Of a DNA stretch of 64,000 bases, positions 1 to 64,000 are shown piece by piece. How positions within the stretch are numbered: the first letter of the stretch is position 1; the number at the start of each line of letters is the position of its first letter. The notes beneath the pieces are model-generated. The model was not told the origin of the DNA. It saw only the letters and a program-made list of their open reading frames with translations, and did no database searches. This DNA is from a virus. Both the position numbers and the translations under genes were made by a program. The stretch lies in IMG/VR virus record IMGVR_UViG_3300020474_000005, positions 1 through 64,000 of that record. One strand, given 5' to 3'.

Positions 1-337
1 TGCCGAAATCTCTGGCGTACTTGTCTCCGTGGAGCCAAGTCAGTGTGCCAAGGTCCCTTCCCATGATACGCAGTTCTTCTGCCTTGTGTCTCCATTCGAT
101 GTTCTTGAATCCCAACTCCGCCAACCTATCGTAGGTCTTGGCGCCTACGGCGAGGACCTTTTGGTCCAGCAGTGGTTCCAGTTCGTGTTGGTAATGTTTG
201 ATTGATTCTATGTGAGTGATGATTAAGCCTTGCGGCGTGGCGGGATCGTGATCCACTGTATAAGTCTTCATACAGGGGAGCCACACGTCATCCTCATTCA
301 ACTCATTGGGGCGAGTTATTTGTGTGTATACTATCAT
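1..337 (-). CDS. hemD: Uroporphyrinogen-III synthase-like protein (HemD), runs off the left edge; not in the ORF track
   Basis: Manual translation from ATG at 337: MIVYTQITRPNELNEDDVWLPCMKTY...GLIITHIESIKHY...KVLAVGAKTYDRLAELGFKNIEW...LTWLHGDKYARDFG. It has the HemD-like N-terminal TRP, LP, and the AVGxxTxxxLxxxGF motif. TAAATA lies 7 nt upstream of the ATG. Confidence 0.7.
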   Translation of the reverse strand, partial: MIVYTQITRPNELNEDDVWLPCMKTYTVDHDPATPQGLIITHIESIKHYQHELEPLLDQKVLAVGAKTYDRLAELGFKNIEWRHKAEELRIMGRDLGTLTWLHGDKYARDFG

Positions 338-442
338 ACAGGATTATTTAGAACAGTTGGTTGTGTCATTAAAACAGCATATTTGCTTTTTGATGTCGGT
401 ATGGTATGATATTTCTACACTTTATATTATGTGCAATATACG

Positions 443-631
443 TTAAAAGAACGGTTGTCCTGTTTTTTTGGCTGTGTCCAAGTTTTCTTTTATCACTTTC
501 GCCATCACTTGTCTGTCTTCGTGTGATGTGCCGAACAGTTCGTCCAGTGTGACGCCGCCACGCATGAACCATGCTATCTTGTACAGTTCTGCTTTGAAGT
601 TTTTGATTTCGTTGTCCATTTCTTTGGACAT
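443..631 (-). CDS. gp51-like baseplate/tail assembly chaperone C-terminal ORF, probably expressed as a -1 frameshift extension of 667..1533
   Basis: Small helical ORF directly after the gp26-like gene. Its frame stays open upstream through the slippery site at 673-682. Confidence 0.6.
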   Translation of the reverse strand: MSKEMDNEIKNFKAELYKIAWFMRGGVTLDELFGTSHEDRQVMAKVIKENLDTAKKTGQPFF

Positions 632-666
632 CTTTAAGATCTCAGATGTGTCGAGAGTCGCTATCT

Positions 667-1533
667 TTATCCGAAAAAATTTGCTGAGTCAAATGCAACT
701 GGAACTGTGTATTCAGCAGGTGCACCTCCCTTAACTTCCTCTTCCGTGGAAATAACTTTCTGTGGAGCAAGTTGGAATGCTTTTCTATTTTCTTCTAGAT
801 GGTCCATTATTGCTTTGAAAAATGCTTTACTTGTATTGTCTATGAAATCTTTTATCATGCCTTTGTCTGTAACAGTTTCGCCATCTACTCTGATTGATCT
901 AATAGTCTGTGAAACCATGCCAACATTTAGTTCAGTAAGTTTTGTGAAACTTTTTTGGAACTCTCTGATCTTTTCTTCGTCTGTTAATTCTGTATCATTT
1001 ATGACACTTTGCAATCTTGCTTGTTCAAACTGTTTAAGAGCACTTGCAGTGAACTCTGCATAACTCAAAGGTCTTGTTTTAATTTCCATATTTTCATATA
1101 GGAAAGTGTCTTTGTAAGTTGCTCCAAGTATTGTTGTTAAAGTTTCTTGTAAATTTAATTCTAAATCTTTTTCAATTTTTGTGCCGGGCACTGTGACTGG
1201 CAAAGTCATGCTTTCACCATATGTAGCCATTCTGATTGCAATCAGAGCCGCATCACAATCTATGGAAGGCATTGCCCAAGCATTTTTAATTTGTGGTATA
1301 CAACTTTGTATTACCTGCACAGTTGCTTCGCCGTTTAATAATGCATCTGGAGTTTTGAACAGCATTTCGTCTTTAGCAGTCATAGGATACACAGCAATCT
1401 CTTTGGATTCTGGTACTTCTATTGTGCCTTCAGGATAAAATTCATATTTGCTAGGCAGTGTCACAAACTGTTTAGGTTGTCTGTAATACTTCTTAAGCGG
1501 GTTACTAGGTGTCTTTATTTGTTCGTTTGACAT
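667..1533 (-). CDS. T4 gp26-like baseplate hub / tail assembly chaperone
   Basis: NPLKKYYRQPK...LPS...YP...MTAKDE...TPDALLNG...D.DA.LIAIR.ATYGE motifs typical of this family; next to the tape-measure-like gene. Confidence 0.75.
   Translation of the reverse strand: MSNEQIKTPSNPLKKYYRQPKQFVTLPSKYEFYPEGTIEVPESKEIAVYPMTAKDEMLFKTPDALLNGEATVQVIQSCIPQIKNAWAMPSIDCDAALIAIRMATYGESMTLPVTVPGTKIEKDLELNLQETLTTILGATYKDTFLYENMEIKTRPLSYAEFTASALKQFEQARLQSVINDTELTDEEKIREFQKSFTKLTELNVGMVSQTIRSIRVDGETVTDKGMIKDFIDNTSKAFFKAIMDHLEENRKAFQLAPQKVISTEEEVKGGAPAEYTVPVAFDSANFFG
673..682 (-). promoter_or_regulatory. Candidate -1 programmed ribosomal frameshift slippery site (A AAU UUU UUC)
   Basis: Minus strand reads GCA AAT TTT TTC GGA TAA, giving two overlapping X XXY YYZ heptamers. 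The -1 frame (AAA TTT TTT CGG ATA AAG...) is open into ORF 443..631. Confidence 0.65.
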
Positions 1534-1639
1534 TTTTACTCCAATAAATACATATAAAGTTAATTGTTATATGCGTATATTTAGTGGAGTGAATAAACTG
1601 CGTACTTAATGATTGGCATTAAATACATTTTGGTACCAC

Positions 1640-3796
1640 ATGGCAATAGACGAAAGATTACTTGAAAAACTTATGGACGGCGTCGACGCGAAGGGCGGGA
1701 TAGCCTCCGAACAGACTTTACAAGAGTTAAAAGACGTATTGTCCGGTAGAACGAGTACCGGATTCGGAAAAGTCATTAAAGATGTTGCTAAAGGGGGAGG
1801 CGGCATGGGCGGAATGTTTAAACGTCTAGCCGTTGCAATTACCGATGTCCAAGATGAGGGCGAATTTTTAAAGGACAGTTTCGAAGCAATTAAAATATCC
1901 ACAAGAGCCGCGGCAGGCGGAATGGAAGGCATGACTGCCGGACTTTATGAACTGGGTGATTTGGCTGGAGGCATAACAGGTAAATTAATAACTGGATTAG
2001 CAATGGCTTCGGAAGTTATTGGTGCTAACGTAACAGCATTTAGAAATTTGTCAAACGTTGGAGCCAATGCAACACTTGATTTGGAAAGATTAAGAGAAGC
2101 ATCAGGAAGAACAGGAATAGACTTAGACACACTAGTTGGCGAAACTGTAAGACTATCTAAAGAGTTTGCACAATTAACTGGATCACCTGCAACCGGTGTT
2201 AATAGATTTTTCAACATTCTCGAATCCTTCAACCAAGGTGACTTTAGAAGAGATTTCCAAGCACTAGGTTTAACAACAGCGGATCTTGCCGAGCAGACTG
2301 GAACCTATCTAGAAATACAAACTAGATTAGGAAGAGCACAAAGCATGACACAAGGACAGTTGAATACTGGAGCAAGTAATTTTATCCTGCAATTAGATGA
2401 ACTTGCAAGATTGACCGGACAACAGAAAAGTGAATTACAGGCAGAATTGAGAACGCAGGCATTGGATAGAAGAATTCGATTGACTGGTAACCAAGAAATG
2501 CAATCAAGTATTGCCAGGGTAGCCGCGTTTGCACCGGAACTGCGTGACAGTTTTGTAAACATAATTGGTACAGGGTTTCCAAGAACAATGGAAGAGATAG
2601 GTATCTTCAGTAAGGCTGGAGTTGGAGAAGCCGTTCAAGCAATCAGAGACGGAGTACCTGGAGCATCGGATCAATTAGTGGCGGCACTACAAAGAGCGTC
2701 TATGGAAACTGCCAACATGAGTGCAGAGGAAAGAAAAAGATTACAAACACTAGTAAACACAACTGATGGATTCTTTAATGCCGACGTTGCTTTAATTGGA
2801 TTCCAAAAAGCGACACAAGAGCAAACAGAAACAATTAGGAAACAACAAGAGTTTCAGAAGTCACAAGAAAGTAATTTAATAAATTTAGACAGAGCGTCTG
2901 AAAGACTACGTACAGCATTCTTATCGTTAGTATCACAATTCACTCCAGTGTTTGATGTTATTGCGGCAGGCTTAGAAAAATTTGCTACTATATTAACAAA
3001 TATTTCTGTAGGTTTGCAAAATAAATTTGAAGGACTAGGAGACAGCACAGCAAAACTTATTGCCGCTTTCGCAGTTTTAACAACAGGAGTTCTTGCAGTC
3101 AAAGGTGGAAAAGCATTAATAGGTGCAGGTAAAAGTTTATTTGGTGGAGGCGCACAAACAAATCCATTACAGAACGTTGCACCAGGAACAGGTGGAATGT
3201 TAGGTGGACTAGGTATGGGACTGAAAGGTTTCGCTGGTGGTTTGAGAGCATTCGCTAATCCGATGGTAGTGTTAGGTGCAGGTGCATTAGGTGCCTCGAT
3301 AACATTAGTTGGAGCAGGTATCGCCGGTGCAACATACTTGATGGGCGGTGCATTAGAAAAATTTGGAGAAGGTCTAAAGAGCATAGGTGAAGTTGATGGC
3401 AAGAACTTAATGGAAGTTGCCAAAGGTTCAACAGCACTTGCAGGAGCAATGGTGGCTTTGGCAGGCGGAGGTACCGTTTCAGCAGTAACAGGCTTCTTTG
3501 GTAAACTTTTAGGTGGCGGAACAGATAATTTTGCCAAAAACATCAATAATATGCTAGATAATCTTGACAAAAACAAAATAGATATGTATGCTACAAGTAT
3601 TAACAATCTTGGAGAATCTATGCAATCACTTTCTTCTGGAATGCAAACGGTGACAACTGGAGCCGCAAAGGGAACAGGAGATAAATTGGATCAGTTAAAT
3701 AGTACAATGGAGCAGATTTTAATGGTGATGAGTGAAAATACTAGATATGCTCTTAAAACATCACGGTCATCTACAGAGGTAGCAGAAGCAGTATAA
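1640..3796 (+). CDS. Tape-measure-like / long helical tail protein
   Basis: Long Ala/Gly/Leu-rich helical protein with hydrophobic Gly-rich C-terminal segments, divergent from the chaperone genes. ATG 1640 chosen because it follows TAAATA at 1620-1625. Confidence 0.55.
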   Translation: MAIDERLLEKLMDGVDAKGGIASEQTLQELKDVLSGRTSTGFGKVIKDVAKGGGGMGGMFKRLAVAITDVQDEGEFLKDSFEAIKISTRAAAGGMEGMTAGLYELGDLAGGITGKLITGLAMASEVIGANVTAFRNLSNVGANATLDLERLREASGRTGIDLDTLVGETVRLSKEFAQLTGSPATGVNRFFNILESFNQGDFRRDFQALGLTTADLAEQTGTYLEIQTRLGRAQSMTQGQLNTGASNFILQLDELARLTGQQKSELQAELRTQALDRRIRLTGNQEMQSSIARVAAFAPELRDSFVNIIGTGFPRTMEEIGIFSKAGVGEAVQAIRDGVPGASDQLVAALQRASMETANMSAEERKRLQTLVNTTDGFFNADVALIGFQKATQEQTETIRKQQEFQKSQESNLINLDRASERLRTAFLSLVSQFTPVFDVIAAGLEKFATILTNISVGLQNKFEGLGDSTAKLIAAFAVLTTGVLAVKGGKALIGAGKSLFGGGAQTNPLQNVAPGTGGMLGGLGMGLKGFAGGLRAFANPMVVLGAGALGASITLVGAGIAGATYLMGGALEKFGEGLKSIGEVDGKNLMEVAKGSTALAGAMVALAGGGTVSAVTGFFGKLLGGGTDNFAKNINNMLDNLDKNKIDMYATSINNLGESMQSLSSGMQTVTTGAAKGTGDKLDQLNSTMEQILMVMSENTRYALKTSRSSTEVAEAV

Positions 3797-5523
3797 TGAG
3801 TTGGAAAAAATTTTTTAGTGAAGTGCCGGTACAAGGCGCAACAGACGGAACATATTCAGCAATGGGCGGAGCCGCTACAGGCAAACCAGGTCCAGCAAAA
3901 ACAAACTATTCATCATATCTTCCAGATGTGTACAGCGGTGCACCAAACAGGATAGAAAGATATGGACAATACAATGTGATGGACATGGACAGTGAGGTGA
4001 ATGCCGCACTAGACATACTTGCAGAATTTTGCACACAGAACAATTCACAGAACGACACTCCATTCAAGTTCGGATACAAACAAAAAGCAACAAACACTGA
4101 AGTACAGATACTAGAACAGTATCTTCACCAATGGTGCAAGTTGAATGATTTCAACAAACGTATCTTTAAGGTTATGCGTAACGTATTCAAGTTTGGTGAT
4201 GCTTTCTTTATTAGAGATCCTGAAACTAAAAAATTGTTTCATGTTGATCCAGCAAAAGTTTCTAAAATTATAGTTAATGAAAGCACAGGAAAGACTCCTG
4301 AGCAATATGTTATTAGAGACATCAACTTTAATTTTAGAAGTTTAGTAGCAACAACTCCTTTTCAAACAACAGGTAACGTGACTGGCGGCGGTTCAGGATA
4401 CTTAACTGGTGGGGTAAGAGGCATGGTTGGTGCAAACTACAATGATTCACCTGGCACAAGATTTGCAACAGGACAAAGAGAGATAGCGGTAAACGCCGAG
4501 CACGTGTTCCATTTAAGTTTAAGTGAAGGTCTTGACATGAACTTTCCTTTCGGAAACAGTTTATTAGAGAGTGTGTTTAAGGTTTACAAACAAAAAGAAC
4601 TATTAGAAGATGCAATTATAATTTATAGAGTACAAAGAGCACCTGAAAGACGTGTGTTTTACATAGACGTAGGTAATATGCCATCGCACTTGGCAATGCA
4701 ATTTGTAGAAAGAGTTAAAACTGAGATCCACCAAAGACGTATTCCGTCAAGCACAGGTGGAGGAACAAACGTAATTGATTCAAGTTACAATCCTTTATCA
4801 ATTAATGAGGACTACTTCTTCCCACAAACAGCAGAAGGAAGAGGTTCTAAAGTAGAAACACTACCAGGTGGTACTAACTTAGGTGAAATAGATGACCTTA
4901 AGTACTTTACAAACAAACTATTAAGAGGTTTACGTATACCTAGTTCATACTTGCCAACAGGAGCAGACGATGGACAAAGCCAATACAACGATGGTAGAGT
5001 AGGAACTGCCTACATACAGGAATTAAGATTTAACAAATACTGCGAAAGATTACAAAATTTAGTGTCTAATGAATTCAATCAAGAGTTTAAACAGTATTTG
5101 ATAGAAAAAGGTGTGAACATTGATGTTGCGATGTTCGATATCAAGTTCCAACCACCAATGAACTTTGCATCTTACAGACAAGCAGAAGTAGACAACAACA
5201 GAATTAGTACATACACACAGATTGCAACTGTTCCTTATGTTAGCAAACGTTATGCACTACAAAGATTCTTAGGACTTACTCCAGAAGAGATGGCTGAAAA
5301 TGAAAAACTATGGAGAGAAGAGAACGACGAGAACATTAAAGCGAAGCCTACAACATCAGCAACTGAATTAAGAAGTGCTGGAATCAGCACAGCAGGTATA
5401 GATGCTGACTTAGATGCGGCTGAGCCAGATGCACCAGCAACAGAACCAGGAGCACCAGCAGGTGACACGCCAGCAGACGCTACTCCAGGCGGTACGACAC
5501 CAACTCCAGGTCAAGGAACATAA
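3796..5523 (+). CDS. Portal vertex protein (T4 gp20-like)
   Basis: LLEDAIIIYRVQRAPERRVFYIDVGNMP, EDYFFPQTAEGRGSKVETLPGGTNLGEIDDLKYF and LRIPSS motifs. Confidence 0.95.
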   Translation: MSWKKFFSEVPVQGATDGTYSAMGGAATGKPGPAKTNYSSYLPDVYSGAPNRIERYGQYNVMDMDSEVNAALDILAEFCTQNNSQNDTPFKFGYKQKATNTEVQILEQYLHQWCKLNDFNKRIFKVMRNVFKFGDAFFIRDPETKKLFHVDPAKVSKIIVNESTGKTPEQYVIRDINFNFRSLVATTPFQTTGNVTGGGSGYLTGGVRGMVGANYNDSPGTRFATGQREIAVNAEHVFHLSLSEGLDMNFPFGNSLLESVFKVYKQKELLEDAIIIYRVQRAPERRVFYIDVGNMPSHLAMQFVERVKTEIHQRRIPSSTGGGTNVIDSSYNPLSINEDYFFPQTAEGRGSKVETLPGGTNLGEIDDLKYFTNKLLRGLRIPSSYLPTGADDGQSQYNDGRVGTAYIQELRFNKYCERLQNLVSNEFNQEFKQYLIEKGVNIDVAMFDIKFQPPMNFASYRQAEVDNNRISTYTQIATVPYVSKRYALQRFLGLTPEEMAENEKLWREENDENIKAKPTTSATELRSAGISTAGIDADLDAAEPDAPATEPGAPAGDTPADATPGGTTPTPGQGT

Positions 5524-5526
5524 ATA
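5521..5526 (+). promoter_or_regulatory. T4-type late promoter core TAAATA (one of many)
   Basis: TAAATA recurs just upstream of late genes, e.g. 1620, 5521, ~6421, 12289, ~14972, 18205, ~24560, ~29753, ~35823, 38230, ~39234, 41123, ~44930, ~60550, ~62988, and on the minus strand at 350, 1583, 60531, 62928. It resembles the T4 gp55 consensus TATAAATA. Confidence 0.75.
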
Positions 5527-5531
5527 TCAAT

Positions 5532-5771
5532 ATGATATTACGTGAATTATTCTATTTCGATCAAATTAGCACCCAACCAGGTGAGCAAAAACAGTACGAT
5601 TCTACTGAAGACCAGTCAATCATGCAGATGGATGACACACGTAAAACAAGATTAAGTCTAAAACAGATCAACAAAGCACGTAAAGCCGGTGAATTCCACA
5701 AAGATGAACAAGAGAAAGAACTTGTATTTGTGAGACAGATGTACGGCACAGCCAACCAGCCAGAGGTTTAA
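5532..5771 (+). CDS. Small head-morphogenesis protein (prohead core region)
   Basis: 79 aa directly after the portal gene; N-terminus MILRELF, internal DTRKTRLSLKQINKARK. Confidence 0.6.
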   Translation: MILRELFYFDQISTQPGEQKQYDSTEDQSIMQMDDTRKTRLSLKQINKARKAGEFHKDEQEKELVFVRQMYGTANQPEV

Positions 5772-5774
5772 TAA

Positions 5775-6362
5775 GTGTCCGTTGCTTTTGTCTTGGGCAA
5801 TGGTCTCAGTCGCAAACCGATACCTTTCGATCCACTTAAAAAGATAGGCAAAGTTTATGCCTGCAATGCCGTTTACCGATCACACACCCCAGATTACCTT
5901 GTGGCAGTTGATGCCAAGATGGTTAATGAGATATGTGATGCAGGAGCACAATTAAGAATGCCTGTTTGGACCAATCCTAATCACGCATATAAGAAATTCA
6001 AGGGATTAAACTTCTTTGAACCAAGCCTTGGTTGGTCATCTGGACCAACTGCACTATGGTTGTGTTGTTCACATAACCATCAACTGGTGTATTTGCTTGG
6101 TTTCGACTTCCTAGGCACAGATCAAGGCAAACTAAACAACATCTACGGTGACACAGACAACTACAAAAAGAATTCAGATGTTGCAACATACCATGGCAAC
6201 TGGAATAGGCAAACAGCAATCATACTACAGAAGAACGGACAGAAGAAATTTTGCAGAGTTATACCCGATGGTGGTCAGGTATTTCCAGCAGAAGACCTTA
6301 AAAAGTACACAAATTACAGCGAAATCACGGTATCTGAGTTCAAACATCAATACCACCTGTAA
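5775..6362 (+). CDS. Maf/MptE-like (sialyltransferase-fold) putative sugar transferase
   Basis: Motif series AFVLGNGLSR, VYACNAVYR, PDYLVAVD, WSSGPTAL, YLLGFDF; GTG start. Confidence 0.55.
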   Translation: MSVAFVLGNGLSRKPIPFDPLKKIGKVYACNAVYRSHTPDYLVAVDAKMVNEICDAGAQLRMPVWTNPNHAYKKFKGLNFFEPSLGWSSGPTALWLCCSHNHQLVYLLGFDFLGTDQGKLNNIYGDTDNYKKNSDVATYHGNWNRQTAIILQKNGQKKFCRVIPDGGQVFPAEDLKKYTNYSEITVSEFKHQYHL

Positions 6363-6374
6363 ATTTGAACATAA

Positions 6375-6394
6375 AAGGGGCCGATTGGCCCTTT
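6375..6394 (+). terminator. Hairpin after the 5775..6362 gene (possible terminator)
   Basis: AAGGGGCC-GATT-GGCCCTTT stem with only a short U tract. Confidence 0.4.
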
Positions 6395-6470
6395 ATCGAC
6401 CCGTTTTATTAATAAAAGTGTAAATAATAACAGACAGTCTTATCATATAAACGTTAATAGGAGAAAAACA

Positions 6471-7532
6471 ATGACAGACAAAAGTAAATTCGAGCAAATG
6501 CTTGAAAAACTAGTTGCTGACGACAAAACAGCGGCTGAAGAGATTTTCCACAATATCGTTGTTGAAAAATCGAGATCAATATATGAAGGTCTTTTAGAAG
6601 ATGATATCAAAGATATCGAAGTAGAAGAAACTTCAAAAGAAGAGTCTAAAGAAAAATCAGCAGAAACTACAGAAGCGTCTAAAGAAGACAAAAAAGAAGA
6701 CGAAAAAGTAGAAGAAAAAACTGAAGAAACTAAAGACGAAGAAACTACAGAAGCATCAAAAGACGACGCTAAAGAAGATGAAGCGGTTGAAGAAGCATCA
6801 AAAGACGAAGAAGCAAAAGAAGAAGAGTCAAAAGATGAAGACGCAACTGATGAATCATTAGCAGACGTTCAAGATTCAGAAGCACCAGCAGTAGAAACAC
6901 CAGTAGTACCAGCAGAAATGGGCGGCGACGCAACTGATGATATGATGGGTGACATCGAAGCAGACAAAGGTGAAGAAGACAAGGAAGGCGACACTGACGG
7001 AGAAGACATGGAAGACAGAGTTGTTGACTTGGAAGATGCAATTGACGACCTTAAGGCAGAATTTGAAAAAATGATGTCAGACAAAGGTGATGATGAAGAA
7101 GGCGACGACGACGCTGAAGACAAAGGCGAAGAAGAAGCAATCATCAGTCAAGACGCAGAGGGAGAAACAGAAGTTGCTCCCGAACTTGCTCCTGAAGAAG
7201 TAGCACCGGCAGTAGAATCGAAAGAATCTGCTCCAAAATCAGCAACAGAAGAAATAAGAGAGTACGTAAACAAAGTTGAAGCAAGCCATTCAGATGGTAG
7301 CGACAACACTGCGTCTCCAGTTGCTAAATCAGGCGGAACTGATGCAAAAGCAGATGCAAAAGGTTTAGTCCAAGGTGGTGAGGAAAAAGGTAGACCTGCA
7401 CCAAAGGCTAAAGAGCATGATGCTGGAAACATCAACAAACCTGGTAACAAAAGTGCGGCTCCGAAGGCGGCAAAGGCTAATACAGCAGACGGAACAGATG
7501 GTTCATCTAAGAAATCTGCAATTGGCAGTTAA
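6471..7532 (+). CDS. Highly acidic prohead core/scaffold protein
   Basis: E/D-rich with repeated (T/E)EASK(D/E) units; lies between portal and prohead protease; SD AGGAG. Confidence 0.7.
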   Translation: MTDKSKFEQMLEKLVADDKTAAEEIFHNIVVEKSRSIYEGLLEDDIKDIEVEETSKEESKEKSAETTEASKEDKKEDEKVEEKTEETKDEETTEASKDDAKEDEAVEEASKDEEAKEEESKDEDATDESLADVQDSEAPAVETPVVPAEMGGDATDDMMGDIEADKGEEDKEGDTDGEDMEDRVVDLEDAIDDLKAEFEKMMSDKGDDEEGDDDAEDKGEEEAIISQDAEGETEVAPELAPEEVAPAVESKESAPKSATEEIREYVNKVEASHSDGSDNTASPVAKSGGTDAKADAKGLVQGGEEKGRPAPKAKEHDAGNINKPGNKSAAPKAAKANTADGTDGSSKKSAIGS

Positions 7533-7553
7533 TAGTTGAGTTTAGGAAAACGG

Positions 7554-8177
7554 ATGTTACAATTACGAGAGACACTGACTTTCGACCAAGCGGGAATAGT
7601 CGTTGAGTCCAAGGATGAAAACAACGGTAAAAGCCTTTATATGAAAGGCATATGCATTCAAGGTGGCGTGAAGAACGCTAACCAGAGAGTGTACCCTGTT
7701 AACGAAATCCAAAGGGCTGTCAGTACGCTCAACGATCAAATCAAGGGCGGATATTCAGTTCTCGGAGAAATTGATCATCCAGAAGGCTTAAACATCAATT
7801 TGGATCGTGTATCACACATGGTAAATGAAATGTGGATGGACGGACCTAACGGATACGGGAAATTAAAAGTATTACCTACACCGATGGGATCTCTAATCAA
7901 AACAATGCTGGAAAGCGGAGTTAAATTAGGAGTCTCATCGCGTGGTAGTGGTAATGTATCAGAAGACGGATCCGGAAAAGTATCAGATTTTGAAATTATT
8001 ACCGTTGACATAGTTGCACAACCATCGGCGCCGGGAGCATATCCTGAGCCCATCTACGAGCACCTAATGAATACAAAAGGCGGTTATAAAGCATTTAACT
8101 CAGCAAGGGACAAACAGGCACAAGAATACTTAAAAGAAAAACTAGTAAACATAATTGGAAAACTCCAATCTAAGTAG
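7554..8177 (+). CDS. Prohead protease (T4 gp21-like)
   Basis: GICIQGGVKNANQRVYP, GEIDHP, INLDRVSH, GVSSRGSG and DIVAQPSAPGAYP motifs; ATG 7554 follows AGGA. Confidence 0.95.
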   Translation: MLQLRETLTFDQAGIVVESKDENNGKSLYMKGICIQGGVKNANQRVYPVNEIQRAVSTLNDQIKGGYSVLGEIDHPEGLNINLDRVSHMVNEMWMDGPNGYGKLKVLPTPMGSLIKTMLESGVKLGVSSRGSGNVSEDGSGKVSDFEIITVDIVAQPSAPGAYPEPIYEHLMNTKGGYKAFNSARDKQAQEYLKEKLVNIIGKLQSK

Positions 8178-8191
8178 AGGAGAAAAATAAA

Positions 8192-9274
8192 ATGTTAGAA
8201 GCACTGAAATCACTTTTTGAAACGAACGCAATTTCGGAAGAGATCAGAGCGGAAATAGAATCAGCGTGGAACAAAAAAGTTGACGAAAACAAACTTGCTG
8301 TTACTGCCGAATTGAGAGGTGAATTTGCAGAGAAGTACGAACACGACAAAGCAAATTTAACTGATGCTGTTGATAAAATGGTATCAGAGAGAATCGAAGC
8401 AGAAATGGCTGAATTCGCGGAAGACAAGAAAGCATTGGCAGAAGAAAAAGTCAAGTATGCTACTCAAATTCGTGAGCATTCAGATAAGTTAAAATCATTT
8501 GTTTTTGAACAACTTAAGAGTGAAATTGCTGAACTACACAATGACCAAAAAGTTATGGCTGAAAACTTCAGTAAACTTGAGGACTTTGTGGTTGAGGCTC
8601 TATCAAAGGAAATTAGTGAGTTCCATCAAGACAAACAAGACGTTGCCGAAACAAAGGTACGTCTAATCCGTGAAGCAAAAGCACATTTTGAAAAAGTTAG
8701 AAATAACTTCATATCAAAAGGCGCTGAAAAAGTATCAGAAATAGTAGGCAAAACTCTTAACAAAGAGATTAGTTCACTAAAAGATGATATTGATGCGGCA
8801 CGTAAGAATGACTTTGGTCGCAGAATGTTCGAAACTTACAGCACAGAATACTCAAACAGTTTTCTGAACAGTAAGAGCGAAACTTCAAAACTTCTAAAAG
8901 TTGTGGATACAGCGAAGCAACAATTAGAAACTGCGAAAGAGACTGCCAACGAGAAAGACAAGATCATCGAGTCAAAAGTTAAAGAAATAGAAGATCTTAA
9001 GAACACGGCAGAGAGAGATTCAGTTATCAATGAGTTAATTCAACCATTGAATGCTGAACAAAAAGATATAATGACAAATCTTTTGGAGAGTGTACAGACC
9101 GGACAACTTAGAAAGCAGTTCGAAAAGTATGTACCGGCTGTAATAAACGGTAGGTCTCCAGCGAAGAAACAGGCTTTAAAAGAAGGCACAGAAATAACAG
9201 GCGACAAACAAATAGTAAACGCAGGTCAATTCAACAGCAAACTTGTTGATATTAAAAGACTTGCAGGTATATAA
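8192..9274 (+). CDS. Prohead core scaffold protein (T4 gp22-like)
   Basis: Coiled-coil E/K-rich protein between gp21 and gp23. Confidence 0.85.
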   Translation: MLEALKSLFETNAISEEIRAEIESAWNKKVDENKLAVTAELRGEFAEKYEHDKANLTDAVDKMVSERIEAEMAEFAEDKKALAEEKVKYATQIREHSDKLKSFVFEQLKSEIAELHNDQKVMAENFSKLEDFVVEALSKEISEFHQDKQDVAETKVRLIREAKAHFEKVRNNFISKGAEKVSEIVGKTLNKEISSLKDDIDAARKNDFGRRMFETYSTEYSNSFLNSKSETSKLLKVVDTAKQQLETAKETANEKDKIIESKVKEIEDLKNTAERDSVINELIQPLNAEQKDIMTNLLESVQTGQLRKQFEKYVPAVINGRSPAKKQALKEGTEITGDKQIVNAGQFNSKLVDIKRLAGI

Positions 9275-9287
9275 GGAGAAACGACAA

Positions 9288-10460
9288 ATGTCAGAACTAA
9301 CAGAAACACGCTGGCAGGATACGAAGAGTGCGTTATTAGAAGGCTTAACTGGAAACAGAAAAGCAGTCATGGAGTCAACTTTAGAAAATACTAAAAAGTA
9401 TTTGGCTGAGGCGGCGACAGCAGGTGCCACATCTGCAGGTAACGTAGCAACTTTGAACAGAGTGATCCTACCGGTAATAAGACGGGTTATGCCTACTGTG
9501 ATCGCAAACGAGATCGTTGGTGTACAACCAATGACTGGTCCAGTTGGACAAATCCACACTCTAAGAGTAAGATACGCATCGACTAACGACGCTACTGGAA
9601 CATCAAATGATGTAACAGCAGGCGACGAAGCATTATCTCCATTCAAAATAGGTCAAGCCTATTCTGGAGATGGAACTGCCGGAAAAGCAGACGCAACAGC
9701 ATCTAAAGAAGGTGTTGGCGGTAATGCAATGTCAATCCAAATCTTGAAACAGACAGTTGAAGCAAAAACTAGAAAGTTACAAGCAAGATGGACATTCGAA
9801 TCGGCGCAAGATGCTCAAGCACAACAAGGCATTGATGTAGAGGCTGAAATCATGGCGGCATTAGCACAAGAAATTACTGCTGAAATCGACCAAGAGATCA
9901 TCAACTCATTAAGAGCTCTAGCGGCTACTGAAGAAACATTCAACCAAGCGGCAGTATCAGGTACGGCAACGTTCGTAGGTGATGAACACGCGGCTTTGGC
10001 TGTTTTAATCAACAGAGTTGCTAACAAAATCGCACAAAGAACAAGACGTGGTGCAGGTAACTATGCAGTGGTATCACCACAAGCATTAACTATACTTCAG
10101 TCTGCAACAACTTCTGCGTTCGCAAGAACAACAGAAGGTGCGTTTGAGGCTCCAACAAACCAAAAATTCGTTGGTACTTTAAACAGTGCGATGAAAGTAT
10201 ATGTTGATACATATGCGGCTGACGACACGGCAGTATTAGTAGGTTACAAAGGTTCATCTGAAGCAGATGCGGCGGCGTTCTACTGTCCATACATTCCGTT
10301 AATGTCAAGCGGCGTTGTACTTGACCCGTCAACTTTCGAACCAGTAGTGTCATTTATGACAAGATATGGTTATGTAGAGTTGAACAACACGGCAAGTTCA
10401 CTAGGTAATGCTGGTGACTACGTGGGTGAAGTTGCAATATCTAACGTATCTTTTGCTTAA
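9288..10460 (+). CDS. Major capsid protein (T4 gp23-like)
   Basis: GVQPMTGPVGQIHTLR, VEAKTRKLQARWT, AQEITAEIDQEII, FYCPYIPL, FMTRYG motifs; start at ATG 9288 after AAGGAG. Confidence 0.97.
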   Translation: MSELTETRWQDTKSALLEGLTGNRKAVMESTLENTKKYLAEAATAGATSAGNVATLNRVILPVIRRVMPTVIANEIVGVQPMTGPVGQIHTLRVRYASTNDATGTSNDVTAGDEALSPFKIGQAYSGDGTAGKADATASKEGVGGNAMSIQILKQTVEAKTRKLQARWTFESAQDAQAQQGIDVEAEIMAALAQEITAEIDQEIINSLRALAATEETFNQAAVSGTATFVGDEHAALAVLINRVANKIAQRTRRGAGNYAVVSPQALTILQSATTSAFARTTEGAFEAPTNQKFVGTLNSAMKVYVDTYAADDTAVLVGYKGSSEADAAAFYCPYIPLMSSGVVLDPSTFEPVVSFMTRYGYVELNNTASSLGNAGDYVGEVAISNVSFA

Positions 10461-10485
10461 TAATTAGAGCAACAGAAAACATTTT

Positions 10486-10515
10486 AAAGGGCGGCTTTTT
10501 TAAGTCGCCCTTTTT
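10486..10515 (+). terminator. Rho-independent terminator after gp23
   Basis: AAAGGGCGGCTT/AAGTCGCCCTTT stem followed by a T run. Confidence 0.85.
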
Positions 10516-10541
10516 GTTTATAACCAATCAGGAGAAATAAA

Positions 10542-10652
10542 ATGAAAGCATTTTTGAAAAGTAAGAAAACATGGATTGCAGTTGCAGTTGTTGTGATTGT
10601 ATTCGCTTATGTTCTTTGGACAGGTCAACCTGCTCCAGAAGTTACACAATAA
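10542..10652 (+). CDS. 36-aa single-pass membrane peptide (not in ORF track)
   Basis: SD AGGAG; MKAFLKSKKTWIAVAVVVIVFAYVLWTGQPAPEVTQ*; flanked by two terminators. Confidence 0.7.
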   Translation: MKAFLKSKKTWIAVAVVVIVFAYVLWTGQPAPEVTQ

Positions 10653-10676
10653 TAGATTTCAATTTTAATCTAACTG

Positions 10677-10711
10677 AAGGGCGGCAATGAAGAACGTGCC
10701 GTCCTTTTTTT
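10677..10711 (+). terminator. Rho-independent terminator
   Basis: AAGGGCGGCA/TGCCGTCCTT stem followed by a T run. Confidence 0.8.
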
Positions 10712-10762
10712 ATGGCTGAATAACAGCACATAATTTTCTCCAAATACCACGTAAGTATTATT

Positions 10763-10990
10763 GTGAAGTGGTTAGTTATATATTTTTACCTATCAGGTGT
10801 ATGGATAGCCGGGGACTTTGTTCACCCTGAAGGCTGGAGCAGTATCCAATATGCGACCGAAAAAGAGTGCATAGAACATATGAAGTATGCCAACGAAAAC
10901 CTTCAAAAAAGCGACAGATTTAATGATAATGCCAAAGCAGTATGCATGGCTCATAAGCCTGGACCATTCACACCCACACCAAAATTTTAG
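10763..10990 (+). CDS. Small hypothetical protein with hydrophobic N-terminus and two Cys
   Basis: GTG start 5 nt after TAAGTA; MKWLVIYFYLSG...EKEC...AVC. Confidence 0.55.
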   Translation: MKWLVIYFYLSGVWIAGDFVHPEGWSSIQYATEKECIEHMKYANENLQKSDRFNDNAKAVCMAHKPGPFTPTPKF

Positions 10991-11019
10991 TTGACATCTT
11001 AACCAAAATTTGTTATATT
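10991..11019 (+). promoter_or_regulatory. Sigma70-type early promoter for the lipoprotein-hemB operon
   Basis: TTGACA-N17-TATATT with an extended -10 TG; ATG 8 nt after the -10 box. Confidence 0.8.
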
Positions 11020-11027
11020 ATTAGTGT

Positions 11028-11225
11028 ATGAAGAACATCGCGATAATAATACTAGGATTCTTATTCTTATCTGCTTGTAGTGTATCTAATCCAAAAGTTT
11101 CTTTGGGTAAAAAATGTGTGGTAAAAGACGACAGCGTCAGTTACTCATATGTTTGGATATATGACAAAAACACAGGTTTACCTGCGTCAGAAGAACAGTG
11201 CAAAGCACTACCTAAGAAAGACTAG
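11028..11225 (+). CDS. Small lipoprotein
   Basis: Signal peptide MKNIAIIILGFLFLSAC with lipobox LSA-C. Confidence 0.75.
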   Translation: MKNIAIIILGFLFLSACSVSNPKVSLGKKCVVKDDSVSYSYVWIYDKNTGLPASEEQCKALPKKD

Positions 11226-11227
11226 TA

Positions 11228-12019
11228 ATGGAACTAATCCAGCCTATCTTTGTGAACCAATCTGGCTCTACTAGAGAGGCTGGTTTAGGAATAGAAAATT
11301 CGAACTATTCGGAAACAGATATACTTGAAAGAATACAAAAAGATGTAGACAAGGGAGTTGACAGTTTCCTACTATTCATAACTCCAGACACAAAAACATG
11401 GAATCCTACTTGGGATTTCCAAGCGGACATAGTAAACAAAATTAAAAATAAATTTCCAAAAAATGAATTAATAGTAGACGTGTGTCTATGCTCGACACTG
11501 CCAGATGGTCATTGTAGAGTTTTGGATAAACCAGACACAACTGATAGGTTGCTTACAGATTTAGGTATAAAATTAGAGAAGGCAGGAGCAGATATATTAG
11601 CACCAAGCGACATGGGAGACAACACAGTACAAAATTTAAAATTAGAAACAAAGTCTACAATAATGGCATACGTGAAATGGAGAAGTGTGTTTTACAGTTC
11701 ATTTAGAGAATTGGCAGACAGCAGTCCAAGTAGCGAAAGATTTTATCAGATGAATTTAGACAACAGTTGGAATGCCACAGGCACAGCACACAAATATGAT
11801 AAAGCAGGAGCAGATATGCTTTTACTAAAACCAGCAATGCATTCAATAGATGTTTTTGGAATAATCAAGGCTGGCACATACAAACAATGCGGATTCTTCC
11901 AGGTGTCAGACGAGTACAAAGGATTACCTACAATTAAACATCAAGTAGAAGTTGCAGGCATAATGAAAAGAGCAGGAGCACAATTTTTAGTTACATATGG
12001 AGCAAGAGATCTGGTATGA
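11228..12019 (+). CDS. hemB: Porphobilinogen synthase (delta-aminolevulinate dehydratase), lacking the N-terminal arm
   Basis: LIQPIFV; Zn site DVCLCxxxxxGHC; GADILAPSDM; first Schiff-base Lys in AYVKWRSVFYSSFRE; second in MLLLKPA; FQVSDEY; KRAGAQFLVTYGA. Confidence 0.92.
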   Translation: MELIQPIFVNQSGSTREAGLGIENSNYSETDILERIQKDVDKGVDSFLLFITPDTKTWNPTWDFQADIVNKIKNKFPKNELIVDVCLCSTLPDGHCRVLDKPDTTDRLLTDLGIKLEKAGADILAPSDMGDNTVQNLKLETKSTIMAYVKWRSVFYSSFRELADSSPSSERFYQMNLDNSWNATGTAHKYDKAGADMLLLKPAMHSIDVFGIIKAGTYKQCGFFQVSDEYKGLPTIKHQVEVAGIMKRAGAQFLVTYGARDLV

Positions 12020-12291
12020 CGGAAGAAGAAAAATTACTCGCGGAATACAACGACTACATGAATAGGATCACAACATGGAAAAAGAACCATGGAATATTCT
12101 ATAAGGACATACAAAAATTAGAAGACGCAGTTGCTATAATCATGGATAAGCGGTCAGATAAACTGATTGATTACCGTAGAACACGAAAACAACGTTATCT
12201 AGACGAAGCAAACGATATACTCAAAGATGCACTAAAAACCATTAAAACGTTCTCGAAAGTGGAACTATTGGCATCACTCAGCAAACGATAA
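12016..12291 (+). CDS. Hypothetical helical protein
   Basis: 91 aa ORF overlapping the hemB stop (ATGA). Confidence 0.6.
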   Translation: MTEEEKLLAEYNDYMNRITTWKKNHGIFYKDIQKLEDAVAIIMDKRSDKLIDYRRTRKQRYLDEANDILKDALKTIKTFSKVELLASLSKR

Positions 12292-12305
12292 ATACCTTGT
12301 AACAT

Positions 12306-12370
12306 ATGTTTTGGGCCAGGAGTTTACTCTTGGACTTATGGGGAATACCGACCCCGTAGACCTAGAACGT
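12306..12370 (+). ncRNA. Candidate cis-regulatory structured RNA (three-way junction) in a late-gene leader
   Basis: P1 ATGTTTTGGG/CCTAGAACGT, P2 CCAGGAG/CTCTTGG, P3 TATGGGG/CCCCGTA; lies between TAAATA (12289) and SD GAGGAG. Confidence 0.55.
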
Positions 12371-12389
12371 CAAAAAGAGGAGAAAACAA

Positions 12390-12764
12390 ATGGGAAGACC
12401 AGTAAACAAACGTAACTTCGGCGCTCTTGCCGATGGTACTAATATCACTATCAACTGTAAAGTAGCGGGTAATGGCGCTTCAGCAGTAGGTATGATTAAA
12501 AGACAACGTTCAAACAACAAATTCTTAGTTGATGATGCAAAAGACGATTCAGGAAATGAAGGCGTTTGTACACTTGTAAACAAAGCAAGTGGATCACTAG
12601 GATCAAATGAAATGTCTATAAACGGACAAATCGCGGCAACAGGTCAATCTGTGTTTATCAAAAGACTTTACAACAGAACTTGTAGAGACTTTGAAAACAG
12701 AAGATACACTTATGCAATAAGTGATGACTCAACTGTTTCACAGTTATTGTTAACCGAGATATAA
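12390..12764 (+). CDS. Hypothetical virion-associated protein
   Basis: 124 aa starting MGRPVNKRNFG; strong SD; late promoter upstream. Confidence 0.65.
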   Translation: MGRPVNKRNFGALADGTNITINCKVAGNGASAVGMIKRQRSNNKFLVDDAKDDSGNEGVCTLVNKASGSLGSNEMSINGQIAATGQSVFIKRLYNRTCRDFENRRYTYAISDDSTVSQLLLTEI

Positions 12765-12773
12765 TAAATTGAT

Positions 12774-12803
12774 TTTTTAGGGGGTGGAAACACTCCCTAA
12801 AAA
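12774..12803 (+). other. GNRA-capped hairpin (RNA stability/processing element or atypical terminator)
   Basis: TTTTTAGGGGGTG-GAAA-CACTCCCTAAAAA; no 3' U tract on either strand. Confidence 0.55.
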
Positions 12804-12819
12804 TTAAAAAGGATTTTTG

Positions 12820-13827
12820 ATGTCGAAAAATGTAATAGTAACAGATGGCAATTATAAAATTGTTGTACCTGATAATAACAGTATCGTTCTTGATACTGGT
12901 ACGTCTGTCGGCACAGTTGAGATTACAGGTAACTTACTTGTAAAAGGAACACAAACAACAGTAAATTCTGCAACACTAGAAATTGATGACAACATAATTG
13001 TTGTTAACAAAAATGAAAGTGCAAATGGTGTTTCTGAGACAACAGCAGGATTAAGAGTAGACAGAGGTGGACAAACTTATGAAGACGTTCAATTTGTTTA
13101 TGATGAATCAATTTCTTGGAACGATCCACAAACACAAACAACGTCACAAGGACCAAAAGGTGGTGGACCGCAAGGACCAAACTTTGGTGGCTGGGCAGTA
13201 ACTTCAGCATCAGGAGATATATTAAGTTTAAGAGTTGCGAACATTAATAACAACAATGCAATTTATTTCCAACCAGGTGGTGCAGGCACATTAAGAATTA
13301 TTAGAGCAGGATACAAAGCATTAATAACAGACAACAATGATATTCCTAACAAAGAATATGTTGACTATGAAATTAATCAGGCTGTAATTGGTGCTAACAT
13401 TCCTAAGATTGGACAACAGGATACAGAAGTAATAATCACTGACACAGGTGTAGGTAAAATAGAATTTAAAGTTGATAACTCACTTTTAGGTTTATGGAAA
13501 CTAGGTGGTAACAACACAGGTCATTTAGAAATTTACAATGGCACAACTGATATAGGAAGTGTAAGAATAGAAGATGCAACAATAAGTGGATTGAATTCAA
13601 ACCAAGATTTAGAACTTGTTGCTCCAGGAACTGGATCAGTAAGAATAAATGATTCAATGGTTATGCAAAACGTAACTGTTGATCCAGCAAAAGACAATAC
13701 AGGTGTCAAAATGTATGCTAAAACTCCAGGCGGAGGAGGCACAGGATTAAATTTTGTAAATACAAACGACTCAAGAGGAGAAGTAATCAGCACAAATAGA
13801 GCATTACTTTTTGGATTGATATTTTAA
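12820..13827 (+). CDS. Baseplate/tail structural protein
   Basis: Beta-rich; ITGNLLVKGTQTTVNS..LEIDDNII motif; C-terminal ALLFGLIF anchor typical of this fibre family. Confidence 0.65.
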   Translation: MSKNVIVTDGNYKIVVPDNNSIVLDTGTSVGTVEITGNLLVKGTQTTVNSATLEIDDNIIVVNKNESANGVSETTAGLRVDRGGQTYEDVQFVYDESISWNDPQTQTTSQGPKGGGPQGPNFGGWAVTSASGDILSLRVANINNNNAIYFQPGGAGTLRIIRAGYKALITDNNDIPNKEYVDYEINQAVIGANIPKIGQQDTEVIITDTGVGKIEFKVDNSLLGLWKLGGNNTGHLEIYNGTTDIGSVRIEDATISGLNSNQDLELVAPGTGSVRINDSMVMQNVTVDPAKDNTGVKMYAKTPGGGGTGLNFVNTNDSRGEVISTNRALLFGLIF

Positions 13828-13836
13828 GGAGAAACA

Positions 13837-14169
13837 ATGGCAATAACAAATGGTAACGTTGGATCAGGACAAACAGTTGACGTGTTAACTGTGCCTGCAG
13901 GTAAAAGTTATGCTATCACTTCTGTGTTAATAACAAACACAGGATCAGAAGACCCAAATGGTGGACAGGACAGTAGATTTTATCTATATGCTGTGACTGG
14001 TTCGTACACTGCGAACAATTCTATGATAGTCAATAATGCAGTACTTCCAGGAGCAGAAACGTTTACGTTAGACACTGAAAAATTAGTGTTAGCGGAAAAT
14101 GACAAGTTAAAAGTTAGTGTGTCTGGTACAAACAGTGCATCAGTAGTAGTAAGTTATCTGGAGGTATAA
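13837..14169 (+). CDS. Small beta-sandwich virion adaptor (paralogue of 22074 and 35485)
   Basis: Pattern TVPAGKSYAITSVLITN...EKLVL...VVSYLEV shared with the paralogues. Confidence 0.65.
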   Translation: MAITNGNVGSGQTVDVLTVPAGKSYAITSVLITNTGSEDPNGGQDSRFYLYAVTGSYTANNSMIVNNAVLPGAETFTLDTEKLVLAENDKLKVSVSGTNSASVVVSYLEV

Positions 14170-14966
14170 TGAGATATCTTAAGAGACAAAGCACCAACAG
14201 AAGACTGTTGAGAGGTAAAGGCGTAATATACGATCAATATGAAAATATTGAAATCCAATCTACTGGAGCCTTGTTAATGCCTAAAGGTACGACAGCGGAA
14301 AGACCGGTTTCTGTCGTTGGACAATTAAGATACAACACAACAACAAAATCATTTGAAGCCTATGAAGATTTACAAGGAGGTGGAGCCACTTGGAAAGAAT
14401 TTAGACTGGCTGAGCCTGTTGCCATCACACAACAAAATTTAGGAAATGGTGACGACACAGAAGTAAACTTTGGAATATTAAATTCTGCATACACAGGATA
14501 TCTTGTGCCAACAACTGCACAATCAGTTTTAGTAATGGTGGAAAATGTTTTACAAATTCCAAGCACAAACTATACACTAACACAAAATCCATGCGATGTT
14601 TCAAGCAATCTTATAGGCGCAATTGGTAATTACAACTCAACTGGCGTAGGTGCATATGTAAGTTCTAACACAGGTATTGTAGACTTTACTTCTAAAGGAT
14701 ACCACGTTGGACAGACTATTGTAGTATCAGGTGCCCAGACTGGTGGAAACAACGGAACAAAAACTGTAACGGCTGTAACGCCAAGTCATTTGAGTGTAAA
14801 TGCATTATTAACCACTGAAGCAAACAGTGGACAAGGAAATACCTTCGTCATTGACGGTAAAAGTTCAATTACAGGTGTTTCATATCCAACAGGCACATAC
14901 ATCACATTCGGTACAGCAGTACCAACAGGAAAGCCTGTTACTGTGCTACATAACTTCGACAAATAA
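14169..14966 (+). CDS. Tail/baseplate structural protein
   Basis: PKGTTAERP...GQLRYNTTT..FEAY fibre motif; VMVENVLQIP..NYT. Confidence 0.65.
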   Translation: MRYLKRQSTNRRLLRGKGVIYDQYENIEIQSTGALLMPKGTTAERPVSVVGQLRYNTTTKSFEAYEDLQGGGATWKEFRLAEPVAITQQNLGNGDDTEVNFGILNSAYTGYLVPTTAQSVLVMVENVLQIPSTNYTLTQNPCDVSSNLIGAIGNYNSTGVGAYVSSNTGIVDFTSKGYHVGQTIVVSGAQTGGNNGTKTVTAVTPSHLSVNALLTTEANSGQGNTFVIDGKSSITGVSYPTGTYITFGTAVPTGKPVTVLHNFDK

Positions 14967-14993
14967 TCCAATAAATACTAAAAAAGGAGTGTC

Positions 14994-17900
14994 ATGCCAG
15001 TCACAAATGTAGGTAAAATATCGGGTCAGTTATTAAAAGCAAATTTAACACGTACAAGTGATTTGCTTATAGATAACACTCAAACCACATCCACTCCTAC
15101 ACTATTCATCGGACACACAAACAATAGAATAGGTATCAAAACAGATAGTCCTACAAGAGAATTATTAGTAAATGGAGATACCAAAATTGCTGGTGACAGT
15201 ATTCAAACAAACTCCATGACCGTGGGAAATCTTACCTTTAACGGCGTCACAAGCACCGTTACAGCGTCGGTAGGCAAGATTAACTTAAACAGTAGCGGAA
15301 GCCACGTGTTCAGCGAATTACGTACAGATAATTTGGCATTTACCAATAGCGGTATTAGAAGTTTGGGTGGATCGGACATTATGATTTATCCAGGTCCTGG
15401 CACAGGAAAATTTATAATTCCAACAGATTTAAAAAGTTATGGTGGCATTCATGCAACTGGTGATATAACTTTTGACGGCAGTGTATTCCTTGGAGGAGAT
15501 GGTTCAGAAGATTCATTAACTATTGGTGCAGATATCCATTCTAATTTAATTCCAGATGTCACAGGAACATATGATTTAGGTGAAACAGGAAAACGTTGGG
15601 GCGATGTAAGATTGGCTTCAATGCCAGGATTGAATGACGTAACAATTGACAACACAATTTCATTGGCAGGTGTTGCCGTCAACTTAGGTATTCAGAATAA
15701 ATGGTATGTAAGTACAAACGGTGCAGACAACTTGGCAGGTAATCACCCTAACTTTGCGTTTGGTTCTATAAAACACGCATTAAGTTACATACAAGAAAGT
15801 TCAGGTGGTCCACATCAATTACACATTTTGCCAGGAACATATATAGAAGACTTTCCATTAGAAATACCTGAAAACGTAAGTATAAAAGGTTCAGGCATAC
15901 GTTCATGTATTATTAAACCTAGAGTACAATACAGAGGTAATGATGCATTCATAATGAACAATGCAACTATGGTTGCAGATGTAACCATTACAGATTTCCA
16001 GTATGTCCCGGCGGAGGACAAAGGTTATGCATTTAGATTTTCTACAAATGCTGGAATAGTAAGTAAGTCACCTTACGTTCAAAACGTGACAGTATTAACA
16101 CATGGCGAAACAACTTCAGCATCTGATCCAAGAGGTTTTGCTTCAGGAGATGCTGGTAAGGGTGCATTATTAGATGCCAACGTTTTAGATACTGCATCAC
16201 CAAGAGCAAGTATGCTTTTCAATGGTGTAACATTTATCACTCCAGGTGTAGATGCTGTAACAGTTAAAAATGGATCAAGAATAGAATTTATAGATTGTTT
16301 TACATACTTCGCAAACAGAGGTTTGTATATGCAACACTCATTGAATCAGTACACACCATCAGCAGGTTCATACAATCCAGTTACTGGAGACATGAGTTTG
16401 ACAGTTGGAAGTCATACAATGAGAGTTGGCGAAACTGTAACAATCGCAGACAACAGTTTAACTTTCACGTGTGCCCAAGACAATCATCAAACTGATCACA
16501 CTTACCCTAGATCTACTGATCCTTATTCAGGTAAAAAAGTAACAATCACAGCCACAACTGCAACTGGTTTCACTTGTAACGTTGGAACTTCGAGCAACGT
16601 CACAGCACACTTATTCAAAAGTGCAACTTCAAACGCAGTTTCAGAAGGCACAATGAACGAAGCAAGAGTAATTGCAAGTGCAACAATATATGGAAACAAA
16701 GGTGTTGTTGCAGATGGTAATGGTTGTTTAGCATACCTTATCAGTCATAACTTTGCTTATGTTGGCACAGGAAAAAATGTTGAAAACGAAACAGATCAAA
16801 TCAATCAAGAAAATGAAGTTGAAGCATTAAACAATGCGAAAGTACACTTTGTAAGTCAAGACCAAGATGGAGATTTTAGAGTTGGTGACAACTTTGTTGT
16901 TGATTTAGGAAAAGGTACAACCACAATAGATGTAACTGGATTAGATTTAACAGGTTCAACGTTAACTGTTGGTACACCAGGTTCAACAACATTAATCAGT
17001 GCAACAGGTATCGACGTACCAAATTTCAGAATTAGTAATAATACTGTATCAACATTAGACAATGGATTAACAATAGATTCATCTGGTACAACTAATATTA
17101 CTGCAAATGCAAATATGCAGGCAAATGTAACTGTGTCAGGTGATGCAACTATTGCCGGTAGCGGTATTAATTTTGGTGATGCTCCTGGAGATACTATTAA
17201 TTTCTCTATGGACTTTACTGATAATCTTTTACCAAGCACAACCACTTTAAGCAATTTAGGAAGTGCAATTAAACAATGGCGTTCTGCCCAATTTGAGACG
17301 GCAAATATTGATGGAATACAAATTAAAGATTCTACAATACAAACAACGGATACAAACTCAGGTTTAGATTTAAGAGGTAGCGGAACAGGTTCAGTAAACC
17401 TAGAAGACATAAAATTCAAAACAGAAATAACATCAAATAATTCAAATGATGTGGGATTTGGTGTTGGCTCAGGTAGTTTACGATTTACAGGTTTACAAGA
17501 CATTCAATTGCCTAAAGGTACAACTGCACAAAGACCGGTTGCACAAAATTCAGTTAGATACAACACAGATGTAAATGAATTTGAAGTTCAATCAACTGGA
17601 AATATTCCTTTAGGTGGAATTAGAGATGGTGATTTAGATACAAAAGTTGACCTAACAAACAATGAATTTACTTTCTTTGCACAAGGCAACAACATGGGAA
17701 CAATCAACGGTTCGGGCCATTTGACTGTGCCAAGATTTGCTTCTCAAGACAAATTTACTATTGATGGCAATCAAATTACAGTCAGCACACCCGGTCAAGA
17801 AGCGGCCCTTGTTGCTAAAGGAAATGCAAAAGTTTTCCTAGATACATCACAATTTGAAATTCAAGGCGGTGAATTATTGACCACTGGCACAAACAGTGAC

Positions 17901-18164
17901 ATGGTATTCACTGGTACTGGTCTAAAACAAAACAGAGTTATCTTCTTTGAAACTACACAGGCTTACAAAGGTCACGCAGGAAACACTGCGGCCCGAGATG
18001 CACAAACAGCCAGACAGGGTGAATTGTGGTGGAATCAAACAACTTCGACACTTGAAGTATACACAGGAACTCAATGGAAATCTGCAACAGGTTTACAAGA
18101 AATCACAGTTACAGAGTCGTTTGCACAGGACTTGAATTTGCTCTACAACCTCATATTAAACTAA
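14994..18164 (+). CDS. Tail-fibre/baseplate protein with beta-helix domain (paralogue of 18339)
   Basis: VGKISGQLLKANL start; YVSTNGAD..G..P..AF..IKHAL...PGTYIE beta-helix entry; PKGTTAQRP. Confidence 0.75.
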   Translation: MPVTNVGKISGQLLKANLTRTSDLLIDNTQTTSTPTLFIGHTNNRIGIKTDSPTRELLVNGDTKIAGDSIQTNSMTVGNLTFNGVTSTVTASVGKINLNSSGSHVFSELRTDNLAFTNSGIRSLGGSDIMIYPGPGTGKFIIPTDLKSYGGIHATGDITFDGSVFLGGDGSEDSLTIGADIHSNLIPDVTGTYDLGETGKRWGDVRLASMPGLNDVTIDNTISLAGVAVNLGIQNKWYVSTNGADNLAGNHPNFAFGSIKHALSYIQESSGGPHQLHILPGTYIEDFPLEIPENVSIKGSGIRSCIIKPRVQYRGNDAFIMNNATMVADVTITDFQYVPAEDKGYAFRFSTNAGIVSKSPYVQNVTVLTHGETTSASDPRGFASGDAGKGALLDANVLDTASPRASMLFNGVTFITPGVDAVTVKNGSRIEFIDCFTYFANRGLYMQHSLNQYTPSAGSYNPVTGDMSLTVGSHTMRVGETVTIADNSLTFTCAQDNHQTDHTYPRSTDPYSGKKVTITATTATGFTCNVGTSSNVTAHLFKSATSNAVSEGTMNEARVIASATIYGNKGVVADGNGCLAYLISHNFAYVGTGKNVENETDQINQENEVEALNNAKVHFVSQDQDGDFRVGDNFVVDLGKGTTTIDVTGLDLTGSTLTVGTPGSTTLISATGIDVPNFRISNNTVSTLDNGLTIDSSGTTNITANANMQANVTVSGDATIAGSGINFGDAPGDTINFSMDFTDNLLPSTTTLSNLGSAIKQWRSAQFETANIDGIQIKDSTIQTTDTNSGLDLRGSGTGSVNLEDIKFKTEITSNNSNDVGFGVGSGSLRFTGLQDIQLPKGTTAQRPVAQNSVRYNTDVNEFEVQSTGNIPLGGIRDGDLDTKVDLTNNEFTFFAQGNNMGTINGSGHLTVPRFASQDKFTIDGNQITVSTPGQEAALVAKGNAKVFLDTSQFEIQGGELLTTGTNSDMVFTGTGLKQNRVIFFETTQAYKGHAGNTAARDAQTARQGELWWNQTTSTLEVYTGTQWKSATGLQEITVTESFAQDLNLLYNLILN

Positions 18165-18217
18165 TAGTTTATTAAAGCAATATAATATAAAAACCAAATC
18201 TTAATAAATAGTATTAA

Positions 18218-18320
18218 TGGTATGTCAGACCAGATATGCCAGGACAAACCGTGGTTAACCGGCGAAGAACTAACAAATAACGTTAGGTGAAAAACAGGTT
18301 AGAGGGACAAGATCCCCGTG
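18218..18320 (+). ncRNA. Candidate multi-stem leader RNA
   Basis: Stems TGGTATGTC/GATATGCCA, TTAACC/GGTTAG enclosing CTAAC/GTTAG, and GGGA/TCCC, in a ~125-nt leader between TAAATA (18205) and SD AAGGAG. Confidence 0.45.
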
Positions 18321-18338
18321 CTAAAAAAGGAGTACACA

Positions 18339-21300
18339 ATGGCCGTTGGTCGAATTTCCGGGCAACTCTTGAAGTCAAACCTTCTGAGACAAGGTCAGAA
18401 TTTGGCTTTTGAGACTAACCTGTTATACATTGATGTTAATAACAACAGGGTCGGTATTAAAACCGCAACTCCGCAATATCCGTTAGATGTTAACGGAACA
18501 GCACGTACAACAAATTTAGAAGCAACTGGAAACGTCCAAGTTGGCAATATCACAATATCAGGAAACAGTATCACAACAACTGCATCGCAGTTAAACTTAT
18601 CTGCACCTGACGGAATTCTATACAACAACAATCTACAAATTGATGACCTTATAATCAGCGGAAATACTATTAGAGCCACTGATTCTAATCAAAATTTTGA
18701 AATTGTTACAAGTGGAACAGGTACAGTTGATATCTATGGTGACACAAGAGTAAATGGTAATATCCATGCAACAGGTAACATCAGAACAGATGGTAATATT
18801 ACAATTGGTGACCAAGACACAGACTCATTAACAATCAATGCAGACGTGGCATCCAACTTAACTCCTGATGTTAGCAACACATATAACTTGGGTACAGCAA
18901 CAAAAAGATGGAACAACGCATACGCAAACAATTTAACTGTTGATAACTTAACACTATCAGGCAACATCACAGTACAAGGACTAAACTTAACAGCACGTCC
19001 AGGTAAAGTGATTTACGTTGCAACTAACGGCAGTGACAGTAATTCAGGAACTCACCAAAATGATCCTTACGCAACAATAGAACAGGCTTTGTCTGTATGT
19101 GTTGCTGGTGATCACGTTCACGTTTATCCAGGCACATACACAGAAGCATTTCCTTTAACTGTGCCAACAGGCGTATCAATAAGAGGTGATGGTTTAAGAG
19201 CAGTATCAATCCAACCAACTGGTTCAACAAATACGAAAGATGCTTTTATATTAAATGGTGAAGTAACAATTGAAGATATCACTATCACAGGTTTTTATTA
19301 CAACAGTTCAGCAAATGAAGGACACGCATTTAGATTTAATCCGTCTGGCAATGATGACAGTAGTGGTTTCCAAGTTACATCTAGATCACCTTACATAAGA
19401 AATATTACAGTAATCACGCAAGGTTCAACAACAACTGCGGCTGACCCAAGAGGTTTTGCGGCGGGAGATGCTGGAAGAGGAGCATTTTTTGATGGAGAAC
19501 TTGCTACACCAAACAGTAACGAAGCAAGTTGTTTATTTCAAAATGCAACATTTATTACTCCAGGTGTTGACGCAATCACATTAACAAACGGTGTTAGAAT
19601 TGAATGGTTAAACTCTTTCACATACTTTGCATTAACAAGTATCAATGCTTACGACGGCACAAACGGAATTAAAGGTGCAGGTCAAACTGCATTGAAACTT
19701 GGTGGCTTTTCAGGAGCCGCACTTGCACAAGGTCAAGTACTTTCTTACTATGACACATCAGGAAATATATTAGCAACAGGAACTATTGCGGCAGTTGATG
19801 GTGGTAAAATTTTTATTAACGGAAAAAGCAGTGGTTTCCAATTGCCTTCAGAGCAAAACGGAAAAACAATTCAAGCAATAGGTGATGCAAAATTAGACAC
19901 AACAACTAAAAAATTCGGTTCAGCAAGTTTAAAATTAGACGGAACTGGTGACGCGGCAAAAATTAATACCAATGCCGACTTTGGATTTGGAACGGGTGAC
20001 TTTACGATTGACTTCTGGGCATATCCTAACGCAGTACAAACAACTTCATTGATTGATATGCGTAACAATGTATCAGTAGAAAATGCTTTTTACTTTTATG
20101 TCGCAAACAATGTTCCAAAAATTTACATAAATGGTGTAGATATCATAACTGGTACACAGGGTTTCAACTTATCGGTATGGACGCACTGTGAAATAGTTAG
20201 AAGCAGTGGCACAATAACAGTTTACATCAATGGTACAAGTGTAGGAAGTGCAAGTGCATCGGCGGATTTTGCAAACGCGAAACCAATGGTAATAGGAAAC
20301 AACTATGGAAACACAAATGGTTGGAACGGATACATTGATGGATTAAGAGTTTACAAAGGACAAGCATTACACACAGGTAACTTTACAGCGCCAACTACAG
20401 AAGCAGTTGGTAATGCAAACACAAAACTAGTTGCAAACTTTAACGGTAACAATGCATCTACAACATTCTTAGATACAAATTTAATTGCACAAGATATTAG
20501 AACATCTGCAGGTGCAACAGCAACATCATTCACTCTTGTTGATTACACAGACTTTGGTGCTGAAGTAAGATCAATAGCATCTGCTTCTATCTATGGAAGA
20601 TTTGGAGTTAAAGGTGACGGTGTTGGTGTAAAAATGTATTTGATAAGTCATAACTTTGCGTACATTGGAAATGATTATGAAGTAGACAACGATGCGGCAA
20701 CAGTAATTCAAGCAAACGAAGTCGTTGCAAACAATGGAGCAAAAATATTTTATAGTTCAGTTGACCATAGAGGAGACTTTAGAGTTGGTGATCAATTTAG
20801 TGTTAATCAACAAACTGGACAAGTAAGTTTCACAAGTGCGGATTTAAACATTGATGTTGATTCTACTTTAACATTTACTACAGGTTCAGATGTTACAACT
20901 ATTTCAGGAAGTGAAATCCAATCAGGAAATGTAAAAATTAGTGGTAATACAATTACAACAACTTCAGGAAATTTAAATTTAGATTCATTTACTAATACAG
21001 TTGCTTTCAGCGACAATGTTAACATCACAGGAAATTTAGATGTTGGTGGAGATATTACAATTGGTGGTAACGTAACTATTGGTGATCAAACAACTGACAA
21101 TATTACAATATCGGCAGGTATTGCATCTGACTTAATTCCTGCAACAAACAATTTATACAACATTGGTTCTCCTACAAAAAACTGGAACAAACTTTTTGCA
21201 AACGAAGTAATAGTTGACAGTGTAAAAATTACAGGTAATCAGATTGAAACTATTGACACAAATGCAGATTTAGATTTAAGAACAAGTGGAACAGGAAACA

Positions 21301-22067
21301 TAACACTTGAAAACTTTACGGCATCAGGTGATACAATTTCAAACACAACTGGAGACTTTATAGTAAATCCAGCAAGTTCAGTGTTTAAGGTTTCAGGTAC
21401 TGGCTCAATTAGAATACCATCTGGTAACACAGCACAAAGACCAGGCTCTCCAGTAGCAGGTATGATGAGATTTAACACTCAAACAAATGTATTTGAGGGT
21501 TACAACGGCAGTAACTGGATAGCACTTACTGGTGTTTATGACCTTGACCAAGACACTTACATCACAGCAGAACTTACGCCAGGTAACGATGATGACACAA
21601 TAAGATTTTATGCGGCAAATACTTTAGTAGCCAGTGTAAATTCAACTAGATTTGACGTCACAAAATTGGTAGTTGATAATATTGAAATTAGTGGAAACAC
21701 ACTTACGACCACTGGAACCGACCAGGATTTGATCTTAAACGCCAATGGAAATGGTAGTATCAGGATTGAAGACTTCAGATTCCAAGGAAATACGATAACT
21801 AATACTATATCGGCTCCGTTAAAGTTAAAAACTACTGGAACTGGGTATATTGACGTATCAGACGCTGGTGGATTTGTTATTCCGGTTGGATCAACAATTG
21901 ATAGACCAGCAACTGGCTTGTTAGGTATGATTAGATACAATACCAATGATGAGCGGGTTGAGTTATACGACGGTCTACAATGGGGATCAATTGCAGGATC
22001 TTCAGGTGCAGTAAGTATAATTGATGCAACAGAAATAGCCGTACAAATGGCGGTAACATTAGGATAG
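18339..22067 (+). CDS. Tail-fibre/baseplate protein with beta-helix and LamG/concanavalin-A-like domain
   Basis: MAVGRISGQLLKSNL start; KFGSASLKLDGTGD...FGTGDFTIDFW...WTHCEIVR...YINGT...GYIDGLRVYKG (LamG-like). Confidence 0.8.
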   Translation: MAVGRISGQLLKSNLLRQGQNLAFETNLLYIDVNNNRVGIKTATPQYPLDVNGTARTTNLEATGNVQVGNITISGNSITTTASQLNLSAPDGILYNNNLQIDDLIISGNTIRATDSNQNFEIVTSGTGTVDIYGDTRVNGNIHATGNIRTDGNITIGDQDTDSLTINADVASNLTPDVSNTYNLGTATKRWNNAYANNLTVDNLTLSGNITVQGLNLTARPGKVIYVATNGSDSNSGTHQNDPYATIEQALSVCVAGDHVHVYPGTYTEAFPLTVPTGVSIRGDGLRAVSIQPTGSTNTKDAFILNGEVTIEDITITGFYYNSSANEGHAFRFNPSGNDDSSGFQVTSRSPYIRNITVITQGSTTTAADPRGFAAGDAGRGAFFDGELATPNSNEASCLFQNATFITPGVDAITLTNGVRIEWLNSFTYFALTSINAYDGTNGIKGAGQTALKLGGFSGAALAQGQVLSYYDTSGNILATGTIAAVDGGKIFINGKSSGFQLPSEQNGKTIQAIGDAKLDTTTKKFGSASLKLDGTGDAAKINTNADFGFGTGDFTIDFWAYPNAVQTTSLIDMRNNVSVENAFYFYVANNVPKIYINGVDIITGTQGFNLSVWTHCEIVRSSGTITVYINGTSVGSASASADFANAKPMVIGNNYGNTNGWNGYIDGLRVYKGQALHTGNFTAPTTEAVGNANTKLVANFNGNNASTTFLDTNLIAQDIRTSAGATATSFTLVDYTDFGAEVRSIASASIYGRFGVKGDGVGVKMYLISHNFAYIGNDYEVDNDAATVIQANEVVANNGAKIFYSSVDHRGDFRVGDQFSVNQQTGQVSFTSADLNIDVDSTLTFTTGSDVTTISGSEIQSGNVKISGNTITTTSGNLNLDSFTNTVAFSDNVNITGNLDVGGDITIGGNVTIGDQTTDNITISAGIASDLIPATNNLYNIGSPTKNWNKLFANEVIVDSVKITGNQIETIDTNADLDLRTSGTGNITLENFTASGDTISNTTGDFIVNPASSVFKVSGTGSIRIPSGNTAQRPGSPVAGMMRFNTQTNVFEGYNGSNWIALTGVYDLDQDTYITAELTPGNDDDTIRFYAANTLVASVNSTRFDVTKLVVDNIEISGNTLTTTGTDQDLILNANGNGSIRIEDFRFQGNTITNTISAPLKLKTTGTGYIDVSDAGGFVIPVGSTIDRPATGLLGMIRYNTNDERVELYDGLQWGSIAGSSGAVSIIDATEIAVQMAVTLG

Positions 22068-22073
22068 AATAAA

Positions 22074-22406
22074 ATGGCAACGACCTTTAGAAACAACGTA
22101 ACAAAAAACATAGGTACAATACCTAACTCAGTTTATACAGCAGGTAATGGAATTTACACAACTGTGGTTGGAATGGTTTTAGCAAATTTAACAGAATCAG
22201 TTGTAAAAGCAAGTGTAACTTTAACTGCTACTCCAGATTCAGTATCAGGTTTTATAGTAAAAGATGTTTTGATAGCACCTAACTCAAGTTTACGTGTGTT
22301 AAACTCGGGAGAAAAATTAATTGTTGCAAGTCAAAACAGTTTGAACGTACAAGCAAACATCAACGACTCACTTGATTGTGTGTTAAGTTATGTGGAGATA
22401 AGTTAA
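22074..22406 (+). CDS. Small beta-sandwich virion adaptor
   Basis: VYTA...TTVVGMVLAN...GEKLIV...LSYVEIS; paralogue of 13837. Confidence 0.65.
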   Translation: MATTFRNNVTKNIGTIPNSVYTAGNGIYTTVVGMVLANLTESVVKASVTLTATPDSVSGFIVKDVLIAPNSSLRVLNSGEKLIVASQNSLNVQANINDSLDCVLSYVEIS

Positions 22407-22407
22407 G

Positions 22408-22869
22408 ATGTCAAATACAGTTGGACAGGATACAGTTGTTTATTTAGAAAATGGTATAAAGTCGAGATACTTCTACGGATTAAGAAGAACAGAAGAAGGA
22501 ACTTTATACATTGGAAAAGTTGACCAACTACAAGCAAACGACCCTGTAACGATAAACGTACCAGGTGCAGTCGCTGACAACTACGAAGGATTTGACCAAG
22601 GTGAAGATTTTTACGAAGGAAGAGATTTAAATCACGCTAAACCATTTAAAAATTTACAATACGAACAATTTAGATGGGATGATGTAAACTTAAATTATTA
22701 CATCAACAGCGAAGGAGAATTTGTTGTTCGATTAAACAGTAAAGTTGGAGACGGAACTATCACGTATCCACAAACTGATGAAACTTTAGTGGCACAACCA
22801 AGTGTGTTTACTATGGACAAGAACACAATTAAGTTTGATAGTAACGAAATAACATTCGATAGAACGTAA
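22408..22869 (+). CDS. Virion protein (paralogue of 24181)
   Basis: RYFYGLRRT.EGT.Y, GEDFYEGRD, L.YEQF.WD shared with 24181..24555. Confidence 0.65.
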   Translation: MSNTVGQDTVVYLENGIKSRYFYGLRRTEEGTLYIGKVDQLQANDPVTINVPGAVADNYEGFDQGEDFYEGRDLNHAKPFKNLQYEQFRWDDVNLNYYINSEGEFVVRLNSKVGDGTITYPQTDETLVAQPSVFTMDKNTIKFDSNEITFDRT

Positions 22870-22888
22870 ACGTGGGAGGATACGAAGA

Positions 22889-24172
22889 ATGACAAGACAA
22901 CTAATTAACACCGGTACTTTACCTAACGATGGTCAGGGTGACTCGTTACGTGATGCTGGTACAAAACTAAATTCCAATTTCAATGAGGTATATACTGCCC
23001 TTGGAAATGGAACGACTTTAACAGTCGTACAAAATAATTTATTCAACGCAACAGGTGCCAACAAAATTGCATTTTTATATAATGCACTTTCCGATCTGCC
23101 TAATGCTACAACCTATCATGGTATGTTCGCCCACGTACATACTGAAGGTGCGGCATACTACGCTCACGCAGGCAACTGGGTTAAACTTCTTGACGCTAAC
23201 AAGTCGATTGACCTTCTATCGGATGTAGACACTTCATCAGCGGCTCCAACAAATGGACAAGCATTAGTTTGGGACGCAGGTGGTTCAAAATGGAAACCGG
23301 GAACAGTATCCGGTGGTGGAGGCGGCAGTGGTGTCACTTTATTCACAGGACTGACTGATACTCCAAGTTCATTCAGTGGATATGCAAATGGTTTTTTAAG
23401 AGTTAACACCGCGGCAGATGGTCTAGAACTTACAACAAGTTTTGGAATTGACACATTGTCAGATGTTGACACAACAACTTCGGCTCCAACAGCAGGACAA
23501 GTTTTAAAATGGAGTGGTACAAAATGGCAACCAGCGGCTGATTCAACATCAGGCGGCGGTGCATCGGATGCCTCAACATTAGATGGTTTAGATAGTACAT
23601 ACTTCTTAAACTACAACAACTTGAACAACAAACCTACAATCGCAACTGCATTTACAGGATTAACAGATACTCCTGCAAACTTCTCAGGTGCTGAAGGTAG
23701 ATTTGTTAAAGTCAACGCAGGTGGAACAGCATTAGAATTTGTGACTTCGTCAGCGGCTTCAACAGCATTCAATGATTTGACAGACGTTACAACAACAGGT
23801 GCGGCACAAGGTGATGTAGTTTACTACAATGGAACTGCATGGGTGTTGCAAAATGGTCCAGTAACTAGATGGAATCTTGGAACTAATGGAGCACAAGACT
23901 ACACATTCAGTGGTCCTGGTTTTCCAACAACAACTAATGACCCAGTATTATATTTGAGCAGAGGACAGACTTACGTTTTTGTAAATGGTGGAGGCTCTAC
24001 GCACCCATTTGAAATAAGAGTTTCAAACGGTGGAAGTGCGTATAGTTCAGGAGTAAGTGGTTCACAATCAGGAACACAGGTGTTCACTGTACCAATGAAT
24101 GCTCCAAGTACTTTGTATTATCAATGTACGGCGCATAGTGGAATGGGTAACACAATTAATATTGTAACATAA
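22889..24172 (+). CDS. Short tail fibre: gp9/gp10-like N-terminus, repeats, C-terminal cupredoxin-like domain
   Basis: RQLINTGTLPNDGQGDSLRDAGTKLNSNF.E.Y; LSDVDT..AP..GQ.L.W repeats; FTGLTDTP repeats; HPFEI...YYQCTAHSGMG. Confidence 0.75.
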   Translation: MTRQLINTGTLPNDGQGDSLRDAGTKLNSNFNEVYTALGNGTTLTVVQNNLFNATGANKIAFLYNALSDLPNATTYHGMFAHVHTEGAAYYAHAGNWVKLLDANKSIDLLSDVDTSSAAPTNGQALVWDAGGSKWKPGTVSGGGGGSGVTLFTGLTDTPSSFSGYANGFLRVNTAADGLELTTSFGIDTLSDVDTTTSAPTAGQVLKWSGTKWQPAADSTSGGGASDASTLDGLDSTYFLNYNNLNNKPTIATAFTGLTDTPANFSGAEGRFVKVNAGGTALEFVTSSAASTAFNDLTDVTTTGAAQGDVVYYNGTAWVLQNGPVTRWNLGTNGAQDYTFSGPGFPTTTNDPVLYLSRGQTYVFVNGGGSTHPFEIRVSNGGSAYSSGVSGSQSGTQVFTVPMNAPSTLYYQCTAHSGMGNTINIVT

Positions 24173-24180
24173 GGATTATA

Positions 24181-24555
24181 ATGGCACAAGTTTTTGGAGT
24201 AGGCATAGATGAATTACAGAAGACACTTGGTAACAACAGGTATTTCTATGGTTTACGCAGAACTTCAGATGGAACGATCTACATGGTAAAAGCAGATTTG
24301 CTTGAACTGGAAGATGGTGTAGAATTGAATAGACCAGGAAATATTAATGAAAATTATAACAATTGGTCACGTGGAGAGGATTTCTTTGAAGGCAGAGACA
24401 CTCAACACAAACTTGTTTATAAAAACCTTGTTTATGAACAGTACAAATGGGACGGAAGAAACCTATTTTACTACGTGAATAAAGATGGTGAATTGGTATT
24501 AAAAGTTAACGAGGCGCAGACGTATACAGGATACGTTGAACCTTATAGTAGTTAG
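24181..24555 (+). CDS. Virion protein (paralogue of 22408)
   Basis: RYFYGLRRTSDGTIY...GEDFFEGRD...YEQYKWD. Confidence 0.65.
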   Translation: MAQVFGVGIDELQKTLGNNRYFYGLRRTSDGTIYMVKADLLELEDGVELNRPGNINENYNNWSRGEDFFEGRDTQHKLVYKNLVYEQYKWDGRNLFYYVNKDGELVLKVNEAQTYTGYVEPYSS

Positions 24556-24583
24556 GAAATAAATAGTATTAAGGAATTAATCA

Positions 24584-27500
24584 ATGGCAGATTTTCGAAT
24601 AGATAGGATACGTTTTAAATGGAGAGGTGACTGGACAGCAGGAACTCTTTATGTAAAAGATGATGTCCTAAGATTCGGTGCAAAAGTTTATGTTTGTACT
24701 GAAGTACACACATCAGATTCAAATTTTTACAACGACTTAAACGCAACAATTCCAAGATGGACACAAATGATGGACGGTCAAAGTTGGACCGGCGCATGGC
24801 AACCATCTACATTTTACAAAATAGGTGAACTTGTTAAAGTTGGTGGTCTTATATACAAATGTATAACAGGACACACTTCTAATTCATCAGCATCAAATGG
24901 TGTATTAGGTGATGAAACAAAATGGGTTTACTTTGCTAGAGGAGAAGACTGGGCAAGTGTATGGCAACCAGCGACTCTTTACAACGTTGACCAAACTGTT
25001 ATCTATGGTGGATCAATTTGGAAGTGTAACACAGCACACACTTCTGCCACAGCAGATGACGGTTTGCAATACAACGCGGCATACTGGGATCAATATTCAA
25101 GATCAGACAACTGGAGAGGTGACTGGACACACAATACTTTATACTATCCAGATGATGTTATATACCACGGTGGTATGGTTTACAGATGTCTATCAGGACA
25201 CAGATCTTCCACAACAAATGAATTTATTAGTCCAACAATAAAAACAAGTAACGTATCAGGTACAAGTTTTACATTCGCAATTTTCAAAGTAACAACAACT
25301 TACTATTGTAGAATTATTACTGCTGGTTCAGGATACACAGCACTAGGCACAATCACAATAGATGGTGCGAACATAGGCGGTGTGACTGGAACAAATGATG
25401 CAGTGATTACACTTAACACCGTAGACGGTTCAGGTGCGGTAACGGCAGTTTCAGTTGATGGTACTCCTAATTCAAACACAGATGGCTTAGAAGCCAACCA
25501 AGCACAATGGGAAACTGTTATGGATGGTATTAGATACCAAGGTGATTGGGGATTTGGTAAGAGATATTCAAAAGGTGATTTAGTAAGATGGTCTCCAGGT
25601 ATGTGGAGAACAACAACAGGACACTGGTCAACTACTGGAACTATGGACGAATCCAAGTTTACACTGTGGTTACCAGGATTAGAATTCGAACAACTTTGGA
25701 CAACGTCACAATATTACCAACAAGGTGACATTGTTTTATATGGAGGTTACACATATCTTGCTTTAAAAAGTAACATCGGCGTAACTCCATTAGTAACAGA
25801 TTCAAGCGCCACATGGCAATTACAGATTGTTGGATACACATTCAAAGGCGACTGGGTAGGACAAACAATAGTAAACAACCAACTTACTCCATACGAATAC
25901 AAAACAGGTGATGTTGTAACAGCAGGTGGTCATTTATACATCGCGGTTAGAACGCACAGCAACACAGATCCGAACACGGATACAACCTACGATCCTGGTA
26001 CAGATACTCCATTCCCATGGCAAAAACTTGTAGATGCTCATGCTTGGAAAGGTCCTTGGAAAACACAAGACATCGGTGGCAAAACTGGTGAGTCAACTTA
26101 TTTCCCAGGAGATGTAGTTTCAGTTGCAGGTACAATATATAGATGTATACTAACACACGAAGCAAATTCATCAGATGCTAAACCACCGTTAGACTTTGCA
26201 TCTGAAAACGTTGGACCATATTGGGTATTATTAGCACAAGGTCACGCACCAAACGTATTGGAATATCCAGGTGATGTTAAAACAGTACAATCAGATTCAA
26301 CAAGATTAAGAATAGGTTTAGGAACGGCGGGACAATTATTAAAAGTAAACACAAACGGTTTACCTTATTGGGAAGACTTTGAAGTAGTACAAAAAGTTTT
26401 CTATGTTGCTCCAGAAGGAAATGACACAATTAATAATGGAGATAAATTATCTGCTCCATTCAAAACTATAAAATATGCTTGTGATTACATTCAACAAGAT
26501 TTAAACAACAGAGCACCAGCAACTGTTTTTGTTAAAACAGGAATTTATGAAGAAATATTACCAATCACAGTTCCAAGAGACGTTGCTATTGTTGGAGATG
26601 AATTAAGAAGTACAACAATTAAACCTGCGTCAGGATATGAAACAGGTTATGATATGTTCAGAGTAAACAACGGAACTGGTATTAGAAATTTAAGTTTAAT
26701 GGGACTAACAGGTTCTTTGGGAGCGATGAATTCCTATGGTACAAAACGTCCAACAGGTGGAGCATTTGTTACCTTAAATCCAGGAACAGGTCCAACAGAC
26801 GCAAGTGCATGGATTACAAGTAAATCTTGTTATGTACAAAACGTTTCTACATTTGGTACAGGTTGTATTGGAATGAAAGTAGACGGCGATTTACACAATG
26901 GTGGTAACAAATCAATTGTTGCCAATGACTTTACACAGGTAATTGACCAAGGTATTGGTTATTGGGCAAACGGTGAAGGTAAATCGGAACTTGTATCTGT
27001 GTTTACGTACTATTGCCACATAGGTTATCTTGCTACAAACGGTGGAAAAGTTAGAGCAACAAACGGAAACAATTCATATGGAGATTTTGGTTCGGTTGCA
27101 GAAGGTGTTACACCAACTGAAACAGCAATTACGGCAAAAATTAACAACAGAACAAAAGAAGCGACTGTTGACGCAGTTTACAATGATGAAAACGAAATAT
27201 TTGCATTTGCTTATGCTCATGCAGGTCAGGATTACACATCAGGAACAATTACAATTTCAGGTTCAGGTGCAGGAGCGGCAGGTACTCTTGGATATGCAAA
27301 CACACGTGATGGTGGTGTAAACAGAATTAGATTAATGGGTCCTGGAGATTCTACTCCAGCAGGAGGTGCCGGTTATACAAGTATATCTGGTCCAGCAATT
27401 TCAGGTGATAAAACATCTATCAAACTTAATGCACAATTTCAAGGTACGTCGGCACAGACTATTGGACAAAGAATATACATAAGAGAAGGTACAGGTAGAG

Positions 27501-29749
27501 GACAGTACGCGATAGTTGATACTTTTAACGAAGTGACAAAAGTTGCAACAGTTAAAAAAGAATTTGATAATACACCAGGTTGGCAACATTTACTAGGTGG
27601 CTTCCCGATTGCGGCTGTATTAGATCCATCTACAAAATATTTCATCGAGCCTAGAGCCAGTTTTGCAGAACCAAGTTATACTAGCACAACTCCAAATTTA
27701 GCGATAGCAGGTGATTATCAAGTTGGTTGTCATGGAAGAATAGGTTCTTCTAACATCACAGTATTATTAGGTTCTGGCAGAGGTTCTAGAACATCAGACG
27801 GTACAAACTTTACTACTTGTAGTGGTGTATCCACAACTACTTGGAATGATATCGAAGCAAATCAAAATAAATTTATAGCAGTTTCGTCAAGCGGTGTAGT
27901 AAACACATCTAACGATGGTGCTACATGGAGTGACATAAGTGGTTCAGTTGGTTCAGACACATTCACAGGTGTTGCGGCGATTGGAACAACTTGGATAATT
28001 GTATCAGACACAGGTATTATATATCGTTCAACAGATAACGGTTCAAGTTGGACAAACTCACAAGTAGAACCATATGATGGTTCAACTCCGATATTTAAAT
28101 ATGTTGCGGCAGGTAACGGATTGTTTATAACTTCTAACCAATACGGACAAACTTGGGAATCAGTTGATGATGGTGTTACATGGCAATTGGCGGCAATAGT
28201 TGGTGGACAAGGTGTAGGTGGTTACAAATATCTTGCAAAAGATTTAGTTTTCAAAAATGGAAAATTCTTAATGCCTGTACAAGATTCACCATTAGATGAT
28301 TCAACGTCATTGAATAAAATTTTTGTAACAAACGCTAACGTGGCACAAAGTTCTACAAGTGCAGTTACAACTTGGACTGAATCAGATACTTTACCACACA
28401 GTGGACCTTACAAAGTTACAGGTATGCAAGGAACTTTTGTGGCAATCACTGCAAATGGTGAGGTAGCATACAGTTACGATGGTATGTGTTGGAAACAATT
28501 AACAGGAACACTTTCAGGAACATATGACAAAATTGTTGAAGGAAGAAATTCAGGTGGTTACTTTATTCCACTAAAAACAACTGCAATGAGTTCAGCAACT
28601 GTAATGAAAAAAGGTGCTCCACCATTAGCAAGAGTTATTACAAACGCAGGAAAACTTTCAAAAGTACAAATTTTTGATCCAGGAAGTGGTTATTCGGCGG
28701 CGCCTAACATAACAATTACTGATAATAGAAATACTATAGATGCACAACTGCAATGTAGAATTGCAAATGGTGTACTAGGGCAACCTACATTTACAAACAG
28801 AGGTACAGGATTTATAAATGTAAGTGCAACAATTACTGGTGATGGTTTAGCAGATGAATATCAAGTTGGAAAAGTTGTACAAATAAAAGATTTATCACGT
28901 GAACCTGGTCCAGGAGACTTGTTATACGTGACTGGAATCGCAGATCAAATATATAGAGTTACACAAATTACAAACGTAAGTGGAAGTGCACCAAACTTAT
29001 CAGCAACGTTTAGAATATCACCAAGTTTTAAAGAAAATGAATCTCCGGATCATGAAACAACGTTAACTATCAGACAACAATATTCACAAATTAGATTAAC
29101 TGGACACGACTTCCTAGATATAGGTACTGGTGGAACAAGCACAACAAACTATCCAGACTTATACACTAACCTAGGATTTACTACTGGTTATGAAGCACAA
29201 CAAAATAAAGAAGTTAAAATGAGTGGTGGTGGAAGAGTATTCTACACTTCAACTGACCAAGATGGTAACTTTAGAACAGGTGAATTGTTTGAAGTAGAAC
29301 AGTCAACAGGTATTGTAACACTAAACGCAGACTTATTCAACCTATCAGGATTAAGTGAATTAAGTTTAGGTGGTGTTGTATTAGGTGGTACAGAAGTTGT
29401 AATTAGAGAATTTAGTACAGACGAAACTATGTCTGCCAACTCTAATGAAAAAGTTCCAACGCAGAAAGCAGTTGTTTCTTACATTGGAAACAGAGTATCT
29501 GGCGGTGGTGCTAACTTGAACGTTTCTGGATTTAGAGCAGGTCAAGTTAAAGTAAGAAATGCCGAAATATTTAACGAAGCATTTCCAACTAATGGAACTA
29601 TTACGTTCCCACAAACCACTGAATTAGCAGGTGGAATTGACGGTTACTTGATGGCATTAAACTATTTTACAGGTGGTGTTGCAAGTACAGAATTAAATGA
29701 AGGAGATCCGATTAGTGCAACAGACCCATCTAACGGATATGGACAATAA
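24584..29749 (+). CDS. Giant tail-fibre/baseplate protein A: N-terminal CBM5/12-like repeats, beta-helix, Asp-box propeller
   Basis: Repeats W....Y...D.V.YGG..Y.C...H.S; Asp boxes SNDGATW, STDNGSSW, SVDDGVTW; C-terminal RLTGHDFLDIGTG and STDQDGNFR shared with 29785. Confidence 0.8.
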   Translation: MADFRIDRIRFKWRGDWTAGTLYVKDDVLRFGAKVYVCTEVHTSDSNFYNDLNATIPRWTQMMDGQSWTGAWQPSTFYKIGELVKVGGLIYKCITGHTSNSSASNGVLGDETKWVYFARGEDWASVWQPATLYNVDQTVIYGGSIWKCNTAHTSATADDGLQYNAAYWDQYSRSDNWRGDWTHNTLYYPDDVIYHGGMVYRCLSGHRSSTTNEFISPTIKTSNVSGTSFTFAIFKVTTTYYCRIITAGSGYTALGTITIDGANIGGVTGTNDAVITLNTVDGSGAVTAVSVDGTPNSNTDGLEANQAQWETVMDGIRYQGDWGFGKRYSKGDLVRWSPGMWRTTTGHWSTTGTMDESKFTLWLPGLEFEQLWTTSQYYQQGDIVLYGGYTYLALKSNIGVTPLVTDSSATWQLQIVGYTFKGDWVGQTIVNNQLTPYEYKTGDVVTAGGHLYIAVRTHSNTDPNTDTTYDPGTDTPFPWQKLVDAHAWKGPWKTQDIGGKTGESTYFPGDVVSVAGTIYRCILTHEANSSDAKPPLDFASENVGPYWVLLAQGHAPNVLEYPGDVKTVQSDSTRLRIGLGTAGQLLKVNTNGLPYWEDFEVVQKVFYVAPEGNDTINNGDKLSAPFKTIKYACDYIQQDLNNRAPATVFVKTGIYEEILPITVPRDVAIVGDELRSTTIKPASGYETGYDMFRVNNGTGIRNLSLMGLTGSLGAMNSYGTKRPTGGAFVTLNPGTGPTDASAWITSKSCYVQNVSTFGTGCIGMKVDGDLHNGGNKSIVANDFTQVIDQGIGYWANGEGKSELVSVFTYYCHIGYLATNGGKVRATNGNNSYGDFGSVAEGVTPTETAITAKINNRTKEATVDAVYNDENEIFAFAYAHAGQDYTSGTITISGSGAGAAGTLGYANTRDGGVNRIRLMGPGDSTPAGGAGYTSISGPAISGDKTSIKLNAQFQGTSAQTIGQRIYIREGTGRGQYAIVDTFNEVTKVATVKKEFDNTPGWQHLLGGFPIAAVLDPSTKYFIEPRASFAEPSYTSTTPNLAIAGDYQVGCHGRIGSSNITVLLGSGRGSRTSDGTNFTTCSGVSTTTWNDIEANQNKFIAVSSSGVVNTSNDGATWSDISGSVGSDTFTGVAAIGTTWIIVSDTGIIYRSTDNGSSWTNSQVEPYDGSTPIFKYVAAGNGLFITSNQYGQTWESVDDGVTWQLAAIVGGQGVGGYKYLAKDLVFKNGKFLMPVQDSPLDDSTSLNKIFVTNANVAQSSTSAVTTWTESDTLPHSGPYKVTGMQGTFVAITANGEVAYSYDGMCWKQLTGTLSGTYDKIVEGRNSGGYFIPLKTTAMSSATVMKKGAPPLARVITNAGKLSKVQIFDPGSGYSAAPNITITDNRNTIDAQLQCRIANGVLGQPTFTNRGTGFINVSATITGDGLADEYQVGKVVQIKDLSREPGPGDLLYVTGIADQIYRVTQITNVSGSAPNLSATFRISPSFKENESPDHETTLTIRQQYSQIRLTGHDFLDIGTGGTSTTNYPDLYTNLGFTTGYEAQQNKEVKMSGGGRVFYTSTDQDGNFRTGELFEVEQSTGIVTLNADLFNLSGLSELSLGGVVLGGTEVVIREFSTDETMSANSNEKVPTQKAVVSYIGNRVSGGGANLNVSGFRAGQVKVRNAEIFNEAFPTNGTITFPQTTELAGGIDGYLMALNYFTGGVASTELNEGDPISATDPSNGYGQ

Positions 29750-29784
29750 TGATAAATAACTTTAATAAGAGGAAATTTTAACCC

Positions 29785-32700
29785 ATGGCAGAGTTTAAAC
29801 TAGGTAGAATACGTTTTGTATGGAAAGGTGCTTGGTACACGAGCACTATATACAGTGTAGATGACGTTGTAAGATACGGTGGTAGAACATATATCTGTGT
29901 TGTCAACCACACGGCTAACGCATCATTTCAAGTTGATTTAACAGCGGCAAATTGGGCGTTGATGTCCGATGGTCAAGAATGGAAAGGCGATTGGAGTCTT
30001 AACACAACTTACAAACCAAACGATATTGTAAAATACGGTGGTTACATTTACATTGCTAACACAGGACACACATCTAGTTCAAGTGCATCAGACGGATTAG
30101 AAGTTGATTCTTCTAAATGGGATTTATTCATTGAAGGTTTTGATTACAAATCATCTTGGGCAATCAACACAAGATACAAAGTTAACGATTTAGTAAAATA
30201 CGGCGGAGTAGTTTATCTTTGTATAACAGAACACACTTCAGCGGCAACAACCGCAGATGGTTTAGAAACTGATCAAGCGAAATGGGAAGCATTTTCAAAA
30301 GGATTCAATTGGTTAAACACTTGGGCAACTAGCACAAGATACAAATCAAAAGACACAGTTTCATATGGTGGACAGATTTATGTTTGTATAACAGGTCACA
30401 CATCAAACGCATCGGCGGCATCAGGATTAGAAGCCGACCAAGCGAAATGGGAATACCTACACAAAGGTATAGAGTACAAAGGTGCTTTCGCAGGTACAAC
30501 AAGATACAAAGCAAACGATGTTGTTAAAGGTGGAGCAAACTTATACATCTGTACAACAGGTTACACATCAACAACAGATATAAATGCAGATGCATCTAAC
30601 TGGTCATTATTTGTTCCAGGTTTAGAATTTGAAGATTCATGGAGTTCAGCAACAAAATATCAACCAGGTGACACAGTTACTTACGGTGGTTACCAATATG
30701 TTGCAAAAACTTTAAACGAAAATAAAGTTCCGTCAACGCAAACAAGTGACTGGGCATTATTTGTAACAGGATTTAATTTAAGAGGCGACTACAACAACGG
30801 AACAGCATACAAAACTGGTGACGTTGTAAGAGTTGGTGGTTTCACTTACATAAACATTGCAGACTCAACAGGTAATAGACCACCTAACGTTGTATACTGG
30901 AACAAACTTAATGAAGGTATGTACTGGAAAGGCAACTGGGCCAATGCAACTTATTACGACAAAGGTGATATTGTAAGAGGAACATTAAACACAGATACAT
31001 CTTATATTTGTGTTGGTTCGCACACATCGAACAATCAAGCACCAAGCACAATCAATCAACCAGATTATCCAGCAGGAGCAGGTGTAGACACATCTAACTG
31101 GCAATTATTATCAGGCGGTCCTGAAAATGATGTATTATCTGCACAAGGTGATATTTTAATTTACGGTGCATCTGGTCCACAAAGATTACCAATTGGCACA
31201 TCGGGACAAGCATTAGTTGTTAATGCGGCAGGTACTTTACCAGAATGGGGCAACGTAGGTAAAATTGATCAAGTTTATTATGTAAGTCCAAATGGAACGG
31301 ACAAACCAGCACCAACATCAGGTGTAACTTTAGATAGAGCATGGAAAACAATTAGATATGCACTTCATGAAATAGATAAAGGTCCTAGAAACCCACAAGC
31401 GGCTTATATGCTTACAAGAAACAAAGCATACATCCAAGATGAAACTATTGCTTGGATCAATGCACAGATTGCCGGTAACGTTCCACCATTTACAACTTCG
31501 TTCACATACGGCGCAGTAAAATGTAGAAGAGACATTGGTATAATCATTGACGCAACAATCTATGACTTAACACACGGTGGAAACATTAAATCAAGATTTG
31601 CGGCATTAAATTACTTTACACCAGCAGGTGCTTCTTATGTAACAGGACAAACGTCTGAAACAGCGGCGTCTATTGTTCAGGCAAGTGCTATTGCTAAATT
31701 AGTTGTTGCAAACGGAACACACAGTAACTTACAAGGTTCAACACCTAAGTATGCAAATGCGGCTTACACAGCAGAAGAAGGTACAACTACACTAATTGAA
31801 ACATTGATGAAATATTCATCAGATGCAATCACGGCAGGTAACGTAACAAGTGTACCAGTAGCAAACAATCCAAACATTACTTTAAATGTTAAAACAGGAA
31901 TTTACAACGAAATTCTTCCAATGAGAGTTTCAAGAAACACAGCAGTTGTTGGAGATGAATTAAGATCAACAAACATCAGACCAGCGGCTTCAGTTGTTAA
32001 CTCTTCAGATGTACAATACAGTCTACAAGGTATACAACGTATGGAAGCAATTATAAGCGATGTTGTACAAAACAACTCAGTAACAAAAACACCATCAGGT
32101 GGTGTTGTGTCAGTTACTATGCCAGGTGGTTACATAGGTGTAACTCAAGGTACAGGAACAGCAGTTTCTTCAACTGGTGGTGATGGTACAGGTGCAACAT
32201 TTAATATCACAACTAACGCATTTGGTTTCGTAACTAATTTAACAGTGGCGGCTCCAGGACAAAGTTATATAATTGGAAACAATATTACAATACCAGCAAG
32301 TACAGTTATCGTTGGAACAAGTGGTAACACAACACTTGGTGTTGCAGTTACTTTCCCAGTTACAGCAGTAACTTCAGGAAACACACTAACACAGAACACA
32401 GATGCTCCGGCAGGTAACGCGACTGTTGGTACTAGAGCGGCTACAATCGCTGATCAAATTGAGAAGTACATTGACTTCAAAATCAACGCAAACGGTTCGG
32501 AACCAGCACTTCAAGGTAGCAATATTGCTGAATTTACAGCGGCTTACACAGATGCAAGATTAAGACTTTTAGCAAACAAAGAATTTATTGCCAAAGAGGC
32601 GGCTGAATATGTGAAAAGACAAAACCCAGGCGTAAGTTTTGTTGTTGCAGATTGTGAAGATGACATCAAAGATTACGTAGACGGAATTATTCACGACTTA

Positions 32701-35460
32701 CAATACACTGGTAACCAAAGATCATTACAAGGTGCAGAATGGTATGTGAACGCAGTACAAGGTTCAACTACTAAAAATATGTTCCATATGAGAAATGCAA
32801 CTGGTTTAAGAAACTGTACACTACAAGGTTTAACAGGAACACTAGGATCAGCAAACAGTTATGGTACAAAACGTCCATCAGCAGGTGCTTTTGTTTCACT
32901 AGATCCAGGATACGGTCCACAAGATTACAAAACATGGATTGCTACTCCGGCGGCAGGTACATTATCATACACACCAACTAATGGTACATATGATCCTGCA
33001 ACAGGAACAACAGTATTAACAATTGGTGCTCACAACATGGAAGCAGGTGAGTCTGTTAGAATTACAACAGCAAGTTTAAGTTTCCAATGTTCACAGGACA
33101 ACTACAACACAACTCATGCTTATCCAAGAACAACTGACCCAGCGGCAGGTAAAGAATTATTAATCGAAGCAGTCACTGACACAACAATTCAAGTTAATGT
33201 TGGTGCAAGTGGCGGCGGAGACCAATACATTCACAGATGGGTAAGTGCATCAGCAAACTCAGTACAACAAGAAGTTGTATGTAGAGTAGGTGGTAGATCA
33301 CCTTACGTACAAAACGTAACAAACTTTGGTACAGCGGCAATTGGATTAAAAATTGATGGTAACTTACACGAAGGTGGTAACGATTCAATCGTTGCTAATG
33401 ACTTCACACAGGTAATTTCCGATGGTATAGGTGCTTGGGTAACTAACTTAGGTAGAGCAGAACTTGTTTCTGTATTCTCATACTACGGACACATAGGTTA
33501 CCTTGCAGAGAACGGTGGAAAAATTAGAGCAACAAACGGTAACTCATCATATGGTGACTTTGGTTGTGTGTCAGAAGGTGTTGACTCAACAGAAGTTCCA
33601 ATTACAGCAACAGTTGACAACAGATCAACAGATGCACTTGCAGATGTATTCACAGACGGAAGTGCGATACAGGCGCTATTCTACAAAAACGCAGGTAGAG
33701 AATATGTTGCTAACCAAGTAACTTTAACTTTCTCAGGTGATGGTTACGGATTGAACACACCAGCGGCAACAGTTAATACAGGTGGTATATACGAAATTAG
33801 AGTAACTGATCCAGCAGGTAACAACTTGGGTGGTGACGGTTACATTACAACAACTAACTCAGCACAAACAGGAACAACAACACAGATCACTTTAGCGGCG
33901 GCAGACAGCAGAGCCTCAAGTGCTTATGTTGGTATGTTCTTATTAATTACAGAAGGTAAAGGTGCAGGTCAATATGGTTACATTGACACTTACAGTTCAG
34001 CAAGTAAAATTGCAACAATTAAAAAACTTTCAGACAACAGTGCAGGTTTTGATGTACTAGGTGGCGTAAGTGTTGAAGCAAGTTTAGATTCTACAACAAC
34101 TTATGAAATTACTCCAAGAGTACAGATAGGTGCACCGGCAGGAGATGGTTCAACTGCAACAAGAAACGCAGTTGGTATAGCAACAGTTGTAACAAATAAA
34201 ATTACACAAATTAGAATGATCGATTGTGGTGCTTCTTACACAACTGCACCAACAATAACACTTGTTGATCCTAACAACACAGCGGACGCAACATTACAAT
34301 CTTACATTGGTGATGGTGTGTTAGGTCCACCAACATTTGTTGCAAGAGGTATTGATTACAAAACAGCGGCAGTAACTATAACTGCACAAGGTACACAGGC
34401 AACTGTGACAGGTATCACACAGGCTGGACCTGCAGTGGTAACAACACAGGCGGCTCACAACTTTAGCACAGGTGATAGAGTTAAATTCACTGGTATAGTT
34501 GGAATGATAGAATTGAATACTGCTGTGTTCTATTATGTAAAAACTATAAACGCAACTACATTTTATCTTTTTGCTGATAATGACTTTTTAGTTCCAATAG
34601 ATTCAACAAATTACACTGCATACTCAAGTGGTGGTACAGCAGAATTGTTTGGTGGATTTAGAGATTCACATCAATCAGGCAAATACATACAAGTAGAAAA
34701 TTTAAGTGCTTTACCAAGAGCAGGAGCAAACATCGAGTTTGGTCACAGACCAGGCATTTACTACAAACTAGTTGCTATCACTAGTCAACTTGGAACACAA
34801 ACACCTTACAGTGCATTGTTACAAGTTTCACCAAACGTGACGGCGCAGTATGCACCTGACCATGGAACAAGTTTATCTATAAGAATTAGATATTCACAAA
34901 ACAGATTAACAGGACACGATTTCTTAGATATTGGTACTGGTAACTTCACTTCAACGAATTATCCAGGCTCACCAAATCAGAATCCAATACCGGCTAACGA
35001 AACTGTTGAAGGCGGCGGAGGTAGAGTATTCTTTACTTCAACTGACCAAGACGGTAACTTCAGAGTTGGTGACTTGTTCAACGTAGAACAGGCAACAGGT
35101 ATTGCGTCATTGAATGCAGATGCATTCAACATTTCAGGACTACAAGAATTACAGTTGGGAGATCTAGCATTAGGAGGATCTAGTGCTTCAATTAACGAGT
35201 TTTCAACTGATGGAACGATGGCGGCTAACTCAGACGCTATTGTACCAACACAAAGAGCAATACGAACTTATATCGCTTCACAGATCGGTGGTGGTGCTAG
35301 TTCGCTCAATGTTAACTTAATTACTGCTGGATTAGTGGTAATTACGGGTAATACAATAAGTACAAGTAACAACAGTAAAATTACTATTAGCAGTGTTGCA
35401 AACTTCACAAAAGGTGTAACTGGTGTGCCAATAGCGATGAATATGTTGATACATAGTTAA
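29785..35460 (+). CDS. Giant tail-fibre/baseplate protein B with CBM-like repeats and two phycobiliprotein-like helical domains
   Basis: Paralogue of 24584 (MAEFKLGRIRF vs MADFRIDRIRF). Extra inserts: KCRRDIG...Y.L..GGN, DCEDDIK, and an E1-FCCH-like segment ITQAGPAVVT...HNFSTGD. Confidence 0.8.
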   Translation: MAEFKLGRIRFVWKGAWYTSTIYSVDDVVRYGGRTYICVVNHTANASFQVDLTAANWALMSDGQEWKGDWSLNTTYKPNDIVKYGGYIYIANTGHTSSSSASDGLEVDSSKWDLFIEGFDYKSSWAINTRYKVNDLVKYGGVVYLCITEHTSAATTADGLETDQAKWEAFSKGFNWLNTWATSTRYKSKDTVSYGGQIYVCITGHTSNASAASGLEADQAKWEYLHKGIEYKGAFAGTTRYKANDVVKGGANLYICTTGYTSTTDINADASNWSLFVPGLEFEDSWSSATKYQPGDTVTYGGYQYVAKTLNENKVPSTQTSDWALFVTGFNLRGDYNNGTAYKTGDVVRVGGFTYINIADSTGNRPPNVVYWNKLNEGMYWKGNWANATYYDKGDIVRGTLNTDTSYICVGSHTSNNQAPSTINQPDYPAGAGVDTSNWQLLSGGPENDVLSAQGDILIYGASGPQRLPIGTSGQALVVNAAGTLPEWGNVGKIDQVYYVSPNGTDKPAPTSGVTLDRAWKTIRYALHEIDKGPRNPQAAYMLTRNKAYIQDETIAWINAQIAGNVPPFTTSFTYGAVKCRRDIGIIIDATIYDLTHGGNIKSRFAALNYFTPAGASYVTGQTSETAASIVQASAIAKLVVANGTHSNLQGSTPKYANAAYTAEEGTTTLIETLMKYSSDAITAGNVTSVPVANNPNITLNVKTGIYNEILPMRVSRNTAVVGDELRSTNIRPAASVVNSSDVQYSLQGIQRMEAIISDVVQNNSVTKTPSGGVVSVTMPGGYIGVTQGTGTAVSSTGGDGTGATFNITTNAFGFVTNLTVAAPGQSYIIGNNITIPASTVIVGTSGNTTLGVAVTFPVTAVTSGNTLTQNTDAPAGNATVGTRAATIADQIEKYIDFKINANGSEPALQGSNIAEFTAAYTDARLRLLANKEFIAKEAAEYVKRQNPGVSFVVADCEDDIKDYVDGIIHDLQYTGNQRSLQGAEWYVNAVQGSTTKNMFHMRNATGLRNCTLQGLTGTLGSANSYGTKRPSAGAFVSLDPGYGPQDYKTWIATPAAGTLSYTPTNGTYDPATGTTVLTIGAHNMEAGESVRITTASLSFQCSQDNYNTTHAYPRTTDPAAGKELLIEAVTDTTIQVNVGASGGGDQYIHRWVSASANSVQQEVVCRVGGRSPYVQNVTNFGTAAIGLKIDGNLHEGGNDSIVANDFTQVISDGIGAWVTNLGRAELVSVFSYYGHIGYLAENGGKIRATNGNSSYGDFGCVSEGVDSTEVPITATVDNRSTDALADVFTDGSAIQALFYKNAGREYVANQVTLTFSGDGYGLNTPAATVNTGGIYEIRVTDPAGNNLGGDGYITTTNSAQTGTTTQITLAAADSRASSAYVGMFLLITEGKGAGQYGYIDTYSSASKIATIKKLSDNSAGFDVLGGVSVEASLDSTTTYEITPRVQIGAPAGDGSTATRNAVGIATVVTNKITQIRMIDCGASYTTAPTITLVDPNNTADATLQSYIGDGVLGPPTFVARGIDYKTAAVTITAQGTQATVTGITQAGPAVVTTQAAHNFSTGDRVKFTGIVGMIELNTAVFYYVKTINATTFYLFADNDFLVPIDSTNYTAYSSGGTAELFGGFRDSHQSGKYIQVENLSALPRAGANIEFGHRPGIYYKLVAITSQLGTQTPYSALLQVSPNVTAQYAPDHGTSLSIRIRYSQNRLTGHDFLDIGTGNFTSTNYPGSPNQNPIPANETVEGGGGRVFFTSTDQDGNFRVGDLFNVEQATGIASLNADAFNISGLQELQLGDLALGGSSASINEFSTDGTMAANSDAIVPTQRAIRTYIASQIGGGASSLNVNLITAGLVVITGNTISTSNNSKITISSVANFTKGVTGVPIAMNMLIHS

Positions 35461-35484
35461 TAATAAAAAGAAGGAGAAAAGGAC

Positions 35485-35805
35485 ATGGCATCAGGAAGAA
35501 TAGGAAAAGCAAATCTTACTGCCGCTACCAATACCACTGTGTATACGACACCTGCTTCAACTTTCACGGTTGCATCAGTATCGTTTTGTAACAGAGGTAA
35601 TCAAGCCATTAGTGTCAGATTAGCGGTGGCGGATAGTGCAACTCCAGATAACGCAGAATTTGTTGAATTTGAAACAGAAATTCTGTCTCATGGGGTGTTA
35701 GAAAGAACAGGTTTGGTACTGAGTGCAACACAGAAATTGGTTGCATACTCTAGTGCGGCTAACGTAAGTGTGGTAGTTACTGGTATAGAAACAAGTACTG
35801 CTTAA
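35485..35805 (+). CDS. Small beta-sandwich virion adaptor
   Basis: TVYTTPA...SVSFCNR...LERTGLVL...VVTGIE. Confidence 0.65.
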   Translation: MASGRIGKANLTAATNTTVYTTPASTFTVASVSFCNRGNQAISVRLAVADSATPDNAEFVEFETEILSHGVLERTGLVLSATQKLVAYSSAANVSVVVTGIETSTA

Positions 35806-35852
35806 TTTTGTGTAGAATAACATAAATAGTATAAACGAAGGAAACAAAAAAA

Positions 35853-36185
35853 ATGGGAAGATACATATCAACAACTGGAACTGCTGGAGTATCCACTAAA
35901 ATAGTGAGTACAACACACCAAGCGGCGGTAAATGAGAGAATCTTAGCAAACAGTTCTTCAGGAACGTTTACAATAACGTTACCTACGAACACTAGTTTAT
36001 TGACAAATGATACAATTCAAATCATCGACGCAAACTCTAGTTTCGGAACTAACGCGGTAACTGTTGCAAGAAATTCATCTTTAATTCAAGGAGCGGCAGA
36101 CGATTTGACTCTTGACTTAAATGGTGCAATAGTAACTTTAATTTACACAGGTTCGACTTATGGTTGGATCGTAGGTGCTGTATAA
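35853..36185 (+). CDS. Tail-fibre connector domain (T4 gp34 proximal-fibre-like repeat unit)
   Basis: SSSGTFTITLP...D.IQIID..SSFGTN.VTVARN...I.G..DDLTLD...TLIY....GW. Confidence 0.65.
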   Translation: MGRYISTTGTAGVSTKIVSTTHQAAVNERILANSSSGTFTITLPTNTSLLTNDTIQIIDANSSFGTNAVTVARNSSLIQGAADDLTLDLNGAIVTLIYTGSTYGWIVGAV

Positions 36186-36233
36186 TATTTTTTATTATAC
36201 TACACTTATAAAACTAATTGGGAATCGGAGACT

Positions 36234-37196
36234 ATGGCAAGTTTAAAATCATTACTCGGTACAAAGCAAGATGCATTCGTATCGGTTGCGGAATCTAACC
36301 TAGAAAAAGGTCAGATTTTTACATACCATAACGGTGCAAACTACTCTAGAATATGGTGCGGATTTTGTTTCCATCCAAGCGTATCTGGAACAGCAGTAGT
36401 AGAGGCGTGGGGAGCAGGTGGCTCTGGCGCTGAGATGTGTTGTTGCGGTTTTGGTCTTCCAGGTAACTCAGGTGCCTATGTTAAGAAAACAGTTGTGATG
36501 TCAGTCGGCGACTACATTTGTGGTTGTACTGGTATATCTTGCGGAAATTCATCAGATTTATGTTTTAGAGGTTGTTCAGAACCTACCATGTTAAGATTTT
36601 GCATAGGTGGCGCAGAGACTTGCGTGTGTGCAGAAGGTGGTAGAGGTGGAATAACTTATTGTTCAACTAATAACAGTTTTTATTGTTGCTACAGAGCAAA
36701 TGGTTTCTGTGTAACAAAAACAGACAATAACCAATGTGGAATTATTTGTAACCAATGTAACGGTGCATGGGTAGCCTGTGCATACGGTGGTGAAACAAAT
36801 AAACCAGGATTAAATTCTTGTGTATCAGCATTTGGTTGTTATCCATCATGTATTTGTATGTTTAATCACCACATTCCAACTCCAGCGGGACAAGGTTCCA
36901 AAGAGGGAAGGATGATTGTATATACAAATGACAACAGTAACGATTTTGCACAATGGTCAGGTCAAGGTCATCACCAACACAGAGCAAATTTAGGATCAGG
37001 TAGATTTCCAACAGGCGGTATACCTTGGTCATCTTGTTGGGGTTTCAGTGGTGCTTGTGGTTGTTATGAAAACGACGGTTGTGTTCCAGTGCTTCCAGTA
37101 GGAACTGGTGGTAGAGGACCTAACCCTTGTCCAGGTGTTAGAGATCACGCAATCAGAGGTGGCTTTGGAGCAGTAAGGATTAGATTTATTAGTTAA
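36234..37196 (+). CDS. Cys/Gly-rich fibre-tip-like protein 1
   Basis: About 30 Cys in 320 aa (hand count); EAWGAGGSG.EMCCCG...VRDH..RGGFGAVRIRF. Confidence 0.7.
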   Translation: MASLKSLLGTKQDAFVSVAESNLEKGQIFTYHNGANYSRIWCGFCFHPSVSGTAVVEAWGAGGSGAEMCCCGFGLPGNSGAYVKKTVVMSVGDYICGCTGISCGNSSDLCFRGCSEPTMLRFCIGGAETCVCAEGGRGGITYCSTNNSFYCCYRANGFCVTKTDNNQCGIICNQCNGAWVACAYGGETNKPGLNSCVSAFGCYPSCICMFNHHIPTPAGQGSKEGRMIVYTNDNSNDFAQWSGQGHHQHRANLGSGRFPTGGIPWSSCWGFSGACGCYENDGCVPVLPVGTGGRGPNPCPGVRDHAIRGGFGAVRIRFIS

Positions 37197-37205
37197 GGAT
37201 TTATT

Positions 37206-38219
37206 ATGGCAAGTTTAACAACATTATTACAAACCAAATATGATTTTGCAGTAGGTAACGAGACTAACCTAGAGCAAGGAAGAATTTATCAGTACTATCC
37301 AGGCAGTGCTAGAGGTACAAACTTTAGATGTCACGTATGTTGGGTAGCACCATCGGCTGGTACAGCAACTATTGAGATATGGGGTGCTGGTGGATCAGGT
37401 GCAGAGATGTGCTGTTGTGGATTTGGTATTAACGGAAATCCAGGAGCATACAGTAAAAAAGTTTTAACAATGGCATCAGGCTGTTTCATTTGTGGAATAG
37501 TTGGTCAGTCATGTGGTAACGCAGATGACCTATGTCACAGAGGTACTTCAGAGTCAACACAAATTTGTTGGTTTGCAGGCGGTGCCGACGGTTGTATGTG
37601 TGCCCAAGGTGGTAAGGGTGGTTACTCTTACTGTTCAACAGGTAACTCAGGTTACTGTTGTTTTGTAGCAGGTGCTTTCTGTAACACACAAGGCGGAGAT
37701 TCATACTGCGGAATTATTTGTAACTTTAAAGATTCATCAAGTGAACCAACTTTCTGTGCCCAAGCATATGGCGGAGATAATAACTGCTACGGCGGATTCA
37801 GTTGTTTCTATTTTAGAGGATGTCAACCAAACTGTAACTGTAGACAAGTTCCAGTTCTTAGATTCCCACCAGGACAGATATCTACAAAAGGTGGTGAAGT
37901 ACACTACACATTAGATTCTGACAATGGAAGATCACAATGGTCAGGAATGGGTGGTTGGATGAATGCCTCACACGGATTTAACCTTGCAACAAGATCACCA
38001 ACACAGGGTGGTCCATACACTGCTTGTTGGACAGGTAACAGAAGTTGCGGTTGTTATCAAGCAAATGGTTGTATACCTTTCATGCCAGCAGGAATTGGTG
38101 GACAAGGTCCAAGACCATGTGATGGTGTAAGAGATCACGCACACAGAGGTGGTCATGGTATGATTAGAATTAAATTTGTAAGTACTACTAGTGATTACGA
38201 TCTAGATAGTGCACCGTAA
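37206..38219 (+). CDS. Cys/Gly-rich fibre-tip-like protein 2
   Basis: About 29 Cys in 337 aa; same skeleton EIWGAGGSGAEMCCCG...VRDHAHRGGHGMIRIKF. Confidence 0.7.
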   Translation: MASLTTLLQTKYDFAVGNETNLEQGRIYQYYPGSARGTNFRCHVCWVAPSAGTATIEIWGAGGSGAEMCCCGFGINGNPGAYSKKVLTMASGCFICGIVGQSCGNADDLCHRGTSESTQICWFAGGADGCMCAQGGKGGYSYCSTGNSGYCCFVAGAFCNTQGGDSYCGIICNFKDSSSEPTFCAQAYGGDNNCYGGFSCFYFRGCQPNCNCRQVPVLRFPPGQISTKGGEVHYTLDSDNGRSQWSGMGGWMNASHGFNLATRSPTQGGPYTACWTGNRSCGCYQANGCIPFMPAGIGGQGPRPCDGVRDHAHRGGHGMIRIKFVSTTSDYDLDSAP

Positions 38220-38241
38220 GGATAAGGAGTAAATATAGTAT

Positions 38242-39219
38242 ATGGCTAGTTTAAAAGGATTATTAACTAATAGAAACCCAGCAGAGATGGTTGAGGAAAA
38301 CCTAGAGACTGGATATATCTACGTATGGACTCCAGGTACTAACTACACTAACTTTTGTAATGGTGTATGTTGGACGGCTCCAGCGGCTGGTAAGGCTCAC
38401 ATAGAAATATGGGGAGCAGGCGGTTCAGGTGCTAGAATGTGTTGTTGTGGTGACGGATTACCAGGCAACGCAGGTGGATATTCTTATAGAGAAATTACTG
38501 TAGAAGCAAACGACACACTAACAGGATGTACAGGTATGCCTTGTCAGGCTCACCCATTATGTCACTCAGGATGTTCTAACCCAACAGGTATTTGTTGGAT
38601 AACAGCATCTAACGGAAATGGCTGTATGTGTGCAAGAGGTGGTTACGGTGGAAAATCAATGTGTACAACAGGAAGTTCTTTATACTGTTGTTACAGAGCA
38701 CAAGGATTCTGCACTGTAAGATGTAACAATGATAACTGTGGACTAGTTTGTAACGTATGTACAGACGGTAGTACAGATTCATGGCAGTCGTGTGCTTATG
38801 GTGGAACAATTAACTGTTGCGGACAATTCGGTTGTGTATCATTCTTTGGATGTTGCCCACACTGTAAATGTAGATTCCAGCAACACGTTCCGATTCCAGC
38901 AGGACAATTTGCTGTTAACGGTGCGTTGATTACTTTCCAGAAAGAGTCGGATGGAACTCCGATGTCTAACTGGTCAGGTAACCAAATATTCCAATACTAT
39001 GCGGCTTTGAACTCAGCATCTAAAACGCCAAGACAAGGAACTCCAGACTCACACTGTTGGAGATCAGATAGAGCGTGTGGATGTTATGAAATGCAAGGAT
39101 GTAACAACTATCTACCAGTGGGTGGTGGCGGAATTGGCCCTAACCCATGTCCTGATGTAAGAGATCACGGAATCAGAGGTGGATTCGGAGGAGTAAGAAT
39201 CAGATTTGTTGCTTCATAA
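38242..39219 (+). CDS. Cys/Gly-rich fibre-tip-like protein 3
   Basis: About 33 Cys in 325 aa; EIWGAGGSGARMCCCG...VRDHGIRGGFGGVRIRF. Confidence 0.7.
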   Translation: MASLKGLLTNRNPAEMVEENLETGYIYVWTPGTNYTNFCNGVCWTAPAAGKAHIEIWGAGGSGARMCCCGDGLPGNAGGYSYREITVEANDTLTGCTGMPCQAHPLCHSGCSNPTGICWITASNGNGCMCARGGYGGKSMCTTGSSLYCCYRAQGFCTVRCNNDNCGLVCNVCTDGSTDSWQSCAYGGTINCCGQFGCVSFFGCCPHCKCRFQQHVPIPAGQFAVNGALITFQKESDGTPMSNWSGNQIFQYYAALNSASKTPRQGTPDSHCWRSDRACGCYEMQGCNNYLPVGGGGIGPNPCPDVRDHGIRGGFGGVRIRFVAS

Positions 39220-39261
39220 TAATTGAAGTTAGATAAATAAAACTGTAAGAGGATAAAAACA

Positions 39262-39906
39262 ATGTTTACAAAAGAATTTAGTATAGCAATGCCAAATGAA
39301 CCACTAAAGAACGACTTTAGTGACAACACAACTATCACAGGAACTTACAAAGGTCCAAGATACATTAAAATCGAGTACAACAACGAATCTAAAGTTGTTG
39401 GTAACTGGATTGATGAAGGTGACACAGAGGCAGAATTTGCAGGTAACCCAGTAGCAGAAGGTTATACATCAACAACTTTAGACGCAGATGTTGATACAAA
39501 ATGGGTTGCATACATAACAGGTTTTTATTCAACAGGTGACGTTGCTGACTACGAAGAAGACTTAGGCACAACAGATGGTAACGGTGACGCAGAAAAATTT
39601 ACTTTTTACTGGCACGATGGTTCAGGTGTACTTGCACAGATTTACAATCAAGGCACAATGAAATTTGAAGACGGTGCTATCACAGAACCTTCAGTAAGAG
39701 TTCACACAGTATCAGAAGCAGATTTCACAGAATCAGTAAACAGCCATATTGCTAACGCAACAACAGAAGCGGCAAGAGATGTTTACTCAGATGATGAAAA
39801 AACGGCTATCAATGCTTACAAATCTACACTAGAAGGTTTAAGCACAAAATACAGTGGTAAAGATCACTGGAAAATTCCTTTCCCACAACAACCAGACTAC
39901 AAATAA
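39262..39906 (+). CDS. Putative tail-fibre assembly chaperone (paralogue of 40361)
   Basis: C-terminus Y...L......Y...DHWKIPFPQQP resembles fibre-chaperone ends; follows the Cys-rich trio. Confidence 0.5.
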   Translation: MFTKEFSIAMPNEPLKNDFSDNTTITGTYKGPRYIKIEYNNESKVVGNWIDEGDTEAEFAGNPVAEGYTSTTLDADVDTKWVAYITGFYSTGDVADYEEDLGTTDGNGDAEKFTFYWHDGSGVLAQIYNQGTMKFEDGAITEPSVRVHTVSEADFTESVNSHIANATTEAARDVYSDDEKTAINAYKSTLEGLSTKYSGKDHWKIPFPQQPDYK

Positions 39907-39915
39907 TAATTTGCC

Positions 39916-40302
39916 ATGGCAACTGTAACAAGAGTAAACGGATCAGGTCTTTCAACAGCAGGAAACGTTTTTTACCCAGGTGCATTTGCATTTAAAATTT
40001 TAGTAAAAATTGCAAACGGTACAGCAGTTGATTTAAGAGCAGAAGATGATGCCCTTGACGAAACAGTAGAAGCAATTTGCAAAGAAATTAATCCTTTAGT
40101 TTATTGTACTACAGACGACAACAGTGGGACAATGACTGTTGTATGTGATAACAGTGCAACAGCGGCGGACTTACAAGCACGTATTAGACTAATTGGTAGA
40201 GCGGAAAACTATCCAACAAGCACAGTTACAGCAGTTGGACCAAATACTATTGATACAAGCGGTACATTAGTAACTCTCGCGGCAACATTAACAGCAACGT
40301 AA
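39916..40302 (+). CDS. Small virion protein, hypothetical
   Basis: MATVTRVNG start; Ala/Thr-rich; AADLQARIR. Confidence 0.55.
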   Translation: MATVTRVNGSGLSTAGNVFYPGAFAFKILVKIANGTAVDLRAEDDALDETVEAICKEINPLVYCTTDDNSGTMTVVCDNSATAADLQARIRLIGRAENYPTSTVTAVGPNTIDTSGTLVTLAATLTAT

Positions 40303-40360
40303 TCCAAAAAACACCAATCATTTTTAAAAGCAAGGTTTCGTTCACAAAATAAGTACGAGT

Positions 40361-41089
40361 ATGCCTTACAAAAAGATTGAAGTAGATGAAGCAGACAAAT
40401 ACTCACAAGATGATTTGAATCATCTCACATTTATCAACAATAAAATCCCATTCGACGTCACACTACCAAATCAACCATACGTAGACGATTTCAGCGAAGG
40501 TGTAACTCACCCTTGTTTTTACACAGGACTGAATTTCATGAGAGTCAATAGACGTATCAAGGATGGATTGATATTGGAAGTTCTAGTAGAAGCAATGAGC
40601 CTGGAAGAAATAGAATCTAGAAAGATTATTCACGACGAGGGTTGCGACAGTTTTATAATTGATGCGAGAGAATATCCATGGGAAGCGGCTTTTATCAGTG
40701 GTAGATACTATCATGAAGATGTTCCAAACTATGTAGAGGAAATAGGCACAACAGATTTCTGGGGCAAACCAGAAGTTTGGGAGTATGTGCATTCACCTGA
40801 AACAGGATTAATGGCACAAATTTATTATGTGGGATCAATGCATTACAACGACGGCAAATATAGCACACCAAAATTTAGAGCACACATAATCGAACGCGAA
40901 TCATTTGATATGAACGTACAGGTACACATCAAAGACTGTGTTAGAGAAGCAAAAAGAGATGTTTACAACACGGAAGAAAGAGATTATATTATTAAGTATG
41001 GTGAATGGTTAAAAACAGTGCCTCAAACATACAAAAATATCAAGCATTGGAAGATATTATTCCCTCAACTTCCCGAGTTTAAACCCTAA
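40361..41089 (+). CDS. Putative tail-fibre assembly chaperone (paralogue of 39262)
   Basis: Shares PN.P...DFS, GTTD, AQIY, EA.RDVY and HWKI.FPQ.P with 39262. Confidence 0.5.
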   Translation: MPYKKIEVDEADKYSQDDLNHLTFINNKIPFDVTLPNQPYVDDFSEGVTHPCFYTGLNFMRVNRRIKDGLILEVLVEAMSLEEIESRKIIHDEGCDSFIIDAREYPWEAAFISGRYYHEDVPNYVEEIGTTDFWGKPEVWEYVHSPETGLMAQIYYVGSMHYNDGKYSTPKFRAHIIERESFDMNVQVHIKDCVREAKRDVYNTEERDYIIKYGEWLKTVPQTYKNIKHWKILFPQLPEFKP

Positions 41090-41134
41090 TCAGACTTAAC
41101 ATACCTTTAGCAGACCAATCATTAAATAAATTAT

Positions 41135-42085
41135 ATGAGCAATTCGAAAAGACCTAAGGCTTTTTTTCTAAATGGCGGAATGGGAAGAATAATATCTGCG
41201 ATTCCTGCCTTGGAAAAATATTATGAATCAAAGGAAGATCCTGATTTTATTATTGTGATTGAAGGTATTTGTAATATCCTAAATGGACATCCAACATTGG
41301 ATAATAAAACTTATGATATGTATCATAAAAATTTATTCCACACAAAATTAATTAACATGGACATAGTAAGTCCTGAACCTTACAGACTGAATGAATATTT
41401 CAATCAGAAATGTGACATCGCCCAAGCATTTGATATACTGATTAACAAAAAAGGAGTAAGAAAATTGCCTGCTCCAACGTTAATATTAAGTAAAGAAGAA
41501 CTTTTAGAAGGAAGAAAAGCAGTAGATGAAATAAAAGAAAAAGTTAAGAAAGAAAAATTAGTCATCATACAACCTTTTGGACGTGCTATTACACAAATAG
41601 ATAATTCTTTCATAGACAAAAGCAATAGAAGTATAGAATTCACAAATTTAAAAAAAATTATTAAAAAATTACAAGAAAAAGATTGGGCAGTATGCGTAAT
41701 GGCTGAGTTCGGAATAGAATTTAAAGACGCAGGATTTAAAGATGAGGTTGCTATTCCTGAAATAGCAGATTTACGTAACTGGGCAGGTTTAATAAAGTAT
41801 GCAGATCACTTTTTAGGATGTGATAGTGTAGGTCAACATCTTGCAAAAGCAATGGAAACTCCAGCAAGTGTTGTTATGGGAGCAACGTATCCGATAAACA
41901 CTTCATATCCAGACGATAAAAGTTTTAAAATTATTGATATGGGACAATTTGATAGAGAATATGACCCTATAAGAATAAGTTTCGATGAAAGGATCAGTAG
42001 AAAGCATGAAAGAATTATGTCAATGACTCCTGAAATAGAAGATTATGTAGTGTCTGCTGTTAACGGAGATCCAATAGAGGAATAA
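41135..42085 (+). CDS. GT9/heptosyltransferase-like (GT-B) protein A
   Basis: N-terminal GGMGRIISAIPAL; IIQPFG; C-terminal ADHFLGCDSVGQHLAKA (GT9 DSxxxHxA donor-binding motif). Confidence 0.65.
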   Translation: MSNSKRPKAFFLNGGMGRIISAIPALEKYYESKEDPDFIIVIEGICNILNGHPTLDNKTYDMYHKNLFHTKLINMDIVSPEPYRLNEYFNQKCDIAQAFDILINKKGVRKLPAPTLILSKEELLEGRKAVDEIKEKVKKEKLVIIQPFGRAITQIDNSFIDKSNRSIEFTNLKKIIKKLQEKDWAVCVMAEFGIEFKDAGFKDEVAIPEIADLRNWAGLIKYADHFLGCDSVGQHLAKAMETPASVVMGATYPINTSYPDDKSFKIIDMGQFDREYDPIRISFDERISRKHERIMSMTPEIEDYVVSAVNGDPIEE

Positions 42086-42086
42086 C

Positions 42087-43919
42087 ATGAGTGATGATTT
42101 AAACAAATACAACAAAACAGGATACATAGCCGCAGTGGCAAGAGGTCACAACGCAGGTGTATGTTTACTGAAAGACGGCAAAATAGTATTTTCAATAGAA
42201 GAAGAAAGACTATCAAGAAGAAAATATGATGGTGGTCCTTATGCTTCCATGTTTGAAATATTAAAATACACGGACAAGATTGATTACCTAATAATTGCAC
42301 ATACACAATCATTGAAAGATCCATCTACTGGCAGAGTAGATTATTCAGGAGATGATGTATACACAGGTATTGCTAGAAAGTTAGGATTAATAGATCCATA
42401 CATTCATAAGATAGAACATCCACAAGTTATTGACTTATCACATATACACCACAAACTTCATGCCGCGTGTGCATTTTATAGATCAGGTTTTGACAAAGCA
42501 GTTGCAGTGATTGTTGACGGTGCAGGAACTTTTATACCTATTAAGAATAGTGTAGCAGGTGACATGACTGTATTTGAAGTTGAAAGTATATTCAGTTGTG
42601 ATTATCCTAATGATATCTTTGCACTGTACAAACATTATGCAACAGGCACAGCAAGTCCAGGAGGTTACTATCCTGAAATGGATTCGGAAAGTATTAGTGA
42701 ACCAGGAAAAACACATGAAGCATTATTCACAGACAAAGCAGGCATAACAAAAACATATGAAGCAATAACTCAGTATTGTGGATTCAGTGCCATTGAGGCA
42801 GGAAAGACTATGGGATTGTTTCCTTATGGAAAGAAAAATGATGTAATACCACCACTGTTTCAAAAAGAAGGAAAATTTGAATTATCAAATAGAAACTTTA
42901 TCATACCAACTTACCCAAATGCGGCGCAGGTAAACAGTCAAATATATCCTTTTGTGGATGCTAATCCTGATTCTGATAAAGGCGAAGATTGGACAAAAAT
43001 GCAAAACAGAAGAGACATGGCTTACGCAGTACAAAAAGAAACACAGAAACAATGTTTAGATTTAATTTACAAAGCAGTTGAGATGAGTGGATGTAAAAAT
43101 GTTGTGTTTTCTGGAGGATACGGATTAAATTGTGTGGCAAATTATTATTATCTTGAAAGTTTACAAAAAGACGGTATTAAGTTATATGCTGAACCAGTTT
43201 CAAATGATGCGGGAACGGCAATGGGTGCGGCTATGTTGTTCTATTACAGCCTTACACAAACAAAAGAAAAGAAAGTTGATGCACCAACTTTGTACTTAGG
43301 TCCAAAAAGAGAATACACACAAGAGCAAATAAGCGGAATATGTCAAAGACCAGGTGTTGTTTTAGAAGATTGTGACGATTCTAAAGTTGTAGAACTTTTA
43401 GTTAATAAAAATATTGTATCAATATTCCAAGGGCAAAGTGAAAATGGTCCTAGGGCATTAGGTAATAGAAGTATTTTGTTTGATCCAAGATTCAAAGACG
43501 GTAAAGATTATGTAAACAGAGTGAAAAACCGTGAATACTTTAGACCATTTGCTGGAACAATACTTCATGATTACGTGCATGATTGGTTTGATCTACGTGG
43601 AATGGAAGAAACTCCACATATGATGTATGCTGTAAACTGTCAACCAGGTATAGAAGAGAAGATTCCAAGTATAATTCACGTGGACGGTACTTGCAGAATA
43701 CAATCTGTGAAACGTGAACAGAATCCTTTGTATTATGACCTAATAAAAGAGTTCCATAAACAAACAGAATGTCCTATAATTTTCAATACATCATTTAATT
43801 TAGGTGGTGAACCATTAGTTGAGACATTAGAAGACGCAGTAAGAACATTACAACACAGCGAAATAGAATATCTATATTTGCCAGAGTACAAAAAGATAGT
43901 AAAGGTTTTAAATGGCTAG
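42087..43919 (+). CDS. Carbamoyltransferase, NodU/CmcH/TobZ family
   Basis: EEERLSRRK, HHKLHA..AFY.SGF, VDGAG, GKTMGL.PYG, SGGYGLNCVAN, DAGTAMGAA, GPRALGNRSIL, KNREYFRPFA, HVDGTCRIQ, NTSFN. Confidence 0.93.
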   Translation: MSDDLNKYNKTGYIAAVARGHNAGVCLLKDGKIVFSIEEERLSRRKYDGGPYASMFEILKYTDKIDYLIIAHTQSLKDPSTGRVDYSGDDVYTGIARKLGLIDPYIHKIEHPQVIDLSHIHHKLHAACAFYRSGFDKAVAVIVDGAGTFIPIKNSVAGDMTVFEVESIFSCDYPNDIFALYKHYATGTASPGGYYPEMDSESISEPGKTHEALFTDKAGITKTYEAITQYCGFSAIEAGKTMGLFPYGKKNDVIPPLFQKEGKFELSNRNFIIPTYPNAAQVNSQIYPFVDANPDSDKGEDWTKMQNRRDMAYAVQKETQKQCLDLIYKAVEMSGCKNVVFSGGYGLNCVANYYYLESLQKDGIKLYAEPVSNDAGTAMGAAMLFYYSLTQTKEKKVDAPTLYLGPKREYTQEQISGICQRPGVVLEDCDDSKVVELLVNKNIVSIFQGQSENGPRALGNRSILFDPRFKDGKDYVNRVKNREYFRPFAGTILHDYVHDWFDLRGMEETPHMMYAVNCQPGIEEKIPSIIHVDGTCRIQSVKREQNPLYYDLIKEFHKQTECPIIFNTSFNLGGEPLVETLEDAVRTLQHSEIEYLYLPEYKKIVKVLNG

Positions 43920-44892
43920 AAAAACAGCAATATTTGTAAACGGTGGTGCAGGTAGAAGCATAAGTTCAATACCAGCAATAGAAAAATACATAGAAGAGAA
44001 CGCAGATCTAGATCCAATTATCATTTGCGAAGGTGGTACAGATGCATACAAAGGTCATCCTAAACTACATTATAGAGCATATGACAATTGGCACAAAAAT
44101 TTATTCCAAGATTTATTAAAAGATAGAGATTTATTATCGCCTGAACCATATAGAGTATGGGAATATTACAATCAAAAATGTAGTTTAGGTCAAGCATATG
44201 ATATAGCAATAAATGATAAAGGAATTAGAGATTTGCCAAGAGCAAATTTAAAATTAAGCAAGGAAGAAATATTATTAGCACGAAAAATGATTGCGGAAGT
44301 CAAAGAAAAAACAGGAAAAGATAAGATTGTTGTATTCCAACCTTTCGGCAGAGGCGCACAGCCAGAAAAACTTGATGAAAAACAAAAAGAAAAACAACCT
44401 GACATAATAGACTCTACAGGAAGAAGTGTAGAACTACAAAATGTTTGGAATATTGTACGTAAATTAAGCAAAGATTATGGTGTAATGGTAATGAGTGAAT
44501 TTCCATTAGACTTTGGAAAGCACATACCCAATAAACCAGTGGCATTGCCTATGGGAACACACATTAGAGTATGGATGGGTATTATTCAACAAGCGGATCA
44601 TTTTGTTGGTTGCGATTCAGTGGGTCAACATATTGCTCATTCATATAATAAATCAGCAACTGTGATAATAGGCTCTACGTATCCTATTAATACTACTTTT
44701 CCAGATGATGAAAAATTCAATGTAATTGATTTAGGTAAAGATGAACGTGTGTACAGTCCAATAAGAGTCACTTCAGATGAGTTTTCAGACAGACTTAATG
44801 AAGGTATTATGGCTATGGATGAGGAAGTAGAAACACGTATTATTAAATCTGTACAAAGGCTTATCAAACACGGCAAAAACGCCCGTAAATAA
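43912..44892 (+). CDS. GT9/heptosyltransferase-like (GT-B) protein B
   Basis: Paralogue of 41135: GGAGRSISSIPAI, SPEPYR..EY.NQKC, FQPFGRG, ADHFVGCDSVGQHIA. Confidence 0.65.
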   Translation: MARKTAIFVNGGAGRSISSIPAIEKYIEENADLDPIIICEGGTDAYKGHPKLHYRAYDNWHKNLFQDLLKDRDLLSPEPYRVWEYYNQKCSLGQAYDIAINDKGIRDLPRANLKLSKEEILLARKMIAEVKEKTGKDKIVVFQPFGRGAQPEKLDEKQKEKQPDIIDSTGRSVELQNVWNIVRKLSKDYGVMVMSEFPLDFGKHIPNKPVALPMGTHIRVWMGIIQQADHFVGCDSVGQHIAHSYNKSATVIIGSTYPINTTFPDDEKFNVIDLGKDERVYSPIRVTSDEFSDRLNEGIMAMDEEVETRIIKSVQRLIKHGKNARK

Positions 44893-44959
44893 CCTATATC
44901 TACGTATTCCACAACTACTGCCAATTAGGTAAATACACTATAACAAGGGATTTTCGACT

Positions 44960-45394
44960 ATGTTTGATGTATCAAGATTTTTTGGCAAGGGTGATAAAAA
45001 CACGCTTCTTTTGAAGAATGGTTTAAATTTTTCACACAATGGGCCATATGGAGTTGTAGAGGACGGTCTAGTATTAGACAAGTTCCATGTGAATACGTTT
45101 TCATCGGCTGAATATGCCATACAAGTTGACTACGATACTAACAACAAAGAACTTATTAAAATGTTAGTAACAGCAAGTCCCAATCAATCAGCACTTACAA
45201 TATATGCTAGAACAAATTTAGGAAACAATCTAATAACAATAGACAGCACAGTAGACAATTCATTGTGTAAAATAACAGTAAGTCCTACGGATAAAACTCA
45301 AACAGAGAAATATTCAGGATCTAAAATAATATTCAGTGCCACTTATTTTGCAACGCAAAATGCATTAGTGGGAGGAAGTCAGGTAACAAGTTAA
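44960..45394 (+). CDS. Small baseplate/fibre structural domain protein
   Basis: Beta-rich motif LDKF....FSSAEY.IQV......E...MLV; late promoter upstream. Confidence 0.55.
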   Translation: MFDVSRFFGKGDKNTLLLKNGLNFSHNGPYGVVEDGLVLDKFHVNTFSSAEYAIQVDYDTNNKELIKMLVTASPNQSALTIYARTNLGNNLITIDSTVDNSLCKITVSPTDKTQTEKYSGSKIIFSATYFATQNALVGGSQVTS

Positions 45395-45395
45395 T

Positions 45396-47252
45396 ATGGC
45401 AGTAGTAAAAAGACCTTTCATAAGTGAAAATGGTTTTCAAAGTACAGGATTCGCAGTTGATACGGCAGGTAACGTAACTGTCCGTACAATTACTAACACA
45501 TATACTCCACCTGCTCCGGCAGTGGTTCCAGATTTTAATGTAGAGGAAACATCAGGTGCTTTTACATGGAAAAAAGACGGTACAGCAGTTGCAGGAAACA
45601 ATCCAACAATTACTATAGAACGTGGTAAAACATATTCTATAAATTTAACTTTAAACAGTTTAGCATTTAACATTTACAAAGCAGATACAGGTAACAGTGC
45701 TGTTCCAGGATTACTTTACAGCACAGGATTATCACACACAAACATTGTAACTGGTTCGACATTAGTTACAGGAAGTAAAAATTTCTCACAAACTTGGCAA
45801 CAAGCAACTACTGGAGCAAATAGAACTGCACAATATTTTGTGCCTGACACAACAGGAACGTCATATGCAACTAAAAAATTACCAGTTGTAATTGCTTTAC
45901 ATGATTCAGGTAGCACTAGTGCAACAGGATTAGCGTCAATAAATTACATTACAAATTCAGTGTTAATTGCGCCTCAAGGTTACAATAACACATGGAACGT
46001 AGGATATCAATCTAGTAAAGCAGATGATATAGCATTGTTAGATTCAATTATTGCTGACTTGGCAAATTATGATAACGTTGATACAAGAGAAATTACAATA
46101 ATAGGTTATGGAAACGGTGCTCAGTTGGCTCTACAATATTCTAATTACAATCAATCTGCAACAATAAAAAATATAATTTGTTACAATGGTCTTCTACACA
46201 TGGACCAATACAATTCTACTTTAGGAAAATTTTACAATTATTCTTTAAATTCTGTAGACAACGATACATCAACTGAAATTAGTTGGAGTGAACTTACACC
46301 AATAGGACAAAGACAAGTATTAATGTTCAATGGTGAACAAGAACTTAATTTTTTATTCAACGGCGGAACTTACTTAGGTCAAAGTTTATACAGCGGTGTA
46401 GATAGTATTCATGGAATGGCTGTTGCAAACGCTTACAGTGGAACAAAAATTACATCAGCAACTTTACAACCAAATGGAAGTAATCTATACGATTACACAT
46501 CAGTTAAAATGTACTCATTTCCAACTGTGGCTAACAATTTTTCTGGTGTACAGAATGATATTAGAACATTAATTACAACACAAATTACTCCTTCAACATA
46601 TTTGGATATTCCTACATCTACGACTTTGACAGATGCGGCGGCGCAAGGTCAACAAACAGGAAATTTAAGTTACACAGTTCCAGTAGATGCTCCGGACAGT
46701 ATGTTTTATGGTGACAGTGATGGAAATCCGTTCGGAACGGTTACAGTTACACAACCATCAGTAATTGGTGTTGGTGTATTCAGCAGTATTTTAAACACAG
46801 GAAATTTATTACAGAATGGTGTTAATGCAAATATAGAAATGAAACCAACTGGAACAGGATTGATCACCATTAATCCTGAGACTACAGGTAGCATTAATAA
46901 CATGAATGTTAATACAGCACAATTAACAACATCAGGAAACGTAAATTTAACACCAAATGCAGATGTTACAATAAGTCCACAAGCAAGTGGTAACCTTACA
47001 ATTAGTCCTCTTTCAGTAGGCTCATTAGATAACGTCACAGTGGGCGGAACAACACCAAGAAATGGAACCTTTTCAAGTTTGGTTTCGAGTGCAGGAACGT
47101 TAAATAGTACTACAATAGGATTAACAACTGCGGCGCAGGCGGCATTTACATCGGCTACTGTAACAAGTGGGCCGGCAACGGCTAATAGTTTAACTAGAAA
47201 GTCGTATGTAGATAACACGGCGACAGTATTAAGTATTGCCTTAGGAGCATAG
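45396..47252 (+). CDS. Virion fibre protein with an inserted degenerate alpha/beta-hydrolase (PHB-depolymerase/LpqC-like) domain
   Basis: LPVVIALHDSG, LIAPQG.NNTWN, DDIALLDSII..L, VD.REI.IIGYGNGA; fibre motifs GSLDNVTVGGTTP..GTF and TRKSYVD...LSIALG. Confidence 0.7.
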   Translation: MAVVKRPFISENGFQSTGFAVDTAGNVTVRTITNTYTPPAPAVVPDFNVEETSGAFTWKKDGTAVAGNNPTITIERGKTYSINLTLNSLAFNIYKADTGNSAVPGLLYSTGLSHTNIVTGSTLVTGSKNFSQTWQQATTGANRTAQYFVPDTTGTSYATKKLPVVIALHDSGSTSATGLASINYITNSVLIAPQGYNNTWNVGYQSSKADDIALLDSIIADLANYDNVDTREITIIGYGNGAQLALQYSNYNQSATIKNIICYNGLLHMDQYNSTLGKFYNYSLNSVDNDTSTEISWSELTPIGQRQVLMFNGEQELNFLFNGGTYLGQSLYSGVDSIHGMAVANAYSGTKITSATLQPNGSNLYDYTSVKMYSFPTVANNFSGVQNDIRTLITTQITPSTYLDIPTSTTLTDAAAQGQQTGNLSYTVPVDAPDSMFYGDSDGNPFGTVTVTQPSVIGVGVFSSILNTGNLLQNGVNANIEMKPTGTGLITINPETTGSINNMNVNTAQLTTSGNVNLTPNADVTISPQASGNLTISPLSVGSLDNVTVGGTTPRNGTFSSLVSSAGTLNSTTIGLTTAAQAAFTSATVTSGPATANSLTRKSYVDNTATVLSIALGA

Positions 47253-47259
47253 AAAAAGA

Positions 47260-50200
47260 ATGGCTAAAAAACGAATAAACGACTATAAATTTATACCAGG
47301 TATACCTTCAACAGGTAATCTTTATCCTAATGCTTGGGCACAACTAAATGCCAACTTTGAATTTTTAAAAGATGAAGCAACGGCTTTTATTGCTTCAAGA
47401 GTAACAACAGACACAGCATACAATCCCTACCCAAATGCATCAGCAAGAATAGTAAACAACTTAAATTACATCAAGGCGGAAGTTGCCAAGTATGTTGAAA
47501 ACCAAGTTGCAGGAAACGTGGCTCCATTTGCAGGTTACACAGGTTTATCAGCGAACATCAAAGCAGACGTTGAGAAAGTTGTTAATGCGGCATACAAAGA
47601 CACAAGATATGGTGGTAACGAAAGAATGCGAACACAATCCAACACATACTATATCGATGGTGTACTACAATTAGGAGACCAAGGTAATCCTGAAATACAA
47701 TATTTGACTTACGCAAGAACTTTGATCGACAGTTACATCTTACCAGGTGTTGCTAACTCTACAATAAACACAGAAGGAATATCACAAAACACTTCAGGTT
47801 CTAATGGAGAAGCGGCTGGTAGAACATTGATGAAGTCAAACATGGATGTAATAATTAATGCGATTGACAATGGAATACTTACTTTACCAGCAGAAGTGAT
47901 TTCAAGTTATCCATTTGCAGATTACACATATGACTCTTACCTTTGTGAAAGAGATATGGGTTACAATCTAACTGGTATATTAAAAGATTTAAGATATGGT
48001 GGAAATGAACAATCAAGATACAACGCAGGAACTTACTGGAACGGTGAAGTATCTGTTTTAACAGGAAATAGACAACCAGAAATACAAACAAAAAATGAAA
48101 TAAAAAGCATTATCAACAATTACATTTTTCCTGGTACAGCATTTTCAAGCAGACAGAGTCCTGTTGTTACACAACAAACAATTTTAGGTTCAGCAGGTGA
48201 ATCTGCGGCAAGTACAAGAGTTACGAGTTTATTCGGAATAATCACAGACGTGATACAAAATGGTTTAGACAACTTACCTGCACAGGTATCAAACGGAATA
48301 TCTAGTGTAAAAATTCCTGAAAGAGTTGAATTAGCAGAATTATTATTGATCACGAACACTACAGACAACACAGTATTATACACATTCAACGACGCGACAC
48401 AAGGTGCAACAGTAAGTTACAAAAGAGAATACGAAACAGGAACATCTAACACAACAGCATTTGTTGATCCAGATTTTCCTAAGGCATATCACGGAAATGA
48501 TGTAATCACTACAATATTTTTAAATGCTGATACATCAGCAGATGCCTCAACAGATGAAATACAAATATTTGTTGAAGATGATGAAGTAAGAACACGTCCA
48601 CATGACTTTGGAACAGATGCGATTGAAAGACTTAGAGTTGCACAACCAGAATCAATGCTTGACGCTGACTTTGAATACGGACTTCAGCCTACGAAGTGGC
48701 AAGCGATTGCAACACAAAGAGGTTATCCATCAATTTATGAAGTACCAGGTACAGACTTTGATATAGCAACTGTAACTTCTGATGCTTCTGCGGGAACACA
48801 AGGTATTGGTTCATCTTTAATCACTGTGACAACAGTAGGTCCACACAACTTTGAAGCAGGACAACCGTTTACAATTACAGGATTTAACAACGCAGTATCA
48901 GGTTCAAGTAGAGCGGCGGGTTCATTTGTTGTAAACACTATTGTAAGTAACACACAATTTACATACTACGCAAAAGCAAAAGTTGCCGTTGCAAACCCAA
49001 CAACGATTTCTACAACTAACACACAGTTAAGAGAAGGTGACTTCTACACAGGAGCGGCGATTGGATTTCCTTCGTTCAGTGTTGCAAGTAATGGTTCTTC
49101 AGGAACTTTCACAACAACAATAAGTGCTTTAAGTGGTGCGAGTATTTTACCATACACAGGTACAACGCCACCAATTGGTGCACCTTTATCAGGAACAGGT
49201 ATACAAACAGGTACACAGGTAACTGGTGCTAACGGATCCGGTGGTTCATTAGCATCTCCAAACGTTACAGGAGACTTTTTATCAGGTGTTACAGAAATTA
49301 CTGTGGCAAGTTCAGCAGGTATTGTGCAAAACTCAGTAATTGATAGAGGAGATGGTTACGCAGTTGCAATCACAAACATCGCTGGAAATAACTTAACATT
49401 ATCAGGACCTCTTACACAAAATTTAATTGGTGACATTACACAATACACAGGACTAGCAGGTGTAAATTATAACCCAGCGGGACAATTAGCAACATTTGAT
49501 ATCACTAGAAATGGTGGAAACTACTCCGTTGTTATTGCGGGATCAGGTCAAGACTACACAGTAGGTGATGCGATAGTTGTAGCAGGAACAACTCTAGGTG
49601 GTTCTACTCCAGCCAATGACGCAACAGTATTAGTAGAAAGTGTAGACACAGGAGGAGAAATCCTTACAGCAACTATTTCAGGATCTGCATTCACTGGTTC
49701 AGGAAGCACAACAGGTACACCAGCAGTATTCCAAGGTGGATTAGGACAAGGTGCACAACTCAATGTAACAAAAACAAACCAATCTTACACAGTTGCATTA
49801 AATTCACCAACTTACACAGGCACAGCAGTAGGAACTTTCCCAGGAGCGGCAGGTTCAAGTGCAACATTTGATGTTGTTGCAACAGCAGGATCTTATTCTG
49901 CAAGTGTAAACGGAGCAGGTACAGGATACATTGTCAATGATGTAATTAGAATTGACGGTTCAACATTTGGTGGTACAAGTGCCAACCATGCAAACATCAG
50001 AGTAACAGCAGTAACAGGTGGTGGAGCAATTCAAACACTTTCAGTATTAGGTACAGCACCAGCACAGACAGTAACTTATAACACAGTTGCATTTACAGGT
50101 GGTAACGGTTCGTCAGCGGCATTTAACATTACGAGAACAGGTACAACTTATTCAGCGGCAATTACAAATTTAGGTTCTAACTATCAACAGAATGATATTT

Positions 50201-53200
50201 TAACTTTCGTTGGAACAAATCTAGGTGGTGCTACAACTGCCAATGATGCGGCATTAGAAGTAACAGCAGTTGATGGCAATGGTGGAATTTTAACTTTCAA
50301 CGTTACAGGTACAGCGGTTGATACAAAATCTTACACAGCAATATCAAGCGGTACAAACTTATCAGGTGTTGACGCAACATTTGATGTTGCAATTTCTGGA
50401 ACATCTTATTCAGTATCAGTAAACCAAGCAGGTAGCGATTACAGTGTAGGACAAGATTTAAAAATATTAGGAACTTCTTTAGGTGGTACAACACCAGCAA
50501 ACGATTTAACAATAACAGTAGCATCAATCACAGGTTCTACTGGTGCAGGCCCTATCAACACAATTTCAACATCAGGCACAGCGGCACTAGAAGGAACAAA
50601 TGGTTACAAAGTAGGTGATCGATTCTTAGTAGGCGGCGGTGACGTAGGTGGAGTGGCAACAACCAATGATGCTTATGTGGCTGTAAGTGGTGTAAACGGT
50701 ACAGGTGGTATCACAGGTGTAACAATCAGTGGTACGGCAACAGATGCCAATGTAGATTATACAAGTCCAGCATACACAACATCCGCTTCGGGTACTGGTG
50801 CAGTGTTTGATATAAACAGAACAGGCACAACTTATACAGCAACATTCAGCAACAATGGTAGTTCATTTGTAGGTGCAGAAACAATAGATATTGCGGGTAC
50901 GGCATTAGGTGGAACAAGTCCAGCAAATGATTGTCAAATTACTGTTGACACAGTTTCAGCAGGTGCGGTAGCAACATTCACAGTAACTGGTACGGCTGTA
51001 AACACACAGGTTTACAACAATGTTAACAAAGCAGGTATAACAGGAACAGGTTTAAGTGTTAACGTAACACTGAACAGTGGTTCTTACAACGTTGCACTTA
51101 ACAATCCAGGTGCAAACTACGCCGTTGATCAAACATTTAAAATTGCAGGAACAGATTTATTTGGTACATCACCAACAAACGATTTAACTTTTACAATCAC
51201 AGCGGTAAACAATATTCCAAGTGGTGTTGTAACAACAATAGGCAGTGTGGCAGGAACGGCAAACACAGGTACTGGTAACTCTTTAGGAGTAAGTGGTACA
51301 AACAGAACTCCATCAGGAGTTGGTGCTCAGTTCAGTGCTACAAGATCCAACCAGACTGACTCTTCAACAGCATACACAGAAGTTACAATAACAAGTTTAG
51401 GTTCGAACTATGCAATAGGTGACAAACTTGTGATAGCAGGTACTAGTTTAGGTGGACAAACTCCGGCAAATGATATCACGTTAAGAGTTCAAAGTGTAAA
51501 CACAACTGGCGGAATATTGACACAAACACACAGCGGTACAGCAGTGGCTGGTACAGGATTAAGTGTGTATGGTTCGATATCTATATCAGAAACAATTTCA
51601 CAAAACATCGCACAGAACAGCACAATAAGTTACAGTGCGTTAGCAACTATACAGGTAGACTTTACTACTCCTCACGGACTAGTTCCAGGAAACGCATTCT
51701 TGATTGTGATACAATCAGATGACGGTGCCAATAATCACATACTTGCATCAGGTCCATTCCTAGCAACGGCAATTCCATCCTCAACAAGATTACAATATCA
51801 AGTTAGATCTCCGGGTGCAATAACAGATTCAGGTTGGCAAGGTTTTGTATATGCAAGACCAGATTCATTCTTTATACATAGACCATTTGATGGAGGTGTA
51901 CAATTAGGTACAGGTGGTCCATCACACGGTGCACAGGCGATACGTCAATCTAAAAAATACATTAGATATCAATCAGGTAAGGGTTGTATGTATACGACGG
52001 GTGCCTTGTTTGCTCCAAGTTATGACCTATTGACTGTGACAGCAGACGGATTAGCACAGGGATCAACAATCACAGTAACGACTGATGATGTTGACCACAA
52101 TTTACAGGTAGGTGCTAGAATAAGATTGATTGGTATTGCCACATCGGGTTATGATGGCACATACACTATCGCAAGTATTGTAAATGAAAGAACATTTACA
52201 GTATTGGCAACTATCGCACTTGGCGGAACGACAGCAGAATTTACAGATCAACCACAGGTATCATTGTATCAATGGAATGGTGCAACTGTAAGATCAGGAA
52301 TATTTGATGACCAAAACGGAATTTATTGGGAATATGATGGACAAACAACAAACGCAGTACAAAGAACAGCAACAAGACAACTTGCAGGTGTAGTAACTGT
52401 TACACCTAACAGTAACACTGTATCAGGAACTGGTACAAGATTTAGAGAACAAGTTAAAGCAGGTGACAGAATAGTAATCAGAGGTATGACACACGTTATA
52501 TCATCTGTTGCTTCTAATACATCAATGTTTGTTACTCCAGATTATAGAGGTGTCAACACTTCAACTGGTGTAAAAGTTTGTGCTGTTGTAGACAAAAAAG
52601 CAAAACAATCAGAATTTAATAGAGATAAAATGGACGGTAATAGCAAGAGCGGTTACAATTGGGACGTATCTAAGATGCAGATGATCGGGATACAATTTTC
52701 ATGGTACGGGGCTGGATTTATTGACTGGATGGCAAGAGGTCAAAAGGGTGACTTTATATTTGCTCACAGAATGAGAAATTCAAACATTAACACAGAAGCA
52801 TTTATGAGAACAGGTAACCAACCTGTACGTTACGAAGTAACCAACGAAGGTCCAAACGGTAGATTAGAATTAGATATGACAACTGTACAAACAACTGTAC
52901 AATTAGTTGATGCAAGTTTCTTTCCGTCAACAGGTGGAACAATTTTCATAGACAATGAAATTATCACTTACACAGGTAAGACAGGTGACGTATTGACTGG
53001 TGCCACAAGAGCGGCAACACTTACAAACTTTAACGCAGGTGCTACAAGAAACTATACAGCCGGCGCGGCAACAACACACTTTAGAAACACAGGAGTTGTG
53101 TTAATATCTAACACAGCATCACCGATCATATCACACTGGGGATCAGCATATCTAACAGATGGTAACTTCGATGAAGATAGAGGATATCTATTCAGTTACG

Positions 53201-54270
53201 CTTCCACAGGATTAGCACTTACAACTACAAAACAAACAGTGTTCCTATTAAGACTAGCACCGTCAGTATCCAACGCATTGACAGGTGACCTAGGAGATAG
53301 AGATCTACTTAACAGAGCCCAGTTGCTACTAGACGGTGTTGAGATTACAACTGACGTTCCAGCGGCGGGTGTAAACGGACAGTTGGTTGTACAGGGTGTA
53401 TTGAATCCACAAAACTATCCAATTGATCCAGCAGATATAGGTTGGGGTGACTTGAAAGGTCCAGCACAAGGTGGACAGCCAAGTTTTGCCCAGATTGCGG
53501 CAGGTGGTTCGGTTAACTGGAACGGTGGTGCATCGCAAACAACAGCGACAGCAAATACACAGGCACAGATGACTGCAACAGCAAACCACTGGTTCAACTT
53601 GAGTGGTAACAGAAACTATGCATACTTCCTTGAAGCACAATGGGAAGGCAAAGGTTTAAGAGTAGGTATGGCAGTATCTTCCGGACAGTTCCCTTCAGGT
53701 ACAGTTGTTACACAGATTATTGACTACAACTCATACTACTTTGTAAGATTCAGTAATAGACACACAGGAATAAGTTCAAATCAAGCAGTGACATTTACAC
53801 TTGGTGGTGATCTATCCGGTACTAACTTCTTGTACATGGATCAAACAACGTGGGAGGCTTCTAACGCAGTTAGCGGTACAGAAGTTGATGTAAGTTACGC
53901 TACTTTCCCACCAGGTACAACAGTGGCATCAGTTGACTCATTAGATACATTTGGAACAACTGACTTCTACAGAGTTACGTTCACACAGACGTCGACGGGT
54001 AATATTGCGGCGGGTGATGCAATTACATTTACATTTGGACAACCACCATATGCACAACCGGGTGAAACAATCTTTTCATTCATTGGGGTACCGGGTGAAA
54101 GAGCAACATTGGCTCTTAGCGCCATTAAAGCCTTAACTAACACAACACTAGGTGGACGTGGTACGTTCCCTAATGGTCCAGACGTGTTGGCTATCAACGT
54201 ATTTAGAACAGCGGGAACGGGTTCTGTTGCAGGAACAGTTACACTGCGTTGGTCAGAAGCACAGGCTTAA
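47260..54270 (+). CDS. Giant tail-fibre protein (2336 aa): N-terminal phycobiliprotein-like helical domains and eight internal beta repeats
   Basis: LCERDMGYNL..I.KDLRYGGN; DADFEYGLQPTKW; RQSKKYIRYQSGKG; FSWYGAG; Thr/Gly/Ser-rich. Confidence 0.8.
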   Translation: MAKKRINDYKFIPGIPSTGNLYPNAWAQLNANFEFLKDEATAFIASRVTTDTAYNPYPNASARIVNNLNYIKAEVAKYVENQVAGNVAPFAGYTGLSANIKADVEKVVNAAYKDTRYGGNERMRTQSNTYYIDGVLQLGDQGNPEIQYLTYARTLIDSYILPGVANSTINTEGISQNTSGSNGEAAGRTLMKSNMDVIINAIDNGILTLPAEVISSYPFADYTYDSYLCERDMGYNLTGILKDLRYGGNEQSRYNAGTYWNGEVSVLTGNRQPEIQTKNEIKSIINNYIFPGTAFSSRQSPVVTQQTILGSAGESAASTRVTSLFGIITDVIQNGLDNLPAQVSNGISSVKIPERVELAELLLITNTTDNTVLYTFNDATQGATVSYKREYETGTSNTTAFVDPDFPKAYHGNDVITTIFLNADTSADASTDEIQIFVEDDEVRTRPHDFGTDAIERLRVAQPESMLDADFEYGLQPTKWQAIATQRGYPSIYEVPGTDFDIATVTSDASAGTQGIGSSLITVTTVGPHNFEAGQPFTITGFNNAVSGSSRAAGSFVVNTIVSNTQFTYYAKAKVAVANPTTISTTNTQLREGDFYTGAAIGFPSFSVASNGSSGTFTTTISALSGASILPYTGTTPPIGAPLSGTGIQTGTQVTGANGSGGSLASPNVTGDFLSGVTEITVASSAGIVQNSVIDRGDGYAVAITNIAGNNLTLSGPLTQNLIGDITQYTGLAGVNYNPAGQLATFDITRNGGNYSVVIAGSGQDYTVGDAIVVAGTTLGGSTPANDATVLVESVDTGGEILTATISGSAFTGSGSTTGTPAVFQGGLGQGAQLNVTKTNQSYTVALNSPTYTGTAVGTFPGAAGSSATFDVVATAGSYSASVNGAGTGYIVNDVIRIDGSTFGGTSANHANIRVTAVTGGGAIQTLSVLGTAPAQTVTYNTVAFTGGNGSSAAFNITRTGTTYSAAITNLGSNYQQNDILTFVGTNLGGATTANDAALEVTAVDGNGGILTFNVTGTAVDTKSYTAISSGTNLSGVDATFDVAISGTSYSVSVNQAGSDYSVGQDLKILGTSLGGTTPANDLTITVASITGSTGAGPINTISTSGTAALEGTNGYKVGDRFLVGGGDVGGVATTNDAYVAVSGVNGTGGITGVTISGTATDANVDYTSPAYTTSASGTGAVFDINRTGTTYTATFSNNGSSFVGAETIDIAGTALGGTSPANDCQITVDTVSAGAVATFTVTGTAVNTQVYNNVNKAGITGTGLSVNVTLNSGSYNVALNNPGANYAVDQTFKIAGTDLFGTSPTNDLTFTITAVNNIPSGVVTTIGSVAGTANTGTGNSLGVSGTNRTPSGVGAQFSATRSNQTDSSTAYTEVTITSLGSNYAIGDKLVIAGTSLGGQTPANDITLRVQSVNTTGGILTQTHSGTAVAGTGLSVYGSISISETISQNIAQNSTISYSALATIQVDFTTPHGLVPGNAFLIVIQSDDGANNHILASGPFLATAIPSSTRLQYQVRSPGAITDSGWQGFVYARPDSFFIHRPFDGGVQLGTGGPSHGAQAIRQSKKYIRYQSGKGCMYTTGALFAPSYDLLTVTADGLAQGSTITVTTDDVDHNLQVGARIRLIGIATSGYDGTYTIASIVNERTFTVLATIALGGTTAEFTDQPQVSLYQWNGATVRSGIFDDQNGIYWEYDGQTTNAVQRTATRQLAGVVTVTPNSNTVSGTGTRFREQVKAGDRIVIRGMTHVISSVASNTSMFVTPDYRGVNTSTGVKVCAVVDKKAKQSEFNRDKMDGNSKSGYNWDVSKMQMIGIQFSWYGAGFIDWMARGQKGDFIFAHRMRNSNINTEAFMRTGNQPVRYEVTNEGPNGRLELDMTTVQTTVQLVDASFFPSTGGTIFIDNEIITYTGKTGDVLTGATRAATLTNFNAGATRNYTAGAATTHFRNTGVVLISNTASPIISHWGSAYLTDGNFDEDRGYLFSYASTGLALTTTKQTVFLLRLAPSVSNALTGDLGDRDLLNRAQLLLDGVEITTDVPAAGVNGQLVVQGVLNPQNYPIDPADIGWGDLKGPAQGGQPSFAQIAAGGSVNWNGGASQTTATANTQAQMTATANHWFNLSGNRNYAYFLEAQWEGKGLRVGMAVSSGQFPSGTVVTQIIDYNSYYFVRFSNRHTGISSNQAVTFTLGGDLSGTNFLYMDQTTWEASNAVSGTEVDVSYATFPPGTTVASVDSLDTFGTTDFYRVTFTQTSTGNIAAGDAITFTFGQPPYAQPGETIFSFIGVPGERATLALSAIKALTNTTLGGRGTFPNGPDVLAINVFRTAGTGSVAGTVTLRWSEAQA
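49480..51550 (+). repeat. Eight ~80-aa degenerate protein repeats within the giant fibre
   Basis: Cores LGGSTPAND, FGGTSANH, LGGATTAND, LGGTTPAND, VGGVATTND, LGGTSPAND, LFGTSPTND, LGGQTPAND; boundaries approximate. Confidence 0.75.
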
Positions 54271-54660
54271 TTATTTTTCTTCAGTAACGGTAGTTTGTTG
54301 ATTATCGCCTTTAATTATGCGATAATTGTCATTGGGATCATCAGCAGTACTAACTTCAGTAATACTTCCATTGTCAGTAAGACATTGTACTTGATGAGGT
54401 AGGAACGGCGGATTACGCCATGTGTCGCCTTCATTTAATTCTTTGGTATATAATGTTGCATCTTTGGTATCTATCCAACTTAATAAAAATTTACCGTTGT
54501 TTATAAACCATGATTCATCTTTTACAGCGTGATAGTGCATTGAAAATTTTGCACCTTTTCTATTGAAAACCATTATTTTTCCACAATATAAATCATTGGA
54601 AGCAAAGATTAATTCATATCCCCAACCTTTGTCTATTTTTCCTTCTTTATTAATTGACAT
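54271..54660 (-). CDS. Cupin (sugar isomerase-like)
   Basis: KGWGYE, YCGK, FSMHYHAVKDESW, P...PHQ, EVST.D...DNYRI. Confidence 0.75.
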   Translation of the reverse strand: MSINKEGKIDKGWGYELIFASNDLYCGKIMVFNRKGAKFSMHYHAVKDESWFINNGKFLLSWIDTKDATLYTKELNEGDTWRNPPFLPHQVQCLTDNGSITEVSTADDPNDNYRIIKGDNQQTTVTEEK

Positions 54661-55468
54661 TTAAGAATTCCTCCACTGTTCTAAATTTGTGTTCTATATT
54701 TTTATTTAATTCTGTTAAATCTGCACTGGTGTAGGTCTGATATTGACCTTGTAATTTTGCAGGCATGGGTATTGTTTCTATTTGTGCGTCATATTTTTTG
54801 GCAACAAGTTCTGCAACTTTTTGAAAAGATATTGGTGCTCCTGTGCCAACATTGAATATACCAGAAACATCAGCATTAAGCATTTTTCCATGTACCTCAC
54901 AGACATCATCTACACTAACAAAATCACGTAGATACTTGTCACTGTTTTCAAACAATTTTATTTTGCCAGTCTTTGCTTGATTGGCAAATTTAGTTACAGG
55001 AGATGCTTGATCGCCTTTCTTTTCTTCGTTGTGTCCATACACATTAAAATATCTAAATCCTTGTACAAGCACTTTAAATTCTCCCATTACAGAATTAACA
55101 AATCTATCAAATAGGTATTTGCTCCAAGCATAAGCATTTAATGGATACACGTCACCATCTTCCTTGAAATTTCCTGTGTTCCCATACACACTTGCGGAAC
55201 TGGCATACTGAAAATTTGTACCCATGTTGTCGCACATTTCCAAAAGTTTCATGCTGTATTCTAAATTCGTTTTCATGATTTTATCAACGTCTCTTTCAGT
55301 TGTGCTTGTGATTGCTCCTAGATGTATGATCCAATCATACAAAGACGGATCCGGAAAATGATTATAATCTTCCCATCTAAAGCCGATGACTTCATGCCCT
55401 TGTTTTGTAAGATGCATTCCTAAATGATCTCCGATAAATCCTTTGTAACCTGTTAAGCAAATTTTCAT
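54650..55468 (-). CDS. hldD: ADP-L-glycero-D-manno-heptose 6-epimerase
   Basis: TGYKGFIG, HLGAITSTTE, YASSASVYG, PLNAYAWSK, GFRYFNVYG.NE..KG..AS, RDFVSVDDV, GIFNVGTG, YQTYTSAD. Confidence 0.88.
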   Translation of the reverse strand: MKICLTGYKGFIGDHLGMHLTKQGHEVIGFRWEDYNHFPDPSLYDWIIHLGAITSTTERDVDKIMKTNLEYSMKLLEMCDNMGTNFQYASSASVYGNTGNFKEDGDVYPLNAYAWSKYLFDRFVNSVMGEFKVLVQGFRYFNVYGHNEEKKGDQASPVTKFANQAKTGKIKLFENSDKYLRDFVSVDDVCEVHGKMLNADVSGIFNVGTGAPISFQKVAELVAKKYDAQIETIPMPAKLQGQYQTYTSADLTELNKNIEHKFRTVEEFLNVN

Positions 55469-56070
55469 TTAACATTCTCCCACAATTTTATAATTTTATC
55501 AGCGCCTTCTGGTCTTATGTCTTTAGTAAGTTCATCGTGCCAGTTGGTCAAGTAGTTCATGTTTATGTTAATCCTGCTTCTTTTATCTGTACAAGTCGTG
55601 CCTGTGTGTTCCATGTAACTTGGAAATACCACCATTGAATTTTCTACACTAGGAACTTTTGTGCCATCTTTAAATTCAGTGTAACCATCTGTTGTGTTTA
55701 CATAATAAATTGCGGTGTAACTTAATGCCACTCTTGTATCTGCATGGAATCCATGCTTAATAATTTTTTCTGTTCTTGGTATGTTGTTTGCTTTTACTCT
55801 AATAAAAGTATTTGCTTTCAATACATTAAAGATTGGATAAAGCATTACCCAATTACTGTGTTCAGTGGTCACATCGGAAACTCCATGAAAGTTGTGTTGA
55901 AACTGTAATTGTTCTTTTTCCTCAGTCATTTTTTGTGCATCTTCAACAACGTGTTCCGAGTAATACCAAGGAAAATGATCACTTAACATTTTGTCCGTAA
56001 GTATCTTAAATTCTTCTTTTTGAATTACATTGGTGCAAATTAATTTGCCTTTTTCAATTCTTGTTTCCAT
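55465..56070 (-). CDS. 2OG-Fe(II) oxygenase
   Basis: GFHAD, TAIYYVNTTDGYTEF, VENSMVVF....EH, terminal R.NIN.NY. Confidence 0.75.
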   Translation of the reverse strand: METRIEKGKLICTNVIQKEEFKILTDKMLSDHFPWYYSEHVVEDAQKMTEEKEQLQFQHNFHGVSDVTTEHSNWVMLYPIFNVLKANTFIRVKANNIPRTEKIIKHGFHADTRVALSYTAIYYVNTTDGYTEFKDGTKVPSVENSMVVFPSYMEHTGTTCTDKRSRININMNYLTNWHDELTKDIRPEGADKIIKLWENVK

Positions 56071-57307
56071 TAACCTTGTCCACTATGTTTGATGTTGAAA
56101 AACCTTCTACTGTTGGAAATATTATCACTTCGGCAAGGTCATTTCCGACCACTGTGTCGAACGTGTAATCTCCACCTTTTACAATCACGTTTGGTGTATG
56201 TTCTTTTAATGCATCTATGGGAGTATCTTGTTCAAATACAACCACTTGGTCCACCCAGGGCAGTTGTAATAGTTGTTGTTCTCTTGCCCAAGCATTATTG
56301 AATGGTCTATCGTCACCCTTTAATCTTTTTACACTTGCATCAGAATTAATTCCAACAATTAATCTATCTCCTTGCTGTTTCGCAAATTTTAATAATTCTA
56401 AATGTCCTTTATGCAGAATATCAAAAACGCCATTTGTCCATACCACTGTGTCTTCAATATCTGATCTATCTATTATAGATACTCCTCTTTTTTGCACAAT
56501 TTTTTCTGCACCTTTAACTGCTAATTCACAACAAGCAATCATATTGTTGGTTTTAAAATAATGTGCAATTATGGCAAGTACAGAATCACCTGCACCACTT
56601 ACATCTGCAACTTCAACAGTATTGCTTTTAATATGATCATAAGAATCTTTAGTGACTACGTGTATACCGTTCGCTCCATCAGTTACAACAAGCCATGTCC
56701 ATACATTATCTTCACACATTTTTTTAGCAGTTTCAATATTAAAATTACCAAACCATGCTTCATATTCTTTCATATTTGGTTTGACTAAAAATGCACCAAC
56801 GTATCTACTAAATCCTTGTTTTGGATCCACATATACATTCTTACATTTTTCTAAAATTTTCGTTATTGTATCTTTTTTGATTACTCCTTTGTTGTAATCA
56901 CTTACAATTACCACATCGGTTTCATTTAAATTTTCAAGCAGTATTTCAACAGGAGTATCTGCCTTATATTTCTCCTCCTTGTCCACACGAATAAGGTGTT
57001 GTCCGTTCTGTCCTATGATTCTAGTTTTGGTAGTTGTCATTTCACCATCTTGGCACAGATGCGACTTTACTCCATTTTGCAGTAAAATTTCTTGGATTTT
57101 GTGTCCGGGGATGTCGTTGCCCACGGCACCATAAAGCCACGTGTCTGTGCCCAAGTTTGATAGGTTTAACGCTAGGTTTCCAGCGCCTCCAACATTGAAA
57201 TCTTTGTTTGTTTCTTTAACTACAAGCACCGGTGCTTCTGGACTCACTTTTTGGCAATCGCCCTGTGTCCACATATCAAGCATTACATCACCGATGATTT
57301 TAATCAT
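56054..57307 (-). CDS. hldE: Bifunctional heptose-7-phosphate kinase / heptose-1-phosphate nucleotidyltransferase
   Basis: IGDVMLD, SPEAPV, GGAGNLA.NL, SDYNKG, VDPK, KPN..E, DVSGAGDS; then TNGVFDILHKGH, GINSDASVKRLKG..RP, KGGDY, GFSTS. Confidence 0.92.
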   Translation of the reverse strand: MIKIIGDVMLDMWTQGDCQKVSPEAPVLVVKETNKDFNVGGAGNLALNLSNLGTDTWLYGAVGNDIPGHKIQEILLQNGVKSHLCQDGEMTTTKTRIIGQNGQHLIRVDKEEKYKADTPVEILLENLNETDVVIVSDYNKGVIKKDTITKILEKCKNVYVDPKQGFSRYVGAFLVKPNMKEYEAWFGNFNIETAKKMCEDNVWTWLVVTDGANGIHVVTKDSYDHIKSNTVEVADVSGAGDSVLAIIAHYFKTNNMIACCELAVKGAEKIVQKRGVSIIDRSDIEDTVVWTNGVFDILHKGHLELLKFAKQQGDRLIVGINSDASVKRLKGDDRPFNNAWAREQQLLQLPWVDQVVVFEQDTPIDALKEHTPNVIVKGGDYTFDTVVGNDLAEVIIFPTVEGFSTSNIVDKVNGNKN

Positions 57308-57735
57308 TACATTAATTTTAACATTTTGAACACAGTATCTAATTTGACCTGGTTCATTTTATTTTGAAGAGTCTTACGTAAACCTTGGTGTAATGGCTTG
57401 GGCCAATTACCAAAACTTACCCACGCATATCCATCGTGTTCTGTGTTTAATTTTGGAATAAATTCTTTCTCTACAACACACAAGAAAGTGTGATATAAAA
57501 AATTTTCATCATTGCTTATAAAAGTTTCCATAGGTATTTTCTTTTTTATTTCTACTTCACCTACTTCCTCTTTAATCTCTCTATGTAGTCCTTCCCATAA
57601 ATTTTCATCTACGGTTGTGCCACCTACTAATCCCCATACGTGATTTTGTTTGCTCTGCACTCTATGAAGTACTAAAAACCTTTGGGTATCCAAAGTATAG
57701 AAGAGTGCACCGCACCCTATAATTTTACTGCTCAT
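57307..57735 (-). CDS. Nudix hydrolase
   Basis: Nudix box WGLVGG....E....GLHREIKEEVG; LNTEHDGYAW. Confidence 0.85.
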   Translation of the reverse strand: MSSKIIGCGALFYTLDTQRFLVLHRVQSKQNHVWGLVGGTTVDENLWEGLHREIKEEVGEVEIKKKIPMETFISNDENFLYHTFLCVVEKEFIPKLNTEHDGYAWVSFGNWPKPLHQGLRKTLQNKMNQVKLDTVFKMLKLM

Positions 57736-57751
57736 GTTAATAATTATGTGA

Positions 57752-59209
57752 TTAAGAGATCTTCCAGGTTCCTTTACGATATTCGCCTTCGAAACTTAAT
57801 ATCCATTCACTACCATTCCATTTATATTGGATACCAGTTTTTAAATTGGTAATGTATGTTGGTGTAAATGTGCTATCACCTGGATCAGGATTTGTACTTG
57901 CGTCAAATATTATTTGCCAATTTGCACCATTCCATTCTACAATGTCATTGGCACTTGCAATTAAATCTACATTGCTGTTGCTTTTCCAAGCATCTGCACC
58001 ATCTGTGTTTTGTGAACTACCAATATCTTTTAGTAGCAATACACGTTTTCCATTTTGTTTAATTGCACTTGGATTAAATGTTGTAGGATCAACAATAAAG
58101 TCTACACTACCTCTTGTATCTTGAGGTCCTACTATTACTGTGTCTGTAGGTATTGTGTCCATGTCCCACGTGACCAATAATTGCATAGGATTAGATTCGT
58201 TCAATGCAATAGTTCCTACTACAGGCACATCTATACCTTCTCTGTTCAATTGTATTTTACTTAAACCTGCTTTGTAATTTAACAACACATCTAAATATCC
58301 GTTCCATGCTAATCCGCCTATCACGCCTTTGTCAATTATAGATGCTGTTTGTCCTAGGACGTAGATATCGAATTGTGTTCCTGTTGTGCCTTGTACACTA
58401 GCAGTATCTTTACGCGAAGCAACGCTTGTATCGACGCTACCATCAGCATTTGTTCTGATTGACGCTTTAATACTTTTGTCATAGTCATCTTGATATGCCA
58501 TTAGTTCTGGCATAGATTGACTTAGGTCTATGTTCCCAGTCTTTTCGTTGAATATACTTGTAATAATATGAGTAATCACTCCTAATTTTTTTACTTTGGT
58601 TGGTGGACTAATGAATATAGGCATACTGAAAGTTAATGTTGCCACGTCCACTTCTGTTTCTGTACCAACAGGAATAGACCTGCTAGAAAAATTTATATTG
58701 TCTAATTCAACTACACTCAAACTTGTCCAGTCTATATAATTGTCAGTGGTTTGAATTTCTAAACTTGGATTGAATAACATACAAATTTGTTCTATTATTT
58801 GTAATTTTTGTTCTGTATTGCTTGACCAAATATCACAGTTCACTGTTAATGTGTATGGAGTTGGCATCAGTCTTTCAACTGTAACATTTTTTCCTTGCGT
58901 GTTTAGGTATTCTTTGCCTGTTGCATCGTAGGAACGTTCTCTTAAATGTACTTTACTAATAAAACTTGCATCAGATAATCTTGTTCTATCCATTTGCAAG
59001 TTGGTAATGTATATTCCCATTCTAGGAATGCTTGGCAATTTATTTTCGGAATTATCTCTGATTATGTGTGCAACTTGACGTGTCATATCACCATACATTA
59101 CAGGGATAGTTCTTAATGCATCATCACCATCTTTGTAAGAAAAATTACTCATCAATCTAATGATCTGAGTAATATATCTTCTAACCTGTCCGTCGTAAAA
59201 ATGTTGCAT
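57752..59209 (-). CDS. Tail sheath stabiliser/terminator (T4 gp15-like) with C-terminal extension
   Basis: FYDGQVRRYITQ..R.MSNF, IPVMYGD, P.PY.L, QKLQIIEQI..LFNP. Confidence 0.8.
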   Translation of the reverse strand: MQHFYDGQVRRYITQIIRLMSNFSYKDGDDALRTIPVMYGDMTRQVAHIIRDNSENKLPSIPRMGIYITNLQMDRTRLSDASFISKVHLRERSYDATGKEYLNTQGKNVTVERLMPTPYTLTVNCDIWSSNTEQKLQIIEQICMLFNPSLEIQTTDNYIDWTSLSVVELDNINFSSRSIPVGTETEVDVATLTFSMPIFISPPTKVKKLGVITHIITSIFNEKTGNIDLSQSMPELMAYQDDYDKSIKASIRTNADGSVDTSVASRKDTASVQGTTGTQFDIYVLGQTASIIDKGVIGGLAWNGYLDVLLNYKAGLSKIQLNREGIDVPVVGTIALNESNPMQLLVTWDMDTIPTDTVIVGPQDTRGSVDFIVDPTTFNPSAIKQNGKRVLLLKDIGSSQNTDGADAWKSNSNVDLIASANDIVEWNGANWQIIFDASTNPDPGDSTFTPTYITNLKTGIQYKWNGSEWILSFEGEYRKGTWKIS

Positions 59210-59361
59210 TATTTTTTCTCTTTATTCTTTTCATTAATCTTGTTACCAACAGGTTCGTAATAAGTTCTTACTTTACCCATTAATTTTTTTGAAACTTTTT
59301 TAAGTCCAACTGCTTTTTCTGTACCTGGTATAGGTATTCCCCAAAGTTCTCTTAATCTCAT
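59209..59361 (-). CDS. 50-aa basic protein (not in ORF track)
   Basis: MRLRELWGIPIPGTEKAVGLKKVSKKLMGKVRTYYEPVGNKINEKNKEKK*; coupled at both ends by TAATG overlaps. Confidence 0.7.
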   Translation of the reverse strand: MRLRELWGIPIPGTEKAVGLKKVSKKLMGKVRTYYEPVGNKINEKNKEKK

Positions 59362-60518
59362 TATCCGTCCGCCTTAGGTTTAAGTGCTTTTGATAGACTT
59401 TGTCTTTCTGTAACAGTTTCACCAGCAATAGATGATGTTTTTGTGTTATTAACGAAAGTACCTTTCAAGTTGCTTCTTGTATCTGTGTTAGATAATGTCA
59501 TACGCACATTGTCTTCCATTTTAATCCAACGTCCACCATCGTATCTAAACAATCTATTAGGTAAAAAATCTGTTCTTAAGAAATAATCACCTTTGTCTGA
59601 AGCACTCGGAAAACTAATTCCAAATCCAAATACTTCTCCGTTAGGTGCAAGTCCGTCTCCTAATAGATAACCATCATAACCTGATTTACTAGGCGTTTGA
59701 TTAATTCTGTCTGTTAAGGTATTGTGTGTTGTTGTATCTAAAGTAGAAGTATCTGTTGTTACTAGTTCAGGCTTACCTTTGTCATCTACTTGTAAGGTAT
59801 ATAAATTTGTTGTATCGTAACCTGCTTTTTTAGTATTTGCTTCTGCTTGAGCAACAACGGCATTGTTAATTTGCATTTCTTTTTCGTAAGTTGAAAGCAC
59901 ATCACGTAAAGTTTTTCCATCTCCAGCACCAGCGTCTTTTTGTAGTATTTCTTTGAACTCTTGACTGTCGTAAATTTGTTTTAATTTTACTCTATACAAG
60001 TGTGGATACCATGTTGCCGAAAATCCTTCAGCGGCTCTGTTGACATCTTCCACAACATAAAACCTTTTCAATGCTACATTAAAATCATTTAAAGCATATT
60101 CGTCTTTAAGATGTGGTAATTCAAATACATCACCTGGCATCACCTTTCTACCCAATACTTTCACACTAGAAGTTATAGGTATGGTCATGAATAAAGTGTC
60201 GTTCTGTAAAAATAAACCAAATTGACTCATATCAAAGTCAATATCTTGCACGTTGTAAATGCCTCTTAAATTATAAATTGATGAATCATATTTTCTATCG
60301 CGGTTTTCTAAAAACAGCATATCTTGAATATTTGTTTCTTTTACTGAATCGTACCTAGGTTCATCAGATGTGGCATCTGCTTCAGCAGGATTTTTAGGTC
60401 CTAAATATTTGTGGACAAAAACGTCTGTTCCACCCACAGTAAACATCTCTACTACGGTCTTATCTAAAAACGTGTAATCCTGACCTTTTTCCGGCTTATA
60501 TAGACTTAATCTAGGCAT
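59361..60518 (-). CDS. Neck protein (T4 gp14-like)
   Basis: MPRLSLYKPEK start 7 nt after TAAATA; IQDMLFLENRDRKYD, FDMSQFGLFL, GRKVMPGDVFELPHL, WYPHLYR. Confidence 0.7.
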   Translation of the reverse strand: MPRLSLYKPEKGQDYTFLDKTVVEMFTVGGTDVFVHKYLGPKNPAEADATSDEPRYDSVKETNIQDMLFLENRDRKYDSSIYNLRGIYNVQDIDFDMSQFGLFLQNDTLFMTIPITSSVKVLGRKVMPGDVFELPHLKDEYALNDFNVALKRFYVVEDVNRAAEGFSATWYPHLYRVKLKQIYDSQEFKEILQKDAGAGDGKTLRDVLSTYEKEMQINNAVVAQAEANTKKAGYDTTNLYTLQVDDKGKPELVTTDTSTLDTTTHNTLTDRINQTPSKSGYDGYLLGDGLAPNGEVFGFGISFPSASDKGDYFLRTDFLPNRLFRYDGGRWIKMEDNVRMTLSNTDTRSNLKGTFVNNTKTSSIAGETVTERQSLSKALKPKADG

Positions 60519-60574
60519 AGACATATATTTATCGGATGGTGGTGAGTGATAAATATATGTAAGGAACGTATTAA

Positions 60575-61333
60575 ATGGCAAATTTAACCACAGAAAAACA
60601 AGAGATATTCGACTACGTATTCAATTCGCTGGGTGGCGGAATGGTAGATGTAGAGTTGGATCCTGCCCACTATGAGACCGCTGTAAAGGATGCCTTAGAT
60701 AGATTCAGACAGAGATCGGACAATGCAGTAGAAGAAAGTTACATATTTTTACCATTAGTGCAAGATCAGAATGATTATACACTTGCTGATGAGATAATTG
60801 AAGTAAGACAAATTTTCAGAAGAAGCATTGGTTCTAGATCAGGTGGTGGAGACGGTGGTACACTATTTGAACCATTCAATCTTGCCTACACAAACACTTA
60901 CCTATTAGCAAGTTCTAATATGGGTGGTGTTGCAACTTACAATATGTTCTCGCAGTTCCAAGAATTGGTTGGAAGAATGTTTGGTTCTTTCATAGAATTT
61001 AAATGGAACACCACAACTAAAAAATTAACAATCCTACAAAGACCAAGACAGGGTGAAGAAGTTTTGATGTATGTCTATATGTACAGACCAGATACGGAAC
61101 TATTCAAAGACTATTTGGCAAAAAAATGGATTAAAGATTACACTTTGGCAAAGTGCAAATTTATGCTTGGCGAAGCCAGAAGCAAATTTAACACAATAGC
61201 AGGACCACAAGGCGGAACCACATTAAATGGTGACGCACTTAAACAAGAAGCACTTGCAGAAATGGAACGTTTGGATGCAGAAGTCAAAACTCAAACTGCT
61301 GGTGGTCAAGGTTACAGTTTCTTAATCGGCTAA
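60575..61333 (+). CDS. Neck protein (T4 gp13-like)
   Basis: LGGGMVDVELD, WIKDYTLA.CK.MLGEARSKF..IAGPQGG.TLNG..LK.EA..EME.L. Confidence 0.85.
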   Translation: MANLTTEKQEIFDYVFNSLGGGMVDVELDPAHYETAVKDALDRFRQRSDNAVEESYIFLPLVQDQNDYTLADEIIEVRQIFRRSIGSRSGGGDGGTLFEPFNLAYTNTYLLASSNMGGVATYNMFSQFQELVGRMFGSFIEFKWNTTTKKLTILQRPRQGEEVLMYVYMYRPDTELFKDYLAKKWIKDYTLAKCKFMLGEARSKFNTIAGPQGGTTLNGDALKQEALAEMERLDAEVKTQTAGGQGYSFLIG

Positions 61334-61339
61334 TTCCTA

Positions 61340-61368
61340 TTGACATTACCGTAATTTTGTTGTATTAT
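61340..61368 (+). promoter_or_regulatory. Sigma70-type early promoter
   Basis: TTGACA-N17-TATTAT; ATG 8 nt downstream. Confidence 0.8.
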
Positions 61369-61376
61369 CGTAAGAT

Positions 61377-62021
61377 ATGCAACATGAAATGATTCCGTTA
61401 TTTTCCGTGCCTTTGATCAAAACTAACATTGGAGTAATGGATCCAGTGTCTATGGCATGGGTACGTGGGTTGGATTATCCTTCCCAAAGAACAGGTACAG
61501 ATCATTCAGATGATGATTTACCTATGATGAATAGAGGTATGAAAATACTTGAAAGACCACAACTAAAAGATTTAAAATACAAAATACAAAATGCAATAAA
61601 TTATTTTGTGGGCGATGTTTTAGGCATAGTGCAAAATTTTCAAATTACAACAAGTTGGATTAACAAAACAGACAAGACAGAATACATAGACAAACATTCA
61701 CACCCAAACAGTATAATAAGTGGTGTATATTATATAAGCACAACTCCTAAATGTGCTCCAATTATTTTCAGCAAACCTCATCTATACTCTAACATTACAT
61801 TTCAAAACATACAGTTGGCGTACAGTGGTGAAAATAAAAATCAATACAATACAGATTACTATGGAATAAATCCACTGCCTGGAGAATTATTAATGTTTCC
61901 ATCTTGGTTAGAACATGAAGTATTAGAACAAGGACCAGAACACAACCGTATCAGTCTAGCATTTAATACATATCCAAAAGGAGACATTGGAGAAGGTACA
62001 AAGCAGTTAAAAATATTATGA
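61377..62021 (+). CDS. Putative 2OG-Fe(II) oxygenase (TIGR02466-like)
   Basis: SWIN, HSHPNSIISGVYY, GELLMFPSWLEHEV, RISLAFN. Confidence 0.85.
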   Translation: MQHEMIPLFSVPLIKTNIGVMDPVSMAWVRGLDYPSQRTGTDHSDDDLPMMNRGMKILERPQLKDLKYKIQNAINYFVGDVLGIVQNFQITTSWINKTDKTEYIDKHSHPNSIISGVYYISTTPKCAPIIFSKPHLYSNITFQNIQLAYSGENKNQYNTDYYGINPLPGELLMFPSWLEHEVLEQGPEHNRISLAFNTYPKGDIGEGTKQLKIL

Positions 62022-62644
62022 TAGTTGGAATTTGTGGATTAATAGGGTCTGGAAAAGACACAATAGCAGATCATTTAGTAAAAGATCATAATTTTGTAAA
62101 AATATCCTTTGCAGATAAACTTAAAGACACAGTGGCAACATTATTCGACTGGGATCGAACGTTGCTTGACGGCAAGACCGAACAAAGTAGACTATGGAGA
62201 GAACAAGAAGATCCTTATTGGAGCAAAGAATTAAAGAAAAAAGTTACTCCAAGATATGTACTTCAAGTATTTGGAACTGAATGTATGCGTGATGGATTTT
62301 ACGATGGTATTTGGGTCAGTATGTTAAAGAAGAAAGTGACTGAAAATCCAGACATAAATTGGGTTATACCCGATGTTAGATTTGAAAATGAAGTGAAAGT
62401 ACTCAATGACATAGGCGGTGAAGTATGGTGGGTAAAACGTGGTCAAATTCCTATGTGGTTTAGAATGTATCAAGACATAGGTCAAAAACCTAAGGACATA
62501 CATCCATCGGAATGGCAATGGGCAAGATCAAAATTTCATAAAGTTTTCGACAATGACAGCACTATAAATTCGCTTAAAAGTCAGGTACAAGATCACCTTG
62601 TTTCCAACGGATTCCTTCAAGGTGCAGTGTTGTTTGACAATTAG
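62018..62644 (+). CDS. Deoxynucleoside monophosphate kinase (T4 gp1-like)
   Basis: GICGLIGSGKDT, SFADKLKD, TPRYVLQVFGTE, IPDVRFENE, H.SEW. Confidence 0.9.
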   Translation: MIVGICGLIGSGKDTIADHLVKDHNFVKISFADKLKDTVATLFDWDRTLLDGKTEQSRLWREQEDPYWSKELKKKVTPRYVLQVFGTECMRDGFYDGIWVSMLKKKVTENPDINWVIPDVRFENEVKVLNDIGGEVWWVKRGQIPMWFRMYQDIGQKPKDIHPSEWQWARSKFHKVFDNDSTINSLKSQVQDHLVSNGFLQGAVLFDN

Positions 62645-62915
62645 CACACACAGTTTTTAAATTATCAAATTTACAGTTATTAAGATTAGTGTCTATATGA
62701 AACACTCTGAAATGCTCTTTGTATTCACTTTTATGACCACACTTATCACATTGTTGCTTAGGTCTATATCCTGCCACATACCATTTGGGCATATAACCAG
62801 AAGGTCCACCATAACGTAAACACATTTCACAAAGGCTTCTATAGTAAGTCTTGTTGCCCTTTTTATAGTTTACTGCCGAGGGTCTTTCGTTGCATTTATT
62901 ACATAAAGGTCTCAT
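62574..62915 (-). CDS. Zn-finger / HNH-like small protein
   Basis: CNKC, CEMC, CDKCG, VFHID.NLNN...NL.TVCANC; ATG 62915 is 7 nt after TAAATA. Confidence 0.7.
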   Translation of the reverse strand: MRPLCNKCNERPSAVNYKKGNKTYYRSLCEMCLRYGGPSGYMPKWYVAGYRPKQQCDKCGHKSEYKEHFRVFHIDTNLNNCKFDNLKTVCANCQTTLHLEGIRWKQGDLVPDF

Positions 62916-63038
62916 ATACACGTATTTACCTGCCCTTTACCACCCCTTTTCGATGCCTTTTAATTTGGTGCATTTTACCTGTATTACATAAATACAAACA
63001 ATACAAAAGTTTTATATTAAAACTAGGAGATTTAACAC

Positions 63039-64000
63039 ATGGCAATAGTTTCACCAGGAGTACAAGTCAGCGTAATTGACGAAAGTTTTTATACACCAGC
63101 CGAACCAGGCACGGTGCCAATGATCTTTGTTGCGACAGCACAAGATAAAACATCAAGCACAGGAACAGGAACAGCATCAGGAACAACAGCGGCTAACGCC
63201 GGCAAAGTTTTCTTAATGACTTCTCAAAGAGAGTTAGCAGAAACGTTTGGTGATCCAGTATTCAAAACAGATACAAGCAATAATCCAATCCATGGTGGTG
63301 AAACTAATGAGTTTGGATTACAAGCGGCTTATTCATACTTAGGTGTTGCCAACAGAGCATACGTTGTAAGAGCAGATGTTGACTTAGGTCAATTAGAAGC
63401 AAGTGCAAATGCACCAGCGGCAAATCCAGCATCAGGAACATATTGGTTTGACACAGCAAGTTCAAGATATGGTATATTTGAATGGAATGGTTCAGCGGCA
63501 ACTGTAACAGGTGGTCAATCATTCACAAACAAAATTCCAACAGTAATCACATCAACTACACAATTATCAGCAGGACTAGGAAGTGCACCAAAAACTTCAG
63601 TTGGTTCAATTGGTGATTATGCGATTACGGCTACAGACACAAACAACGATGTATACTACAAACAATACGACGGAAGTTGGGTTGCAGTAGGAACAGCGGC
63701 TTGGGTAGCATCAAGACCAACAATAGCAGGTGGTACTCCAGGTACTATCACAGGTGGTCAAAATTTCACAATCACTATTAACAGTGCGGCAACAACAATC
63801 ACAGCAAGTGGTACAACAGTTACAGATATAGCAAGTGATATCAGCGGTGCTGGTGTTTCAGGTTTATCTGCAAGAGTTAATGGTGGTAAATTAGATATTC
63901 ATTACAACGGTTCAAATGATAGTGCAGTAATAATAGCAGATGGTACAATGACGATCTCAACTGCTTTAGGTATTACAGCAGGAACTTATTATGTTCCAGC
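63039..64000 (+). CDS. Tail sheath protein (T4 gp18-like), 5' part; not in ORF track
   Basis: MAIVSPGVQVSVIDESFY...SQRELAETFGDP.F...ETNEFGLQAAYSYLGVANRAYVVRAD; SD AGGAG; open to the window end. Confidence 0.9.
   Translation, partial: MAIVSPGVQVSVIDESFYTPAEPGTVPMIFVATAQDKTSSTGTGTASGTTAANAGKVFLMTSQRELAETFGDPVFKTDTSNNPIHGGETNEFGLQAAYSYLGVANRAYVVRADVDLGQLEASANAPAANPASGTYWFDTASSRYGIFEWNGSAATVTGGQSFTNKIPTVITSTTQLSAGLGSAPKTSVGSIGDYAITATDTNNDVYYKQYDGSWVAVGTAAWVASRPTIAGGTPGTITGGQNFTITINSAATTITASGTTVTDIASDISGAGVSGLSARVNGGKLDIHYNGSNDSAVIIADGTMTISTALGITAGTYYVP

Follow-up and report, generated by a model that had tools for sequence, protein, structure and literature searches.

Phycobiliproteins are viewed as cyanobacterial and algal antenna proteins. 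In the light-harvesting members, for which dedicated lyases (CpcE/F, CpcS/CpeS, CpcT/CpeT) exist, the X/Y helices mediate the formation of alpha/beta dimers and (alpha-beta)3 discs; autocatalytic attachment of the bilin is known for ApcE and for the BBAGs (bilin biosynthesis-associated globins). The latter, bacterial relatives of phycobiliproteins described only in 2023, are, together with the photoglobins/photocobilins, phycobiliprotein paralogues outside the phycobilisome; both groups are present in organisms that lack photosynthesis, together with heme oxygenase and a PcyA-like reductase, and some members, BBAGs bearing C-x-R-D, bind bilins independently of lyases (Rockwell et al. 2023, PMC10151467). 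What purpose the bilin genes serve in heterotroph-infecting phages has been stated to be unknown (PMC11480375). According to a preprint (bioRxiv 10.1101/167650, citing Jia 2010), some cyanomyophages adsorb only in light, and light-induced changes of the tail fibres have been suggested. On the viral side, phrog_9851, phrog_4527 and phrog_701 comprise giant proteins from T4-like cyanophages that are labelled fibre or 'virion structural'; one such protein, Syn9 gp101, bears the annotation virion structural protein, putative fibre. The annotations examined for such fibres were fibre or structural only, none of them globin or phycobiliprotein-like, and a literature search found no publication describing phycobiliprotein-like domains in phage fibres.

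The DNA analysed here, hereafter the window, is a stretch of 64,000 nucleotides of the IMG/VR virus record IMGVR_UViG_3300020474_000005. Its source is an uncultured jumbo phage. Searches of cultured phages with blastn gave short matches only, and the portal is closest to those of the proteobacterial jumbo phages Atu_ph07, XaC1 and fHe-Yen9-04. Two paralogous fibre proteins are encoded in the window:

24584..29749, + strand: paralogous fibre protein, 1721 aa, same framework without globin inserts; no match to the repeat HMM
29785..35460, + strand: tail-fibre-type protein, 1891 aa (P0001); phrog_9851, E 2e-204; PF02839, E 1e-33

ORF 29785..35460 was assigned to the fibres by fibre-family homology and by its place in the baseplate/fibre module, where baseplate-wedge genes and a gp10-like connector are its neighbours; its Syn9 homologue is a virion structural protein. 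The protein carries CBM_5_12 repeats, CBM5/12-like units at the N-terminus, followed first by a beta-helix-like body, which two phycobiliprotein-like inserts interrupt, and then by a C-terminal region common to the paralogue. In BLASTP comparisons of both proteins, the N-terminal repeats, the beta-helix and the C-terminus aligned with 29-48% identity outside the inserts, and fibre residues ~535-700 and ~735-997 were unmatched. In the paralogue, the cap helix leads to 'VKTGIY' in ~12 residues and to 'DMFRVNN' in ~35. The initial annotation had described two helical inserts in this fibre without counterpart in the paralogue, which BLASTP confirmed, and the peptides and Cys codons that it quoted are exact (TGT at 31522 in K-C-R-R-D and TGT at 32653 in D-C-E-D-D). 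The first insert and the strands that follow it are placed as follows:

31387..31896, + strand: copy 1, complete phycobiliprotein-like globin domain, fibre residues 535-704; repeat HMM positions 1-169, E 6e-64
31519..31533, + strand: K-C-R-R-D motif of copy 1; Cys580 (codon 31522-31524) on phycobiliprotein Cys84, Arg582/Asp583 on Arg86/Asp87
31876..31980, + strand: beta strands of the fibre body between the two inserts (N-I-T-L-N-V-K-T-G-I-Y ... V-V-G-D-E-L-R-S-T), also in the paralogue; strands at P0002 residues 179-213

Copy 1, which follows the cap helix of the fibre and precedes its first beta rung, is a true phycobiliprotein relative by fold and remote homology. Its AF2 model comprises six helices (pLDDT 93.5, pTM 0.88), and every match listed by Foldseek in the pdb set was a phycobiliprotein (TM 0.56-0.61). 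When the model was compared with 48,161 chains using VIA, the top 8 were allophycocyanin, phycoerythrin or ApcE (Z 13.5-10.9, rmsd 2.0-3.7), with best values of 13.5, 13.1 and 12.3 for these three proteins, respectively, a Z of ~13 being often reached by chance with helical models. Allophycocyanin superposed with an rmsd of 2.0 over 115 residues and phycoerythrin over 139 residues; sensor globins and photocobilins came next (Z 8-10), followed by haem globins (Z 6-7). When 177,635 distinct PDB sequences were searched with a profile built from 122 copies, seven matched at E<=10, all of them phycocyanin alpha chains, the best at E 0.01 and with the profile Cys on Cys84, and hhalign against 10 Synechococcus phycobiliproteins yielded 89.9% probability (P 1.7e-6) over 102 columns, again Cys on Cys. 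By contrast with the profile, phmmer with the 481-aa segment against PDB sequences returned noise only; PF00502 had no match in the whole record, and neither this family nor any other in Pfam matched the insert segments at E<=10. Since the structural alignments begin at about phycobiliprotein residue 34-36, and the domain directly follows the fibre cap helix, copy 1 lacks the X/Y helices. The proposal of a globin-fold, phycobiliprotein-like domain without X/Y helices thus held for copy 1, on which AF2, Foldseek, VIA and hhalign agree, the AlphaFold and Foldseek check placing it nearest to phycobiliproteins. Likewise, the match to the phycocyanin alpha chromophore site goes beyond chance, the profile finding phycocyanin alpha only.

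The second insert is split and rearranged, its pieces being distributed as follows:

31984..32100, + strand: copy 2 piece 1, helix, model positions 79-117 (second half of the repeat); weak match (i-E 0.1-0.5) seen in every orthologue
32089..32376 (approximate), + strand: beta-rich domain nested within copy 2; strands at P0002 residues 255-343; missing in some orthologous fibres (gap in L080-L087)
32419..32487, + strand: copy 2 piece 2, equivalent of the last helix, N-terminal to the first helices of the domain; helix at P0002 residues 360-382
32551..32769, + strand: copy 2 piece 3, first half of the domain, model positions 4-83, E 2e-13; Cys957 (codon 32653-32655)

The motif of copy 2 is C-E-D-D, with Arg replaced by Asp. 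Piece 1 is modelled as a helix at P0002 residues 221-243 with pLDDT >90, and the joined upstream pieces matched model positions 80-146 with 14.6 bits. Re-ordering of the pieces raised the score from 53.0 to 67.3 bits, compared to a maximum of 58.5 in 20 shuffles. A circular permutation had been suspected in this copy, and at the level of sequence it is supported both by this gain and by the position of the first half of the domain (32551..32769) after the second (31984..32100). With the whole 481-residue model, the VIA matches were mainly those of copy 1, and VIA cannot judge a permuted domain, so that the fold of copy 2 is drawn from the HMM and AF2 secondary structure only. Copy 2 would probably represent a fusion of the end of one tandem repeat with the start of the following one, the new termini falling in the loop that links the two helices next to the Cys helix on its C-terminal side, and the beta domain being nested inside; both inserts may have been grafted into loops where the beta-helix-like body of the fibre starts.

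The inserts are members of a large and essentially viral family, tandem repeats of ~150 residues, present in up to 35 copies per protein, which build the shafts of giant phage fibre proteins as long head-to-tail arrays. One giant repeat protein has 6382 aa. Two further copies were found in the window:

47431..48300, + strand: two copies at the N-terminus of the 2336-aa ORF 47260..54270, E 5e-18 and 2e-25

The copy at 47431-47886 is without Cys and Arg, and that at 47896-48300 retains C-E-R-D. A tblastn search for the domain retrieved 165 cultured records, all cyanomyophages. Among ~1440 copies, whose overall identity is just 20-35%, Cys is present in 97%, Arg in 95%, and Asp and two further positions in 99%. 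There is only one conserved Cys per copy, and the near-invariant family motif, K-C-x-R-D-[VI]-G ... D-L-x-x-G-G-N, aligns with the phycocyanin alpha chromophore site. Conservation across homologues, which had been proposed as a check, is thus very high for the Cys that aligns with the bilin-attachment Cys. Individual sites are dispensable: in copy 1, Cys is changed to Trp in one clade and to Ala in one fibre, and the copies of Syn9 gp101 read C-E-D-D, C-K-T-D and C-K-D-D. However, the full C-x-R-D is kept at least once in 38/38 distinct orthologous fibres, in copy 1 only in 22, in copy 2 only in 10 and in both in 6, none having it in neither. Copies 1 and 2 thus complement each other across orthologues in the retention of intact motifs.

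The distribution of bilin-synthesis genes was also analysed. Family searches of the window's own record (76 kb, ~22% complete) found no heme oxygenase, bilin reductase, CpeT or CpeS. Heme oxygenase with an adjacent PcyA/PcyX-like reductase was present in 3/5 jumbo phages with giant repeat proteins, and the domain was present in 6/7 reductase-positive jumbo records >=46% complete, counts that are without a lineage-matched control because the contigs retrieved by portal similarity were almost all <20 kb. In G003, a 93%-complete jumbo phage with 18 copies, neither heme oxygenase nor reductase was found. The lyases CpeT (PF06206) and CpeS (PF09367) were not found in the own record and four related jumbo records, which are fragments.

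Because the family motif is near-invariant and aligns with the phycocyanin alpha chromophore site, copy 1 is a candidate bilin-binding domain. Fold, homology, motif conservation and the uncontrolled co-occurrence with bilin-synthesis genes make it, in our judgement, an evenly balanced question whether a linear tetrapyrrole is bound at Cys580, most likely via a thioether whose formation involves no known lyase. The bilin might be supplied during intracellular assembly, either by the host or by a phage heme oxygenase/PcyX-type reductase, so that the released fibre would carry the pigment; its role could be to stabilise the bead or to absorb light. As at least one domain keeps the full attachment motif, the virus particle may carry a bilin pigment.

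Other explanations were weighed against this one. The domain could descend from a bilin-binding globin and now serve, free of ligand, as a rigid helical spacer or decoration, C-x-R-D and G-G-N being kept for folding and inter-domain packing. Long head-to-tail arrays in fibre shafts are typical of structural use, fibres persist with Cys changed to Trp or Ala and Arg to Asp or Thr, bilin genes are missing from many carriers, the CpeT/CpeS searches of the own and four related jumbo records were empty, and a literature search gave no report of coloured phage particles. We nevertheless consider it rather unlikely: packing alone hardly explains a lone unpaired Cys in 97% of ~1440 divergent extracellular copies together with the Arg/Asp partners of phycobiliproteins, and it has further to accommodate at least one complete motif in every orthologous fibre and the occurrence of the domain in most reductase-positive jumbo phages.

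Improbable, in turn, is the binding of another ligand (haem, a host small molecule or a host surface component) or the cross-linking of the fibre by disulfides of the Cys between chains or copies. The globin fold also resembles haem sensor globins (Z 8-10), the same protein carries carbohydrate-binding modules, and the fibre works outside the cell, where disulfides are stable; but among the near-invariant columns there is neither a conserved His nor any other haem ligand, the Z of phycobiliproteins is clearly higher than that of haem globins (13.5 versus 6-7), and the conserved residues are the phycobiliprotein chromophore triad. Haem binding was rejected because there is no conserved His. That the inserts are an unrelated helical bundle, likened to phycobiliproteins by convergence or a modelling artefact, has very little probability. 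It can appeal to the marginal sequence-only signal to solved structures (E 0.01), to the empty Pfam search and to VIA scores within the range of chance for helical models, against which four independent lines (profile versus PDB, Foldseek, VIA and hhalign, the last with P 1.7e-6) lead to the same family in the same residue register, and the order phycobiliproteins > photocobilins/sensor globins > haem globins fits the published globin phylogeny (PMC10151467).

Phage fibres may carry bilins covalently attached to these domains, which would then be the missing acceptor for the bilins made by phage heme oxygenase and PcyX/PebS, and a chromophore in the virion could account for responses to light, among them the unexplained dependence of adsorption on light in some cyanomyophages, a proposal that we hold tentatively and consider somewhat less probable than bilin binding by copy 1. 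Two questions thereby become testable at the bench, the use of the phage heme oxygenase + PcyX/PebS bilins and the light-only adsorption of some cyanomyophages, and the presence of a pigment is easy to test in cultured carriers, among them Syn9 and S-PM2. The family is a large viral branch of the phycobiliprotein superfamily, in which the chromophore triad is retained within extracellular fibres, and it reaches even phages whose nearest cultured kin infect proteobacteria. To this the window adds the use of the domain as an insert in a loop of a beta-helix, a naturally occurring circular permutant that encloses a nested domain, and the complementary retention of intact motifs.

Compared with the light-harvesting phycobiliproteins (CpcA/B, ApcA/B, CpeA/B; PF00502) and the ApcE bilin domain, the fibre domain has the same globin-type fold from helix A on (helices A, B, E, F', F, G/H), and shares the K-C-x-R-D-[IV]-G-Y register on the Cys84 helix, the equivalent of helix E, after a similar helix and an F-x-Y-D motif. 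Unlike them, it is without X/Y helices, for which reason no alpha/beta heterodimer or disc is expected, and it is unrecognised by PF00502. It is fused in tandem or inserted in a phage fibre, one copy being circularly permuted, has its own conserved D-L-x-x-G-G-N and Y positions, and resides in extracellular virion proteins, including those of non-cyanophages. Photocobilin chains give a poorer match to it (Z 9.2-9.7) than phycobiliproteins. BBAGs are cellular proteins of a single domain, with genes beside those for bilin synthesis, whereas the fibre domains are viral, repeated and contained within structural proteins; the BBAG-type clustering with heme oxygenase and a (pre-)PcyA reductase was not observed, the own record being without reductase and the bilin cassette, in jumbo phages that carry it together with the repeat protein, lying ~150 kb away from the latter. 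The giant fibres of T4-like cyanophages (Syn9 gp101, and proteins of S-PM2, S-RSM4 and S-CAM1 named 'short tail fibre' or 'tail protein') contain the same domain, with BFVD TM up to 0.87, and the window's phage, by its portal nearest to proteobacterial jumbo phages, belongs to another group.

Two segments of the fibre protein P0001, residues ~535–700 and ~735–997, have no counterpart by BLASTP in the paralogous fibre (24584..29749, plus strand), to which its N-terminal repeats, beta-helix-like core and C-terminus align. The initial annotation had described these two inserts as absent from the paralogue, and the Cys codons it had assigned to them were both found, TGT at 31522 (K-C-R-R-D, copy 1) and TGT at 32653 (D-C-E-D-D, copy 2). 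Both inserts are globin domains homologous to phycobiliproteins and lack the X/Y helices; they belong to a viral tandem-repeat fibre family whose chromophore-type triad hardly varies. Two to three copies of the domain also stand at the start of another giant structural ORF (47260..54270, 2336 aa).

Fibre protein P0001 and matches to the repeat model, an HMM of the ~150-residue repeat
29785..35460, plus strand: P0001, fibre-type protein of 1891 aa (phrog_9851, E 2e-204)
31984..32100: copy 2, model positions 79-117; weak match, recurring in every orthologue
32551..32769: copy 2, first half of the model (positions 4-83), E 2e-13
47326-47424: weak additional match to the domain in the 47260..54270 ORF
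47431-47886: first copy in that ORF, Cys and Arg gone (N-I-K-A-D)
47896-48300: next copy in that ORF, C-E-R-D retained

The AlphaFold2 model of copy 1, built with the 122-copy repeat alignment A2, showed six helices in a globin-type fold (pLDDT 93.5, pTM 0.88), and all matches listed by Foldseek against the PDB were phycoerythrin or phycocyanin chains (TM 0.56–0.61). Structural alignment by VIA-align against 48,161 representative chains gave an order of matches that parallels the published phylogeny of bilin-binding globins (PMC10151467).

VIA-align matches of the copy 1 model
Allophycocyanin: Z 13.5, rmsd 2.0 over 115 aligned residues
Phycoerythrin: Z 13.1, rmsd 2.8 over 139 aligned residues
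ApcE bilin-binding domain: Z 12.3
Five more phycobiliprotein-family chains: Z 11.9-10.9
Globin-coupled sensors, RsbR, photocobilins: Z 8-10
Haem globins: Z 6-7

These alignments begin at chain residue ~34–36, so that the X/Y helices are missing from copy 1, as had been proposed. At the sequence level, the A2 profile gave seven matches at E<=10 among all PDB sequences, every one a phycocyanin alpha chain (best E 0.01), with the repeat Cys aligned on Cys84 and the preceding helix included in the alignment. The same register was recovered by hhalign of A2 against ten phycobiliproteins encoded in a Synechococcus MAG (89.9% probability, P 1.7e-6, 102 columns). Pfam PF00502 matched neither the inserts nor the whole record. 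The repeat family is a true yet distant branch of the phycobiliprotein superfamily, outside PF00502 as currently defined.

Copy 2 is split. In the AlphaFold2 model of P0002, the 481-residue segment of P0001 that spans both copies (31342-32784; pLDDT 84.5, pTM 0.80), a cap helix is followed by copy 1, beta strands, one long helix, a beta domain (residues 255–343), another long helix and four helices with Cys957; copy 1 dominated the matches of the sequential aligner VIA to this model. When the first half, the upstream helix and the last helix of copy 2 were joined in that order and scored by the repeat model, the result was a single unbroken match to positions 4–142 at 67.3 bits, up from 53.0 bits, versus a maximum of 58.5 bits in 20 shuffles of the added pieces, which at the sequence level supported the circular permutation initially suspected. 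Such an arrangement is expected if the tail of a tandem repeat was retained together with the head of the following one, the two folding into a single permuted globin, whose ends would then lie at a native loop and suit insertion in a beta-helix loop. The nested beta domain is missing in some orthologues.

Conservation was assessed in ~1440 copies aligned to the repeat model, whose overall identity is only 20–35%. There is a single conserved Cys per copy (97%), accompanied by Arg at Cys +2 (95%), Asp at Cys +3 (99%), Asp at Cys +14 (99%) and Tyr at Cys +30 (99%); a G-G-N motif is likewise strongly conserved. Motif pairs were also compared among distinct orthologous fibre segments.

Motif pairs (copy 1 / copy 2) in 38 distinct orthologous fibre segments
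CRRD / CEDD (as in the window): 21
WRRD / CKRD: 9
CRRD / CERD: 5
CRRD / WKKD: 1
AERD / CKRD: 1
CRRD / CSRD: 1

None of the 38 has lost the complete C-x-R-D from both copies; as these segments represent a few clades, the pattern is suggestive, not statistical. Trp occupies the attachment position of copy 1 (N-W-R-R-D, Arg and Asp retained) in one clade (L071, L073, L080–L083, L087) and that of copy 2 (W-K-K-D) in L069, and thus Cys was replaced by Trp twice at the same site. A single attachment site can be lost, the pattern shows, and no fibre within this set has lost both.

A full HMMER search of 1.84 billion representative proteins returned 843 matches to P0002, mostly giant proteins that repeat the first insert head to tail with a period of ~150 residues, up to 35 copies in P0003 (6382 aa). 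They sit on IMG/VR viral contigs, several of 230–330 kb. The motif DNA pattern occurred in only 25 stretches across 185,579 prokaryote species (one genome each); every stretch lay on a MAG contig, the taxa being scattered, and isolate genomes had none. The family is therefore essentially viral. The MAG contigs (L119–L143) are assigned to Verrucomicrobiales, Rhodobacteraceae, Planctomycetaceae, Euryarchaeota TMED129 and, for one of 194 kb, a Synechococcus MAG; most likely they are phage contigs binned into MAGs. Among cultured phages, tblastn found the domain in 165 records, cyanomyophages throughout. One is Syn9, whose giant gp101 (NC_008296.2 60762-78992; L237), annotated as a virion structural protein and putative fibre, holds at least three tandem copies; their motifs, C-E-D-D, C-K-T-D and C-K-D-D, have Arg replaced in all three, and there is thus a Cys-x-Asp-Asp sub-type. 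In BFVD, the fold is shared by many cyanophage proteins labelled 'tail' or 'structural' (TM up to 0.87), and none of those matches seen is annotated as a globin.

The window's source, a 76-kb IMG/VR virus record (~22% complete by CheckV), encodes a portal, baseplate wedge proteins, a gp10-like connector and a tail sheath, and is therefore a T4-like myovirus. Its nearest portals (~50% identity) are not those of cyanophages; they belong to jumbo myoviruses of proteobacteria (Agrobacterium Atu_ph07, Sinorhizobium Phosso, Xanthomonas XaC1, Yersinia fHe-Yen9-04). Portal kinship and the completeness estimate point to a genome of ~350 kb in a phage whose host is probably not photosynthetic. P0001 itself contains five CBM_5_12 repeats and one E1_FCCH-like domain. 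Five to six such chitin-binding-type repeats (W-x-Y-x-x-G-D-x-V-x-Y-x-G-x-x-Y-x-C) open both fibre paralogues (29785..31150 and 24584..26300), and they contain those conserved Cys residues of P0001 that are not in the inserts. The E1_FCCH-like small beta domain (PF16190, E 1.5e-10; 34429..34641), in the distal fibre, is an unusual Pfam match for a phage protein. Within the structural gene block, 41135..43919 encodes a Nol-like carbamoyltransferase (phrog_1601, E 1e-162) and a weak GT9-like glycosyltransferase, which may act on a virion or host glycan.

The 76-kb record contains no phycobiliprotein (PF00502), bilin reductase, CpeT or CpeS gene, an absence that says little in a record only ~22% complete. 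Among five jumbo records encoding giant repeat proteins, adjacent heme oxygenase and PcyA/PcyX-like reductase genes were present in three (G001, 92% complete; G002; G005), ~150 kb from the repeat protein, and absent from G003 (93% complete) and G004. In G002, genes for a ClpS-like adaptor and an IbpA-like small heat-shock protein precede this pair (L032, G002:C1:141689-145240). A reductase was found in one of five fragments with orthologous fibres. Conversely, the domain occurred in 11 of 30 reductase-positive viral contigs of at least 60 kb, in 6 of 7 such jumbo records at least 46% complete and in 5 of 22 such fragments at most 40% complete, and was absent from a complete 65-kb reductase-positive phage. 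This association, uncontrolled for lineage, is compatible with a functional link but also with shared ancestry. We consider the chances about even that copy 1, at least, binds a bilin; the main rival, a structural bead devoid of ligand, appears less likely. Attachment of any bilin to copy 1 would probably be autocatalytic, by analogy with ApcE and the bilin biosynthesis-associated globins (BBAGs; PMC10151467), and the pigment could possibly stabilise the bead or absorb light. Light-dependent adsorption of some cyanomyophages is mentioned in a preprint (bioRxiv 10.1101/167650, citing Jia 2010), and a tie between any pigment and that behaviour would be speculation.

Full-text searches, which covered part of the journals, found no published description of phycobiliprotein-like domains in phage structural proteins. 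A 2024 paper on phage tetrapyrrole genes stated that it is unknown what the heme oxygenase/reductase cassette does in phages of heterotrophs, and considered host BBAGs or phytochromes in that connection (PMC11480375). New here are the use of the globin domain as a loop insert, a natural circular permutant of it in which another domain is nested, the way in which copies 1 and 2 complement each other in keeping intact motifs across orthologues, and the presence of the domain in a jumbo phage with a portal nearest to those of proteobacterial jumbo phages such as Atu_ph07.

Follow-up and report, generated by a model that had tools for sequence, protein, structure and literature searches.

Introduction

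Cyanomyoviruses, among them P-SSM2, S-SSM7, S-CAM1/3, P-SSM5 and Sf-FS3, carry clusters of genes (T4-GC 296-308) that have been described as "LPS genes" of unknown role, in a study whose proteomics covered S-SM1 only (Sullivan et al. 2010; PMC3037559). In the literature, the genes of this cassette have been regarded as LPS genes or as "stuffer", without a link to fibre proteins. Comparable known enzymes include TibC and Aah, which heptosylate adhesins in the cytoplasm, with D110 as the catalytic Asp base of TibC (PMC4358343), and WapO, which carbamoylates Hep II in the LPS core of Pseudomonas and provides a precedent for carbamoyl-heptose (PMC8005017). The LPS of marine Synechococcus contains neither heptose nor Kdo (PMC4515613).

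Here we describe a related locus in a 64-kb window (the whole stretch of DNA that was analysed) from an uncultured marine T4-like phage, for which computational analysis shows what the genes encode, how the proteins fold, which of them are paralogues, and that the set is linked and conserved. An initial annotation of the window had interpreted the locus as a pathway that puts carbamoylated sugar, possibly heptose, on fibre proteins, an interpretation that is partly supported by the present results.

A nine-gene block within the fibre module

Nine tightly packed ORFs occupy positions 36234-44892 (+), with intergenic gaps of, in order, 9, 22, 42, 9, 58, 45, 1 and -8 nt, which confirms that the contiguous same-strand block previously noticed is real. 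Its placement within the fibre genes is equally clear, since large fibre or virion genes lie on both sides, namely 1891-aa and 1721-aa fibres upstream and 618-aa and 2336-aa virion proteins downstream. Two small fibre-module proteins precede the block: one of 106 aa (35485..35805, +; phrog_11338 tail fibre protein, 5e-7), with homologues in S-CAM3 (1.9e-30) and P-SSM2 (4.5e-25), and one of 110 aa (35853..36185, +; phrog_9648 tail protein plus others), related to a large-fibre domain found in the 1477-aa fibres of S-SSM7 and Sf-FS3 (~1e-13). A conserved 144-aa protein (44960..45394, +), with a weak Cadherin-like beta-sandwich match, follows it, and the positions of the 106-aa and 144-aa proteins ahead of and behind the cassette are kept in nearly all loci. 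The block is composed of two linked halves, a fibre-tip module and a sugar-tailoring unit (GT9-like/carbamoyltransferase/GT9-like).

The fibre-tip half

The first three genes encode Cys/Gly-rich fibre-tip paralogues of 320 aa with 30 Cys (36234..37196, +; phrog_4205, 1e-12), 337 aa with 29 Cys (37206..38219, +; phrog_4205, 9e-13) and 325 aa with 33 Cys (38242..39219, +). Their paralogy had been proposed before and is reflected in a mutual identity of 46-51% in the alignment, with 100 invariant columns that include a CCC motif, and in a common composition (8.6-10.2% Cys, 15-17% Gly); a Pfam search gave no match for these proteins. The AF2 model of paralogue 3 (pLDDT 78), the copy folded for this type, matches the fibre of cyanophage Pam3 (7yfw: Z 15.2 and rmsd 3.1 over 192 aligned aa; 7ypx: Z 15.7 and, untrimmed, rmsd 12.6 over 213 aligned aa), a Bxb1 tail-tip protein (9d93_Qa, Z 12.1) and the glycine-rich TG domains of ALK/LTK (Z 7.6-9.9), so that the trio can be identified as fibre proteins. 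Paralogue 1 is part of an alignment (A3) in which the first member has the Pam3-fibre fold. Apart from the fold, the trio has in common with these structures a WGxGGxG ... GGxGxVxIxF/Y sequence frame, at only 14-19% identity; unlike them, it contains 9-10% cysteine and an invariant CCC, and occurs as a fixed set of three paralogues. Each of these small fibre proteins would unite a TNF-like domain with a glycine-rich one, as in the Pam3-fibre/ALK type, and have some 30 cysteines that may stiffen or ligate it.

The trio is followed by two tail(-fibre) assembly chaperone-like proteins, A (214 aa; 39262..39906, +; phrog_9740) and B (242 aa; 40361..41089, +), which are 32% identical (E 1e-38) and fall into one jackhmmer family. 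They had been annotated as a pair of nearly abutting genes, but they are not adjacent: a 128-aa ORF (39916..40302, +), overlooked at the time, lies between them, with a weak match to a minor tail protein (phrog_11445, 9e-4) and, among 80 loci, with occurrences only in the window and in L014. In the chaperone family alignment (A5), 17 of the 27 members match Pfam PF16778 Phage_tail_APC (best 1.3e-11), and its profile reaches PDB 2kz6 at 1.5e-4. Protein A itself stays below the PF16778 threshold, the match being seen in relatives, and the pair can probably be called chaperones at the family level, as two Phage_tail_APC-type tail-assembly chaperones that would serve alongside the Cys-rich fibre proteins.

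The sugar-tailoring half and the nearby ADP-heptose genes

GT9-like glycosyltransferases 1 (316 aa; 41135..42085, +; phrog_8954 4e-125; GGMGR and CDSVGQH motifs) and 2 (326 aa; 43912..44892, +) both belong to phrog_8954 and are, beyond the GT9-like pair noticed before, paralogues (47% identical, E 6e-106). The first matches Pfam Glyco_transf_9 at 3.3e-4 (20.5 bits, cut-off 22) and NCBIfam RfaQ at 1.7e-5, and does not reach the LPS heptosyltransferase cut-offs of either collection. The AF2 model of the second (pLDDT 85), the only copy folded, shows a GT-B fold, so the label "GT-A" was wrong if meant as a fold, and places it with the GT9 enzymes: Z is 18-23 to every solved GT9 structure (3tov 23.2, WaaF 20.9, WaaC and TibC 18.6), against 12.7 at most for other GT-B folds. 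By hhalign, its D235/S236/H240 pair with D261/T262/H266 of WaaC, the donor motif thus being kept, and G14-R15 is invariant in the aligned family; however, an invariant Arg stands where WaaC D13 and TibC D110 act as the catalytic base. The likeness to heptosyltransferases and to Aah/TibC in the initial annotation consequently extends to the fold and the donor motif and stops at the catalytic Asp, whose absence does not allow these enzymes to be classed with ordinary heptosyltransferases or with Aah/TibC, and, judging from the alignment, ordinary O-heptosyl transfer by them should not be assumed. Membership of the BAHT family was ruled out (TIGR04414, 12 bits; cut-off 200). In the cultured relatives, the single GT is extended by a long low-complexity tail, basic at its end, which could be a membrane anchor.

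Between the two genes lies that of a 610-aa O-carbamoyltransferase of the NodU/CmcH/TobZ family (42087..43919, +), an assignment already made as NodU/TobZ-type and now based on both domains (Pfam PF02543, Carbam_trans_N, 4e-24; PF16861, Carbam_trans_C, 7e-58), Kae1-like and YrdC-like, and on the proximity to solved O-carbamoyltransferases (7xb6 6e-54, GdmN 3e-45, NovN 3e-44, TobZ 2.5e-41). It is 59% identical to its counterparts in S-SSM7 and Sf-FS3. To our knowledge, the substrates of NodU-family enzymes are all small molecules, oligosaccharides or LPS core, and never protein-linked sugars. The end of its gene is overlapped by the start of GT9-like gene 2 by 8 nt and, as the three genes abut or overlap, their translational coupling is plausible.

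The hldE/hldD-like operon that had been pointed out near the block is present at 54271..57307 (-), where a cupin, an HldD-like epimerase, a 201-aa HxD..H protein and a bifunctional HldE are encoded (Pfam PfkB, CTP_transf_like, Epimerase) downstream of the late gene gp15 and a NUDIX gene, all on the same strand. HldE matches NF008454 at 5.8e-98 and the epimerase matches heptose 6-epimerase TIGR02197 at 3.4e-69, both below the equivalog cut-offs, and GmhA (SIS_2) was not found in the 76-kb record.

Conservation and expression signals in relatives

Synteny was followed in 80 IMG/VR loci, 12 mis-binned MAG contigs and the cultured cyanophages P-SSM2, S-SSM7, S-CAM3 and Sf-FS3. Wherever the flank is long enough, the 80 IMG/VR loci all have, at one and the same position, the arrangement of three Cys-rich genes and one or two chaperone genes with the glycosyltransferase-carbamoyltransferase (GT-CT) pair, and the 16 loci with an inverted GT-CT are no exception. 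The arrangement recurs in the 12 MAG contigs, where GT identity falls as low as 36%, and in the four cultured cyanophages, which represent three genera or more. The conservation of the neighbourhood, named in the initial annotation as a check on its proposal, is thereby strongly upheld. In one locus (L098), the Cys-rich partner of GT-CT is a single 1257-aa fibre. Since the T4-like marine phages from which all these loci come are related to one another, much of this synteny is inherited and not independent. Phyletically, all 17 phage records in which a Cys-rich homologue could be detected fall among the 24 cyanophage or marine-virus records with the GT, and the carbamoyltransferase alone is found in 143 records. 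In N4-like Vibrio phages, a 26%-identical GT that shares the GGxGR signature is encoded immediately upstream of a tail protein of 925 aa and 41 Cys, an arrangement that would represent an independent lineage for the GT-fibre linkage. The relatives also contain variable accessory tailoring genes, including oxygenases and SGNH-like ones.

The late promoters initially annotated are present in part. The heptamer ATAAATA is strand-biased (11 on + against 1 on -) and lies upstream of 35853 (31 nt) and 39262, and TAAATA lies upstream of 38242, 41135 and 44960; the T4 late consensus TATAAATA has no occurrence in the whole window, against 5.3 expected, and neither motif precedes the genes starting at 36234, 37206 and 40361. 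In the window itself, the genes of the block form a single unit read in one direction, which contains no terminator and shows no sigma70 excess. Among the relatives, a late-type TAAATA precedes the GT in 31 of the 44 co-oriented single-GT loci, whereas 14 of the 16 inverted GT-CT units have a sigma70-type promoter of their own and no late motif, so that the inverted form resembles a unit of the early or the moron type.

Possible targets of the modification

We favour, tentatively and with slightly less than even confidence, the phage fibre proteins as the target of a carbamoyl-heptose decoration. ADP-heptose would be made by the phage HldE and HldD-like epimerase; late in infection, the two GT9-like enzymes would place heptose on the fibre proteins of the phage itself while these are in the cytoplasm, each adding one residue or the two serving two kinds of site; and the carbamoyltransferase would then O-carbamoylate the sugar, with carbamoyl phosphate and ATP as substrates. 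The resulting carbamoyl-heptose on the fibre tips could change receptor binding, stability or recognition. It is the donor sugar, the order of the reactions and, above all, the acceptor that we infer, with the linkage, the mostly late-type regulation and the heptose- and Kdo-free host LPS pointing to a fibre rather than a host-envelope acceptor. Against it stand the sigma70-type inverted units, the Arg in place of Asp, the substrate range of the NodU family, the GT tails and the inherited share of the synteny.

Less probably, though still to be taken seriously, the GT-CT and heptose genes might put carbamoyl-heptose on a glycan of the host envelope during infection, with LPS/O-antigen or another lipid-linked polysaccharide as acceptor, and so block superinfection and keep progeny off debris by receptor masking. 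Their place beside receptor-binding fibre genes would then be due to the co-evolution of both; in T5, llp adjoins the receptor-binding protein gene. This would agree with the sigma70-type promoters on the inverted units, with the listing of the carbamoyltransferase under moron/auxiliary metabolic genes in PHROG, with the basic C-terminal GT tails of cultured phages if these are membrane anchors, with the published annotation as LPS genes (PMC3037559) and with the only known pairing of a GT9 enzyme and a NodU-type carbamoyltransferase, which belongs to the LPS core (PMC8005017). However, the canonical heptosyltransferase acceptor is missing from a host LPS without Kdo and heptose (PMC4515613), the GT9-like enzymes have Arg in place of the Asp by which LPS heptosyltransferases catalyse and fall short of the profile cut-offs for these, in most lineages the unit is part of the late fibre operon or is preceded by a late-type motif, and the Vibrio phage homologue stands in a row of tail genes without LPS genes.

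It is improbable that the GT9-like proteins transfer sugar onto neither protein nor LPS. They could have no catalytic role and instead bind sugar nucleotides or act in assembly, like the GT9-like PnsB1 of chloroplast NDH, whose chains match the model as well as WaaC does (7wff_a Z 19.1, 9grx_1 Z 18.8), in line with a kept fold and a lost Asp base; nonetheless, the aligned family shows no variation in the donor-binding D-S-x-G-x-H or in many polar residues of the N lobe, and a dedicated ADP-heptose pathway is always nearby. Alternatively, together with the carbamoyltransferase and the oxygenases and SGNH-like proteins of relatives, they could tailor a soluble product, as the variable accessory genes and the small-molecule or oligosaccharide substrates of the characterised NodU-family enzymes (to judge also by the names of the PDB matches) might suggest, but the window has no scaffold-forming genes (PKS, NRPS, aminoglycoside-type). 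DNA as the target was named as an alternative in the initial annotation, and the glucosyl-hmC of T4-type phages, whose DNA is glycosylated by GT-B enzymes, offers an analogy; carbamoyl-heptose on phage DNA bases is nevertheless very improbable given a unit in the fibre module, under mostly late-type regulation and away from replication and nucleotide genes, a window in which no base-hydroxymethylase or similar gene was seen, and a fold that is specifically GT9 and not of the T4 AGT/BGT type.

Comparison with known systems

The T4-GC 296-308 clusters show the order of the window in both halves, with a large fibre, the 106-aa and ~108-aa proteins, Cys/Gly-rich and chaperone-like proteins in the fibre part and a GT9-like protein, the carbamoyltransferase and hldE/cupin/epimerase in the sugar part, at 41-54% (GT) and 48-60% (carbamoyltransferase) identity. 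The window differs from them in having two chaperone paralogues and the 128-aa insert, in that two short GT9-like copies flank the carbamoyltransferase, whereas cultured cyanophages have a single one, 370-415 aa long and provided with a low-complexity tail, and in its heptose genes, which are ~9 kb distant and follow gp15 on the opposite strand, with no gmhA found in the 76-kb fragment. At the family level, WapO (PA5005) with WaaC/WaaF likewise unites GT9 enzymes, a NodU-family carbamoyltransferase and ADP-heptose genes, and the 7-O-carbamoyl-heptose of the Pseudomonas core is a natural precedent for the proposed product (PMC8005017). With WaaC/WaaF (CAZy GT9), the GT9-like proteins have in common the fold (Z 18.6-20.9) and the C-lobe D(S/T)xxxH donor motif, but they have the invariant Arg for Asp13 and are encoded in a phage fibre module. 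Compared with TibC (PMC4358343), they have no N-terminal beta-barrel, beta-hairpin thumb, four-Cys iron finger or Asp base; the catalytic domain of the BAHT enzymes TibC/Aah (PDB 4rap, 4rb4) nevertheless superposes on theirs (Z 18.6, 267-270 residues), and their action in the cytoplasm, where they use ADP-heptose to decorate an adhesin encoded by a neighbouring gene, would be the parallel to the fibre decoration that we favour.

Gene order of the block

The heptose and carbamoyltransferase genes carried by large cyanomyoviruses have passed for some twenty years as "LPS genes" or stuffer DNA. They turn out to form half of a fixed module, which is completed by a trio of Cys-rich proteins with their dedicated chaperones. 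The source record is linear, 76 kb long and estimated to be 22% complete, and the window is its first 64 kb. T4-type genes for tail fibres, virion and neck make up the large ORFs of the window, among them gp15 and fibres of 1721, 1891 and 2336 aa. Its nearest cultured relatives by protein are Kyanoviridae cyanomyoviruses. By megablast, the nucleotide sequence of the block had zero matches in 50,697 phage records.

The block (36234-44892, + strand) comprises nine ORFs separated by 9, 22, 42, 9, 58, 45, 1 and -8 nt. It opens with the Cys-rich trio (36234-37196, 37206-38219 and 38242-39219), whose members have 320-337 aa, 29-33 Cys and 15-17% Gly, continues with two chaperone-like genes (39262-39906 and 40361-41089) and ends with two GT9-like genes, GT1 (41135-42085) and GT2 (43912-44892), with a 610-aa carbamoyltransferase, CT (42087-43919), between them. 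This is largely the gene content that the initial annotation had listed: the three Cys-rich proteins are indeed paralogues (46-51% identical by alignment), the GT9-like pair is present (47% mutual identity) and CT carries both carbamoyltransferase domains. As for its chaperone pair, the two genes are paralogues (32% identity, E 1e-38), but they are not adjacent, since a 128-aa ORF absent from that list (39916-40302, + strand) separates them. This small ORF has a weak match to a minor tail protein PHROG (9e-4) and is found elsewhere only in L014 among 80 related loci.

Fibre-tip proteins and their probable chaperones

The Cys-rich proteins belong to no family in Pfam or NCBIfam. A tblastn search with a window copy found only S-CAM1, weakly, and the same search with a window chaperone found nothing, so relatives of both were collected by profile and jackhmmer searches. 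Across the trio, 100 columns do not vary, WGAGGSGA-MCCCG-G and a C-terminal frame, RGG-G-hRIhF, among them. The AlphaFold model of the third paralogue (40 homologues used, pLDDT 78) matches the fibre of the cyanophage Pam3 (7ypx, Z 15.7 over 213 residues, with an untrimmed rmsd of 12.6; 7yfw, Z 15.2 over 192 residues, rmsd 3.1), a tail-tip protein of the mycobacteriophage Bxb1 (9d93_Qa, Z 12.1, 173 aa) and the TNF-like and glycine-rich (TG) domains of ALK/LTK (Z 7.6-9.9, 143-157 aa), with unrelated structures at Z 4.4 or below. In the fold test, the TG fold is common to the model over most of the domain. On the strength of these matches, the Cys-rich proteins are, as modelled, small fibre or tail-tip proteins with a known receptor-binding fold, unusual in their cysteine load.

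Regarding the chaperones, the window copies have no match in Pfam. Within the family gathered by jackhmmer on the related loci and aligned as A5, 17 of the 27 members match PF16778 (Phage_tail_APC, best 1.3e-11), and the A5 profile finds 2kz6 in the PDB at 1.5e-4, over the conserved YRQxLRDLP...WK.PFP tail. The identification of the fibre-tip proteins in the structural half of the block is secure, and the proteins that accompany them are probably, at family level, their chaperones.

A GT9 branch with an Arg in place of the catalytic Asp

The curated cut-offs for this family are not reached by either transferase: GT1 scores 20.5 bits against the 22 required by Pfam PF01075 and GT2 has no match, and the NCBIfam RfaQ model yields 23.8 bits versus 467. 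Searching PDB sequences with the profile of the aligned GT9-like family (A2) retrieved no GT9 chain either, which made a fold search necessary. The AlphaFold-type model of GT2 (326 aa, beginning at Rossmann strand 1; pLDDT 85) has a GT-B fold of the GT9 type, with Z scores of 23.2 to 3tov, 20.9 to WaaF (1psw) and 18.6 to both WaaC (2h1h) and TibC (253-279 aligned residues), and of 18-19 to PnsB1-type chains. Solved GT9 structures form a separate top tier, other GT-B enzymes scoring 12.7 at most, and Foldseek gives E-values from 8.5e-12 to 1.5e-7. Taking "GT-A", the label of the initial annotation for the first transferase, as the name of a fold was considered and rejected.

The C-lobe motif for ADP-heptose binding, D(S/T)xxxH, is kept in these proteins. 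By hhalign of A2 against E. coli WaaC/F/Q/U, D235-S236...H240, invariant within A2, pairs with D261-T262...H266 of WaaC. In the N-lobe, the four E. coli enzymes have an invariant G-D (G12-D13), the Asp of WaaC being the catalytic base; in TibC, the base is D110 (PMC4358343). The phage family has instead G14-R15, invariant in 34/34 aligned sequences and also found in the four cultured phages, in a relative 36% identical (L098) and in a Vibrio phage homologue 26% identical. Because the structural alignment starts at residue 3 of the model versus residue 1 of WaaC, R15 falls on D13 by register and secondary structure, and the catalytic Asp is absent from the phage family. The transferase belongs, then, to a phage-specific branch of GT9 devoid of the catalytic Asp of the family, and we infer that its putative donor is ADP-heptose, supplied by the linked HldE and HldD-like genes.

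In cultured cyanophages, the GT9-like protein carries a Gln/Pro-rich low-complexity tail of 50-100 aa with a basic end (e.g., KKGFQSEIKNLLKS), which might serve to anchor the protein in a membrane or as a docking peptide. Such tailed single GTs lie at L001:10746-11993, L002:10828-11982, L004:11998-13137 and L005:11992-13104; both window copies are tail-less.

Carbamoyltransferase and heptose genes

CT combines a Kae1-like N domain (PF02543, 86 bits against a cut-off of 24) with a YrdC-like C domain (PF16861, 195 bits against 27), and it matches over its full length the solved O-carbamoyltransferases 7xb6 (6e-54), GdmN, NovN and TobZ. Its GPRALGNRS, FRPFA, HVDGT and NTSFN motifs align with the solved enzymes and are conserved, and HHKLH and VDGAG, candidates for the HxxxH and DG motifs of the metal site, stand opposite HHRAH and NDGQA of 7xb6, within a low-scoring N-terminal stretch. 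CT was rejected as a NodU orthologue (NF041651, 122 bits versus a cut-off of 1000).

The heptose genes (54271-57307, - strand) encode a cupin, an HldD-like epimerase (TIGR02197 at 3.4e-69), a 201-aa protein and a bifunctional HldE (5.8e-98), both enzymes scoring below the equivalog cut-offs. They come after gp15 and a NUDIX gene on the same strand, with overlaps or 16-nt gaps. In the record, which represents about 22% of the genome, the four-enzyme set for ADP-L-glycero-D-manno-heptose (GmhA, HldE, GmhB and HldD) is incomplete: a search of its 76 kb gave no SIS-type GmhA, although a gmhA gene does occur in relatives, and no GmhB was recognised in it. The 201-aa protein within the operon (55465-56070, - strand) has an HxD...H pattern, matches nothing in Pfam or NCBIfam and resembles cyanophage ORFs labelled "denV / DNA endonuclease V" (P-SSM2_324, E 2.8e-20); that label, or the resemblance to it, deserves a look.

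Taken together, the ADP-heptose genes linked to the block, a GT9 fold that retains the donor motif and the NodU-type carbamoyltransferase suggest that the enzymatic half would, most plausibly, make O-carbamoylated heptose.

Conservation of the module

The conservation of the neighbourhood in related phages, which the initial annotation had put forward as a check, holds in cultured and uncultured representatives. S-SSM7, Sf-FS3, S-CAM3 and P-SSM2 share a common order, in which a large fibre is followed by proteins of 106 and ~108 aa and then by Cys/Gly-rich proteins, two or three in number and with 24-36 Cys. Next come a chaperone-like protein, a single GT9-like protein and the carbamoyltransferase, and last the hldE, gmhA, cupin and epimerase genes. 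A scan of IMG/VR found at least 598 matching stretches, and in the best 80 loci (GT identity 53-94%), wherever the flank suffices, the Cys-rich proteins always number exactly three and are accompanied by one or two chaperones, then by GT-CT and by homologues of the 144-aa and 618-aa proteins of the window. The GT-CT-GT form is limited to the near relatives of the window (L006-L023, L051 and L088), and in 16 loci GT-CT is inverted and runs opposite to the fibre genes, with the slot unchanged.

Among cultured phages, the carbamoyltransferase occurs in 143 records and the GT in 24 records from cyanophages and marine viruses, together with 31 from distant Vibrio phages and one from an Aeromonas phage. 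A Cys-rich homologue is detectable in 17 records, all 17 of them GT carriers. The N4-like Vibrio phage vB_VspP_SBP1 (L086) encodes a 244-aa GT9-like homologue (6998-7732, 26% identical) with the GGxGR signature, located behind two small membrane proteins and immediately before a tail protein of 925 aa that has 41 Cys (7742-10519); in the region examined, the N4-like Vibrio phages have no annotated carbamoyltransferase or heptose gene.

The same module is also present in 12 contigs of archaeal and bacterial metagenome bins; a scan of genome contigs returned these alone, and no homologue in a true cellular context. These GTDB contigs (L088-L099) are binned as Methanobacteriota, Neomarinimicrobiota (one of 335 kb), Chitinophagales, Actinomycetota, Flavobacteriales and others and, given that they share one phage module, are almost certainly mis-binned phage DNA. 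The most distant of them, L098, has a single, extremely Cys-rich fibre of 1257 aa (L098:4115-7888) instead of the trio, whose Gly-rich C-terminal motif it also has at its end; GT (36% identical), CT, epimerase, cupin and hldE come next.

Some relatives have further genes within the cassette. Between GT and CT, single-GT relatives encode one or two ~300-aa proteins starting with M..LFTFGCS(F/Y)(S/T) and with no Pfam match (L089:8939-9907; L053:10999-11895 and 11899-12822; L024:10987-11817; L090:9689-10591), a motif that recalls SGNH/GDSL enzymes but has Cys at the expected Asp. Between chaperone and GT, 2OG-Fe(II) oxygenase and DUF6445 genes appear (L093:2379-3703; L095:3901-5192; L099:3929-4630; L001:10068-10727), which makes the cassette a variable set of tailoring enzymes. 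The last of these, S-SSM7_119, is labelled "minor coat protein", which looks like a mis-annotation.

Transcription of the block

The late promoters that had been assigned to the block are borne out in part: late-type motifs stand before some of its genes, in a relaxed form. ATAAATA, which favours the + strand 11:1 in the window, lies upstream of 35853 and 39262, and TAAATA upstream of 38242, 41135 and 44960; 36234, 37206 and 40361 have neither in front of them, and the exact T4 late promoter octamer TATAAATA occurs 0 times in the whole window versus 5.3 expected. A scan of 35400-47300 for sigma70 promoters and terminators gave no excess over shuffles (48 vs 43.7 and 4 vs 6.2, respectively), with no + strand terminator in the block. 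For both reasons, the block reads, judging from its sequence, as a probable part of a co-oriented fibre transcription unit.

In relatives, the promoter class mostly follows orientation. Co-oriented single-GT loci have a late-type [ACT]TAAATA in 31/44 cases and a sigma70-like site in 2/44, some of the late-type motifs being perfect TATAAATA sites behind a terminator hairpin. Among the inverted loci (L053, L055, L060, L069-L072, L074-L076, L078-L081, L083 and L085), 14/16 have a conserved TTGaca-N17/18-TAnnnT promoter ~130 nt upstream of the GT start, and TAAATA is found in 0/16. Neither motif class is present in 14/19 two-GT loci, which appear to be co-transcribed. For one and the same enzyme pair, a change of promoter class seems to have gone with the change of orientation, evidence that cuts both ways as regards a fibre target.

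The acceptor of the modification

What would receive the sugar? We give a little less than even credence to the phage's own fibre proteins, the acceptor suggested by the initial annotation. Several features favour this acceptor: the slot within the fibre module, which is invariant and retained even by inverted units; the phyletic coupling of the GT to the Cys-rich proteins; the independent case of the Vibrio phage; the mostly late-type regulation, together with the position of the heptose genes behind gp15; the 2OG-Fe(II) oxygenase genes inside the cassette of relatives; and the LPS of marine Synechococcus, which contains neither heptose nor Kdo (PMC4515613). This hypothesis is attractive and testable, its central claim about the target being one that we infer. 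If it were right, abundant ocean phages would chemically tailor their own host-recognition proteins, with consequences for host range, adsorption models and the reading of fibre structures, and GT9 would gain a new enzyme chemistry.

The main rival, possible although on the unlikely side, is that the enzymes decorate a host envelope glycan and mask receptors. The sigma70-type promoters driving the inverted units, the basic C-terminal tails on the GTs of cultured phages and the published label "LPS gene" (PMC3037559) speak for it, and the heptose-free host LPS and the constant place among fibre genes point towards the fibre acceptor. A host-envelope target would make this a receptor-masking system in lytic cyanophages. 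Either target is directly testable in cultured S-SSM7, S-CAM1/3 and P-SSM2.

A non-catalytic or small-molecule role for the GT9-like proteins, which lack the Asp and keep the donor motif, is less likely and, in our opinion, improbable. As a special form of the fibre reading, the GGxGR enzymes might put (carbamoyl-)heptose on cysteine thiols of the Cys-rich fibre-tip proteins. An Arg in place of the general base would be tolerable there, because a thiolate needs no Asp base. We consider this a long shot; if true, S-linked heptosylation of a virion protein would be a protein modification not described so far, and it would explain why, in each of two unrelated phage families, GGxGR enzymes lie next to tail proteins unusually rich in Cys. 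DNA modification, for enzymes placed among fibre genes, is less likely still and very improbable.

Comparison with known systems

Since 2005-2010, the cassette genes have figured in the literature as LPS genes of cyanophages with no assigned role (PMC3037559), and our literature search for phage or cyanophage fibre glycosylation by these genes yielded no report of a fibre link. New here are fold-based evidence on each of the three protein classes, a synteny that is quantified and takes in inversions accompanied by a change of promoter type, the GT duplicated around the carbamoyltransferase in the clade of the window, the GT homologue that lies next to a Cys-rich tail protein in Vibrio phages and the exclusion, by membership tests, of an ordinary WaaC-type or TibC-type assignment. 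On those tests, the GTs were rejected both as LPS heptosyltransferases and as members of the BAHT family (TibC/Aah). The latter is characterised by an N-terminal beta-barrel, a beta-hairpin thumb, a four-Cys iron finger and a conserved Asp base (PMC4358343), whereas the phage GT has no beta-barrel, thumb or iron finger, and its only 3 Cys form no four-Cys motif; against the BAHT model TIGR04414, only GT1 gives a match (E 0.06, 12.3 bits versus a cut-off of 200). In the LPS core of Pseudomonas, WapO carbamoylates Hep II by the same chemistry (PMC8005017), and TibC and Aah heptosylate the adjacent adhesin in the cytoplasm, which makes the modification of a neighbouring surface protein a real strategy (PMC4358343).

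Follow-up and report, generated by a model that had tools for sequence, protein, structure and literature searches.

On the plus strand of the window, the 64,000-nucleotide stretch of viral DNA that was analysed, two GT9-like genes flank a carbamoyltransferase gene. Copy A (P0001, 41135..42085, 316 aa) and copy B (P0003, 43912..44892, 326 aa) encode GT9-fold glycosyltransferase-like proteins that share 47% identity and match PHROG 8954 over its full length (profile residues 2-314; phrog_8954 E values 4e-125 and 8e-134, respectively), a family of unknown function restricted to phages. Motifs read from the translations are GGMGR (41174-41188), SPEPY (41369-41383) and CDSVGQH (41819-41839) in P0001, and GGAGR (43942-43956), SPEPY (44137-44151), DSTGRS (44410-44427) and CDSVGQH (44611-44631) in P0003. 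The N-terminal loop is GGMGRIISAIPAL in P0001 (residues 14-26, with Arg18 at 41186-41188) and GGAGRSISSIPAI in P0003 (residues 11-23, with Arg15 at 43954-43956).

The gene between them, P0002 (42087..43919, plus strand, 610 aa), encodes a TobZ/NodU/GdmN-type O-carbamoyltransferase. Both Pfam domains are present, Carbam_trans_C (7e-58, 195.3 bits against a cut-off of 27) and Carbam_trans_N (4e-24, 86.1 bits against a cut-off of 24), and the sequence matches in the PDB are the carbamoyltransferase 7xb6 (6e-54), GdmN, NovN and TobZ. Unlike TobZ, NodU, GdmN and NovN, the P0002 lineage is co-inherited with the GT9-like family. Its start lies 1 nt past the copy A stop, and its stop overlaps the copy B start by 8 nt. 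A carbamoyltransferase gene adjoins a GT9-like gene in 76 of the 80 related loci, the remaining four being truncated at contig ends, and the unit inverts as a single block relative to its neighbours. Loci with a single GT9-like copy carry an additional ORF between the GT9-like and carbamoyltransferase genes, which, read by eye, is a candidate SGNH-like hydrolase. A GT8 + GT9-like fusion protein also exists; together with the extra ORF, if that is indeed SGNH-like, it points to glycan building and tailoring.

The GT9-carbamoyltransferase cassette lies within a tail-fibre module in all 80 loci and is co-inherited with fibre-like proteins. In the window the conserved module, on the plus strand throughout, is opened by p106 and p110 (35485..36185), small tail-fibre-like proteins with PHROG tail fibre and tail protein matches that are found in 60 of the 80 loci. 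Then come three tandem Cys/Gly-rich paralogues (36234..39219; 320, 337 and 325 aa; phrog_4205) with the motif WGAGGSGAxMCCCG. Between this trio and copy A, the tblastn layouts place the small proteins p214, p128 and p242 (39262..41089; phrog_9740, function unknown); p214 is related to p242, and both recur in related loci. Downstream of the unit, p144 (44960..45394) is a conserved neighbour in 71 of 80 loci; elsewhere a longer fibre-like protein carries it as its N-terminal domain, and in one locus, L027, it is fused to a 564-aa protein. The cassette is flanked by fibre genes in the Kyanoviridae isolates. In a Vibrio N4-like phage the homologue, shortened but retaining the core residues, is located between tail-fibre and tail-protein genes.

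The three Cys/Gly-rich proteins contain 30, 29 and 33 Cys, in line with the roughly 30 apiece counted in an earlier, sequence-only reading of this DNA. About three such proteins lie beside the GT9-like gene in 61 of the 66 loci with enough flank. The CCC triad is invariant, 23 Cys columns are common to all three window paralogues, and in nine columns conservation reaches 85% or more among 177 sequences. An AF2 model (pLDDT 63) gave the cyanophage Pam3 fibre 7ypx as top Foldseek match (3.4e-4), with the ALK/LTK Gly-rich domain and then the Bxb1 tail tip next in rank; the predicted fold resembles those of phage fibres and Gly-rich domains. Cys at fixed, conserved positions in a fibre-like fold is the pattern expected of structural disulfides or metal sites.

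Genes for the ADP-heptose pathway lie on the minus strand, 9.4 kb downstream of the cassette. The product of 56054..57307 (416 aa; Pfam PfkB + CTP_transf_like) resembles the bifunctional heptose-7-phosphate kinase / heptose-1-phosphate adenylyltransferase HldE, with matches to NF008454 HldE (7e-98), TIGR02198 (4e-70) and TIGR02199 (1e-43) that are each below the equivalog cut-off. The product of 54650..55468 (271 aa; Pfam Epimerase, 1e-32) resembles the ADP-glyceromanno-heptose 6-epimerase HldD (TIGR02197 3e-69, 233 bits against a cut-off of 275). The sequence-only reading made no mention of either gene. A cupin gene (54271..54660, minus strand; Cupin_1 6e-7; phrog_7851), which cyanophage records label "cysteine dioxygenase", accompanies the heptose genes and has identical neighbours in S-CAM3, P-SSM2 and S-SSM7. 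In these three phages the heptose genes adjoin the cassette, and they are present in every cultured isolate that carries the GT9-like family. They lie ~16 kb from the cassette in a 268-kb viral contig, and none were found in two large related contigs that are 45% and 60% complete. A search for a GmhA-type isomerase across the 76-kb record found none. The linkage of HldE-like and HldD-like genes to the GT9-like family makes ADP-heptose the likely donor.

The sequence-only reading had called both flanking proteins GT9-like, and structure and profile comparisons bear this out. The AF2 model of P0003 (pLDDT 76.5) has a two-domain GT-B fold whose top matches are all GT-B proteins, with GT9 structures leading (best Foldseek E 6.7e-9). 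VIA-align Z scores are 20.6 for 3tov, 18.1 for WaaF, 16.8 for PnsB1, 16.2 for TibC and 16.2 for WaaC; GT9 structures span 15.4-20.6, and other GT-B folds reach 13.4 at most. An 81-sequence family profile, aligned by hhalign with four E. coli K-12 GT9 paralogues (WaaC, WaaF, WaaQ and WaaU), covers the full length at 97% probability (E 7e-11). Single-profile searches are weaker. PF01075 recognizes the C-terminal motif only, at 20.5 bits in P0001 and 12.3 bits in P0003, below the 22-bit gathering threshold (copy A reaches 19.9 bits in a six-frame search, and 22.1 with neighbouring pieces added), and the NCBIfam equivalogs, whose cut-offs are 170-467 bits, give 12-24. In the model the N-terminal acceptor domain is shrunk to ~110 residues and three strands. 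On the predicted fold and the profile alignment, P0001 and P0003 represent a branch of the GT9 (heptosyltransferase) GT-B fold that is confined to phages.

The alignment with WaaC locates the key residues. P0003 Arg15, equivalent to P0001 Arg18, is paired with Asp13 of WaaC at the highest posterior digit, confirming the proposal that Arg occupies the position of the catalytic Asp; the VIA-align ranges are consistent, with model residue 3 opposite residue 1 of WaaC and WaaF. HepI Asp13, which follows strand 1, is the general base, kept across all heptosyltransferases, and mutation to Ala at D13, D261 and K192 reduces activity 4688-, 2027- and 926-fold, respectively (PMC5713226). The other two positions are retained in the phage family. 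Arg171 aligns with Lys192, a conservative replacement that does not vary within the family, and Asp235...His240 of the CDSVGQH motif aligns with Asp261...His266, Asp-Ser standing where WaaC has Asp-Thr; the donor-binding motif is thus intact in both copies, as had been noted. Position 196 is variable, and the ribose-binding Glu expected of GT-B enzymes is not conserved in the family. The phage proteins therefore share with WaaC/WaaF (GT9, PF01075) the GT-B fold, a full-length profile alignment, the donor-side D/H motif and a basic residue at K192, and differ from them in the Arg at Asp13, the reduced acceptor domain and scores far below the cut-offs. They differ also in being phage-only, with relatives whose hosts lack the Kdo/heptose acceptor: cyanobacterial LPS contains no heptose and no Kdo (PMC4515613), so these hosts do not offer the canonical WaaC acceptor.

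The Arg is found in 113 of 113 close homologues and in all 103 complete family ORFs from the 80 viral loci and the isolates, including the Vibrio N4-like phage. In the alignment of 81 sequences (the two window proteins and 79 others, each standing for one cluster at 50% identity) 77 have Arg and two more have Lys. Judged from these alignments, conservation of the GGxGR Arg is far above chance. Fourteen residues (G11, G12, G14, R15, E78, P79, Y80, G146, D167, R171, S172, D235, H240 and R285) are invariant across 40 members with identity down to 24%, which suits a conserved ligand site and not a scaffold. The sequence-only reading had argued that the same Asp-to-Arg change in two paralogues implies selection. 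Selection on the Arg is indeed still strong, since it is near-invariant down to ~25% identity, but the changes are not parallel: in the tree the P0001/P0003 pair is a single, later duplication within an Arg-bearing family, and the substitution appears as a single event in the ancestor of this large phage-only family.

Among GT9-like proteins of known function, the cytoplasmic TibC/AAH enzymes (BAHT family), which heptosylate an adhesin protein with ADP-heptose, are by analogy the best functional parallel for a fibre or adhesin acceptor. TibC has a GT9-like fold (Z 16.2 to the P0003 model). It binds iron through a Cys motif and forms a dodecameric ring. It differs in its ~90-residue N-terminal extension, which the phage proteins lack (the alignment starts at TibC residue 93), and in keeping its base, Asp110 (PMC4358343), where the phage family has Arg. 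With the BAHT profile TIGR04414 the score is 12.3 bits, far short of the equivalog cut-off of 200.

The Arg swap throughout a phage-only family and the tail-fibre gene setting make a fibre-linked sugar decoration likely. With moderate confidence, the locus can be read as a heptose + carbamoyl glycan-decoration cassette tied to virion fibres, in which the Arg would not act as a base. What is observed is the fold, how its residues map onto those of WaaC, how strictly they are conserved, which genes are linked, and that heptose-pathway genes are present; the donor, the acceptor, the order of the two reactions and the part played by the Arg are inferred. P0001 and P0003 would add heptose from phage-made ADP-heptose, and P0002, translationally coupled to the GT9-like genes, would then carbamoylate the added heptose. 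Carbamoylation of a heptose has a natural precedent in Pseudomonas aeruginosa, whose LPS core contains 7-O-carbamoyl-heptose (PMC7168646). The acceptor would probably reside in the tail-fibre module, where the most plausible candidates are fibre or adhesin proteins of the virion and any glycans that they carry. The nucleotide-sugar side of the cleft appears retained (Arg171 for Lys192, Asp235-Ser...His240 for Asp261-Thr...His266), and the acceptor side would consist of the reduced domain with an invariant Arg, in the Gly-rich GGxGR loop, where Asp13 was. This Arg probably binds an anionic group or stabilizes the departing ADP phosphate; proton abstraction, if required, might fall to another invariant residue such as Glu78, or to the substrate itself. 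Against this reading, phage virion glycosylation is to our knowledge rare, and in cyanophages undocumented; the available virion proteomes come from phages without the GT9-like family. The low PF01075 scores, the unconserved ribose-binding Glu, the lack of a GmhA-type isomerase in the 76-kb record and of heptose genes in the two incomplete contigs count against it as well.

The cassette might instead modify the host envelope. Heptose would then go onto a glycolipid, a polysaccharide or a lipid-linked precursor of the host and be carbamoylated afterwards, and the GGxGR loop would recognize a phosphate or carboxylate on that acceptor, a role like the one proposed for the Gly-rich loop of MurG in holding the diphosphate of lipid I. 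The characterized close structural relatives, TibC excepted, all act on LPS, a Gly-rich loop with Arg at a helix N-terminus would be a typical anion-binding motif, and the Vibrio phage member, needing no heptose pathway of its own, would fit an ADP-heptose-making host. The cyanophage versions have also long been termed "LPS genes" (PMC3037559). We nevertheless consider this unlikely: the cassette is inside the tail-fibre module in every locus and inherited with its fibre-like proteins, the heptose/Kdo inner core is absent from cyanobacterial LPS, and a lytic phage would gain little from envelope modification by genes placed among structural, presumably late, genes. A purely non-catalytic role is quite improbable. 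The proteins would have lost transferase activity and serve as a scaffold or chaperone for the carbamoyltransferase or for fibre assembly, resembling the chloroplast NDH subunit PnsB1, a plant protein among the best structural matches (Z 16.8) in which a GT9-like fold persists in a non-enzymatic, structural role. The missing catalytic Asp, the translational coupling to the carbamoyltransferase gene and the shortened Vibrio homologue are compatible with such a role, yet invariant polar residues, including the counterparts of HepI K192 and D261, line the expected cleft from both domains, and a scaffold would not keep them fixed to 24% identity; heptose-pathway and carbamoyltransferase genes accompany the family as well.

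The thiolate acceptor of the sequence-only reading found no positive support, although the genomic association with the Cys-rich proteins holds up. The Arg at the base position would lower the pKa of a Cys or stabilize its thiolate, a nucleophile for which a general base is chemically unnecessary, and the enzymes would S-glycosylate their three Cys-rich neighbours, with their invariant CCC triad. The phosphate or carboxylate acceptor that it had listed as an alternative fits the GGxGR loop at least as well. Loss of the Asp does not itself point to a thiol, since OGT and POFUT1 are inverting GT-B enzymes that work with no base from the protein. UGT74B1, an S-glucosyltransferase of plants, retains its catalytic His. 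The known protein S-glycosyltransferases SunS, ThuS and GccA are GT2 enzymes of GT-A fold, unlike the GT-B model here; they act on small bacteriocin peptides with UDP-hexoses, have no fold or sequence in common with the phage family and resemble it in the proposed Cys acceptor alone. The fixed Cys columns in a predicted fibre/Gly-rich fold suggest disulfides or metal sites in a seawater-facing virion protein, and the Vibrio N4-like member has the Arg next to what are annotated as ordinary tail genes and small hypothetical proteins. Cys S-glycosylation is thus most improbable, and the broader proposal that Arg replaced the base because the nucleophile on the Cys/Gly-rich fibre proteins is already anionic, either thiolate or phosphate, is very improbable. 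Equally, there is very little likelihood that the DNA itself is hypermodified, with P0002 acting on 5-hydroxymethyl-pyrimidines and the GT-B proteins binding or glycosylating DNA, their Arg loop on the backbone phosphate. The T4 DNA glucosyltransferases are GT-B enzymes, and P-SSM2 has a thymidylate synthase gene ~8 kb downstream. A phage-encoded, TobZ-like member of the P0002 superfamily, identified by MetaGPA, converts 5hmC in DNA into 5-carbamoyloxymethylcytosine; however, the clade that acts on DNA is accompanied by homologues of thymidylate synthase and by deaminases, and on unmodified contigs carbamoyltransferases adjoin glycosyltransferases (PMC8670742). The neighbours of P0002 are fibre, GT9-like and heptose genes, not genes of nucleotide metabolism, and a search of three large related contigs yielded no ThyA-like gene.

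Unexplained "LPS genes" have been known in large marine cyanophages from the first genomes onwards, and in 2010 the choice between function and filler had yet to be settled (PMC3037559). The present analysis links the heptose pathway to the divergent heptosyltransferase-like family and the carbamoyltransferase as one cassette fixed in the tail-fibre module, and the family is available in culture in S-CAM3, S-CAM1, S-SSM7, P-SSM2 and P-SSM5. The Asp-to-Arg change, at the best-established catalytic position of GT9, offers a natural GT-B case that needs another mechanism or another type of acceptor. Were the nucleophile on the Cys/Gly-rich fibre proteins already anionic, the carbamoyl-heptose on virions would be S-linked or phospho-linked, which as a protein modification is so far undescribed. 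With the cassette placed in the tail-fibre module, the puzzle becomes testable: part of the apparatus by which these phages recognize their hosts may be sugar-coated.

Three tightly packed plus-strand genes encode two GT9-like proteins and, between them, a carbamoyltransferase. P0001 (GT9-like, 316 aa, 41135-42085) is followed by P0002 (610 aa, 42087-43919), which begins one base past the P0001 stop, and the ATG of the second GT9-like gene, P0003 (326 aa, 43912-44892), overlaps the P0002 stop within ATGGCTAG. P0002 matches Pfam Carbam_trans_C (7e-58) and Carbam_trans_N (4e-24), has GdmN, NovN and TobZ as solved relatives, and is by its sequence a clear TobZ/NodU-type O-carbamoyltransferase. 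P0001 and P0003 share 47% identity, and each matches the functionally unassigned family phrog_8954 over the full length (E about 1e-125 or better); their Pfam GT9 match is sub-threshold and confined to a C-terminal motif. The source virus is a T4-like marine myovirus, of which the window is a fragment; the 76 kb record is 22% complete by the CheckV estimate. The closest cultured relatives are Kyanoviridae cyanophages, at ~50% protein identity, and a megablast search of phage records with this region gave no match.

The translations contain loops GGMGRIISAIPAL and GGAGRSISSIPAI, together with the motif CDSVGQH, exactly as stated in the sequence-only reading, which had placed Arg at the position of the catalytic Asp in both GT9-like proteins. 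The AlphaFold2 model of P0003 (pLDDT 76.5) has a GT-B fold, and its top structural matches are all GT9 or GT9-like: 3tov (Z 20.6) and WaaF (18.1), with further matches to PnsB1, a chloroplast NDH subunit (16.8), and to TibC and WaaC (both 16.2). Non-GT9 GT-B enzymes scored 13.4 or lower. PDB sequence searches with P0003 or its alignment as query returned no glycosyltransferase, and a shallow hhalign comparison (12 versus 3 sequences) aligned the C-terminal donor motif alone, at 13% probability. Because shallow alignments reached only this motif, a deep profile of 81 sequences was needed, made of 79 diverse family members (representatives of 50%-identity clusters) plus P0001 and P0003, and compared with four E. 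coli K-12 GT9 paralogues. It aligned over the full length with 97% probability (E 7e-11). The alignment pairs P0003 Arg15 with WaaC Asp13 (top posterior digit), Arg171 with Lys192, Asp235 with Asp261 and His240 with His266. D13 is found in all heptosyltransferases, and HepI activity drops 4688-fold in D13A, 2027-fold in D261A and 926-fold in K192A (PMC5713226); TibC has Asp110 in the corresponding role (PMC4358343). Given this mapping and the published residue roles, the Asp-to-Arg replacement stands, and GT9 structures are the best fold matches. Position 10, Asp in 47 of the 81 members, was rejected as a relocated base because it is Asn in both P0001 and P0003; Glu78, Asp167 and His240 are candidate alternative bases, named from conservation.

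The observation is stronger than originally put, the Arg being a hallmark of the whole family. It is kept in 113 of 113 close homologues, in 77 of the 81 aligned sequences (two more have Lys), and in all 103 complete copies from 80 related viral loci and isolates. A Vibrio N4-like podovirus homologue, only ~26% identical, retains the Arg, Glu78-Pro-Tyr, Arg171-Ser, Asp235 and His240. In a tree rooted on this Vibrio phage sequence, copies A (P0001) and B (P0003) fall into two clades (support 0.99), both surrounded by single-copy lineages that carry the Arg, which indicates that one duplication, later than the fixation of the Arg, gave rise to both. The two parallel D-to-R changes proposed earlier did not occur; the Arg is older than the duplication. 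Fourteen residues are invariant in 40 members down to 24% identity (G11, G12, G14, R15, E78, P79, Y80, G146, D167, R171, S172, D235, H240 and R285). They would constitute a conserved ligand-site signature, and such invariance implies strong purifying selection on the Arg. The family looks phage-restricted, since pattern scans against one genome per prokaryote species found no relatives of the distant subgroup and, for close relatives, only 11 metagenome-bin contigs with incoherent taxonomic labels; its atlas clusters are 100% viral.

Some members carry additional segments. In P0263 (558 aa, metagenomic), a GT8 domain (Pfam 3e-12) is naturally fused to a GT9-like domain that retains IDGGIGR. 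The orthologues in S-CAM3 (L001:11998-13137), P-SSM2 (L002:9992-11104) and S-SSM7 (L006:8989-10236) have C-terminal tails of 50-100 residues, rich in Lys, Pro, Gln and Ser and disordered-looking, without counterpart in either window copy.

The carbamoyltransferase gene adjoins the GT9-like gene in 76 of 80 related viral loci, and the other four end at a contig edge. The block of the two is inverted relative to the p106-p110-Cys-rich genes in L050, L053, L063, L067, L068, L071, L074, L076 and L078, so both enzymes travel together as a unit. Searching for extended fusion forms of P0003 gave nothing, in itself weak evidence, and complex prediction for the carbamoyltransferase with P0003 gave no support for a complex, a result neutral on binding either way. 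The conserved module starts with a large fibre gene and the small fibre-like p106 and p110, continues with roughly three Cys/Gly-rich proteins, among which p214/p242-like proteins are interspersed, and then the GT9-like gene, and ends with the carbamoyltransferase, a domain of p144 type and additional fibre genes. Single-copy lineages have one more ORF, placed between the GT9-like and carbamoyltransferase genes and apparently filling the slot of the second GT9 copy in the window's lineage. This ORF (276 aa at L027:10987-11817, present also in other single-copy loci) has the N-terminus MKRLFVFGCSYT, which by eye resembles block I of SGNH/GDSL hydrolases with Cys replacing Asp, making it a putative SGNH-like hydrolase. 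The p144-type domain (44960-45394 in the window) forms the N-terminus of a 564-aa protein at L027:13719-15413, which has repeated Ig-like segments and a C-terminal end resembling, as read, the copper site of a cupredoxin (...CQFHGAMHG...). The Vibrio phage member, gp066 of vB_VspP_SBP1 (L007:7935-8732), is shortened, 26% identical, and lies between tail-fibre and tail-protein genes, so the association with tail genes holds in phages of unrelated families. Neither carbamoyltransferase nor heptose genes were found near gp066 in this N4-like podovirus.

The co-location of the GT9-like enzyme with Cys-rich proteins, pointed out from the sequence, is real. A composition-based ORF search found these proteins in 61 of the 66 loci whose upstream flank reaches 5 kb or more, the others ending short on the relevant side; a tblastn count of about a third of loci was judged a sensitivity artefact by this search. 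The three window paralogues (36234-39219, plus strand) contain 30, 29 and 33 Cys, confirming the earlier figure of about 30 each, and share 23 Cys columns. Nine Cys columns are at least 85% conserved among 177 sequences, including an invariant CCC triad after WGAGGSGA. A model of moderate confidence (pLDDT 63) best matches a cyanophage Pam3 fibre, the ALK/LTK Gly-rich domain and mycobacteriophage Bxb1 tail-tip proteins; the ALK/LTK domain is the Gly-rich ligand-binding domain of human receptors. From the matches to fibre and tail-tip proteins, the Cys/Gly-rich proteins are best read as probable virion fibre or adhesin proteins.

The sequence-only account had left the linked heptose genes unused. 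Downstream of P0003, at a distance of 9.4 kb and just beyond a 2336-aa fibre gene, the minus strand carries sugar-pathway genes. The cluster (54271-57735) is convergent with the fibre operon, has a lower GC of about 35%, and consists of a cupin, an ADP-heptose 6-epimerase-like (HldD-like) protein (54650-55468; TIGR02197 3e-69), a DenV-like protein (phrog_274), an HldE-like bifunctional heptose-7-phosphate kinase/adenylyltransferase (56054-57307; NF008454 7e-98, TIGR02198 4e-70, TIGR02199 1e-43) and a NUDIX hydrolase. All HldE- and HldD-like scores are below the equivalog cut-offs, so these are relatives rather than certified orthologues. No GmhA-type isomerase (PF13580) turned up in the 76-kb record. 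GmhB was not found either, and the cupin might therefore cover an isomerase or epimerase step. In S-CAM3, P-SSM2 and S-SSM7 the same heptose set immediately adjoins the GT9-like and carbamoyltransferase genes, and a short "phosphoheptose isomerase" gene occurs in every cultured isolate with a GT9-like gene. In a 268-kb viral contig, HldE-like and epimerase-like genes lie ~16 kb from the GT9-like gene; in two less complete related contigs no heptose genes were found. Cyanobacterial LPS lacks heptose and Kdo (PMC4515613), a reason for such phages to bring their own pathway, and the canonical WaaC/WaaF acceptor is thus missing in those hosts.

The cassette is most likely a heptose-plus-carbamoyl decoration system tied to the fibre module. 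The GT9-like proteins would hold ADP-heptose on the conserved C-terminal domain and pass the heptose to an acceptor other than Kdo-lipid A, after which the carbamoyltransferase would O-carbamoylate the transferred sugar. The closest functional analogy is the TibC/AAH enzymes, by which adhesins are heptosylated in the cytoplasm, and in Pseudomonas aeruginosa LPS a core heptose is O-carbamoylated (PMC7168646). The Arg sits where helix 1 begins, within a Gly-rich loop, an arrangement classic for anion-binding sites. We infer that it acts as an anion or leaving-group binder, which may hold an acceptor phosphate or carboxylate or, once the domains have closed, the ADP phosphate as it leaves. If a proton is abstracted at all, another residue would do so, most obviously the invariant Glu78 just past strand 3, or the substrate itself; some inverting GT-B enzymes, such as OGT and POFUT1, have no protein base. 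Both the GT8 fusion and the putative SGNH-like ORF are consistent with a glycan that is built and tailored in steps.

The fold ancestry and the anion-binding loop would also suit modification of the host envelope, a possible but doubtful role that matches poorly both the fixed place among fibre genes and cyanobacterial LPS, which is free of heptose. A purely non-catalytic role, like that of PnsB1, is unlikely and is disfavoured by the invariant cleft residues. Hypermodification of DNA is suggested by a phage TobZ-like enzyme that carbamoylates 5hmC (PMC8670742), but that clade co-travels with thymidylate-synthase-like genes; none was found in three large related contigs, and this role is very improbable. 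As for the Cys S-glycosylation originally favoured, the reaction is chemically possible and the Cys-rich neighbours are genuine, but the loss of Asp is no specific sign of a thiol, the constant Cys positions in a fibre-like fold suggest a structural role, and known S-glycosyltransferases have a different fold. The GT9-like fold and the Arg position of that interpretation survive without the parallel changes, and its S-glycosylation has become very improbable.

The GT9-like proteins thus make up a GT9-fold family specific to phages, in which the catalytic position is rewired and which goes together with a carbamoyltransferase, a pathway for heptose and proteins of the fibre. With this, the old puzzle of what the cyanophage "LPS genes" do becomes directly testable in cultured phages.
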